A stretch of DNA of 63,155 bases, the filler included. It is 14 parts of 14 records of this genome, joined end to end, with 100 filler letters (N's around TTAATTAATTAA, not from the genome) between each part and the next. Parts side by side here need not be neighbours in the genome. Positions count along the whole stretch, not along the records: positions 60,107 to 63,155 come from SRR15195285_2029; 13 more parts are not named here. One strand, written 5' to 3'. Numbering within the stretch: the first letter of the stretch is position 1; every line of letters begins with the position of its first letter. Under the pieces are notes generated by a model. The model was not told where the DNA came from. It worked only from the letters and a program-made list of their open reading frames with translations, and did not search any database. Of this stretch, positions 1-63,155 are shown piece after piece. The position numbers were made by a program, and so were the translations under genes.

Positions 1-839
1 GGGCGAGCGAGGCGCTGGACGGCGCAGGGGCGTGGGGATAATAGCGATGCAGAGGGACGATGCCAAGCCGGTGGCCCGGCCGCAGGGGGCGAACCGGAGG
101 ACGCGGACGCTGGCGGAGTGGTGCGCGTTAAGAAAGTACCAGTACACCGTCGTCACGGGCAGTGGTGAGTACGGGCGCCGCCTCCGCCTCGGGTTTCGTA
201 TCTCACAAGTTCACGTTCATGCGCAGTGATGCTCGACTGGCCGGAGACAGTGGCGCTCCATGTTGTGATGGCGGGGGCGGTATACCTGTGCTACTATTCG
301 GCGGCGTACCTTGGCGAGGGGATCGCTAATGTTGTGCGGGTGATGCAAGGGGAGCCGACGATCTTGGAGCCCCAAAGGTCATTATGACCCACGGCCGGAC
401 TCCAGAGATAACTGGTGGCGGTGGGGTGTAGATATTTTCGCGGCCGATGCGAACTGCGCAGTTGGGCTGGGGCTGGGCCGCGCAGGCAGAGCGCGGGCTG
501 CGTGGACGCATGTACGAGCTGTGGGTGGGGTGGGGTTCCGTGGGGGGCGCTGTTTCGCTGAGGAGGTGCGTAGACACCTGGGAAGCCCGTACGTATATCA
601 CGGAAGCCAGACACAGTGTGTCGCGGCGGCGGTACTATATGAGGTGGATTGGGACGGAGGTATAGCGCTGTATCTATCTCTATGAAAACAATTGTTATAA
701 AATACCCGCTGACCAAAACATTTTTAATAGAATGCGCGCCGGCTCGCGCGCTGTAGACACGTGTCCGCTGGTCGGCACGATCTCGAGCGCTGCTGCCACT
801 GCGCGCCCGGGTGTACTGACACAGCAGCAGCCACTCCTC

Positions 840-2299
840 TTAAAGGGTTGACGACAGTGAAACGACTTTTAACTTCGCCATAGAGCTGTGTACTTGAGAG
901 TCCCGTTCCTCCCGCACAGCTGCACTGAAGCCGTCCGCGCCACCGCTCTCCTGCAACTGCTCTGTCACGGCGATGCCCTTGTCCTCGAGGCGCAAAGTGC
1001 TGCTCTTACTCTTGCCCTTGCTCTTGCTCCTGCTCTTGCTTTTTTCTTCAGAGCTCTCGTCCTTACGCGAGCTCTTGCTGCGCTTTTCCTTCTTGCCCTT
1101 CTTCTCCTTGCTTCTCCCTCTCGACGATGAGCCCTCGGCACTGGTCTTCGTCTTGCCCCCACTGCTGCTGCTCCCGCTGGGGCGTAACGCTGCCTGTGCC
1201 TCCTCCAACCGTTGCCCTGCCGGAGCGTCCGCCCCGTCTTGTCTGTCGTCACTCCCGCTCACCGCAGCGGGCAGCTTGTCGTACGCGCCGCCACCGTCCA
1301 CACCTCCGCGCAGCCGGCTTCTCGTGTAGTAAGCGCCGTCCACGACCAGGTTGTATCCTGCCTTCCAGAATTCAGGGTGCGGCAAAGAGGCCAGGCCAGT
1401 AACCTGCTTCGTCTGCATGTTATACACGGACCCGATGATGAGATAGCTCGCCACGAGCGCCGAAAATATGACAACGATCGGCCAGCCCCTGCGCACGCGA
1501 ACGCCGCGCATGGCGCTAAATCAGTGTGCACACTGTGCGCAAGAGCAGCGCCCTGTGCGATCTGGATGGATTCGGTCCGCGCAGGTTGAGATGTGGGTCC
1601 ATCACGGCTTGTGTTCAAGGGTGGGTGCGCACCAGCACTCCGTTGCCCCGTCGAACCGCGCTGAGATCACGGCGGGAGCCACTTGTGCCGACCAATCCTT
1701 TGTGGTCCCACAGTAGCACTGCTTGCGAAAGCTCTCCTCAGTGGACGTCGCCGTGTAGTAAGCCACCGACACGCACGGCTGGTACTCGTGCTCGCTGCGC
1801 ACGAGCAAAGAGAGAGCGAGCGCGTCGATGAGTCCAGGTGCCGATGCGAGGGTCGGTGCGTGGTGGGGCGGCAGGCATGGGCAGCGCGGGTGAGCGGCTT
1901 CGGCGCACTCGTCATCAACCTGCTTGAGCGCCTCAAACTGGCACTCGCCAAGCGAGTCCACTTCTCCAAGCCACAGATAGTCTGTGTACGACGGGTCGGG
2001 GTAGCTGGAGCCCGCTCCGCACGGGGGCTGCGTGCCCATCAGATTGCAGCTCGGGTTCACGCGACCTTCGACGATGTTGATGCCGCGGTGTACCTCCCAG
2101 TTGGCGCACAGCGATGCGGACGCCCCCTGCGGCAACGAACGCGCGCGACGTCTCAGTACCCTGTACCGAGCAAGCCGCTCCCAAGGGCGCGACCCCAACA
2201 AAACGCAACAACAAGACGGACCTGCAACGAGAGCAGCCAGAGCGCGCTCGCCCTCCGCCCTCTGTCCTGCCATCGCAGACGACTGCACGACTGCGTCAT
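840..2299 (-). CDS. Type I membrane protein with Cys-rich luminal domain and M6PR/ATG27-like TM and cytosolic tail (4 exons)
   Basis: Spliced model: ATG 2299, GT-AG intron 2221-2127, and two more GTGCG...GCAG introns near 1908-1794 and 1631-1489. Signal-like ASALWLLSLQGASA; TM GWPIVVIFSALVASYLIIGSVYN followed by G..SLPHPEFW...LVVDG, the motif seen after the TM of CD-M6PR/ATG27-like proteins; K/S-rich tail. Confidence 0.6.
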
Positions 2300-2499
2300 G
2301 AAAAACAAGCGCACCCCTCCCACCTCCTCCTATCCTCCCCACGCCTCTCAAGCACCGCCACCACCTCTCACACGCACATCCCTCGCGCCTCCAGCACCCT
2401 CACAGGGTATGGTATGCGGTATGGGGGGCAATGCCAGCTGCCATCATCACCGTATGCTGTCCATTGTTTTGGCGAACGTAATTTCCAGGCACTACAGAA

Positions 2500-2565
2500 T
2501 GGTACAATTTTCCAATACAAAATGCACGAAAACTGAAAAGAACGGTACTCCGGCGCTTGATTTTG
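2500..2565 (+). repeat. Dispersed element A, copy 1 (inverted relative to 5611-5796)
   Basis: 2500-2519 is the exact reverse complement of 5777-5796, and 2546-2565 is the exact reverse complement of 5611-5630. Confidence 0.8.
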
Positions 2566-2668
2566 CATGAAAGCGACCGGCGACCTGGCGGCTCGGCGGA
2601 GCAACGATCAGATTCGACGCCTGGGTGCGATTCGAACGTTCACATGAATGGAGCGGAGATATCACTAG

Positions 2669-2748
2669 GAACTGGAGCGGACGCCTCTGACCACCTCGAG
2701 TCGCTTCCCTTTCCGGCGCATCACTATTGAAATTAGCATTGTTCTGAC
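2669..2748 (+). repeat. Dispersed element B, copy 1 (3' part)
   Basis: GAACTGGAGCGGACGCCTCTGACCACCTCG...GCGCATCACTATTGAAATTAGCATTGTT aligns with 21332-21415. Confidence 0.7.
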
Positions 2749-2984
2749 TGAGGTCAACTCTCATGGTCAAGGTCACGATCCTGGGCACTGCGGCCAAGGG
2801 GTCCGTTCTCCCTCTCGCTAATTTGCCTTCATCTCGATCTCACGTGGCCAGCCAGCTGTCCACCAGGGGTATAACAAGAGTCAAGACAATTCATATATAA
2901 ATGCCACTCAGCTCTCCAAAAATTGCTACGCAGTCCGAGTCCCTCACCGACCGTCGGCCGATACTGTACCGCCAGGGCGCTGCG

Positions 2985-3695
2985 ATGCTGCTGCGGCTGC
3001 AGCGCTGGGGCAGAGCAACGCAAGGTAGACGGCCTCCCGTGCCACTGAATGGGCTGTCGACCGTGCGTTCCGCACGGCTGGGCACCGCGGCGCTGCACCG
3101 AAAGGCCCTCTTGCGGAGAGCGGTGTGCCCAGGGGCGCAGCGCTGGATGAGCGACGGCCAGGCTGCTGGCGGCAGGGTGGATCATTTTGCGCGATTCTCC
3201 CTGGAGCCGTCCTTCGGCGTCGACCTTAAGGCGCTCAAGGCACACTACCAGGATTTGCAGCGTGGCTTTCATCCAGATACGCTCTCCGCGAATGGGATCA
3301 CGGCGCCGCACGACGTGGCGGCGGCGCAGGCGGAGTCCGCGTCGATCAACGACAGCTATGCGGTGTTGTTGAGCTCGCTGCGGCGGGCAGAGCACCTGCT
3401 AGAGCTGGCAGGCGATGGCCTGGCCGAAGGCGATGGCGTGGCCGACAGTGGACTGCTGATGCAGGTCATGGAGTGGCGCGAGGATATCGAGGACGCGCAG
3501 GATGCGAACGACGCGGGCGCGCTGGCGAGTCTGCGCGAGGAGTTCCTTGCGCTGCAAGCCGCGGCGGAAGACGGCGTTGCGGCAGCGTGGGAAATGGAGC
3601 CGCCCGACCTTGATGTGGCCAGGGCGGCGACGATACGATTGAAGTATACGCGGCGGGCTCTCGAGGAGATCGAGGGTTTACTCCCTGCTGCTTAA
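2985..3695 (+). CDS. HSCB: Fe-S cluster co-chaperone HscB/Jac1, probably mitochondrial
   Basis: Arg-rich presequence; J-domain DHFARFSLEPSFGVDLKALKAHYQDLQRGFHPD; SINDSY...RRAEHLL; C-domain LLMQVMEWRE...RLKY. Confidence 0.92.
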   Translation: MLLRLQRWGRATQGRRPPVPLNGLSTVRSARLGTAALHRKALLRRAVCPGAQRWMSDGQAAGGRVDHFARFSLEPSFGVDLKALKAHYQDLQRGFHPDTLSANGITAPHDVAAAQAESASINDSYAVLLSSLRRAEHLLELAGDGLAEGDGVADSGLLMQVMEWREDIEDAQDANDAGALASLREEFLALQAAAEDGVAAAWEMEPPDLDVARAATIRLKYTRRALEEIEGLLPAA

Positions 3696-4314
3696 CATGT
3701 GATGTTTCATTCGATTGCCACTATACCAATGGAGTCCGCAGCACTAGACCTGGTAGTGCTACAGGCCGGGCCAGGCTGTACTGGTTATCAGTCCTTAGCG
3801 TCAGCAGCTGTGATTGCCAAAGCATTTAGCAGTCATAGTTTGCCATCGCCCGGCGACGATTGCATTCGGACCTGGCTGTAGTGGTAATCAGGCAACAGCA
3901 TCGCACCAACGTAGTCATGACGTCAGCAGCCAACTAGGCATCGCCGGTCACAACCTGTAGTCCATCCGTTTGACCGACCAGCCCATTGCAAGTGCGCGTG
4001 GCAAATGCTATCGCTCTCTTGAAGCCCGGTAGATCAGGGGTGGCCACAGCATCCAGGCCTCAACGTAACCCTGCATTGCTACGCTGGCCGACGGTGTCTT
4101 AGTCTCTCGCAGCTTCCCGTGTTAACCTTCGGAAGGAGCCACACCTTGTCGGGAAGGCCGACGAGCGCAGTGCCCAAGCGAAGGACCGAAAGGTGACAAC
4201 TACGAGCTGAATGGAGCATGGAGGCAAAAAAGTGACAGGGGCAGCGCGGACTGTGTGAAGCAGGACAATGGAAAGAACGGATGAGAGGCTCGCTCGTGCC
4301 AGCTATTCTCATTT

Positions 4315-5535
4315 TCATGCACCAACGTCCATCGCGTCGGCGCCGTCCAGTGAAAGCTCCCGCACGCCATCCTTGTCAACGATCTTCACCATGAAATCCT
4401 GCGCGGCACCGATGGCAATCATGCTCGTGAGTGTCGGCTCGCAGCGAGATGATTAGTACGCTGGCCCAGGTCTACAGCTGCACATCCCTCTCCCACAGAG
4501 TGCGGCGATCGAGTGGCGGGCGATCGCAACGCAAGGCAGAGCAGTACGCACCCCAACGTCAACCATGAAGCGCTCCTTGATCTCCGCGATGCACTTCCGG
4601 CAGATGTCGAGCGCGTCGTCTACGCTAAGGCCCTCGCGGTAGTATCTATCGAAGGTGCTCATGATGAAGTAGCCGCAGTAGCCGTGCGCGCCAAACGGAA
4701 CCTTGCGGCAGGCGCCGAAGTAGTCCATCCAGTACAGCGACGGTTTCACTGCCGCCGCGTCTGCGCCCGCTGCGACCTCGCCCTCGCCCGGGAAGTCGCA
4801 GCCAGCGATGAGCATATTGACCGAGTACGGGCCCTTCCGGAGCGCCGTGGAGAGCTCGCGCCGGATAAAGCTAGACGTGGCGTGCGTGCTCAGCCCGAAC
4901 CCGTTTCTCTGCGCACACGATGGGCGGTGGGTCAGCTCGGAGGCACAGCCTCGGACGGCAGCACAGGCTCCGCGCGAACGAGACACCGCGTAGCGCTGCC
5001 GGCCACCGCACAACGCACCAAGTTGTACAAGTAGAGGTTGCGCTCCACGTAGTCGCAGAACTGGTGGACGTCACCGATCTCGCCGACGGCGCCAAGGATC
5101 TTGCGACCCACGCCCCCCTCGTTGAGGACCCGCAGCTTGTCCATGTTATTCTGCGCGCACGACAGCGGCAAGTTTTGAATGGTCAGCATTCAAAGCGAGA
5201 GGGAGATCGCAGCCGCAAGCGAGCCCCGAGCCACGCTACCCGCCAGAGCCCCAGGGGGGGCGGCGGGGGGACAAGCCCGCGTGAACCACCACGCTTCGTG
5301 TCTCCGCACCGCCCCTCCGCACCGCACCCCCGCGGGCAGCAAGCACCCCCCCAGGCGCCCAAGCAGCACCCCTTGCCCATCGCCCCTCATTTTTGCCCTC
5401 CGCCCAATTTTCACCCCCCCCTCTCAACCTGCACCCCTCCCAACGCACGTCCATCTTGACGATGCTCCGGCAGTGCGTCTTGTCCGCACAGACGATCACA
5501 AAGTCGTCCCCCGCCAGCCCGAAGATCGCGTCCAT
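4315..5535 (-). CDS. PSMB2: 20S proteasome subunit beta type-2 (beta4/PRE1), 4 exons
   Basis: Exons 5535-5449, 5150-5019, 4908-4552 and 4398-4315 joined by GTGCG...GCAG introns. Motifs MDAIFGLAGDDFVIVCAD, GEIGD, PYSVNMLIAG, LYWMDY, AHGY, VKIVDKDG. Confidence 0.95.
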
Positions 5536-5610
5536 CCTCTGCGCCCCCAGCGTATTCACAGCCCAGCGCGATATACAGTACCGGATAGCAATCCCAGCAC
5601 GATTCTCAGC

Positions 5611-5796
5611 CAAAATCAAGCGCCGGAGTATTTTAAATGTCAAGTTTGAGCTATCAGTACCGGAAAATACTACCATTCAGGCATTCTGTGCAACACTTCT
5701 TCTGTGGTTGAAAATGGCGAATTCTGTCCAAGCGCTGGCTTAGTCATTCCCTGATTGTTCCATTTTTGGGGCAGTCTGTATTGGAAAATTGTACCA
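5611..5796 (-). repeat. Dispersed element A, copy 2 (longer internal spacer)
   Basis: Two 20-bp exact inverted matches to 2500-2565. Confidence 0.75.
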
Positions 5797-5865
5797 AAAA
5801 CCCAAGGGCTATTCTGTGTTCCAGCATCAACTGGAATTCGAGGTACAGAGAAAGGAGGACTTGAG

Positions 5866-5935
5866 GGTCACAGGGTGGGTTGGATTCGTTGGGAGTACAG
5901 TAAGGAAAACTCACCGAGAACTGCAGCGCACCGCT
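5866..5935 (+). repeat. Dispersed element B, copy 2 (truncated by contig end)
   Basis: GGTCACAGGGTGGGTTGGATTCGTTGGGAGTA..AGGAAAACTCACCGAGAACTGCAG aligns with 21285-21349. Confidence 0.8.
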
Positions 5936-6035
5936 NNNNNNNNNNNNNNNNNNNNNNNNNNNNNNNNNNNNNNNNNNNNTTAATTAATTAANNNNNNNNN
6001 NNNNNNNNNNNNNNNNNNNNNNNNNNNNNNNNNNN
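5936..6035. other. Artificial contig spacer (first of 13 identical spacers)
   Basis: N44-TTAATTAATTAA-N44, which has stops in all frames. Recurs at 10793, 15396, 21433, 26057, 29163, 33081, 36816, 41233, 46141, 50407, 54799 and 60007. Confidence 0.99.
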
Positions 6036-6041
6036 TTCAAG

Positions 6042-9000
6042 ATGCCAAAAAAGGCTAAAACCAAGCTGTCGAAGGAATCTACAGAAAAGTGCGCACGACG
6101 TCTCTCTCTCCGTCTCTCTCTCTTCGCCTTGCCGAGTTGTCTCGATCCTATGTTGACTTGATTCTTCGTCTTCGGCTGGCAGGTTCTCGCGAGGCGGACG
6201 CAAGGGGCTACCCTCGATCGCTAAGGGAACCGCACACGTAGCACAGACAATGTTCGAGCAGTCTGCCACGATGTGAGTGCAGCAGTTGCACGTTTCGTGA
6301 ATCGATGATTGTCACCTCACTAAGTGCTGCTGAACAGAATCAAGAGATCTGCACACGGACAAGCGGCCGGGGGGGATGGCAGCGCGCTGAGCAGGATCCA
6401 AAATTTGTCGCGTGCAGGCGCGCTGACGCGCGAGGCTATGGCAGATCCAGACACGATGATCTTTGGAGAATATGCGTTCATGATACGCGGCAACATGCTG
6501 ACAGATTATCTTGCCGAGGACACTGACTGGAGGCAAAACATCAGCAACATGATGAAACTGCGTGAATCATTCGACTCTGCCGACATTGACGGCAACAACG
6601 AGCTCGAGCAGCATGAGCTGGAGTTCGTCATGATGTCTATGCATCCGAGAGTAAACCTAACGCCAGAGGACATCCAAAGCTTCTGGAACGTGCTGTGTCC
6701 CGAAGGGGAGTTGAAAATCGGCTTTGCGCAGTTCGTCACGGGAATGGTTGAAGCTGAAAAAATTCCAAGTCTTCGATCGAAGTTCTCGATAAATATCCCG
6801 AACCGTTTCGAGCTGCTGTCGCTGGTCATTGACTCACCTATCAATCAGGCTGAATCAAATATGCTTTATGAAAGGATGAACCCACTTGAGAAGGTCGGCG
6901 TTCGAATCCTACGCAACGTTGAGATTGCAGCACAAACCGCTTCGTACAACGCCCTCAAGGAAAAGCAAGACTCCCTCCTGGAGTCGTTGCAGAAGCAACT
7001 CGATGAGGCCTTCGGCGCAGTAGAGATCAGTGACAACGGTGTTCCAGAAGCCGTCGCCTTGCTTCTCGAGCAATTGGAAGCAAACAATGCAAAAAGCCTG
7101 ACAAATCTGAAGGAAGACCAGAAAGACGCCTTGAAAGCGAAGGTGGTTCTGGCTTGTGAGGGCAGGTTGCATGTCCTAACTGGGAAGCAGCGTCGTGCGG
7201 TGACGAAACTTCACTTCGGATGTGTGCTCCAGGCAGCTCTGATCGGAGCTGTGTTCACGATATTGCCTGGGTTACTAGAGAATTTTCTAGTGTACTACTT
7301 CGAAACCGACGGGATGATTGACGCGTACTGGACCTGCCCGTATGAGACACGAGGTCCAGGTGGCCGAGGACCAGACCTCGGCGACACGGAGTGGATCGGA
7401 GGCAGCTTGGAAGAGCCTTTTGCTGGCATGCCTTTGTGTCCGTATGGAACCTGCACATCAATTCCAGCAGATCCGCGGGCTGTGGTCAATGGCACTGTCA
7501 AAAACGGCGGCACATGGACAAACAGCCAGACGGATTTGTCTTATGATTGCCAAATTGAGAACCCATTTCCAGAGGACTGCCCTATGATAGTCTCTGGTGA
7601 CTGCCCCGATCCTGACACGTGTCCTGATAGTGATCGAAGAGCCGTAAAGCGGCAAGCTAGCTGTGCTGTGTCTCCGAGCTGGCGCTGGTGCAACGCAGAG
7701 CTTTTTGGAGATGACGTGATATACTTTTGTAGCCCACTGCTGGCGACACCGCTGCACAGTCCGCGTTTGCATTACTGGTGGCTCGTGAATGTGATTGGGA
7801 TCGTCGTGGGGATTGTGTTTGAGCTGTCCCTGCTGATGTACACCGCGCTACGTTCTGTGGTGATGGTCTCAGAAGCAGTTGGGCTCAGACTGATCCCACT
7901 GAATCAAGACCGGGCTTTCGTCGCAGAGATGTTGATCCGCGCAGCTTTTGAAATGGTACGCGCAGGTGTTCAGTTGCTGCCATCTAATGTCGTACATCTT
8001 GTTGCGAAACGAATGGATCTTACTGCCTGTTGTTCTGCATCTTCATGGACAGGGAGACCCAGAAGGAGAGATTCTCGGGATTCAGACTGAATTGGAAGAC
8101 AAAAAAGATGAGGATGGCCGATGGCAGAAGCTGAACACTGCATTTTCAGCCCTATGGTACAAGGGAAAGGCGGTCATTACTGGCACAGTGCTGAAACAGG
8201 TGCTGCTTCCGAACCAAACTTTCAGTTGGCAACATGCTCAAATATGACTTCTCTCGTTGTTTTTACAGATATGCATCCGTGTAACAACATACGACACAGC
8301 GACATGGATCAAACCGTACTTCGGTGTAACAGTCGCGACGGTGCTGTGGGATTCGATGACATGCCACTCCATAATGAAGGATGCCGAAACTCGTGCTATT
8401 GGTGTCACTACAGGCATTGAAGTATTTAACGAGATCATGGACACATACGTGCCCAACTACGAGTCAGTAACGCCACAGACAGCTATGTGAAGCACAGTAG
8501 CGTGCTACTCAACGTCTTCTGATCCTGCTGCTCAACTGCATCGCAGATCAAATCCAAAGTCTTTATCAGAGACGGCGAGATTGCAGCTACTCCGGGCTAT
8601 AGGTGTAGCTATCGTTAAGAAGGGCTCAATGTTTCCGACGATGGAGCTGATGCTTCGGCATGCCCGTGAGTTGAACCGTTCTGTGTCATATGTTCAACGA
8701 TATCCAGATCTCAACTCATTGAACATCGGTGACACTATATTTGCAGTCAACTATTTGGGCATGAAGAGAAATCCGTTGATATCTATGAGTGGAGTGCTCG
8801 ATAGCGAAACAGATTTCATTGCAGACATGTCCTTGATATCACTTGAAGAGGCCCGTGCTGTATTGTGCGTCTACATGATGTGCTGTGCGCTGGATGGCTC
8901 TATCGACAACAAAGAGTTCGTACTGTGGAAAGCGCTCCTCTTGAAGGTTCGAACACTGCCAGCTGCTGCCTGTAAGGCATAATTTGCCTCTGACACTGAC

Positions 9001-9397
9001 ACAATTCTACGCCGTTGGTTCCGTATATTGCATTGTAGATGGAAGAGAAGTCTCAATCAGAAAACGATGGGAAAAAGGTGACAGTAGCGTCAAAGTTCGC
9101 GTGCCAAGTAGTTTGTCAACGGTTTCGCAACTGCTATCCGATCACGCGCGAGATTCTCACCGCATGCTTCGACCCAACGGCATATAAGAAGCTACGCAAC
9201 CGCGAATTTCAGCCGCAAAATATCCTGGTACATTTACACTACGCTCACGTTGCCTGTTGCGCGCGTTCCTTATTTGTGTAAGATAATGTTACGTTCCCTA
9301 ATCACGTAAGAGAAATCACTGTGGGCAGATTTTCTACTGGAGACAATTCACTTCAAGTGTGGTGAACTTCTTAGTCAAAGGACGGCTGCAAGCATGA
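6042..9397 (+). CDS. Multi-exon EF-hand membrane protein with Cys-rich loop and C-terminal TerB-like helix motif
   Basis: ATG 6042; about 8 GT-AG introns reconnect ORFs 6324, 7948, 8257, 8581 and 9039 in frame; stop 9395-9397. EF loop DIDGNNELEQHE; TM segments AALIGAVFTILPGLL and WWLVNVIGIVVGIVFEL; CCALDGSIDNKE. Confidence 0.7.
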
Positions 9398-9492
9398 TGA
9401 TGGCCAGAAAGGATGATCTACGTGCCACTGTACGCCAACTGGATTATTTTATAAATTCATCAGGGATGGAGCGAAGACACTGAGCATCACTC

Positions 9493-10660
9493 TCATCGTG
9501 GCCCGGTCACCTCGCCTTGTCGTTTAGCCTCAAGCTGTTCACGCAGCTGCTCGTTCTCTTCGCGCAATTTTGCGAGCTCCAACTGGTCCTTAAGCTTCGC
9601 GTTCTCAGCACGCAATTGCACCACCTCCCCTCCATCACTTGTCTCCTTGTTGGTTGTAATGAGCGACTTGTGCTCGCCGTCGTCCTCGTCTACGTCCACT
9701 GCTTTTATAGTGGATGCCGTGGAAGGATGAGGAGTGCTGGCACCAAGTTTCTTAGGTTCGTCAGCGCAATCTGCTGGAAGTGTGGCCCTGCCAAGAGAAA
9801 GCATAGCGGAAGCGAAGACATCTTCAGACAAACGAAGTCAACTCGGTCGCTTCTATTTAGGCAGTGTGTTCGGTCTCCGGCGTTTGGGCAAAGGCCCATG
9901 AGAGCAGCGAGGACATTGCGAGGTACTTACGCTGCGGTAGAACCAACGACACACGCCGCGATCATCAGGCCCCACACTCCAGAGTAGCTGCTCTCTTCAC
10001 TCGGTTCTCCCTGTTCCGTCCACCAATAATGAATTGGACTCAACCGGATCCAACGCTATGCAACACATGGAGTGTGCATGCAACACACCGAGAGATTAGA
10101 CACTGCGAGCAACACAGCGTAGCCGCCGAGCATTGCAGCCTGTTGCAGCATGTTAGTAAACGCGGAGACGTTGCTGAGATTCTTTCCAGAGATCCGTGCC
10201 ATCACCTATCACACCGAAGGGCAATCTCACAGGGTCACAAACCATTACCAACTGGCGCTGATTGAGTGGCTGGTTTCTGCTCACAATAGCGTTTGCCGGA
10301 AGGTTCGAGACAAATTGTCCAAACGCCCAGAACAGTAGCTGTGCCACTAGCACCGGCCGCAGGGTTTGCAGCGGCAACTTGGCAACCCACGGCAGGGCAA
10401 TGACTGAGACTGTGTTGATAAAGGCCCCAACGTGGATCAGAAGTCTGTAGGGCGGGTTAGGCCGCTTCATGATTGTCCGTGACAGCGTAAATGACACCGC
10501 TGCTCCCATCGCCGGCTACGAGTGAAAAGACACAAGCACGCATTTGGACACATTCCCACTCAGCCGCAATTGCTTCGTGTGCACTCAGCGACAATCCGTC
10601 AGCATTGAGCCCCTATCGACCGACCAGTTGCAAAACGGGAGATACAAAAGATGACGCAGA
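9493..10660 (-). CDS. Multi-pass membrane protein, possibly MFS-like transporter (3' part, spliced)
   Basis: Hydrophobic helices in ORF 10153-10509 and YSGVWGLMIAACVVGSTA near 9930-9987; coiled-coil tail in ORF 9493-9831. Exon structure not fully resolved. Confidence 0.4.
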
Positions 10661-10892
10661 TGAGTGATCAGATGTCAGGGCGATAGGTTCCGAACGCACT
10701 CTAAACATGATGAGGGCTCCCTGATTAACAACCACCAAGAAACACACTCAGCATTTCGACACTTCAACATGCCTGAATTGTCGTGTCTAACANNNNNNNN
10801 NNNNNNNNNNNNNNNNNNNNNNNNNNNNNNNNNNNNTTAATTAATTAANNNNNNNNNNNNNNNNNNNNNNNNNNNNNNNNNNNNNNNNNNNN

Positions 10893-13800
10893 TGATCCGA
10901 GGGCAAGCTGCCCGTAGGTGTTTTGCCCCCACGTCTGCACTGCGCTGCTTGGGAGTGCCACGCATGTGGTGCTCGCGTTGTCGTCGTGGTCGTAGTGGCC
11001 ACCCGGACAAGAACGTCCAATTTCCCATCCGATGTGTGCAGTTGATTTGCCGACCACATAACAAGAGCCAGGCGCATCGACCTCCGTGTCCCACCCACCA
11101 GGGAAGAACTCAACCCCATCGATGGTCACAGACCAGTTTTGGGAGTGATTTCCGTCCGATTGAACTACCACTGCAGATTCAATGTAGTCAGAACTGGAGT
11201 AAGTTACATCAACGCCTGGAAAAACCAGGGAGCTACCACTGGTAGCAGGGGTATAGTCCAACCACGGGGAGCACCACTTAAGGTCGCCATCTGTCCATCG
11301 GTACAAGTTGTCTGGACAGATGCCATTAAGGCAGTCTATGGGCGGCGGTGGTGGCAGCAACGTAGGCATAGGCGTGCCAGCGATGCTTGTTTCTTGCTCA
11401 GGATGCAACAGCAAATTGGATCCAGGTGGTACAGATCGTATTTCGGTGTAGGAGCTTCGGCCAAGATGTGCGTCAAGGCTTGGGCAAGCAGCATCTGCAG
11501 CCTCTGCGCTCCCCCAGGCGCGACCACCGTCTCTGCAGGAGTCACACGGGAAGCTGCCACACCCAGCGCCAGAGCTATATATAATATGCGAGTAAGATTG
11601 AAGTGCCCGCGCATCCGTGCATACGATATCTGAAAATCCATCTCCGTCGCAATCATAGTCCATGATTAGCTGAGCCCCTCCGTTCGATCCGTGGGAACAC
11701 CAGCTTGGAGAGGCACGTCTGCAACCCCACTGCATCGAGTCCTCAGGCACTTCGAGCGGCACTGAGGACTCGATCATTGTTGCGTTCATCCCAGCGAGCA
11801 AGTTTGTTCCGCCACACCATAATTCCAGCTCAGAGATCCTCCACACGACGTCCACGTTGTTAAAAAAGTTGAACGTGACAGAAATTAGTACCTCCTCAAT
11901 GCAAGGAGTGGCAGGATCTGCGTCGTGATCGACGTAGCCAGTTTCGCAGCTAGTGCAGCTCGTGGCCTGCACCGGGGAGAAGAAGCCCGGCTCGCACTGT
12001 GCGCATGCTGTGGATGGGTCGCTGTCAGTATCGGCGGTCCCAGAGATACACGAAACGCATGACAGCTGACCCGCTGGTGTGTACGTCCCTACACGACAGA
12101 GCTGACACGGTGTAGAAACATTAGAATCATGGTCGTATTGTCCAGCCGGACATCCACTCCACTCACACCCACTCAACACAAAGGTACCAGCCTGCACAGG
12201 TTCGACGATGAGTACAGCAGCAGAGGGCCCTGTGGCTCGAAATGGTGCGGCATACACCTTACCATCAACCCCTAGTGCACCTGCTGGCCACTTGTCGCTA
12301 CCGTCTATGCCAACGTCAAGCGTGCTGCTAGTCCCGGCAATGGTATCAATGGCGAGGACGCTTCCGCCATTCCACGGAAAAGAATAGACTGTCAAGTCAG
12401 AAGCAAGGACGGCTCCGGACCAACGAAACGATCCGCTACCTACAGGTATGCTTGATGTATCGATAGCACCTGTCGCAGTGTCTATGATGAGTACGGATGT
12501 TTTTGTTATCGGTATCCCATAAATTTTGTTGTTCGGTCCAATGCATCCTGTCCACCACTTGTCGGTTCCAGACCCGACGCTCATGCTTGTCACATCTGTA
12601 CTGCTGGCCGCCGGGTCTACGATTAGGACGCTGTGCGCGTTCGTGGGTATACCGTAAATTTTGCCGTCCGTACCCAGCACACCTCCCCACCACAGCTTAT
12701 GCGATCTCGACCCTGCGCCACCATGCCGCAAGCTCGTAATGTCCCAAGTAGTGGCAACGGGGTCAACAACAATTACAGCACCGTGCCTCTCCGGTATACC
12801 GTACAGCTTCCCGTTCGGCGCAAGCACGCCGTCGTTCCATTTGTCGCCACCGTCTATGCCGCTTAGACTGGTGGTATCAGTGGTTTGAGCGACCGTATCC
12901 ACGATCAAGATGGATGTAGAATGTCGTGGGAACCCATAAATCTTGCCGTTAGGCGCAAGAGCACCGTCCCACCACTTATGACCACCGCTCCCCAATCCCG
13001 CCATAGATGTCGTATCGGTCGTTCCAGCGACTGGGTCAATAATTAAAACCGCGTCCGCCAGATGAGGCATCCCATAAATTCTCCCATCTACTCCGTTTGC
13101 ACAGCCCCACCATCCGTGTGCCCACGATATATCGTCAGCAGGTTGCGACATACGTGTGGCGTCTGTGGTCACTTGAGTCGTCACCGGAAGAGGGCAAGTT
13201 ATTTGCGCAGTTCCACCATACGGAGCTACGCACGATATCGCCCCTAGTTCGGCAAGATCAGATGGGAAGTTTGGCAGTCCGAGGCCCGTGACCCCCGTTC
13301 CCCAATCTGATGCGACGCCCAGGCCGAGAGACAGAACGTTTTCAAAATCGTAACCCGTTGTGTTTTGCGGGAGTGAGCACTTGGCGTCGCATACATCTGC
13401 GTACTGCCCAGTTGAGCAATCCGAACGCTGGCTGAGTAGTAGCTGAATCGAGAGCGCAGAGTTGTCGCATGCCCAGTTACCAGCGTTTGAGAACATCCAG
13501 TCAACTGAGCCACCCAGCGACACCACACCCTCGAATGAGAGCTCGACAGGTGATTGGTCGTTGAAAGGTGTGTCTCTGAACTCGACATTTTGTGCAGCAC
13601 CATCCACAAACACTGCAAAGTTCACCGTGGTAGTGCAGGACAGCTTGCGAAACGTCCACACGACACGGATATGGGCAGCATTCTCGCCAGTATTCGTCCA
13701 TCGCACATCCAGCAGGTGGTTCACCTCAGAACTGTGACCTGGGTGTATCGCAACCTCGCCAGCCGCTGGCCCAGGCTCTGGATGCACCAGCTGCTGATCG

Positions 13801-14678
13801 CACAGGCCGGGGAAGTGACCAGTTGTACCAGGCGTGCGGAAGCAGTTGAATTGACTTTCGAACCCTTCGTGAGACGCTGGTCGGGCCATGACCTCAAGCG
13901 GAATTTCGCTTCTTAGGGTGCTCGTCGGGGCGATCCAATCGCTTGTAGCCAGGAAAGACCATTCGCCTTCCCCGGTGCAGTCAGCGAATGCTGTAACACC
14001 GATTGGCGGTGACGCCGCGTCGTAATCACTTCTCAAGGTGCAAGCAGTTGTCGTAGTGGACATGGCCAAGATCACTGCCGATATCCACATACGAGTAAGT
14101 GCAGCTCCACGACGACCTGCGTTGATCGTGAGTACGGCCGAAGCAGCGCTATGCGCACGGTACTTAGGTGCAAGGCTTCCGAGTGTTCCAATGGCTACCA
14201 CGTAAGGCAGCAGTATCTGGAACAGATAGATCGGCCAGTCCGTATTGTCTGTCACCGGTGTGTCCATATTGTCTGTCGAAACAAAGAGGCAACCGAGCGT
14301 GTCATCATTCGGTAGTTGACGTTCATCAGGCGTATCGATCTCATCCAAATGATAGTTGACTAAGATGATATCGTCCTCATCCTGCACACCTCCCGTGTTC
14401 TCTTCCTCGTAGTCTATTGCCACCGACTTCTCATCCAGGCAGTTGTCCGTCTTAACAGGATCCTGCGCATCGTTGAGATTGCATGCGTACTGAACATGGT
14501 CTTCCAGGTTGTTCTCCGCCCAGCATGTGGGCCGTGCATAGTAGGCAAGCAAGGACTTTGGCTTGACATGCCAGACAGCTGGATCCAACGCGTGAATCTG
14601 TCGTTTGCTCACCAGATCATGCATATCGTCGCCGTTGAAGCGGAGGTCTTTCTGCTCAGTGGTCTGCGAACATGCCAC
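10893..14678 (-). CDS. Large surface/secreted protein with beta-propeller repeats and ephrin-receptor-like (GCC2/GCC3) Cys repeats; 3' truncated
   Basis: About 7 repeats of KWxxGVLAPNGKIYGIP...VLIID (~12200-13150); CPAGQYDHDSNVSTPCQLCRVGTYT-type repeats (~11900-12160 and ~10960-11010). Likely signal-peptide start MWISAVILAM at 14090. Confidence 0.75.
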
Positions 14679-14888
14679 GCGCAGATGTTAGTCATCTCTC
14701 ACAACACAGGTGTGAGGGGGGGGCGGGGGGCGGGCGTCTGTGCAGTGCAGCGTGCCACGGATCAAATGAATGGGTCTGCTCCGGTAAAGCTAGAACCGAA
14801 AGCCTCATCTGCCTGTTGCTCACCGGATCATGCATATTGTTGTCCTTCAAGCAGAGGTCTTTCTGTTCAGTGGTCTGCGAACATGCCA
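14596..14888 (+). repeat. 82-bp imperfect direct repeat (14596-14677 and 14807-14888)
   Basis: Both copies read ATCTG..TTGCTCACC.GATCATGCATAT...GAGGTCTTTCTG.TCAGTGGTCTGCGAACATGCCA. Confidence 0.9.
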
Positions 14889-15663
14889 TTCGCAGTCCCC
14901 GCGGCCTTCGCCCGCCTCCGCAGCTCTTTGGGTCCCAGACCTCGCAATCCAACACCACCGCGTCAGCATTGGCACTGGTGATAGCTTGTGGCCGAGCCTT
15001 TGACACACACAAGCACCGCGGGCGTGCAGCCATACCACCCCGCACCCACCCCGCCACCGAACCTCAGTCTCGCCCTCCTCAACCCCCAAGTCTGTCCTGA
15101 ACCCCTCTCCAATTTACTCCAGTTGCCACCCTCCTCGCTGGGCCTGACGCTAACTTTCTGCTGCTCCTCTGCTCCGTCGCACTCCCAGAGCCCCGTCGTC
15201 GCAGCCCCGCCAACCTCAACCCAACTCAGAGCCCGGCCAGGAAAATCAGGCGGGCCTGATCTCGCACGTATTGACGCTATTCATAGTATGCAAACTTGGC
15301 ACAGCTCCACAGCAGCCGACGGATAGTACCAGCGGGTTTCTAAGAGTGGGGATGATATCACCGCTGCTCCAGCATGCACTCCAACTGTCGACACTNNNNN
15401 NNNNNNNNNNNNNNNNNNNNNNNNNNNNNNNNNNNNNNNTTAATTAATTAANNNNNNNNNNNNNNNNNNNNNNNNNNNNNNNNNNNNNNNNNNNNTCTCT
15501 CTCTCTCTCTCTCTCGCGCGCGCGCTCTCCCCCGCCTGGAGTTCACGCCCGAGCCGCTCACCGTCGCTCGGCGTCGCAGACGAACTTGGCTGCGCCATCA
15601 TCACCCGCCCGGCGAAAGGCAACGAAAGCAGCTCCGCCGCCTCCCGAGTCGCCTCCGCCGACC

Positions 15664-16607
15664 ATGGCACAACCCCCCGTCCGGCCGCGTGCCACAGTGT
15701 CGAACCTGCTCGAAAAGAAGATGCCCGACGACTTGCGCGCTCGAACACAGCCACAGCGAGCACCGTCTACCCAAGATGTCAATCGCAGCATGTTCACGCA
15801 CCAACCGTCTTCCGAATCGTTTCGAACGGATTTCAATCGCCCCTCGGCACTGGGGATGCTCCAGGCGGCCAATGCTAGCCGTGCCCTGACCGCTGACCGT
15901 AGCAACATGCCCCCTACCTGCAACACGATGTCTGATTTCGAATCAGACGAAGAAGATCACGAGGTGTGCTCGTCCCCCGTCAAGCAAGAGCCTGACTTGG
16001 CGGACGTGATGCGCAACATGGAGAGTTCTTTCTCCGAGCTATCGTGAGTTTGCCACTTGAACTTGCCTCTTCCTGTCTTTCCGACAGCGTTCGGGGAGAG
16101 GGACGCGCTGCACTGCTGTTCTGACATGGGTGTTCCGTGGATCGCTTGTTCAACAGGTGGCTCACGGCTTTAGATGACGACACCGACCCGGGGGCGCCGG
16201 TGGGTACCGTGAGCGGCTCCTACGGATATCCACATGCTGACTCTGAGACAACTGTGATGGACCTTGGCGATCAGCTGCTGTGCGATCCTGCACCTGCTTC
16301 ACAACCATCTACCGCCGCTCAACAACAAGCAGCGCTTGGCAGCAGCGCCGTTGGGCTAATAGCCACCACGACCGCCACAGTCGATGCAACCGGTACAATC
16401 TGTGCAGAGTCTCCCATGAAAAAGAAGAACCCAAAGCCGTCAGAATGCAGCTCACCGGTGGTATCGCCTTGCCTCAGCCCTTCTGCTTCCGGCCCCGTGT
16501 CTGACGGGATCGAGTACCTCGATCTAAACGACAGCGAGATGGACAAGTGGCCAGGGGTGGACCCAGAATCGCGTTACCAGTCAGCTCTAAACTATACGGT
16601 CATGTAA
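15664..16607 (+). CDS. Hypothetical S/P-rich protein, 2 exons
   Basis: ATG 15664; intron GTGAGT...CAACAG (~16043-16157) joins ORF 15586 to ORF 16137 in frame. Confidence 0.55.
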
Positions 16608-16799
16608 AACATGGACAACCTGTGGACGAGGAGAAAGTGCTTTTTGTACAATAATCTGTGGAGCCCCGCAGGATGGACCTGTGTACTCGAACTTCAACTA
16701 AAAGACTATGTTACTAACATTAGCGCGTGATTCACTTCTACAACGACTGGCAGGTGCCAATCACCACGCCTTCCGGTCCAAAAAGCACATGAGTCCACA

Positions 16800-18008
16800 T
16801 CATCTCATTGCCATCATGGTCTCCGCCGCAGCACGAGAGCGAATCGCGCTACTCGAACGCCCGGGCGGTGGACCAGCTGGGCGAGGCGGGGCTGCAGTTT
16901 GTCGACCTAGTGTCATCTTCCTGCTATTCTCTCGAGCCACCGGTCGCGCGTTTTCTTGATCCTCAGTGACCCACCGTCTCAACGCCCTGGTTTTCCTCGC
17001 ACCGCTGCTCTTATTGCGCGACCGACGCTGGCGGTTAGAGGCAGCAGAGGAAGGGCGTGATGAACTAGGCCCGGATGAGATCTGATGCCGCATGTCATTG
17101 GACAGCGGAATCGGGCACGTGAGGGCCCGTGCGTGGCGAGATCCCGAAAGCGTGCTGTTCAGCTCCTCCTCTGCGCCTTCAAATCCACTATGCCGTCGAG
17201 ACGACTTGGAGCGCGTTCGGAGCTCCGGCGCACTCGAACTGTGCGGCACGTCTGTCAGCTCGTCGTCCGCGAGCACACTATCGGAATCCAAAGTTTCATC
17301 GGAGCCGGAGTCGCATTCATCATCCGATGCTGGGGGTGGGTTCTCGTACGCGCGGCTTTGTGCAGAGCCGGAGGACGCCGTCCTCTGTGCCTCCGAGTAG
17401 GAGCTCGATGCCCCTTGCAAGCGCACACGACCGTGGCAGCTGACCACTCTGCTCTGACGTGTTGCTGCCACTGGTATTCTGTCCCGCGCAGGGGCGCTCA
17501 CAGGGCGCCGTGTTTGTCGATCTGAATGTGCACGATCAATTCCGCCCACGTTCGAACGGTTGAGATCGTCTGAGCGAACCACGCAAATCGAGTAGTTGCC
17601 ACAGCGCAGCAACGCGGTCAGCTCGCTCGCCTCAGCCTCTACTTCCATTGATTGTTGCGTAGCTATTGGTCGGGTTCGTATCGGCCGTTTCTCTCGGGGC
17701 TGGGGTGGTCGCCGGTGCGAGCTGTTCCCGCGGGTCCTGAGCGCCCTTGTTGCCGACCTCGGCCGGCCGGATCCGGAGAGCTGAGCAGCAGAGCCATTTC
17801 GCGATGCCTCGGCCTCAGCCTTCATGCGCACATCCGACAGCGACCGTGTGGCGCCGACTCTGCTAGCGCTCATCCCGCTGGACGTGAGCTGCAGGACCAG
17901 CTTGTCCAGCGCCCTTCGGTTGAAGAGTGCTGGCGCATCCATATGGGCCAGCAGTGCTTCTGCGCCTTGAACCCAGTGCACCAGCCACCACCACGTTCTG
18001 TCTGCCAA
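16800..18008 (-). CDS. Hypothetical low-complexity S/R-rich protein (5' exons unresolved)
   Basis: 402-codon ORF with no recognisable domain. Confidence 0.45.
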   Translation of the reverse strand: MADRTWWWLVHWVQGAEALLAHMDAPALFNRRALDKLVLQLTSSGMSASRVGATRSLSDVRMKAEAEASRNGSAAQLSGSGRPRSATRALRTRGNSSHRRPPQPREKRPIRTRPIATQQSMEVEAEASELTALLRCGNYSICVVRSDDLNRSNVGGIDRAHSDRQTRRPVSAPARDRIPVAATRQSRVVSCHGRVRLQGASSSYSEAQRTASSGSAQSRAYENPPPASDDECDSGSDETLDSDSVLADDELTDVPHSSSAPELRTRSKSSRRHSGFEGAEEELNSTLSGSRHARALTCPIPLSNDMRHQISSGPSSSRPSSAASNRQRRSRNKSSGARKTRALRRWVTEDQENARPVARENSRKMTLGRQTAAPPRPAGPPPGRSSSAIRSRAAAETMMAMR

Positions 18009-18557
18009 TCTTATGGCCCACCGCGCCTCCCCCGGTCAACCTGCCATGTCACTTCGAGGCCTGGGCCCAGACAATCGACACTGCAACGCTCCACCGGGTC
18101 CCCCAGACACTCAGGGAGGAGCAACTGGCACGCCCACCTCAAGACCACAGGATGGTCGCCGCCGCGGTTCGCTCCCCAGACTCATGAAAAAGATCAACCG
18201 TCACTCAGTCACGCCCGAGGAGTCACGGGGATTACACCATACGCATACCCGGTGTACACCTGCTAGATCTAGCACATGTACTATTGATAGTAGGAATTCC
18301 TACCAGTACCGGTATTGGAATTCAGTACCATACTCGGAAATTGATGAAATGACTTTAAATCGAATTCTCACTGGTCCCATTTAGCGATGTAGGTGCGCCC
18401 GGGGGGCGCACCTAAGCGTGACTCTCTAACTCGAGTGACGGGGACGCACGATCGCACGAGCGACTCGCCTGACCGCGCGACGGTACAGCCGATTACGACC
18501 GACTGCTGGCCTCATAGCTCAGCTGGTAGGTCGAGGGCGAGATCATATTCCCTGGGA

Positions 18558-19618
18558 ATGATGCTGGGTTCACAGCCGCTACTCTGGGCGCTGCTGCGCC
18601 GTGCTCGTCAGCCACGCGTCCTGACCGCAGCCGCCACTGCCAGTGCGGCCATCAGCGGCGCCGTGGTGGCTTTAGCCTCAGCGCCAAGGCAGTGCGAATC
18701 GGAGCGACAGCGGGTGAAAGTGCTGGTGACAGGCTTCAATGACTGGAAGAACCTCGGGGAGACGCCGAATCTGTGGAGGTGCCAAGACAATCCATCGTGT
18801 CGGCTGTTGGTTGGACCGGCGTGTGCCAGCCCTCCACTACGCAAACAGGGAGGGCTGGCGCGCAGGCTGCGGCAGTGTGATGCAGGATCGGGCGTGCAGA
18901 TTGACTGGCACTTTCAGACCCTGACAACACAGTGGCAAACTGCGGCCACGCTCGACTACCTCGCGTTTGACGTGGTAGTCAACGTTGGGTTAGGCGTATA
19001 CGACGGGAGCAAAGAGTTGCGTGTCGAGCAGGGCGCCCACAACAGCGCGCGCGGAGCCGACGCCGCAGGCCACCCGCCGCGTTGCGACATTCAGGAAGAG
19101 GGTAAGCCTGACGTGCTGGCGGTAAACTCCATGGCACCGCTCACCGCTGCAATAGATGGTCTGCGGTGTGGGGACTACCAGGTGGTGACAGTGAATGCCA
19201 GGAAGAGGAATTCCTACATCTGCAACGACACGCATTACAGAGGTGCGCCCCTCCTGATCGACTGCTATATACGGTAGTTGCGCCTACGGAGTAACATCCA
19301 CGCAGGTAGATTCTGACACCTGCTCCGACTGGCCATGCGTCCAGCACTTCGCGCATTGCAGTACTCGCAAGATACCAACGGCGGGTTGAAAGCAGTTTAC
19401 TTCATTCATATTCCACCACCTGGGAAGCAATTCGATCCCGCGAGCGAGGTCTGTGCCACCACGCCCACAGCTGCAGGTCCTGCATGTTGCACTGTGCTGA
19501 TTACTTGCGCTGGCTGCCGCGTTACTGCGATCATGCACAGGCTGACTACGAGCCACTAGCATCAGCCATGGCTACGCTCATCTTGCGGCTGGTTAGTGTA
19601 GCGATCGGCGAGGCGTGA
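18558..19618 (+). CDS. Pyroglutamyl-peptidase I (peptidase C15)-like, 3 exons
   Basis: KVLVTGF...NPS; VVNVGLG...RVEQGAHN (catalytic Glu); SYICNDTHY (Cys); FIHIP (His). Introns near 19243-19325 and 19449-19540. Confidence 0.85.
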
Positions 19619-19719
19619 CAGACCTCGCGCATAGCTTCTAGAACCCCGAGTAGTCGAGGTCGTTGCGAATAGCAGTGCACAATCATGGGCTCACGCTTGC
19701 GCGTATGCTCAGCAGCTTG

Positions 19720-20979
19720 TTATCTCCGAACACCAGGCAGGCAGACCTCGATGAAGGGGCTCTCGGCCACGTCCTCCCACAGCCGGTGCTGAGCGCTAGG
19801 CCCGGATTCACCTGATGCATGGATTGATTCGTCTGCATCGCGTGACAACGCCATCGCAAACCACCGCCGCTTCTGAAACCGTGGCTCCACCCACCCCCAC
19901 GATCCATTGCGCACCTCGCCTGCCAGCTGGCCGGGTCCCCACTGGGCACTACCATTCATGAGCGCCACCATGCCACCGTTCGCAGCGGCAGCCCGCACTA
20001 CAGCATCCGGTAGATCGTACAGGCTATGTGGGCTGGCACACTCCGCAATGTAGATCGGAGGAGCGTCGGCATCGGCACCACGCGCCCTTACCACAGTGGC
20101 GTTGCCACTTTGTGGCGGAAAGATTCGACGTGATCCTTGGAGACCAGAAGCGCCCATGGTGTGCAACGCGTGCCAGGCTTCCTTGCAGACCGGCCCCCCG
20201 TCTCTCAATTCGACGTGGAGAGAACCACCGGCCTCGCGCGTCGCGTGGCCGGCCTCGGGCGTGGATAGCTGCTCACTCTGGCGTGGGTTGGAGCCGAGCA
20301 TCGGTCGATTCAGGACAACGGCTATGCTACCTCGCTCGTCGTCGTGCTCGATCAGGTAGAGGACAGTGTGATCGAACGGCCCCGATGTGTTGTTCACGTT
20401 TCTGTTGTCAAGGAACACGAGGAGCGAGCCTGCTTCAAGCCCTTCGACCGGCAAGCCATGACGGATGACCCGCACACCCTCGACGGTGGACCCCACGAGC
20501 CGCAGGTTGTTTCGAACGAGAAAGATGTGCAGCCCGACCGACCAAGGACCCACAAAAATCATGGCCAGCTGGAAACACTCGTACGTGGACACCCATTTCT
20601 CCGCCGTGCGCCAGCGGCCGTCGGTCAAGTGGTATATCACACAGAAAACGAGCAGAACCCACCGAAACGCCGACGTCACCATCAGTGATCTGACCGTGCC
20701 AAGGTAATCGGCCACGTGCTCTCGCCACACAGCCACCAGCGGACGTGGTGGTGGCTGAGGCAGGCCGTTGTACTTCGCGCCACAGATGTCGCATCGCGTG
20801 CACCGGTGCGCCGAGCCCCGCCGCTGCTGTTGTGACGCTTGCCACTCTGCGATGCACGCGGCATGCGCGAAGCGAGCGGTCCCTTTGCAGTCGCACGGCG
20901 CGAGGAGCTCACCCTCGGACTCGAGGCAGATTCTGCACTGCTTCGGCTCCGCAGTTGGTTCCGCAGCTGGTTCGGCCAT
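19720..20979 (-). CDS. RING-CH (RINGv/MARCH) E3 ligase with TM helices fused to YqgE/AlgH (DUF179) domain
   Basis: CRICLE...PCDCKG...HAACIAEW...CDIC; two hydrophobic helices; FDHTVLYLIEHDDERGSIAVVLNRP, GGPV, GSAQWGPGQLAGEVRNGSW. Confidence 0.85.
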   Translation of the reverse strand: MAEPAAEPTAEPKQCRICLESEGELLAPCDCKGTARFAHAACIAEWQASQQQRRGSAHRCTRCDICGAKYNGLPQPPPRPLVAVWREHVADYLGTVRSLMVTSAFRWVLLVFCVIYHLTDGRWRTAEKWVSTYECFQLAMIFVGPWSVGLHIFLVRNNLRLVGSTVEGVRVIRHGLPVEGLEAGSLLVFLDNRNVNNTSGPFDHTVLYLIEHDDERGSIAVVLNRPMLGSNPRQSEQLSTPEAGHATREAGGSLHVELRDGGPVCKEAWHALHTMGASGLQGSRRIFPPQSGNATVVRARGADADAPPIYIAECASPHSLYDLPDAVVRAAAANGGMVALMNGSAQWGPGQLAGEVRNGSWGWVEPRFQKRRWFAMALSRDADESIHASGESGPSAQHRLWEDVAESPFIEVCLPGVRR

Positions 20980-21283
20980 ATGGTCTATGAAAGTTGCTGC
21001 TGCTGCGGATTCTCCACGTCCCCCCACGACCCAACCCCGCCCACGCCGCGGCAGGCACGTCGCACGCGCGGAAGTTGACTGCAGCAGCAGCCTCGCTCAG
21101 CCCTGCTGGCAGGGCTGCTCAGGGTGCTGCGTCGGTGCGCCGACGGCCACCGCCACCGCCACTCTCCCTCTCCTCTCGGTGTGTATAGTACACGCCGTAG
21201 TACGGAAGTACGGTGATCTCGGCGCCTCAGCCCCTCAGCAACTCAGCCATCACGCACGCCGATGCACGCAGCGCATGGCTGCA

Positions 21284-21415
21284 TGGTCAGAGGGTGAGTT
21301 GGACTCGTTGGGAGTAAGGAAAACTCACTGAGAACTGCAGTGTACCCCTCTGACCACCTCGCCGGGTCGCTGCTTTTTGTTGCGCATTACCATTGAAATT
21401 AGTGTTGTTTTCACT
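21284..21415 (+). repeat. Dispersed element B, copy 3 (most complete, nested hairpin)
   Basis: Aligns with 5866-5935 and 2669-2748; TGGTCAGAGGG (21284-94) pairs with CCCTCTGACCA (21346-56). Confidence 0.8.
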
Positions 21416-21585
21416 CCGCGGAGTGCTGAATTNNNNNNNNNNNNNNNNNNNNNNNNNNNNNNNNNNNNNNNNNNNNTTAATTAATTAANNNNNNNNNNNN
21501 NNNNNNNNNNNNNNNNNNNNNNNNNNNNNNNNGGGGGGGGGGGGGGGGGGGGGGGGGGAATCCCAAAAGTTGGCGGTATGCGCAC

Positions 21586-24500
21586 CGTTGTGGACAGCAC
21601 ACCCGCGCGAATATTCGTGCGGTACAGCGGGCACTGGTAGTCGCTTTCCGGTGGCGTGAAGTTCTCAGCCGGCAGGAAGTGAATGTACGGCAACGCCTCC
21701 TGCGGAATGCCCGGCTTGGAGGGCTGCAGCGTCATGGTCTCCTCCGACCATCGCGCCGCCTCTGCAATTCGCCCAGAACCGCACACCGAATTCGGCGCGG
21801 CAAGCTCAGAACAGTGGACAGCACAAGAGCGAGCCCATGGCCGGATGGCGTCGGGACAGCGGCGGAGGGCGCGAAGACGTTGACTCACCGATGAAGAGGC
21901 CTCTCACGTAGCAGCCATCCTCAGGCGGTCCGTCCACTAGGTCCTCGTCGCTCGTGAACTTCGTGACCACAAATGCGAAGTCAATGGCATCGATCTGTCA
22001 CAGCATAGCATCACACCCGAGTCAGACTACCATTCAACACTTGAAATCAAGAACGCTTGCTCATCGAAGATCGTGTCTCACCGGAATGAGGTGCTTCCGT
22101 GCGTGCTTCTGCAGCGCGCCCGTGAGGAAGCCCTGCGTGAAGAAAATGAAAGGGAGGCAGATCGAGGTTGGAACTCCATTCTTGTTCCAGCCGTGCATGA
22201 AATCCATTCGGGCCTGTTGCCACAAACAGACGAAAACAGAGCACACGTGAGCGAGGATGCACGCGGATGTGATATTCGCCTGGTGCGGTCCTCACCTCTA
22301 GGTCTCGGTACCAAGACGCAAGCGGCTTGAGGGAGGGATAGCCCGCTGTCATCCACAGCTCCGGTACCTTGTTGGATAGCAGCGCGTCAAACATCTGCAG
22401 GGACAACACCGACGGCGATGAGTCAGAGTACGCAAAGAAAAGTTAGGCTGTGTGCCACGGCACATAGCTGTGCTGTGATTTTGAACTATGTGCTCACAGC
22501 TTCAAGGTCTCCGCTCATCACGATCAACCCCTTAATTGCTTTGCGTAGCAGCCCTAACGAGCGTCTCAGCACAGCTAGCAATCCATTGAAGCGGTCCACC
22601 TCCTGCAGCAACACTGTCGCGAGAGAGTCCATCTGGCCTGTCTCCGGGTCACGATCAAACAGTCCCGGCGAGCACTCCTCCATATCGAGGTTGGCCGGCA
22701 TCCGCCCCTCCATGTCCGCCGCCATCGCGTCCACTAGCTGCTCAGGCGTCGCGGCTTCTTCGTCCGTCGACGTAACGCGCGGCTGGATCCCTAGAACGGT
22801 GTTGATTATACGGTCCGTCTCGGAGATGTTGTATGCGACCAGCGCATTATCGTGCATGCCGAAGACCTCCGGCTGCTCCTCCATCGGCAGGCCACGGATG
22901 TACGTCATCATATCCGCCAGCGTAATGCTCTCGTCTCCAGGCGCGTAGTAGTGCCCGGAATCCGAGTATTTGTAGGTCGCGTCGAGCACAGATGGTACGT
23001 AGTACTGCTCCAAAATTGTCATCAGGCAGCGCCGATCCTGATCGTCTGTGACACGGCCCCCGTAGTTGATCATGCCTGTCACATACACGAGGGACTCCCA
23101 AGGCACCTCGTCCTGTTCGTCGAGGAACATCTTCAGTGTCGATTTCGAGCAGTCGAGGTCAGATGCGTTGAACTCGTACTTGACGTTCCAACCGAGTGGT
23201 CCGAACTTGCGGCGCTCCTGGATCATGGCGTGGAAGAACGACAGCGAAAAAACCAGCTTCTTCCAGGGGCCCGGCTTCGAGCAGCTTTCGAAGTACTCCT
23301 CCTTCATCACACCTAGTGTGCCGATGAGATTCGCGCGAACACCCTTCGGTGGCTCATTTGTCAACTTGATGGATGACTGCAATGTGGCAACCGGAAAGGC
23401 TGCGGAAGGCATTGACATGAGCCAGAGCCGGAAGTCCTCGTGCACTGCTGGGACAGTGACGCCGATATCCTCTATCAATTTCTCCATCCTGGGCAGCCAA
23501 GATGTCGCGAGATGGCAATTCTGCAAGCAGACCCAGTCGCCGTCCTTCTTCGCCTTGTCTATTAGGGCCTCTGCCTTCGGCCCCTGCCCCTGGCCGAGCG
23601 AGATGATGTGCAGCTGCGAGACGTGCTTGTCTGGGTCTTGGTTGTCAGCGTAGTCCAGGAGCATGCCTGTCGGGTCGGCACCCACAGAGAGAATGAAGAT
23701 GACGGGCACAGTCGGGCTCGTATCCTTGAAAATATCAGCAAGCTTGAGAGGCGGCACCTCGACATAGCGCTCGTCTAACCTGTTTATCACGTACTCCGCG
23801 ATGCCAAGCGACAGCTTGTCCGGCTTGAGAACCTTGAGGAGCAGCAATTTCTGGAAGGGCGTGAGGAAACGAGGGTTCGGTACCTCTTCCACGTAGTCCT
23901 CGCTGCCAGGCTCTCCAGACGCCGGTGTGAGCGGCGTGGGGTCACCCCATTCGTTCGGCAGTGGTTCTTTGTGTGGTTCGAAGCTCGAAAACCAGGCTTT
24001 CCACTCGACCACGTTCGTGACAAAACTCTCCATGAAGCCTTCGAATGGGCCTTTTACTATGATCTCGAGCGCATTCAGCAGCTCCCAGTTGACTGGTGAG
24101 ATCCAGTCCGATCCAGGATTCTCCCCGACCGGGATCTGACCCGCCATTGCGCCAGCACCGCGCAATAAAAAATTCCACTCCGAGAACGGAATATCGCCCG
24201 CGTGCCGCATGATGGACGCGCAGATGAGGAACGAGTAGATCAGACGATGCTCGCCAAACAGACCTCGCGAAACAGTGAGGTAGACGAAATATGAAATGTA
24301 ATCGAGCAAGGTCTCCAGTCGTTCTTCAAGCACATCCGACTTGTCAGAGACCACGAGACAGTACTCAAACAGGGAAGAGAAGTAGCTAAGTGAGTACTGG
24401 TACATGGGGTCCAAGCGCCCGAGGTCGGAAATTACGAAGTAGATCAGCGATCCGCGCGTAGCGACGGTACGATAGCTCTCGCGCGTGAAATTGATCTCCT

Positions 24501-26056
24501 TTTCCGTCTGCTGTGCCTCTTGAACACGGGTCTTGATAACACCAGAGGTGAGCTTGGAGTTGTTGAGCGTATTGATTAGCGGCTCGTTGTCGAGCACGTT
24601 TCCTTCGGACGTAGCGAGCAGGTGCAGTGTCTTATCTTCAAGCTCCTTCAGCTGCTTAGCATCCTTCGCCATCGACACCACCAGTTTTGACTTGGCCTGC
24701 TCAAGGTCGGGGCGTTCCTTGCCAACCACTGCGCCGAGCAGCTGATCCTCGAGACCGGACATGGTAACCGTGAAGTTGATAAGTGTCACCTTGATGCAGA
24801 GCTCCGGCATGTAGTGTGGGTTAGGCAGCTTCGAAGTCATGTAGAAACGGAAATTTTCGTCGTAATCCACATCAGTTTCGCCCAGCCGCAAAATTGAGCG
24901 GCCTCCCTGCTTGACCACCGCTTTTAAGAGCACCGGCTCCAGCGCTGGATCTACATCCTCGCCAAGGTCCTCACATAGCACTGGGCAACCAATCCGGATG
25001 GCGCCCTCCAGCACGCGCAGGAAATTGGGGTCTGACAGCTTGATAAGCTTGATTCCAGCCTGCTGCTCCATATTCTTGATCCAGTTGTTAGCCTGCTGCT
25101 GCGGGTCGATCATCAGCGGCCAACGCTTGGCACGTGTCACGAGAATGCCATTCTCTGTGGACAGTGCATCCATAGGCAAGCCCTCAAGCTGCCACTGCCG
25201 TATGTCCACATCGTTACCCATGATGCCAGGTAGCGAGAATACATCGGAGCATGGGATGCTCTTCTCTACGCAAGCATCACGCCAGATCGTGGTCACCTTC
25301 TCGCGGTAGACCGAGTCAAAAGCTCCGAAGTATGACACACACGAGGCTGACAAAAATACATCGCCCACAAGCAGTGTAATCTGATTCTTGTATACCTCGA
25401 CCGTCTCAGTCCAGCGCACCTTTTCATCGCCTAGCGCGCCAGTCAATATTCCTGCGCGCTGCAAACGATCCTCCGTCAGCTTGGCCTCGGCCTGCAGTCG
25501 CTCCGACTCATCCTGTGCCTCCTTGAGCTGCGCCTGCAGCGCCTCTACCTTGGCAGTTACCTCCGCAAGCGTTGCCTCCTTCTCTGCAAGAGCATCCATC
25601 ACAACCTTGAGCTTAGCCTCGGCCTCGGCCTTCGCTTGCTTCTTCGGCTCAACAGTCTTCGCCACACTGTGGTAAGTATCCATAGCTAACACCCACATGC
25701 AGAGCGACTTCGCAGCCTTGGAGACGCGGCCAACAGAGTCGGGGGTGAAGTCCTCGTTGGTCGCGTACTTCTGTAGCTTCTTGATCTTTGACTCGGCGAT
25801 GTTATCCTTGTCAAACTCGAACAAGCTGGGTAGGAATTTCACATCACCCATCATCTTCTTGGCGCTGTCCCAGTCAGTCTTCTCGCCCTTCAAGATGCAG
25901 ACCGCCTCGAGAGTGGTTTGCACCAGCGGCGGAGGCTTGGCGAATGACTTAATCTCCGTAATATCATTCTTGTTCAGCGCACTCAGCGCGGATACAGCTG
26001 CGTCTAGAGCTGGCAGCGCCTTGTCCAGGTCTGCCTGTGCATCGTCGGCGATGACC
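21586..26056 (-). CDS. Axonemal dynein heavy chain, C-terminal half (stalk/MTBD, AAA5, AAA6, C-domain); inner-arm type, truncated at both ends
   Basis: RWPLMIDPQQQANNWIK, INFTVTMSGLEDQLL, ISLGQGQG, WVCLQNCHLA, ERRKFGPLGWN, NYGGRVTD, YPSLKPLASW, YQCPLYRT...GVLSTT; several introns in 21586-22495. Confidence 0.97.
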
Positions 26057-26156
26057 NNNNNNNNNNNNNNNNNNNNNNNNNNNNNNNNNNNNNNNNNNNN
26101 TTAATTAATTAANNNNNNNNNNNNNNNNNNNNNNNNNNNNNNNNNNNNNNNNNNNN

Positions 26157-27032
26157 ACGCCATGAATGGTCTGTATGGCGTGGCGAGAGGAGTGACCGAC
26201 TGCAGCATCAAAGATGAGACTGCATCAAGAGCACCGGCGACCTCCACTCCACCACCTTCCGCCGCAATGATCATATTGGGAAGCATTAGCTGCTCGATCG
26301 CACTGTGGAATATCGGCAGCCAACTAGCCACTGGCATCCCAACGCGTGCTGCTTGGGAAAATACGGTGCAGAAAGAGTTGCCATTCAACCACGAGCGATC
26401 GTTTTCCAGCGCGTTGATTGCAGTCTGAATCAGATCGAGCGGAGACGCGAGATTGATGACCTCCGCAGGAAACACGCTCCAGACTTCGACGTCCATAATG
26501 CCTGCAATGCGAGCACAGAGGTACTAACCTCGACGTCAACCGGCGAGTCTGAACTGAGCTCGGCTACCATAGTGTTTTCGTCCGGCGCGAGGTAGACGCG
26601 CACTGATAGTGTCGTCCCCGACAGCGACATAAGCATGTTAACGACACCAGACGAAATGTGCTGCTCCGCGCGAAAAGCCGCCCGCAGCACGTTCCCCAGC
26701 GGCAACTGGGGGATGCTGATAACCACCTTGCCGAGGCCTAGGCGTCGTGGGAACGCCGGAGACGGAGGAAGGAAAGACGCATTGGCCGAGTAGTTCGTGC
26801 GCAATCCCCAAAGTTGATTGAGGCCTAAATACAGGGTGATCTCGCCTGTCGAAACATTTGCTGCGATGCTGACTCCGAGGTCACCATTGCCCAGATATGG
26901 GCTGCCAGAGAAGGCACCGATCGCAACATTATCCGCTGACGCAATCGAAGCGTTCCACCTCGCGACGTACTGCTGCACTGGGTGTCCGCACGAGTCGGCC
27001 AGCAACCACAACAGCATCAGGCAGCGCCCCAT
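26157..27032 (-). pseudogene. GH95-like glycoside hydrolase with frameshift and apparent large internal deletion
   Basis: Signal peptide MGRCLMLLWLLA and N-terminal PYLGNGDLGV motif; frame switch near 26500 goes straight to C-terminal motifs VFPAE, NSF...QAARVG, GGGVE, SLMLQS. Confidence 0.5.
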
Positions 27033-27593
27033 GGCGAACACGGGAAGTGAGAGCTGATACTGAAGGTGTCTGCTGTCTCGGCGCGCTGCCTGCCCGACTA
27101 ACCGGGCGCGCCGTTCCGCCGAGGGAAGCGTAGCCCGCGCGCGCGCTGACGCCGCGGCGCCGCGCGCGCGCGCGGCGCGGCCGGCATGATCGATGATGAT
27201 ATGCACTTTCGATAAACATGAGTATTAGGAATTTAGGATCCATGGATCCTACTGCTTTTTCTCGCAGATTACTAGTACCCCGTAAATTAGCATTGCCGTT
27301 CAGACTCCGTCTGCGCACTGAATAGTGAATTCTGACCCAGCCCGTTCGTGAGTTCAAGTTCATGTCGGGATGTCTGTTGTCTCATTGTCTCTCGATCGAC
27401 TCGAGCAGTACCCGGCCGGTATTACAGTTGAAAATTCGTTGAGATGAGACGGCGCCGCTGTGCACGCATGCCATGGTGGCGCAGCGTGGGGGCGCTGGCA
27501 TGCCGCAGTGCTGACGGTGGAGACACGAACGGCTGCACATCGGTGGCCAGGGCGCCGCTCTGCCACTTGCAGTGAGGGGGCCTCCGCGTGGCG

Positions 27594-29162
27594 ATGGATG
27601 AGGCGTACGGCGGGAGTGGAGGGTCGCTTACCCGCGAAGCCGCGTTGGACGAGGATGCGGATGGGTATGGAGAGCCGACACGCTGGTCGAGGTCTTGGTC
27701 GCGGGAAGAACACCCCGAAGCGCTGCAGCGGTACGTGGATAAGATGGTGCGGCAGAATAAACAGCTGAAAGATGAGCTGGCCCTTGAGCGTCGCTCCTTG
27801 CGGCAGATGGAGGCCGCTCTCGAGCGCGAAGAACAAGCCATCGAGGAGATGCAACATGAGTTGCATGAGTTAGAAAGCGAGCATTGCCCGGTCTGCCACG
27901 ACATGGTCGCGCATGAGGACATTGATCGGCACATGGATGCTTGTTTGCATCACCTGACAGTCCACGTCGCAGACGAGGTCCAGCAGATGCAGATGCGCAG
28001 GGAGGGGCGGCGCCTGCGACGGTCCTTGTCGCCGTCCGCCGAGCGGAGCCCGTCTGGTTCCCCGATTTTGCATGAACCACGACTAGCAGCGGCGGTTGGC
28101 AGCGAGTCGTCAGAGTCCTGGCTGGACCTGGACGGCCCAGACGCTGGCCTTGCTGGGGAACAAGGCGGTGGACTGCTAGCTGTAGAGGAAGTTGAGAACG
28201 CACGAGTGCGCTCGACGAGCAGAGCGCTCCGCAGCGTAGGGTCTGGATCGAGAGCTCGAACCGGAAGGCGAGCAGAGTCGCCGCCCGACTGGCACGCGCA
28301 ACGACGGTCCACCTACACTCCACAGAGAGAAAGTGACAGCTCGCAACGATCGGGTGAACACTCCATGCGGGTGCGTGATGAGCGTCATCGTGGCTCGTTA
28401 GTCTTATCCTTTGCAGATAGGCCTCGGTGATGCGTGCACGCTAAATGAATGTCTGGTTCGTCTGTCGCTGTACCTGCATTCTTTTGCACAGTGGCTTAAC
28501 GGTCATCGGCATACGGCCGTCACGTTGGCCATTATGAAGAAGGGCCTGAAGCTCCTCCATGCAGACCCCGTCGCAACACCGCACGGGGTAAGCTCAGATA
28601 AACACAGATCCTACTGCCGCTGCAAGCGCTGCTGCCTCTGCGGCTCGCAAAGTTCGTCCACGCCTTGAAATGTGTCTCATAGCGAGCTGCTGAAGCATTT
28701 GTGCCTGACCAATCCCGCTCTCTCCCTTCTTGGAATGTCGCAGTCTGTTTTGAGAGAAATTGGCCGATGGAGTTACCAGCGCATTCTTCAGTGGACCGTT
28801 GCTGGCGACTTGCTCACGCTCCGCGTAAAGCCATTTACGCCGCAGCAGCCTGTGACTTGGAACCTCAAGTCTTCACATGTTGACTGTGAAGCAATTGCTA
28901 AGCAGATCGCGAGCTACGTCAGCGCAATTGTGCATGAAAATCGGTCGGCAAAGGCGAACCAAAGGTTTGTTGCCAACAAAAGAATGCCCGGATGTGCCAC
29001 ATCCCCGCGGCGCGCCAGCAAAACTCCTGTCCGCGATCGTGCCGATGGGAACAGCCGGTGGCATCGGACCGAAGAGTCGAACTTTGAACAAGAACTCGAC
29101 GCACGAGAGTCGACGTTAGCACAGTCACCTCGGCCAGAGCCGGAGCCGGAGCCGGAGCCGGA
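27594..29162 (+). CDS. Coiled-coil + UBZ4-like zinc finger + FERM-C/PTB-like domain protein, spliced, 3' truncated
   Basis: CPVCHDMVAHEDIDRHMDAC; spliced VTLAIMKKGLKLL...RWSYQRILQW...CEAIAKQIASYV resembles a PH-like FERM F3 lobe; ends in a (PE)n repeat. Confidence 0.6.
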
Positions 29163-29262
29163 NNNNNNNNNNNNNNNNNNNNNNNNNNNNNNNNNNNNNN
29201 NNNNNNTTAATTAATTAANNNNNNNNNNNNNNNNNNNNNNNNNNNNNNNNNNNNNNNNNNNN

Positions 29263-32200
29263 TGTCTTGATGGTGATTGATGGCGAGGTTCTGTCTGCTC
29301 ACGTTGCCGAAGCATTTGTGCGCTGTGTTGCAATCGGCTTTTGCGAGCTTCCGTGATTCGGCTCGAGTCAGTGCCACCAGCTGCTGCAGGCTGTTGCTTC
29401 TGGTGTGACTGGAACTCTCGCAACTCCCTGTCCCCCAGTTCTCGCTGCCTTAGCACCTCATCCTTTCTCCTTTCTGCCAACTCCTCCTTCTCTCGCTGAA
29501 AGTCCTCCATTTTCCTACGCAGCTGCTGTGCCTTCCCATCTGTAGAGCCCGCCGGCAGAAGCTCAATGCCTTTCTCAACCAGCTCCAACGCCTCCTCAAT
29601 ATCGCCGCCCTCGAACGCAGCAACTGCTTCTTCGTACTTGCGTCCAGCCGTATGTACCGGCAATGGCCGCTGCTGTCCAGATCTTCGGGGCACACCATGT
29701 GCTCCTTCTTCCACACGTGTCCTGTGTCCTGCTTCGGTGTCGCTAAAGGACACCTGCAGGTCTCGTCTATGCTGGCGATCGCCTGTAGAATTGCGTGACA
29801 CGCTCTCACGTGTTTGCGGCTCTTCTCGTGACCCTGCGTTCCTTGACGAGCTAGGCGAGGCTGCGCGGGTAGACGGCGATTTCTTGCTGGTACCTGGACG
29901 ATGAAGAGCGCGTCGCGATGTACGTATTCGCTGTTGGAGTTCTTCTTGCAGCCGCTTGCTCTCGCCTCCCCAAGGCTGACCCAGCTGCTGTAGCGCGTGC
30001 TTGAGCGTGTCGTCTGCTCTTGCATGGTCGTGAATTTTCTGCCAACGGATGGCATCATCAAGCAAGTCCTGCGTGCTGCGGATGATCTGCTTCTGATAGT
30101 TGGATTTCGGCGGCACTTTGAAGTTGTGGCCCGTTGGCGAGGTCGATAAATCGTGCTTGCTAATAGCTGTTGAAAACTGTCGCCGCGGGGATGCCTGTCT
30201 CGCGCGCCCATCGCCAGTGGCATCTCGTTCAGGACTAGCACTGGCACGACCACGCGCTCCTCCACGGCGTCTTCTTGTTTGGGCCCTGCGCAAGAGTCGC
30301 TCCGTGGAGTCCAGCATCTCTCGGGCCGTCTTCAGCCGCATTTCGCGTTCGGACATTTGTCCAGTGTCGGTCGCTCCTGACGCTTCTGTCGCCGAAGTTA
30401 AACCTCTTCGGGTAGTGGCCAGCGGATGCGCCACTGTCGCCTTCAGACCTGTTCGGCTTGGTGCCAATGCATGCTGCGTTACCGAGGGGTTCCATTTTGC
30501 CTCTCCTCCCCGCCCCGGCGAGGCATACACGCGGCCACGGCCAGGGCGCGACTCAGCAGCAACAGCGTCCCACGACTTGCTGCTAAGCTTCTCCTGCATC
30601 ATCTGACATTCCAAGCATGCAGCACGAACGTCCAGCAGTAGCTGGTGCTGCTCCTGCTGCAGCTTCGTCATCTCTTGCTGAAAAGTAGCTATCGCTTTGC
30701 GCAGTTTCAAAACCTTCCTATCTGCAGAGCCCTCGAACGCCGGCGGCATATTGTCTTCTGATGCCTCAATCAGCTCCAGTGCCCGATGATCATCGCCACG
30801 ATTGAACGCCTCTACAGCAGCTGTGTAACTCCGCTCAGCCAAATCTACCGCTTGCGGCTGCCGGGCTCCGGCTCTTTGCCGCCGCATTTCCGTTGGATCA
30901 GCCGTCTCATAGAGGGCGGCCACCTGTCTCATGTGTTTCCGCCACCCAGCATACACCTCCCGTGTGCGCGTAATCGTGCCCTCTGGGCTCTTCAGAACGT
31001 CATCCAGGAGGTCATCCAGCTCCTTCTTGCGATCTTTCTGCCGCTTACTCTTCAGAGATACCTGCGATGGGCTCGCCGCTTTCGACGCTCCAGCTTGCTG
31101 CAGCAGCGTGTGGCTGCACGCCTGGCGCTTCCTCTGCAGCAGAGCCGTCATGTCTGCACACTGCTTGTCGTCGGCGTGCACTTCCTCAAGGATCTTCAGG
31201 GCAGCGTCGTACCGTCGCAGCGCTTGCGCAAAGTTTCGCTGGCGCTCTAGGACTAGCCCTTCTTCCTTGTTTAGCTCTGCTCGCGCATACGCGTCTTGGA
31301 TCTGTCGTCGCCTCGTTGAACCGCGGCGCGGCGAGCCAGCTGTAACTCGTTGCGGGCTGAATCTGGTGAGAGCTCGAGCGCCTTGTGGCGAGCGTGCTCG
31401 GGGCGAAGGCAATCGACCACCTGTTTTCGTAACGGGATCTTTCGAAAAGCGACCAGCCGCCTGCCAGTCGTACTCCCAGTCGCGCTGCCGCGCGCTACGT
31501 GCCTGCAGCTCGTCAGATAAATATCTTCGGGGCACCGCCTTCAATTTCGCTTGGATCAAATCAGTCAACTCTTGGCTCGCGTGGTCCCAGGGCAGACCCA
31601 GCAGGTGCAGTGCACTCTCTAGCAGTGTCATGGCGCGCTCAGACTCCAGTGGGACTGGGTTGCAAAGACACACCATGGCTTCGTCGTACTTACGCTGTGC
31701 CTTCGCCAGGCTGACCCGCCTGAGCGCAGGCTCAGGCTCAGGTCGCCACGAGGATGCTGCTGGTGGAGCGGCGGCAACTGTCTGGCGCTGCTCAAACGGC
31801 GGCGATTCTTCCGCGCGGTGCCAAAACGGGGATGTGTCTGAGAGCTCCGCTTCTGACAGCTCGGGATCCCGGAAGCCGTTGGGCTCTGGCGCAGCTGCGC
31901 GCTCCCGATGCACGGTCGAGCTCGAGCCGTCCGACAGGTGCGCTACGGAAAGCTCTGGGTCCTGCTGCTCGAGCGCCAGGCGCGCGCCACTTGCTAGCGT
32001 CAGTGTGAGCAAGTCGATGAGATACCGCTTCGGGCTCGCCATGTCATCGACCGCGGCGAGCGTCTCCTCGTTCACGTACCGCATCTCCCTGGCGCGAGCT
32101 TTGAGCGCCTCGACGCTGAGGCTTCCCAGCTCGCCACGATGCGTGGAGGCCGTCGATCCCTTCTCCGACTCGCTGTGCTCGGCCAGCGTCCATTCCTCAT

Positions 32201-32450
32201 CGCTGGAGGACGTCAGAGGGAAACGTGCTTGCCGTCTCCGCTCTGGAGAATTCCTCCAGCTCCGGCTGTGATGCGCCTCAACCTCCGGCTCCGGCTCCGG
32301 CTCCGGCTCGTGACCCAGCCACCACCGCTCGTCGTCCTCGTGCAGCGCGCTGTGCTCCATCCCCCCTTGTCCGTGCCTTCCCAAGGCCGCCGCCGATCTA
32401 GACACCTGTTGGTCCCTACTGTCACTTCCCGGGCCTCTGTGGCGTCGCAT
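29263..32450 (-). CDS. Large low-complexity protein with dispersed TPR/MIT-like helical modules; 3' truncated
   Basis: ORF of more than 1000 codons; modules such as RKYEEAVAAFEGGDIEEALELVEKG and RSYTAAVEAFNRGDDHRALELIE. Start is 32450 or 32360. Confidence 0.65.
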
Positions 32451-32621
32451 CGCTGCAGTCAATCTCCCACTCACTCCGAAATCGCACCGTGTGAGCGAGT
32501 ACGAGCGACGTCATACACAGTGTACACGGGACGGATCGACTGGCGCTGCCGAACAAGACGCGAGGAAGGCAGCGATCTAAGCGCAAGGCTGCAGCCGAGG
32601 GACCACCACCACGACCAGAGG

Positions 32622-32981
32622 GCTGTTGATCGGCTTGGCGTTGGAATCGATGGAAACGACCGCTCACGGAATCCTCCGGCGCTTGAGCCGGTGCGCCTGA
32701 CCAGTAGTGACCAAGGGCAGTCGTCGGGTACTGTAAATTTGCATAGACTTGCATCATCGTGGACAGCAAGAAGGCTCAGCTCTGCATGAGCAGCGAGGTC
32801 ACCACCATCGCCACCACCCACTGCGATAGAGCGGCTGAGAACGGCTGTTTCGGCAGCTCGTCAGTCAGTTGTATGTGGGCCGGAAAACAGGGCGGCCACT
32901 GTCCACCAGCCATAGTATGGCCTGTTGATCGGCTTGGCGTTGGAAACGACCGCTCACGGAGCCCTCCGGCGCTTGAGCCGG
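32622..32981 (+). repeat. ~65-bp imperfect direct repeat (32622-32690 and 32922-32981)
   Basis: CTGTTGATCGGCTTGGCGTTGGAA...ACGACCGCTCACGGA..CCTCCGGCGCTTGAGCCGG occurs twice. Confidence 0.9.
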
Positions 32982-33247
32982 GCCTGGCTCAGAACGGATG
33001 GTCATCCACTGGAATTCACTAGGACCTACCGGTACTATTTGGTGAATTCTTGTGAATTCTGAGGCTGATTCACAAAACATNNNNNNNNNNNNNNNNNNNN
33101 NNNNNNNNNNNNNNNNNNNNNNNNTTAATTAATTAANNNNNNNNNNNNNNNNNNNNNNNNNNNNNNNNNNNNNNNNNNNNGCATAAGGGCCTTATGCCCG
33201 GTGTCACAACCGTCACAAAGCGGACCAGGGAATATTACGCACCCCCC

Positions 33248-33273
33248 TGGTGCCAAAGTCGACTTTGGCACCA
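33248..33273. repeat. Perfect 26-bp palindrome
   Basis: TGGTGCCAAAGTC|GACTTTGGCACCA. Confidence 0.95.
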
Positions 33274-33444
33274 AAGCCAGGCTGGCACCAGGTATACGAA
33301 CTCCCGATAGTCAACCCTGTCCGCGAAGTTCGAAGTTCCAGGGCCCACGTAATCCCCCCCCCCCCCTTCTTTTTTTTGGGTGTTGAAAAAAAAACTCAAT
33401 CGAGGTGTGTGGTGGACTGCATAACATTCCCCTGGCCAGGGTGC

Positions 33445-33480
33445 CGATCGAACATGCGATCGAACATGCGATCGAACATG
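33445..33480 (+). repeat. 12-bp tandem repeat x3
   Basis: (CGATCGAACATG)3. Confidence 0.95.
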
Positions 33481-33595
33481 GTCATGCATGCGATCGAATT
33501 GAATTTCGAATGGGAAATGAGAAATGTCGATGGCCGCCGGTAGCGGCTAGCTAGCGGTCCAGCAGCACGTGGTGTCGCTGGAGGCGTTGGGCGCG

Positions 33596-34675
33596 ATGGG
33601 CAAGAAGAACAAGAAGGACAGCGCCGCTAAGGCGAAGAAGGAGGCGCGGAAGCTCGAGCAGGCGAAGCTGGCCGAGCAAGGGCGGCTGCTCAAGGAGGCA
33701 CGGGAGTCGGACCCCCTGGAGAAGCTCCCCGCGGCGTTCCTGGCGTTCAAACGTGGCGGCGTGGATGCGGTGTTTGAGCACGCGACGATCGGAACGCTGA
33801 GCACGGAGGATAGACTTGCGGTGCGTGCGATCCTGGAGGGAAACGTCGAGTCGGACAGCGAGCTGAAGGTCGAGAAGGCAAAGCTGACAGAGGAGAACAC
33901 GCACCTGCTGCTTCTTCGCGCCACACCGGTTGGGTCTCCTGCATCGTCGCCCATGAAGTCGCCGACCAAAGACGAAGCGGCTGACGTGGCCACAGAGGAC
34001 GCGGACTGTGCTGTGGGAGCGGCGAAGACGGAGACGGACGCCCCGACTACACCCACGAAGATCACATCTGCGGCAGGACCGTCTCCCGTACTGGCTTATC
34101 TGAACTTTCGTTTCGAATTCCAGCACGAGACTCTCATGTGTGCGATCAGCGAGCTGCAAGTGGCCAACCGGGAAGACGTGCGACGGAAGGGCATCGGCAA
34201 ATTTATGCTCATGCTGGCAGAGATGTGCGCGAAAAACGCCGGCATGAGCGGCGTGATGGCAACCGTGCGCCGGGCGAACTCCGACGGCATGGCCTTCTTC
34301 GAGTCCTGCAAGTACACGACGGACAACATCTCGCCGTGCAAGATGGACCCGTCTGCCGACGCTGGAGCATACGGTGTGCATCTGCCGGACGTTGCAACCC
34401 AAATCGCTCTTCTTGTGTGCGAGGCTGCATTGCGCTGTCCTAACTCCCAAGAGCTGTCTGCTGCCGTTGTCGTTTTTCTCACAGATCACGAGATCTACAG
34501 CAAAGTGTGGGATGCTGATGCGCGTGCTGTCATCGACAAGAAGGCAGAGGTGCTGCGTAGCAGTAACAGCGTGGAAGGCAAGGCGAGGGCTGCGATGAAG
34601 GCCGAGAAAGATGCGGCGGCCGCCGCGGTTGATGGCGTTCGATCGGAGATGGGGCAGAACCGGTTTCAGATGTAA
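33596..34675 (+). CDS. NAA40: N-alpha-acetyltransferase 40 (NatD)-like GNAT, divergent
   Basis: DPLEKLPAAFLAFKRGG, AYLNFRF, ELQV...RRKGIGKFM, VMATV..AN...FF, ISP, EIYSK. In-frame 111-nt intron at 34374-34484. Confidence 0.75.
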   Translation: MGKKNKKDSAAKAKKEARKLEQAKLAEQGRLLKEARESDPLEKLPAAFLAFKRGGVDAVFEHATIGTLSTEDRLAVRAILEGNVESDSELKVEKAKLTEENTHLLLLRATPVGSPASSPMKSPTKDEAADVATEDADCAVGAAKTETDAPTTPTKITSAAGPSPVLAYLNFRFEFQHETLMCAISELQVANREDVRRKGIGKFMLMLAEMCAKNAGMSGVMATVRRANSDGMAFFESCKYTTDNISPCKMDPSADAGAYGVHLPDVATQIALLVCEAALRCPNSQELSAAVVVFLTDHEIYSKVWDADARAVIDKKAEVLRSSNSVEGKARAAMKAEKDAAAAAVDGVRSEMGQNRFQM

Positions 34676-34869
34676 TCGAGCAGTTCTGCTCTGTATCGGC
34701 TCTGTTATGGAGTTACATTCTACTGCGACAGACAAGCTTGTAGCCCATCGACGTGCTCTTCCCAATGTTTACAATCGTCACCCTGTACCCTGTCCCGAGG
34801 CTGGGATGAGATTCACTACTAGGTGGATATATTGCATGTGGCCGAAACCGGTTCCGATTTCCCTTTGAA

Positions 34870-36815
34870 TCATGAAACATCAGCACGTCCTCGTCTTGCC
34901 AACAACTGATCGACGATATCTTGCACAACGCCACTGAAGGTAGCTGTAGCTGTCGATGACCCCCGCCCATATTCTCGTCCAGCGGCCACAGCAGCTGCAG
35001 CTGCGTCCTGTGAATTACCAAAACAGTTGCTGCTGACGTGAGCTGCGAACGGAGATCTGGCACGATAATGATCATGGAACGTACCTGCGACCCAAATGTT
35101 TGTTTAACGCCATCTTCTCCCAGCAGGTCTGCGGCATGCGTAATTCCTGACTCCGCGCGTCGCGGCCCAGCAGCCGCCCCAAGTACATCCTCGAAGTGCA
35201 CTGTTGTGTATCGTTCGATAAGCTCACGGACAAGATGCAAAGCTACCTCATGGTTCCGGGGGCTGTCTAACCACTCCGCGAAGTCCTTCCTGATGATCCC
35301 ACTGGCGCCGGACACTGCGGAGAAATCAGCCGGCAGCTGTTGCATCGAGTCGATCTCCATCCCACGTTCTATTGCTTGTCGCTGCGCGCGGCGGATGCAA
35401 TCCGCAGCGATAGTTGCTGTGCGAGTCGGCAACGCCACCTCAAGGAGGCTGTCGACAACAAAATCTGGAAAACAAGATCAAAAGTTGACAGGTGAGATGA
35501 GGGCAACACATTGTACCAGAACAGCTCGGTGCATCTCAACAGCAGCGGGCACTTATTCGCACACAACAAGCAAGGACAGAGTGCCGTCACTGACCTGTCG
35601 AGGCGTCCAGGAGCCGTGCCGACGAGAATAACATGCCTATCTCTATGCACCGCGTCGCCGTGCACGGTTGGATGCAACGTACTAGTGTGGCGATACACAA
35701 CTGCCGAAGTCCGACGTCAAGAAACATCGACGCCGCGTCCAAAACCATCGCATTTACCTCGACCACTTCTTCTAGGTCAGCAGCTGCGTCGGCGATGCAC
35801 GCATTCCCAACCTCATGAATTTTGTCATCAATGTCTGTCACAGATAAACCTGAATACTCCTGAAGCTTGCTCCCAAGGATAACATGTGGAGCTACGGCCG
35901 CGCACAGGTCGGCGCAGGCGTTTACTGTCGGCAGCACCGTCGGAGTAGCATCTGTGTAAATGTGCTCCAGCAACGCATGGAACACCCAGGGCTGCAACGT
36001 CACTGGTATCACGCCCTGCGCTCCACTTGCCATGGTAGGCACCACAGCATCGTTCCCATCGGAATGGCTGTAGGCAGACCAGTCGCCACCGAAGAGCGCT
36101 CGGAAGTACTCGCTGCGTGCAGCAAGCACTGCACGATGGCAGTGAAATTGCTGCGAGCCTCCGCTTTGGCCTTGGACTACAAACACAACATCCGAATAAT
36201 GACGGCCAATTCCAATGTTATCTCCATCACAGGTAGTTGAGGAACCCACTTTGTCTGGCGCCACACTTGTTGCAGATTGTTCTTGTTCTGGTCGCTCACC
36301 GTCGAGCAATGGCGGCAACAACTTTGAGAAGGACTTTCTAAGCTGACTACCCGTGGTCTCGCCACCAGGCTTCACCATGATTCGAGTGATGTGGTTGCTG
36401 CGACCCTGGATCTGCCGCAGGTGCATCATCACAAGTTTCACCTCGCGCTTCACTTCTTCAGCCAACCGATCGAGTCCGCACTGCTCTGCTAGCTGCTGCA
36501 CATCATCCGCTAGGACAAGGTCAAAATTTGCGCTGTCTGTGTACAGGTACTCTAGTACTACACCGAACGCGTGGCCTCTTTTGCCGGTACAACGTGGAAG
36601 CAGCTTCCGAGAGCGCTGACGCCATGCAGTGCGAAATATCCGATCGAAGTAACTGCAGCGCGCTGCGAGTACACAGCGGTGCACGGGGGCATCTGGAAGG
36701 CTTGGGCGCTGGAGCAGGAAGTCTGAATGGCAGTGGCCATCAGCGCCGCTCGGCTGCTCGCCCGCACCCTGTAGTCAAACAGCGCGGAATCAGTCCCGTG
36801 TACAACTTGATATTA
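34870..36815 (-). CDS. Double BTB/POZ protein, ABTB1-like (5' truncated, spliced)
   Basis: HRCVLAARCSYF...LEYLYTD; SDVVFVV...FHCHRAVLAARSEYFRALF...LEHIYTD. 3' end is approximate. Confidence 0.8.
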
Positions 36816-36915
36816 NNNNNNNNNNNNNNNNNNNNNNNNNNNNNNNNNNNNNNNNNNNNTTAATTAATTAANNNNNNNNNNNNNNNNNNNNNNNNNNNNN
36901 NNNNNNNNNNNNNNN

Positions 36916-37396
36916 GCAGCAGCAGCAGCAACAGCAGCAGCAGAAAAACCCGCACCTGTCGTTGGCATTCGACCGCCTGGGTTCGCTGAGCTGTCCAGAC
37001 ATCATCGCTATCATTGATGAGGAGCTTAGATACACTTCCTCGCTGCCTTGTTTTAAGATTGCAGCTGCGATAGTGCACGGCACCGCGAGTTCTTCTGAGA
37101 CTACAGCTAGCAGTGCCAATGCCGAGAATACTATGCATACACGTGAGCTGTCATCTCTGCAGAATGGCATGAGACGGTGCGAAGTCTGCGATACGATGGT
37201 GCGTGAAGGGCAGTGGGAGCAGCATTTGAATGGGCGTCGCCACGCGATCTCGCAGGCCAGGGCAATAGCAACCGCACACGCAAACGCGGCGGCGGTAGCA
37301 CAGAAAAGGCAAGACCTGAAGCAAGCGCTCCTCAGTGCAAAGTCAAAAGCTCAAGCCAAGGCTAAAGCCAAAGCAGGATCTCCCGCTACGGCATAG
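36916..37396 (+). CDS. 3' end of a protein with U1/matrin-type C2H2 zinc finger
   Basis: CEVCDTMVREGQWEQHLNGRRH. Confidence 0.6.
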
Positions 37397-37504
37397 CTGT
37401 GTGGTATGAGGAGATGAGTGGCCCGACAATTGCTAAATGTAGATAAAATGGGCCTTGATTACCGTTGCTGAAGGCACAATTAGCGAGCTCATGGCGTTCC
37501 ATCG

Positions 37505-40500
37505 TTAGCTTGTTTGCTCCTGCAGGGCCTTTTCTATTGCTGCGTGCGCCTTTCTGCCCAGTTCTGCGAGCACAACCGCTTTCTCTTGCTGCGTCATGAC
37601 GCCAGAAGAGGAAGACCCGTTGGATAGGCTGCCTGCCATCGCGGCGATTTGTGCTTCTAGTCCAGCAGTCATGCTTTCGATTATGCCGTGCGCGGCACTG
37701 CCAGGATCAAGCGATGACGTCGCCCCGTCTCCACTTGATGCCAGCGTCATGGGCATGGTAGTTGATCGTATCCGCTGCTGCGGTGGTGTGAACGGAACCG
37801 CGCTACATCCGCCGCCGTCAGCGGAGTCGAGCGACGCCCCGAGCAGCGAGGCCATGCTGCCGCGGAGGCCAGCGCCGCTCCCGACTGGCGACTTCACCTT
37901 CTCCTTGTGATTGAGGTAAAACGTCGTGGAGGGTCGTAGTGGCACCGGGGTGCCATAGATTTCAATGGCGTGACAAGACTGGTAGCCATCGATAAAAGGC
38001 AGCTCGCTGGGCTCGCATTGCTGCAATTGGTGCCTGCTGTAGACCGGAAAGTCGTCCACCGCCATCGTGGGGAAGTGCTTCTCGTTCCTGTACATCCGAA
38101 CTTTCCACGACATCGTCATAGTCGCCTCCAGACTAGCCACCTCATCCGGCCTGTCGGGGTCCTCAGGCAAGTCAAAGTTCTCTCGCTCCACCTCCATGAC
38201 TATACCATACTCCTCAAAGCTAGCTCGAATATCATCCTCAGTCGCAAACAGCGGCGGTCGAATTCCTGTGAACTGCACTAGCTCCCCCTGGTTCTCGCGC
38301 ACGACCGGGATGATAATGTCCTCCTGGACACCTACGCAGTCCTCGTCGTCCTTGGAGATGTAGGTGAAGCCAAACTCCAGCAAATGGTTGAGCTGAGCCT
38401 CGCTCCTCACTCCAACCAACCAGTCCGAGGGCGGGAACCGCGGCTCAACAGAATGGAGCGTGGCCTGATCAGGCGGCGTCTCCATCTGAGCGAAGTCAAG
38501 GTCGTATATCTTACGGATCCGGTTGAGCATTCGGTGCACATGGTCGGGATTAGTGATGTCGATGTCCTGTGCGATCTCACGCAGCCACGCTGGCTCAGGG
38601 CGGCCATTGATCAGTTTGCCCTCGGGTGCACCCTGCAGCTCCTCAAACCACTCCGCCACGCGAATGCGGGCTACAGCCGCAAATGGCATGTTGTCCATCT
38701 GCGTGGACTGGTTATAGCGGGTGGAGATGATTTCCACGATGTAACCTGTGATCGCTTCCATCAGCAGGAAGACCACCAGCAGCAAGTACGTGACGACGTA
38801 TACATAGGTCCAGCTGCCCGCAGGACCTTTGGTCGTGACGTCCATCATAGAATTCAAGTCGTCCTGAAGCATCACGTTGAAGCACAAGGTCCGTGCGGCA
38901 TCGCCGAGCGAGCCCCACATCGAGATCAGCGCTTCCACACACTCCTCGTCACACTTTGAGCTGTCGATCGCGTCGCGGTCCGTCTGGATAGACGGGTCGA
39001 TCTTGAAGGTCATCACACCTATGATCGCAAAGGCGTACGTGCCGACAAAGACGAGCACAAAGATCCAGAGCACACCGGAGAATGCTTTGAGGAGCGAGGA
39101 CGTCAGGGAGCGAAGCTTCTTCACGCGCGTCACAATACGGGCGATGCGCAGGATGCGCAGGATCGAGGCGATGTGGCGGAGTGTCTCGAGCCACCCATGG
39201 TCTGCCAGTCCCGGTTGCCCAAGGATGGAGTAGGCCGCGATAAAGTAAGTCGCCTGCACTGTCATCGACATCGCCACGACGGTAAACTCGAAGATCACTA
39301 CCAGCAGGTACTCCGAGTGGAGGAAGTTGTAAGGGATCTTCTGCTGCTGGTGGTCCTCGGCATTGCGATTATCCTCGTACTCTTTCCGCAGCTGCGCGTT
39401 CTTGAAGTTGGCGGCGGAGACCGTGCGAAACCAAGGCCACTCCGCCGAGCGGCAGTTCTTGCGAAACGCCTCGAGGCCCATCTTGCGGTAGCGGCGGTTG
39501 TAGTTGCGCAGGGTGTACGCGAACATGTTGCGCATTCCCCAGTACTTGAGCAAGAGCCGCCCGAGCAGCTCGACGAAGAAGATCAGCAGCACCAGGAAAT
39601 CGACGCACAGTGTCGTCGTGTAGATCACCTTGGCCGTGTCCGCCCACGAGCACGGCGTCTCGCCGCTCAGGCTGCCGCTCGTCCGCCAGGAGTCATCCTG
39701 CTCGATGCACGGCCGGATGTACTCCTCGCGCACGATGTCCACCAGAAGCGAGAACAGGATGAGCGCCGAGATCCAGCCGTCCACCGTCTCGAGCGGCGTG
39801 AAGTTCATCGAGCAGAGGCGCACCTCTGTGCCGCTCGCGCCCACAGCCACGCGGCCTAGCGCCTTCTTATAATCGAGCATGGTGTAGCTGACCGACAGGT
39901 CCAGCTTGCGCGAGACCCCGCCCGGGGCGCCGGGGCTGAGCCACTCGCCGCACTCGAACTCCCAGACGTGCCCCGTGCACGGGTCCTCGACGGTGACGTT
40001 GTCCACGTGCCAGGCGGACTCCTGGCTCTCGCCGTCGTGGCGGATCGAGACGGCCTCGATCTTGCCGCCCAGCTCGCCGATGTTGACCTTGGTGGGGAAC
40101 TTGCCCACGTGGCCCGGGCCGAAGTCGTGGATGCTGTGGCGCGGCAGCAGCATCTCGTCGCTCTTGCCCTCGGCGCCGTAGAGAGTGCACCAGACCCGGG
40201 CGTCCGTCCCGGGCGCCGGCGTCCGCGGCGACTCCGCGCTGGTGCGGACCGTCACGACGAGCGAGCCGCGCTTCGTGACGCCCTGCCCCTGCCCAAGGCT
40301 GCTCATGTCGCGCGACGACGCCCAGGCGCTCGCCTGCTGCCGCGTCAGGCTCGCGGACGTGCGCGGCGAGCCGAGCGAGTTGCGGAGCTCCGTGCCGGCG
40401 CCGAAGTCGCGGCGCCGCTCTCGCGGCGGCGTGCCCACCGGGCTGCGCCCGCCGTCGAGCATCTGCGGTAGCTCGGGCTTGTTCGCGCCGAGCGGCGAGA

Positions 40501-40630
40501 GCAGCGCGTTGGGGCGGCGCTTCTTCGTGACGCCCTCGGCCCCCACCGAGGCCGCGCTAGCGTCGATGAGGTTGCTGCGCTCCGCCAGCGGGCTGCCCGG
40601 CGCTCCCGGCAGCGCTGCGCCCGAGCCCAT
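37505..40630 (-). CDS. PLAT/LH2 domain + single-domain 6TM voltage-gated cation channel
   Basis: PLAT: GTDARVWCTLYG..G...IRHDG...WHVDNVTVED...WEFECGEWLS. S4: ILRILRIARIVTRVKKLR. S5: YAFAIIGVMTF. Pore: WGSLGDAARTLCFNVMLQDDL. S6: YVVTYLLLVVFLLMEAITGYIVE. Confidence 0.85.
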   Translation of the reverse strand: MGSGAALPGAPGSPLAERSNLIDASAASVGAEGVTKKRRPNALLSPLGANKPELPQMLDGGRSPVGTPPRERRRDFGAGTELRNSLGSPRTSASLTRQQASAWASSRDMSSLGQGQGVTKRGSLVVTVRTSAESPRTPAPGTDARVWCTLYGAEGKSDEMLLPRHSIHDFGPGHVGKFPTKVNIGELGGKIEAVSIRHDGESQESAWHVDNVTVEDPCTGHVWEFECGEWLSPGAPGGVSRKLDLSVSYTMLDYKKALGRVAVGASGTEVRLCSMNFTPLETVDGWISALILFSLLVDIVREEYIRPCIEQDDSWRTSGSLSGETPCSWADTAKVIYTTTLCVDFLVLLIFFVELLGRLLLKYWGMRNMFAYTLRNYNRRYRKMGLEAFRKNCRSAEWPWFRTVSAANFKNAQLRKEYEDNRNAEDHQQQKIPYNFLHSEYLLVVIFEFTVVAMSMTVQATYFIAAYSILGQPGLADHGWLETLRHIASILRILRIARIVTRVKKLRSLTSSLLKAFSGVLWIFVLVFVGTYAFAIIGVMTFKIDPSIQTDRDAIDSSKCDEECVEALISMWGSLGDAARTLCFNVMLQDDLNSMMDVTTKGPAGSWTYVYVVTYLLLVVFLLMEAITGYIVEIISTRYNQSTQMDNMPFAAVARIRVAEWFEELQGAPEGKLINGRPEPAWLREIAQDIDITNPDHVHRMLNRIRKIYDLDFAQMETPPDQATLHSVEPRFPPSDWLVGVRSEAQLNHLLEFGFTYISKDDEDCVGVQEDIIIPVVRENQGELVQFTGIRPPLFATEDDIRASFEEYGIVMEVERENFDLPEDPDRPDEVASLEATMTMSWKVRMYRNEKHFPTMAVDDFPVYSRHQLQQCEPSELPFIDGYQSCHAIEIYGTPVPLRPSTTFYLNHKEKVKSPVGSGAGLRGSMASLLGASLDSADGGGCSAVPFTPPQQRIRSTTMPMTLASSGDGATSSLDPGSAAHGIIESMTAGLEAQIAAMAGSLSNGSSSSGVMTQQEKAVVLAELGRKAHAAIEKALQEQTS

Positions 40631-41379
40631 CGTAAAAGATCGCTCCCCGGGTGGCTGGCTGGGCGGCTGGGTAGCTGCAAGCTGCTGCGGGTGCGCCGCT
40701 CCGCTGGTCGACTGCCGCCGCCGCCGCCGTTGAGCAGCGCCTCTCCCTTTGGTGGGTGGCTAGGCCTAGAGCTAGCTAGCTGGGGACTGTGTGCACCTGC
40801 TCGTCCCGCGCCTCCGCAGAGCTGCTGCCCGTGCCGTCTGCTGTCGACCGTCTGGTATCGGCAATGGGCGCAGAGGTTATCACTGCCGTGGAGGCAGCGA
40901 TCAGCCCTCCCTCCTCCTCCTGGTGCCGCCGCTCTCTCTCTCTCTCTCTCTCTCTATGGGGATCAATAATAGAGTGTCGGTCCGCCCCGCCGTGGCCGTG
41001 CTCGAGCAGCCCAGCCCCCCTACTGTAGTGTAGCGTGTGCAGAGAGTGTGTGTGCACAGCGTTAGCCGCCGCACGCTTGCAATTGCAATTGGTGCCGCGC
41101 TGTGCTGTGCTGTGCTGTCGATTCTTGATTGTTGATTTGTGATTATACTTTATTAATATAGCGCTGTGATACATGATCATGTGCATTTTTTAATCAATGC
41201 AGCGCCCGTTCTCGAATCAGGGGTTCGGAGGGNNNNNNNNNNNNNNNNNNNNNNNNNNNNNNNNNNNNNNNNNNNNTTAATTAATTAANNNNNNNNNNNN
41301 NNNNNNNNNNNNNNNNNNNNNNNNNNNNNNNNTTAAATACACTCCGGCGCTTGTATATTCATGGTACCTCCTGCTGCGC

Positions 41380-42052
41380 CGCGTACTGTACTACTACTAG
41401 TACTGTACGTAGGAACATGCTACAGCAGTACTATGTAGGAATTTTCCTAGTACCGGTGGCAGTAAGGAAACGCATGTGTACTCTGATCTATTTTAGTACT
41501 GGCAATAGCTATCGGTGTTACAATACTAGTACCAGTACCAGTACCAGTAGCAGTACTGTACCAGTAGGAAGTTTCTGCTACCAGCAGTGGTGTACTGGTT
41601 CGATTGTACCGGTACGTGCCGGCAATCGTACGTGCAGGGTACTAGATCTAGTACTGGGTACTATATAGATGCATTAATGGTACGTACTCGTACAGCTTCT
41701 ATAGCATACACGTACTGGCAGCATCAGTACAGTACTAGTACGGTACTACTTTGTACACTACATGTACGGTACTGTCTGAGCTACTCCTTTCATTGTGGTA
41801 GGTAGCGGTACACGTACAGCTGTAGTGGTACAGTACGTACGGTTGTGTTTCTAATGTAGAAGACCACACCTGTACAGCTGTAGTACTACCAGTACCAGTA
41901 GCTACCACTGGTACGACAGTACTACCAGTACTATTACTAACTATTCATAGCTGTAGTACCGTAGAAGTATTACCATACTGTGTATTCATACTAGTACATA
42001 CTAGTACATGGTACAGTACAGTACGTACCACTCTTGTAATGGAGAGTACAGT
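41380..42052. repeat. GTAC/TAG/CAGTA-rich low-complexity tract
   Basis: Dense AGTAC, GTACT, CAGTAC and TACTA words; lower GC than the flanking genes. Confidence 0.85.
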
Positions 42053-42281
42053 AGCTTGCATCGGTTGGTTTTTGTCACTCTCGAGTGCATCGCGCCAATA
42101 AACATTCCAAACAAAATGACTCTTCTCGTAGACTGGACTGAAGACTCGACGGGCCACAACGCGGCAGAGGAGCAGTGCCTAGGGTCCTGCTTGGCCTGCG
42201 AGGAGACGCACGCGCCGCCCACGGGCGTGGGGCACGTACCCGGGGACCCTGGCCGTGAGCAGGACCCCGGCCGGGTTCCCG

Positions 42282-44929
42282 ATGCCGTACGTGGCCAACG
42301 CGTACATCGAGCCGAAGCTTTTCTATGCGATTATTGGGCTAGCCATCTCCAATTTGATCGCATTTGGCGTCATGCTAGCGGTGTTGGCCGCCACAAGCGA
42401 CGACTCAGGCATAGACAGCTCTGGGGCCGTAGCGTTGTGCCGGGAAAGCTATCCATTTTCCATCGATGGATCGGATGATGAACACGTTTGCGAGGACGTC
42501 ACGCGTGCATGCAGCGCAGGGACCAAAGTCGCTCGCTGCTTGGACGACGACACTGCCTGCTTGGCGGTGATGACGTCTGGTAGCGACGAGTCCAATCAAC
42601 AGCAGGCATGCTATTTCACACCTGCCAGTGTCACTGCCAGTGGGGTGTCCACTGCACCACCGCCGCCGCAGCAGCTGACGTGTCGGGATTACGACCAGCA
42701 AGCGGGCAGCCAACCTTTCCCGTGTCCGCTGACACCGGGCACAGAGTCGACACCCACCCTGTCGACGGCGCCGGTTCTTCGGGGGGACGCAGCATCGATC
42801 ATCTGCTTGCCGAGCGAGACATACTCGTGCAGTTTTGAACTGTGCTGCACAGACCTTCCGCCCCCGATGACTTGCTCTGATACGAACGGCAACGGACTAA
42901 CCGGAGAGGACGGTGATATGTTTGACTGCCGTGCGGAGTGGAGAGCCACGCCAGATTCTCCAGCTGTTATCAGCAGCTACAATGTTGACCCAGCAGCTCC
43001 GTGCGACAGAAACGCGGGCGGGTGTACTCCATACGCCTGTTGCGTGACCCCGCCGCCGTTGGTCGAAGTTCATGACACGGAAGCATCAGCCTACCCAAGT
43101 GTTGCGGTGCGTCGCTGCTCGGCCTTTACTGTGTACACTTTTTCTGTTGTGACACCTCGTGCGTGTAGGTGGAAGAATTCTACGCAGGCTTGGACACGAA
43201 AAATCTGACCGCGATGGACCTCAAGGTCTCTAATGAATACCAGGTACGATGCACGCGTACTCTCACTGCCTGAATCGGGTGCTCACGCACTTCGCGCTGC
43301 AGGCAATTTTCACCGAAGGGTGCGTTGAGGTCGGAGGCGGCTCGCACTGTGGTGCAGGTGCGGCAGCAGCATTGGTGCACTCTGCTCGTCGCATGGTTGC
43401 CCATGCGCCTGTCTGATCGCGGGCCTGGTTGTTGCAGCGACGTACGACTTGGAGCAGCTCAACAATTTCGTTCAGGACCATCCAGCTCGGGCGACGGAAT
43501 TTGGAGCTGGAAATGAGTGGGACTCCGTGAACGGGGGGTCTCGAAGAACTCTCGTTACGACAATGGACAACACTAATCAATGTGTTTATGCAGCCTCAGG
43601 CGGCTGTGGCGTAGTGATGGAGGAATACATTGTGCAGAAGTCAGCCGATTTCCCTGCGGTGCGGTCTGCCGCGGTGCACAAGGTGGAGGGTGGGTTGATC
43701 AAGGAAACGATCTGGTACACTAACGCCAGAGGCAAATCGCAGAGAGTCGAGGAGTTCTATAACAAGATGAATCTGTGTGGCTCAGACAACGCAGCTGCCT
43801 GCAATGATTTAGACCAATTTGTGGATTCGGACTACATCGCGATTTTCAGCCCGACCGGAGTATCCAGTGACAGCAATTTCAGACCTGCGGCAGTCGGCGG
43901 TTTGCGCAAAATTACCACCTCACCTGGGGAAACGATGGACCTTGATGAGCTTAAGGCATTCTTGCAGTCAGCACCTGCGCGATGCGCAGCCGGTAGTGCT
44001 CCTGGTGTTGCCGGGGATTGTCAGGTGAACGACAAAAGTTCATATGACCAGCAAGGCAACTCGGTGGTCGAAACCTACAAGAGAACGGTTGTGGACACAG
44101 ACCTCACAAGTTTACCCGACGTCGAAGGAATTACGGTCAATCGGTTCATCAACAACGCTGCGACCACCAGCGGGGGTCTAACTGGTCAAGCGAAAATCGT
44201 GGAGACGTACTTCTACTCACAGCATGCTGACGAGCAGTGTTCAGACGCTGGCCGGGCGCGTGTGTCCCGGTTGTTTTTGGAGCTTATCGATCGCCTCTCG
44301 GTGCTGAGCCCGGGCAATTGTCCCCAACCCCCGGCTGTCTGCGATGGGACTCGTGGGGGGTTTATGGCTGAGTTTGATGAACTGTACTGGCACGACGGGG
44401 ACAACCGCGAGGGAACATTCACAGCTGTGATCACGAGTGGAACACATACGCTTGGTTTAGGCATTCGGTGGTCAAGCTACAGCAACAGGGTTTACGACGA
44501 AAGTTCTTTCGCGGCCCTGATCCAGCACACACAAGCTTCAGCGGGACTTGGAGTGGATGCTGCCGGACGGGCAGTCAGCTACGAGTATTGTGTAACACAG
44601 GCTGAAGCAACGGTCGAAAAGCCAGCCCAGTGGTGGCAATGTCTGACAAGGCAGTACCTTAGCCAAGGTGACAACGTGTTTGTTCAGTACCAGGTGTATA
44701 CCGGATCCCGGAACAGCCCGGAGGACCAACCCCCGAACGAGCTGGGTGGAGTCTTGCTGACTTTTGACGAGGAAAAGATTGCGCAGGCCTACTGGTGCGA
44801 CCCCCTTGCCCTTCTTGTTTCGTTGCTGCTACACCCGCCCGCAGCAGCAGCTTTCACCCAGTTTGCACGCCTCAAAGTAACGGTTTCTACTACGCGGGGC
44901 TGTTGCATCTCGTCAGGTTTGCCATGTGA
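42282..44929 (+). CDS. Type II membrane protein with Cys-rich stalk and three SnoaL/NTF2-like repeats (spliced; 5' end uncertain)
   Basis: TM LFYAIIGLAISNLIAFGVMLAVLAA. Repeats start VEEFY/VEEFY/VSRLF and end GLIKETIWY/AKIVETYFY/EKIAQAYW. Introns near 43107-43168, 43244-43302 and 44796-44916. Confidence 0.6.
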
Positions 44930-45311
44930 GCCGTCTGTTGCGTGACACTCCTGCTGGCATTGCGTGCATCAAGTAGCAGTGCGTTTCATTCGGTGCACAA
45001 TGCATTATTCGCTTATATATGTACCACTCTCAATTATGCATCACTTGTGTGTGACTCCCGGAGCGGTGGGAAGACGGCTGGATGCCATGCACTTGAATCG
45101 TCAGTTTCGCAACAGGACGCTGCACGACTCTGCTGCAGCAGCGTTGGCGGCCGCGGCCACAGCACGAAGCGGCTGCGCCAGCGATGCTGGCGCACTATCA
45201 ATCTCGCACCCTGCTGGGCCTTCTCTGCCACGCTGCACGTTTTGCGACATGGTCACCTGGCGCTACAGAGGCCCGCTCTGTGGCGCCATGCCTAGCGGCC
45301 GCTCTGCTGCA

Positions 45312-58521: not shown

Positions 58522-58992
58522 CAATCGAAAAAATGCAGCATCGCGACCAAGACAGCAGCAAAATGACGTAGTGTGAGCAGTTGGACCAAACAAAATTTGA
58601 CTACGCCTTCTACACTAAGAAGCAGCAATCAATTTGGAGACGTGGCTTAGCGGCGCGATGCATGCATACAGTGGTTGCTCACCAGTGGGAAAGAGGCCAT
58701 ATTAGGATTTCCGGTCTGATAGTCAGGGATGCAGGATGGAGTCAGTGAGTACAGTACACGTAGCGAGTACTAGTAGAGAATATCAATACAAATGCAATGC
58801 TCCCTGTTGGTACAGCTGTACGGTACAGTACCAGTACCGGTAGGGACGGTGACTGACAGCCAGTGATAGCGCAGCGGTACGGCCAGCGTGCACGGTGTGC
58901 GTGGCTGTGGTGTGGCTGTAGCGCCACCTCCCGACCGACCAGGGTTCGTGTGGAGGCCGTGCTACGGCATACGCCAGCGCAGCTGTGGCAGC

Positions 58993-59592
58993 ATGGCCAT
59001 AGACGTCACCACCATGAGCGTGAAGAACTTGAAGAGCATCATCGCGAACGTGGGGTTGGACTGCGAAGGCATCGTCGATAAGCAGGAACTCATCGCGCTC
59101 GCGCGCGAAGCGCTCAAGGATTCCGAGACGGACTGCGAGTCATCGCAGGAGGTCGAGATGGACTGCGAATCATGGTTCTTTCGCCAAATGACAACCTGTA
59201 CGCTCGAAGTACCGCCGCAACATATCAGGCCTTGCGCACACGCGCCGCCAAGCTTCGCTGGCCCATTGGGCCATAAGGACCCGGCGCTCCCATGTTTGCA
59301 AAGGCGCCGATGTGCCCTCCCAGCGGTCCAGGTTGTTGTCGGTGTCCAACCTGAAGTGAAGTGCCGCAACGCCGTTGCGATGGGTGTTGGGTCCCCTGCT
59401 ACTACTTTCAAAGAAGTAATGCTGCATAGCCGGCGGCCAGCTGTTGCAGTCTGCATACCAGCTGCAGTCATCGTTCTGCGCACTATGTTGCTAGATGCGG
59501 ATTCTAGGCGCCGGAGTGTGAAGAACCGCGTACGCACTACACGCCCGCGATCTACGACACCGTGTACACTTAGTAGTACCAGGTACTATTGA
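58993..59592 (+). CDS. Small protein starting with a SAP-like/ARMET-C-like helix pair; 3' structure unclear
   Basis: MSVKNLKSIIANVGLDCEGIVDKQELIALAR. Confidence 0.45.
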   Translation: MAIDVTTMSVKNLKSIIANVGLDCEGIVDKQELIALAREALKDSETDCESSQEVEMDCESWFFRQMTTCTLEVPPQHIRPCAHAPPSFAGPLGHKDPALPCLQRRRCALPAVQVVVGVQPEVKCRNAVAMGVGSPATTFKEVMLHSRRPAVAVCIPAAVIVLRTMLLDADSRRRSVKNRVRTTRPRSTTPCTLSSTRYY

Positions 59593-59887
59593 ATTGTGCT
59601 TAATACAATTTTTTCACCAGGTACTATAGATTGCACTTGGGTTACGCTCTCTCCGGTGTAACCCGCGGGTGTCTAGCGCGCGCGTGATCCTGATCGGCGC
59701 TGATCGCGCTCGCCGCCGGCGCGCGCGCTGCGCGCATGCATGTATGCTGCATGTGCCGCCGCGGCGGGTCTAGCTCGACATTCTACGAACATAGCCTGCA
59801 GCGGAGCGAGATCGCCGGCTTTCGTTCCTTGCAGGTGTTGCGAGGGGCCCACGAGGTGCACTTGCTCGTTCGCCTCCGTCTACGGTG

Positions 59888-60006
59888 GATGAGCAGTAGC
59901 AGCGCGAGCGATGAGGACGACCCGGTCGAGTTCCTGCGCGCACGGCGGCAGGACGTCTCTGCTTCTCCACTCTGCGCTGAGGCGGAGCCGGAGCCGGAGC
60001 CGGAGC
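59888..60006 (+). CDS. Probable 5' end of a gene truncated at a (PE)n repeat
   Basis: MSSSSASDEDDPVEFLRARR...EPEPEPE. Confidence 0.35.
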
Positions 60007-60108
60007 NNNNNNNNNNNNNNNNNNNNNNNNNNNNNNNNNNNNNNNNNNNNTTAATTAATTAANNNNNNNNNNNNNNNNNNNNNNNNNNNNNNNNNNNNNN
60101 NNNNNNGG

Positions 60109-62377
60109 CTCAAGCAGGGCGCCCCGCTCTCGCGCAAGGCCTTGGAGGAGAGCGAGCCCACCGCGGCGGCCCGAGCGTTGCTCGAGAAGAGTGGCTTGGT
60201 GCTCTTCGACAAGGCCACAAGCGAGGTCAGCGGCGCTTACCCGCTCACCACCGAGGAGCGTGCGCATCGTGTCGTGGCGGGCAAACGCCAGCTACGCGCC
60301 ATGTGCGCGATCGACGCGCTCGCGATTGGTCCGATGCTGGGCGACGAGCCCGTCACGGTGCACTCGCGTTGCGAGGTCACTGGCGACGAGGTGAAGGTGG
60401 AGCTAAGGGGTCCTGCGTTACAGGGCGAGTCGTTACGCTCCCAAGTCCAGGTCGGTGTCGGATGGAACGCGGCCAAGGAAGGAGTGAGCTGCGCCAGCAG
60501 CCTGTGTACACAGATGGTGTTTCTCAGGGATGTCGAGACCGCAGAGCAGTGGCAGAGCGATCCGGCCGGGTCATTGCCCTCACCCACTGGCCCTACGGCC
60601 GTGACGGACCCTCCATTGCCGACGCGAGAGTACTTTTCGCTTGGCGACGCCCTGAAGCTCGCAGCGCAATTCTTTCGCCCGCTGGGAGCGCGAGAGCCAC
60701 CAAACGGCGACGTTGGCCCGATGAAAACTGCAGAGCCGCAGAGCAAGCCCGGCACCCTCGTGATTGTAGATCCAGCGACAGCCGAGGAGACAGAATTTTT
60801 ACTGCTCAAGGGTCGCCCTGCGCAAGAGTACTTCGGGAAGCTCGATGTCGTCACGCATGGACTAGACGTACGTTGCCCGAACTGCCCTGTGCTGCTTCAT
60901 CTTGCCCAACACAACTGACACCTTGTGCCACGAATCTTGCACAGCTCCTTGAATCCGAGGACGAATATGTGGACGAAGAGCTGCTGCTCGATGGAACGTG
61001 GGGTAACTTCGATGGCGTGCCAAACCCCGAGTACTTGAAAAAGAAGACTGTAGGTGCAGAGACAGTCGAAAAACACGAGGGCGGGCAGGCAGCTGCGGAC
61101 ACTGCAAGCGGCGACACTGCAGGTGGCGATGACAAGCATGTCGCCGCAGACAGTGACGATAAAACTGAGGATGAGGGAACGGAAGAAAAGCAGCTCGAAA
61201 GACTGCACTTTTTCCGCTCCAAGGTGCACGTCAAGGACGTGAACCGGCTTGTTGTAGCGTCGTTCGTCTCCAGGTACCTTTGGAGCCCCAGACTGCTGAT
61301 TGCCATATCGTGGTTCCCCAGCGGCATTTTTTGTGCTCTTGCAGGCACTGCTACTCTTTCTGACTTCTGCTGTGCGCATCACACGCATTCGTGCGTGTGC
61401 GCGTGATGTGCTGCAGCTTGCGAGCGCCGAAGAAGAAGCCCAAAACATCAAAGCAGGCGGAAAATGCGGTGCGAGGAGGAAATTTCTTTGACACATTCCT
61501 GCCAAAGCAGAAAAAACGAACCCTGGCAAGCGTGGCGAACGGGCAAAGCTTGAAGTCCGCAGCTGCCACAGCCACAGCAAGGAACGCAAGTGACCGTGTT
61601 TCTCGTGGAAAGGTATTGGAAGCGTGGCTGGTCGACACACCAAATACGGTAGGTCCTTTGTGGCAAGGCTGAGATCTCTTCTCTACAGCTCTGCGGACAG
61701 CTGCCACCGTATGATGTCCAACTTTCTCCCGCTTTTTCTGTCTGCCTGTTTACGCAAGCTGCGGTCGTGTGTGACAGATGCGGCACTGGAGTGACCAGTC
61801 GCTGCGTAAGCGCAAGGCGGACGCCGAAAGGCCTGCAAGCAACGATAGGAGAACGATCCCTGCACCGATGGATTGGGTCGATGGCCTGGCGGCGCTTAAA
61901 GGTTCGCCGCGCGGGCTAGCAACCACAGCGACGTTGGAATCGGGTAAACTTGACGTCGTCCCACCCTCAGGAGCGGGCGCTGGTGCCGACACGGTGCAAA
62001 ACCTGCAGCTGCCGGGCGGCTTAGGCCTGTCCTTGAAGCAGGTGTCCCACACTGTAAAACCCTCACCGCGAACAGCGGCAGCGGACGCACTTCTCACCTC
62101 GCCCAGAGAGATTCCGTCGCCGATGGTGCTTCCATCACCTGCGACAATGGCGCCGTTGCAAGCGGCAAAGCGCTCGATGGGGGACGAGGGGGAAGCAGGG
62201 CTTGGCGGGATCGACTTGACAGATGTAGATACTACACCCGGCTGGCCGCAGCCACCAAGCCCGCACGGCGCCGACAATGCATTGCAATCGGCTGTCGTGG
62301 AGATGCCAAGCGAACCACATTCGATCATGGGTTGGCTCGAGGCACTCCCTGCACATTTGGCAGCCGGGGGCGCGTGA
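60109..62377 (+). CDS. merB: Organomercurial (alkylmercury) lyase MerB-like domain with spliced C-terminal extension; 5' truncated
   Basis: GAYPLT...HRV...AMCAIDAL...VHSRCEVTGDEV...SLCTQMVFLRD...AEQW...FSLGDA is the MerB pattern. Intron 60868-60944 (GTACGT, ACTGAC, CAG). Exons after ~61220 are uncertain. Confidence 0.8.
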
Positions 62378-63155
62378 TGAGCGAGGGACCATCAATGAAG
62401 ACGAATAGTGCGGCACGTGGCCATTACAATGCGCTGTGAAACTTTCCTTGGCGTCTGAATTAAGCCGTCTATAGCTCACCATCGTGCTCGCTAGTTGCTT
62501 TCTTTCGTACCCTTCCTTTTCTTGCGCCCCTTCTTCTTCGGCGCTAGCTATTCTTAGAGTCCGTATTCTTAGAGTCCGTATGAGCCCCTCCCCCGACCGG
62601 CGCGCGCCCATGCAGCCAGCCGCCGAGGAGGTCGGGGGGACGCGGACGCGGACTCGCGTTCGCGAATCGGAACAATTGTACCGCGCACCGAAGATCACAG
62701 TCATGCTGCAGCGACTCGAGGTTAGAACATAGCATAGAGGGTCAGAGGGGTGGCACTGATTCCTCGATGATTTCGCAGTAGGATTATGGATCTCCTTACA
62801 TAGGTCAAATAGCATATTCGATAGGTGTAGGTAGGTAATTCCAGAAAATTAGTGAGTCTAAACCTTGCAAGGTCTGACAATACACGGCAGTGTAAAACGT
62901 ACACTATATTTGTAATGCGCACCCCGTGCGTATGCAGTCTCCGATCGCCACCATCGACAGCCTGTCTCGCTGTCTGTCTTTTGTTAGCCATGGAGGTTCG
63001 CGCATCACCAGCACGTGCTCTTGGGTCGTGGTGCTCACTCCACTCGGTGCGCAACGCAGCGAGAAACTCCACAACATGTCGCATTGCTGTAGACGGTTGT
63101 GTCAGCGCTTCTTTCAAACACAGCACCACTTGGCCACGGTACCACGAATCGGTTA

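Follow-up and report, generated by a model that had tools for sequence, protein, structure and literature searches.

An intron-bearing MerB-like gene of apparent bacterial origin, with a probable long C-terminal tail, in a marine microbial eukaryote

MerB, which is typically bacterial, works through two Hg-binding cysteines, a proton-donating aspartate and a buried structural cysteine. In plasmid mer-operon MerB (R831b-type; PDB 3F0O, 3F0P, 1S6L) the corresponding positions are Cys96, Asp99, Cys117 and Cys159, and a published signature for MerB homologues comprises the catalytic Cys96, Asp99 and Cys159 plus Cys117 (Christakis et al. 2021; PMC8261052). The large mer-gene census in this source is described as having queried bacterial, archaeal and plasmid genomes only (PMC8261052). 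Beyond bacteria, Metarhizium robertsii MMD (MAA_09685) is described as a bacterially acquired MerB homologue that demethylates methylmercury in vitro and in vivo and has a MerA-like reductase, MIR, as its partner, which makes it a precedent for such transfers yielding working enzymes (PMC9704736). Outside mercury resistance, SaoL (NF040728), of the SAO organometallic system, is presented as a MerB-fold putative organometallic lyase; the preprint describes it as a selenoprotein found in anaerobes only, with <15% identity to MerB (10.1101/2022.07.06.499078). For plankton, a 2021 review treats phytoplankton methylmercury degradation as an open question and plankton-associated demethylation pathways as unclear (PMC10114901). 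Our literature search found no described MerB homologue in Picozoa, dinoflagellates or other protists, where supplementary tables on horizontal transfer could hold mentions, and no paper on the Polarella glacialis 'Alkylmercury lyase' (UniRef A0A813EGV7), a 230-aa dinoflagellate protein with an automatic annotation only. Here, we describe what appears to be a nuclear protist gene that joins a bacterially acquired MerB domain to a long tail, and whose product, on balance, probably carries out the MerB reaction. Bacterially acquired, functional MerB homologues are already known in fungi, and we judge the present gene to be a candidate protist counterpart.

The window, by which we mean the whole stretch of 63,155 nucleotides that was analysed, consists of 14 short contigs with N/TTAATTAATTAA spacers between them. 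The gene lies on the last contig (60107–63155; 3049 b; GC 0.58), the start of which truncates it, and the first 48 residues of the protein are absent from the window. These residues are present in a predicted protein, P0003, of which residues 49–301 equal the translation of exon 1 at 100% identity. The source name of P0003, COSAG02_NODE_5455, is a EukProt COSAG02 assembly name, and a cluster-mate at 88% identity from the same assembly set is labelled EP01043_Picozoa_sp_COSAG02. Of 23 listed sequencing runs, 19 contain near-identical DNA; they come from 14 studies, and almost all carry a marine or seawater label. The remaining contigs of the window encode eukaryotic proteins, including a dynein heavy chain, a PLAT and ion-channel protein and a Roc-COR protein; an Rfam scan and a tRNA scan of the 63-kb window found nothing. 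The reading frame, motifs, residues and intron that the initial annotation had described are all present where it placed them, and the gene model that we arrived at is considerably longer (Table 1).

Table 1 Features of the MerB-like gene, in positions of the whole window
Feature	Position	Strand	Description or basis
MerB-fold domain	60109..60699	+	P0003 residues 49–245; PF03243 profile; AlphaFold model
Exon 1	60109..60867	+	Open frame; 5′ end cut by contig start
Codon for Cys equivalent to MerB Cys96	60304..60306	+	Alignment to plasmid MerB (L002) and PDB MerB
Codon for Asp equivalent to MerB Asp99	60313..60315	+	Alignment to L002 and PDB MerB
Codon for Cys equivalent to MerB Cys117	60370..60372	+	Alignment to L002 and PDB MerB
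C-A-S-S-L-C	60490..60507	+	Last Cys (60505) equivalent to MerB Cys159; extra Cys (60490) four residues upstream
Intron 1	60868..60944	+	77 nt, phase 0, GTACGT...CACAG; then LLESEDEYVDEELLLDGTWGNFDG
Exon 2	60945..61273	+	Acidic; conserved islands LLESEDEYVDEELLLDGTWGNFDGVPN and LHFFRSKVHVKDVNRLVVASF; from translation
Intron 2 (tentative)	61274..61416	+	143 nt, phase 2, GTACCT...CTGCAG, CTGAC at 61360
Exon 3	61417..61648	+	Basic (KKKPK); ends ...LEAWLVDTPNT; open frame
Intron 3	61649..61777	+	129 nt, phase 0, GTAGGT...GACAG
Exon 4	61778..62377	+	ORF including TGA stop; Pro/Ser/Ala-rich; 7 S/T-P sites

Exon 1, the translation of which reads LKQGAPLSRKAL...GAYP...MCAID...SRCEVTG...SLCTQMVF, comprises the MerB-fold domain, a linker and a conserved ETEFLLLKGRPAQEYFGKLD..HG.D motif. 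The initial annotation had proposed a MerB-like gene with intact catalytic residues and had named the Pfam alkylmercury lyase profile (PF03243) as a check. Exon 1 matches this profile far beyond chance (78 bits, the gathering score being 27; E 8.2e-22), and the Cys/Asp/Cys set aligns to MerB, so the proposal holds. P0003 scores 77.3 bits and a 47%-identical homologue, P0013, 73.8 bits, and five MerB/MerB2 PDB sequences match the domain at E 1e-7 to 1e-6. Scores against the NCBIfam models of canonical MerB fall far short of the cut-offs (53.8 versus 200 for NF033555; 54.3 versus 193 for NF009710); the query here was exon 1 without the 48 N-terminal residues, a gap too small to explain a shortfall of ~140 bits. 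On these scores, the protein is a member of the MerB family but not a canonical MerB. The SaoL model NF040728 likewise stays below its cut-off (45.7 bits versus 140), and the Cys-Sec motif of SaoL is Cys-Thr at the same site of the window protein.

The AlphaFold model of P0003 (pTM 0.75) has high local confidence over most of the domain: every ten-residue block of residues 11–200 averages a pLDDT of 82–98, residues 201–220 average 67–72 and residues 221–240 average 96–97. In a search of the PDB, all 11 chains that matched the model at E <= 0.001 were MerB or MerB2 (target-normalised TM 0.62–0.79), the next match having an E value of 0.8, and the fold search with the AlphaFold model of P0013 likewise gave MerB/MerB2 only. 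Plasmid mer-operon MerB thus belongs to the same Pfam family and has the same predicted fold, at just 27–31% identity. We mapped residues by local alignment to MerB of the E. coli IncC plasmid mer operon (L002), the PDB alignment being in the same register, and all four signature residues of MerB are in register in the window protein, which thereby satisfies the signature of Christakis et al. None of the four varies, either among the 11 family members compared or in alignments of 27 and 43 rows that include bacterial relatives. The protein differs from plasmid MerB in having Thr (60508) for Cys160, an extra cysteine upstream of the Cys159 equivalent and a ~22-residue Pro-rich insert before the last helix. 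The two cysteines of this CX4C site, C176 and C181 of P0003, are conserved in all 11 family members, and the bacterial relatives have 'CAxSLC' as their majority consensus here. Comparison with L001, a metagenome relative of 81% protein identity (the single locus from 139 pattern matches in a scan of JGI metagenomes), gave an omega of 0.165 for the MerB domain, 0.20 for the whole of exon 1 and 0.17 for exon 2; mismatches in exon 1 fall 28/19/64 by codon position. These values indicate that the MerB domain, like exon 2, is under purifying selection.

The nearest prokaryotic relatives are MerB-like proteins of ~215 aa from Gammaproteobacteria, Burkholderiales, Chloroflexota and Desulfobacterota, which share the motifs GAYP(F/L)T, AMCA(L/I)DAL, CAxSLC and FFxPL with the window protein but are intron-free and stand-alone, none carrying the tail. 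In two trees, a single clade unites the eight eukaryote-type rows, Polarella glacialis among them, with a support of 97 in the 123-row FastTree and an SH-aLRT of 99 in the 65-row IQ-TREE quick tree. It is nested within a larger clade (support 98 in both) that contains labelled Chloroflexota, Gammaproteobacteria and Desulfobacterota. This single eukaryote clade among bacterial rows upholds the earlier suggestion that a protist has acquired a MerB and supports derivation of the MerB domain from bacteria. In both trees the Polarella protein (P0186), 46% identical to the window protein, is the sister of the window's family, and on this evidence Polarella is a second protist lineage with the same acquired gene. 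The Polarella protein has no C-terminal extension. Like the window gene, fungal MMD is a eukaryotic MerB homologue of bacterial origin, a comparison made by description; the passages that describe MMD mention no long tail, unlike what we find here (PMC9704736).

Bacterial contamination or chimeric assembly within a eukaryotic bin is, in our view, an extremely unlikely source of the contig. Such an origin would fit the usual occurrence of MerB in bacteria and a contig of just 3 kb. Its reading frame, however, is interrupted with conserved GT..AG ends; labelled bacteria reach only 30–38% identity over the whole domain, as against 62–100% for the intron-bearing family; and the same arrangement recurs in the independent metagenome contig L001 and in a 3576-nt contig of a DNA run (X1) that spans 60107–62507.

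The gene is, on the comparative evidence, eukaryotic. The initial annotation had called a 77-nt phase-0 intron (intron 1), and the comparisons with L001 and P0013, together with restoration of the conserved frame on removal of the GT..AG segment, back this call. The intron contains an in-frame stop codon (60916–60918) and a putative branch site, CTGAC (60915–60919), 26 nt before the acceptor. Its counterpart in L001 is 90 nt long, contains an in-frame TAA and keeps the same GT..AG ends, the same CAACTGACA and the CTGAC branch site. The two introns are 75% identical, with four indels (1, 8, 2 and 2 nt) and mismatches of 7/6/6 by codon position. Intron 1 is supported because its ends and branch site are kept while conservation and codon periodicity are lost, with non-triplet indels in L001. 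By contrast with this pattern, exon 2 versus L001 has mismatches of 8/12/28 and gaps that total a multiple of 3. P0013 runs uninterrupted across the junction (HGTD|MLESEDEYVDE), and exon 2 aligns to its residues 303–405 at 40% identity (E 8e-23).

Transcript data, for which contigs from three RNA libraries and one DNA run were mapped to the last contig, bear on whether intron 1 is instead retained, with the protein stopping at the read-through stop (…HGLDVRCPNCPVLLHLAQHN and stop) and 'exon 2' lying outside it. Spliced reads over 60867/60945, which the initial annotation had looked to, did not appear: none of the contigs from the three RNA libraries contains a spliced joint. One (60778–61026; X14) spans intron 1 unspliced, and two from X15 (60721–60871 and 60874–61078) also run into it. 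Furthermore, 9 of 11 homologues (P0003–P0013) were called as read-through, P0012 stopping at the boundary and P0013 reading through. These RNA-library contigs are few and shallow (depth 3–17), however, and could derive from DNA carry-over or pre-mRNA. The read-through tails are unrelated among close homologues, whereas exon 2 is conserved in another frame, with third-position bias and the low omega given above; P0005 and P0189 contain the same exon 2 read out of frame, and in P0013 a single ORF spans both the domain and exon 2. Retention is accordingly a very unlikely reading, and we keep the spliced model.

The initial annotation had ended the gene at 61223, but the gene very probably continues well past this point. 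Judged from the sequence, it probably extends through two further introns to 62377, encoding ~687 aa with a ~440-aa tail; the four exons total 1920 nt in one open frame. Intron 2, and hence the link between exons 2 and 3, is deduced from frame continuity, in that its removal keeps the frame open. Past VVASF(V/A)S, the window protein and P0013 continue into read-through tails that are unrelated. The counterpart of exon 3 in the predicted protein P0196 reads PKKTKK...NIFDAML...LEAWIVDDPKTV. For junction 3, P0198 and P0199 are uninterrupted (AWIVDAPGA|MRHWSDQSLRKR), and P0196 has a 24-residue unrelated read-through insert there. Three RNA-library contigs start inside intron 3 (at 61716, 61722 and 61744), which counts against this intron.

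A division into two genes is a doubtful but serious alternative to this four-exon model: the MerB gene would stop soon after exon 2, and 61406–62377 would be a separate two-exon gene starting at ATG 61406. An in-frame ATG does stand there, just upstream of the KKKPK motif, and P0196 likewise starts with M shortly before PKKTKK; no homologue is continuous over the exon 2/exon 3 junction; and no RNA-library contig covers 61079–61715. The RNA libraries gave no cover over 61127–61636 or 62453–62758, gaps that carry no weight for or against splicing. What argues for a single gene is that the read-through stop of exon 2 (61404–61406) would overlap ATG 61406, with no space in between for a promoter or UTRs, and that the GT..AG intron 2 gives one open frame through all four exons. 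In the 47%-identical lineage (P0013 and P0196), known here from proteins alone, contigs sized 7420 and 2309 occur in both the MerB-ORF and the downstream-ORF clusters, and ORFs of 1245 and 861 nt on the 2309-nt contig would nearly abut.

In the single-gene model, then, the C-terminal extension probably runs to ~440 aa over three exons; the acidic exon of the earlier description stands, and the extent of a single exon that it gave to the extension does not. The earlier description of the extension as novel agrees with our results, in that Pfam, ESM Atlas and word-based searches gave no known family. Exon 2 and exon 4 had no Pfam family; exon 3 had just a sub-threshold match to DUF7750 (13 bits versus a cut-off of 27), and the P0013 tail only a sub-threshold match to CWB2. 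ESM Atlas, queried with P0013 residues 262–414, returned nothing usable, and a word-based search with the same residues found P0013 alone among 923 candidates of 227–725 aa. In the AlphaFold model of P0013, built on a very shallow alignment, residues 261–414 have a pLDDT < 50 except residue 330, which predicts disorder for the exon-2 part of the tail. Exon 4 has eight homologues at E <= 0.001 and conserved motifs (RHWSDQSLRKRK, PSPRTAA..LLTSPR, LPSPATMAPLQAA and SIMGWLEALP), and the tail carries the basic patches KKKPK and RKRKAD. Given these short motifs and patches and the S/T-P sites, the probable role of the tail is in localisation, regulation or the binding of partners, not in catalysis.

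Together, these features suggest that the gene is genuine and nuclear and belongs to a marine microbial eukaryote. The first ~245 residues of its product would be a MerB-fold domain of bacterial provenance, acquired by an ancestor, and its source would have been the large clade of ~215-aa MerB-like proteins, mostly outside mer operons, rather than plasmid mer-operon MerB. Later, the gene would have gained spliceosomal introns and a long C-terminal fusion, mostly of low complexity, to reach ~687 aa over four exons. We infer the MerB reaction as its likeliest activity because the catalytic residues are kept and purifying selection acts on the domain. Two thiolates would then bind an organometal, for which methylmercury or another organomercurial is the most plausible candidate; once the aspartate had protonated the carbon, the hydrocarbon would leave and Hg(II) would stay on the cysteines, to be handed to cellular thiols or to some reductase. 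More speculatively, Picozoa-labelled picoeukaryotes and at least one dinoflagellate could share an active, bacterially derived lyase, with a phosphorylatable and possibly nuclear tail localising or regulating the demethylase or the Hg(II), an extended proposal that we regard as unlikely in its entirety. If it were true, marine protists would have their own enzymatic route of methylmercury breakdown in oxic surface water, and the tail-based localisation or regulation of a demethylase or of captured Hg(II) would have no bacterial counterpart. If the protein is active, mercury-cycling surveys limited to prokaryotic merB would miss a eukaryotic methylmercury sink at the base of marine food webs. 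With its catalytic residues kept, purifying selection and occurrence in 19 of the 23 listed runs, the gene is a concrete candidate to clone and assay.

Alternatively, the fold might have been repurposed: without lyase activity, it would head a long regulatory, possibly nuclear, protein and bind or sense metals through its thiols or serve as a module of another kind, a reading that we think somewhat unlikely. A ~440-aa low-complexity fusion, with its basic patches and the seven S/T-P sites of exon 4, is unlike stand-alone detoxification enzymes. The site has Thr in place of Cys160 and a CX4C arrangement, and the preprint on SaoL notes that metals other than mercury can be accommodated at the sites of the MerB family (10.1101/2022.07.06.499078). 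The window gene, unlike plasmid merB, has introns and the ~440-aa tail and no mer operon: a search for MerA, MerR, MerT and MerP (E <= 0.01) found none within the 63-kb window, which extends to the whole window the earlier remark that merA, merR and mer transporter genes are absent. In a eukaryote, such genes would not be expected to be linked in an operon. MerB activity in the absence of MerA is expected to do harm (PMC8261052), and this counts against an active lyase, as do the shortfall from the NCBIfam cut-offs and the low identity to plasmid MerB. Against repurposing, the four signature residues are invariant, among them a proton-donor aspartate for which metal binding alone would have no use; the relative in Polarella is 230 aa long and stands alone; and the omega of the MerB domain is low (0.165). 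Were the protein inactive, it would be a clean example of how a long eukaryotic protein can recruit a bacterial fold for handling metals.

The genomic context of the bacterial relatives also bears on these two readings, mer genes being absent at 78 of the 80 nearest bacterial loci, as repurposing would have it. The other two loci hold merR-merT-(merP)-merA operons, and seven have an ArsP_1 permease and an ABC transporter as neighbours, as in SAO-like operons; both settings involve organometals and count in favour of the MerB reaction. At 71 of the 80, some of them on short contigs, neither mer genes nor SAO-like neighbours lie within ~6 kb, so most of the bacterial clade appears to have no Hg-linked context. 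The ~215-aa group includes a Desulfopila aestuarii protein inside an SAO operon, an arrangement that the preprint describes as an 'apparently authentic MerB' inside an SAO organometallic operon (10.1101/2022.07.06.499078). Antisense shadow ORFs aside, the conserved neighbours of the bacterial relatives are limited to generic families and one Desulfobacterota-specific block.

Among the 14 short contigs of the window (3–6 kb each, with spacers N/TTAATTAATTAA between them), one carries a genuine eukaryotic, intron-bearing MerB-family gene, whose 5′ end is cut by the contig start. Its open frame of 253 residues matches a single Pfam family, MerB (PF03243; E = 8.2e-22; 78 bits, where the gathering score is 27), and five distinct MerB/MerB2 sequences in the PDB (E = 1.1e-7 to 1.2e-6). 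Aligned with the MerB of the E. coli IncC plasmid mer operon (L002), the protein shares 47 of 152 residues; the codons at 60304, 60313, 60370 and 60505 correspond to Cys96, Asp99, Cys117 and Cys159, the residues named as homologue criteria in the text of a 2021 mer census (PMC8261052), and a Thr occupies the position of Cys160. The initial annotation had assigned the four equivalents to exactly these codons, and its MerB observation is confirmed by the Pfam match, the PDB matches and this residue register. Between the window and L001, a metagenome contig with 81% protein identity and the single related DNA locus compared, omega (Nei-Gojobori) comes to 0.165 in the MerB domain, 0.27 in the linker and 0.17 in exon 2. 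No signature residue has been lost, and purifying selection acts on them all. P0003, a full-length, 100% identical protein, was modelled with AlphaFold from a 27-row alignment; the model has a pTM of 0.75 and a mean pLDDT of 82–98 in every ten-residue block from 11 to 200, falling to 67–72 in blocks 201–220 and standing at 96–97 for 221–240. Foldseek matched this model to 11 PDB chains at E ≤ 0.001, every one MerB or MerB2 (target-normalized TM 0.62–0.79), the next match having an E of 0.8; the model of P0013, a 47%-identical homologue, gave the same outcome.

Features of the MerB-like gene, of other window contigs and of related bacterial loci (splice junctions are predicted; identities and mismatches are window versus L001, mismatches by codon position)
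Feature	Position	Strand	Remarks
Contig with MerB-like gene	60107-63155		last of 14; 3049 b, GC 0.58
Exon 1	60109-60867		85.4% nucleotide identity; mismatches 28/19/64
Intron 1	60868-60944		75% identity; mismatches 7/6/6; 77 nt versus 90 nt; four indels (1, 8, 2, 2 nt)
Exon 2	60945-61273		82.6% identity; mismatches 8/12/28; total gap a multiple of three
Intron 2 (tentative)	61274-61416		GT..AG, phase 2
Exon 3	61417-61648
Intron 3	61649-61777		GTAGGT...GACAG
Exon 4	61778-62377
Dynein heavy chain motor region	22489-26055	-	long open frame
PLAT + ion-transport (polycystin-like) protein	37508-40759	-	long open frame
Roc-COR protein	50509-54576	-	long open frame
ArsP_1-type locus, Desulfopila aestuarii	L056:6991-12202
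Further ArsP_1-type loci	L008, L039, L043, L046, L053, L072

The eukaryotic nature of the gene is apparent at the predicted first intron. A word-based protein search returned 20 proteins at E ≤ 0.001, 11 of them 47–100% identical, and P0003 supplies the 48 N-terminal residues missing from the contig. Nine of the 11 homologues continue beyond ...HG.D into tails unrelated to one another, as would result from a gene caller reading into the intron, and another (P0012) ends at the boundary. At this junction (slash) P0013, a protein of 414 aa with 37 cluster members, reads HGTD/MLESEDEYVDEQYLANGTWGSFEGVPN...LHWFSTRVHAKAVQRLVVASFAS, and what follows the slash matches window exon 2 (40% identical, E = 8e-23). 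The window and L001 both keep the intron ends GTA(C/A)GT and CACAG and a branch-like motif, CAACTGACA, and the L001 intron contains an in-frame TAA. Elsewhere in the window, contigs code for a dynein heavy chain, a PLAT and ion-channel protein and a Roc-COR protein; four further long frames (10893-14687, 29265-32510, 6324-8087 and 47809-49797) match no Pfam family. The source name of P0003 is 'COSAG02_NODE_5455...' and that of a cluster-mate with 88% identity 'EP01043_Picozoa_sp_COSAG02'; from these names the organism label alone is used here. The source assembly set of P0003 also contains P0189 (EukProt COSAG02_NODE_906), a second copy that is 88% identical to P0003 and lies on a separate contig; it may be a paralog or come from another strain within a co-assembly.

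Parts of the stretch occur in 19 of the 23 sequencing runs listed (14 studies, 6 RNA libraries), 10 of the 19 containing half or more of the words sampled from it; three RNA libraries and one DNA run were compared in detail. The spliced RNA reads proposed by the initial annotation did not appear: no splice joint was found in the contigs of the three RNA libraries. One contig of run X14 spans 60778-61026 unbroken through intron 1, contigs of X15 cover 60721-60871 and 60874-61078, and contigs of X15, X16 and X14 start inside intron 3, at 61716, 61722 and 61744. The contigs are few, with a word depth of 3–17, several are exactly one read long, and DNA is possibly present in the libraries; they are weak evidence against splicing, and the comparative evidence for the predicted intron outweighs them. 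Towards the 3′ end of the contig, word depth at 62782-63021 reaches 45–420 in the RNA libraries and the DNA run versus about 4 across the gene, and at 62934 and 62967 there are loose ends on either side. This segment has no Rfam match, no tRNA match and no second copy within the window; it probably represents a dispersed repeat, or else sequence that a far more abundant organism shares.

The window protein is not a plasmid-type MerB enzyme. It scores 54 bits with two NCBIfam MerB equivalog models (cut-offs 193 and 200) and 45.7 bits with the SaoL model (cut-off 140), and tblastn against 72,556 plasmids gave 464 matching records, all below 60% identity, with annotated merB genes at 27%. A phmmer pass with P0003 over 1.84 billion representatives found 402 proteins at E ≤ 0.001 (139 at ≤ 1e-10, 4 at ≤ 1e-30), the top matches outside its own family being proteins of about 215 aa with 31–41% identity. 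Scanning prokaryotes with one genome for each species confirmed 194 relatives out of 212 pattern matches; the best 80 of the 194 are 30–38% identical and come mainly from MAGs assigned to Gammaproteobacteria (including many sulfur oxidisers), Burkholderiales, Chloroflexota and Desulfobacterota. We searched up to 6 kb on each side of these 80 loci (some contigs being shorter) with MerR, MerT, MerP and MerA from L002 and L004. Only two, L051 and L064, lie in a mer operon, and three more have a disulfide-reductase-like match alone (27–34% identical). At seven, all Desulfobacterota-like, the MerB-like gene is directly followed by an ArsP_1 permease, a TAT-signal NMT1-like binding protein, an ABC permease and an ABC ATPase. 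This arrangement agrees with the selenocysteine-assisted organometallic (SAO) operon as described in a preprint, which notes 'an apparently authentic MerB' mid-way in that of Desulfopila aestuarii (10.1101/2022.07.06.499078). Informative context is therefore mostly absent from the closest bacterial relatives and, where present, concerns mercury or organometals. Elsewhere among the matches, the P0120 cluster (705 aa, chlamydial MAG; one member named FAD-dependent oxidoreductase, Simkania sp.) has a MerB-like domain at residues 522-680 behind an FAD-dependent oxidoreductase and may be a MerA-like/MerB fusion.

Two trees place the eukaryote-type sequences within this bacterial diversity. A 123-row FastTree comprised eight eukaryote-type rows (P0003, P0005, P0006, P0009, P0010, P0013, P0023 and Polarella glacialis P0186), P0026 and the P0028-P0071 representatives of 190–260 aa, the P0120-P0171 members of 200–270 aa (P0072-P0119 omitted), every second locus of the 80 plus L051, L056 and L064, and three plasmid references. 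The eukaryote rows fall on one side of a branch with support 97, nested within a 61-row clade (support 98); in a quick IQ-TREE of 65 rows hand-picked from the 123, they form a clade (SH-aLRT 99) inside a 40-row clade (support 98). Both larger clades contain labelled Chloroflexota, Gammaproteobacteria and Desulfobacterota, with plasmid MerB, Bacillus MerB3 and a Bradyrhizobium mer-operon protein outside on long branches; eukaryotes are possible among the unlabelled representative rows, and the root depends on a single very long outgroup branch. P0027 (413 aa, JGI metagenome) sits among Desulfobacterota rows in both trees; its MerB-like domain comes after about 190 N-terminal residues of unrelated sequence and a linker rich in Cys (CCGG). 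The gene was thus acquired from a bacterial MerB-like clade lying mostly outside mer operons, and a dinoflagellate has it too. Two transfers are described for the fungal homologues of MMD, a bacteria-derived MerB homologue of Metarhizium robertsii that demethylates MeHg in the fungus and as purified protein (PMC9704736); within the bacterial and protist rows that the trees cover, the transfer described here may be either separate from the fungal ones or the same as one of them. Cyanidiophycean red algae are reported to have merA and to lack merB (PMC9812998), the 2021 census is described as covering bacterial, archaeal and plasmid genomes only (PMC8261052), and the papers listed by our literature searches include none on a protist MerB homologue.

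With the signature residues and fold retained, the predicted mechanism with the best support is MerB-like chemistry acting on an organometal, and true C–Hg lyase activity is a serious possibility that falls just short of an even chance. The main rival is a MerB fold repurposed for metal binding. The census text expects MerB without MerA to be harmful and states that MerB-only organisms had no reported activity (PMC8261052), and a 2021 review treats phytoplankton MeHg degradation as an open question (PMC10114901).

The initial annotation ended the gene at 61223; coding very probably continues downstream of this point. The frame at 61778-62377 has eight homologues at E ≤ 0.001. Exons 3 and 4 are predicted to form one coding unit, because P0198 and P0199 read ...AWIVDAPGA/MRHWSDQSLRKR... 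unbroken across the third junction, where the window has ...LEAWLVDTPNT, the intron and then MRHWSDQSLRKRK, and because P0196 carries both parts: a counterpart of exon 3 (PKKTKK...NIFDAML...LEAWIVDDPKTV), 24 unrelated residues and then RHWNDSSLRKRRR. In P0198 and P0199 (ENA), remoter relatives, additional read-through sequence separates LLTSPR from SPFVLPSP, which suggests that their lineage has one more intron. From exon 2 to exon 3 we infer the link: intron 2 would join the two frames, giving four exons of 1920 nt in a single open frame and, with the missing residues, a protein of about 687 aa (639 + 48). Without this splice, the exon 2 frame would stop at 61404-61406, overlapping the ATG that comes first in the downstream frame. 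Contigs sized 7420 and 2309 recur in both the P0013 and P0196 clusters, which suggests that in the 47%-identical lineage, too, the two frames are directly adjacent. We regard the one-gene model as fairly probable.

The MerB domain is thereby fused to a long tail, predicted to be disordered where modelled: in the P0013 model the first 150 residues of the extension have a pLDDT below 50, on an alignment just three near-identical rows deep there. The extension matches no Pfam family at threshold and no Atlas neighbour, and the word-based search found it in no other protein among those of 227–725 aa. Its composition changes from acidic in exon 2 (27 D+E in 109 residues) to basic in exon 3 (16 K+R in 77) to Pro-, Ser- and Ala-rich in exon 4, with seven S/T-P sites. 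The Polarella relative is entirely without it; in the lineages that carry the extension, short islands are kept.
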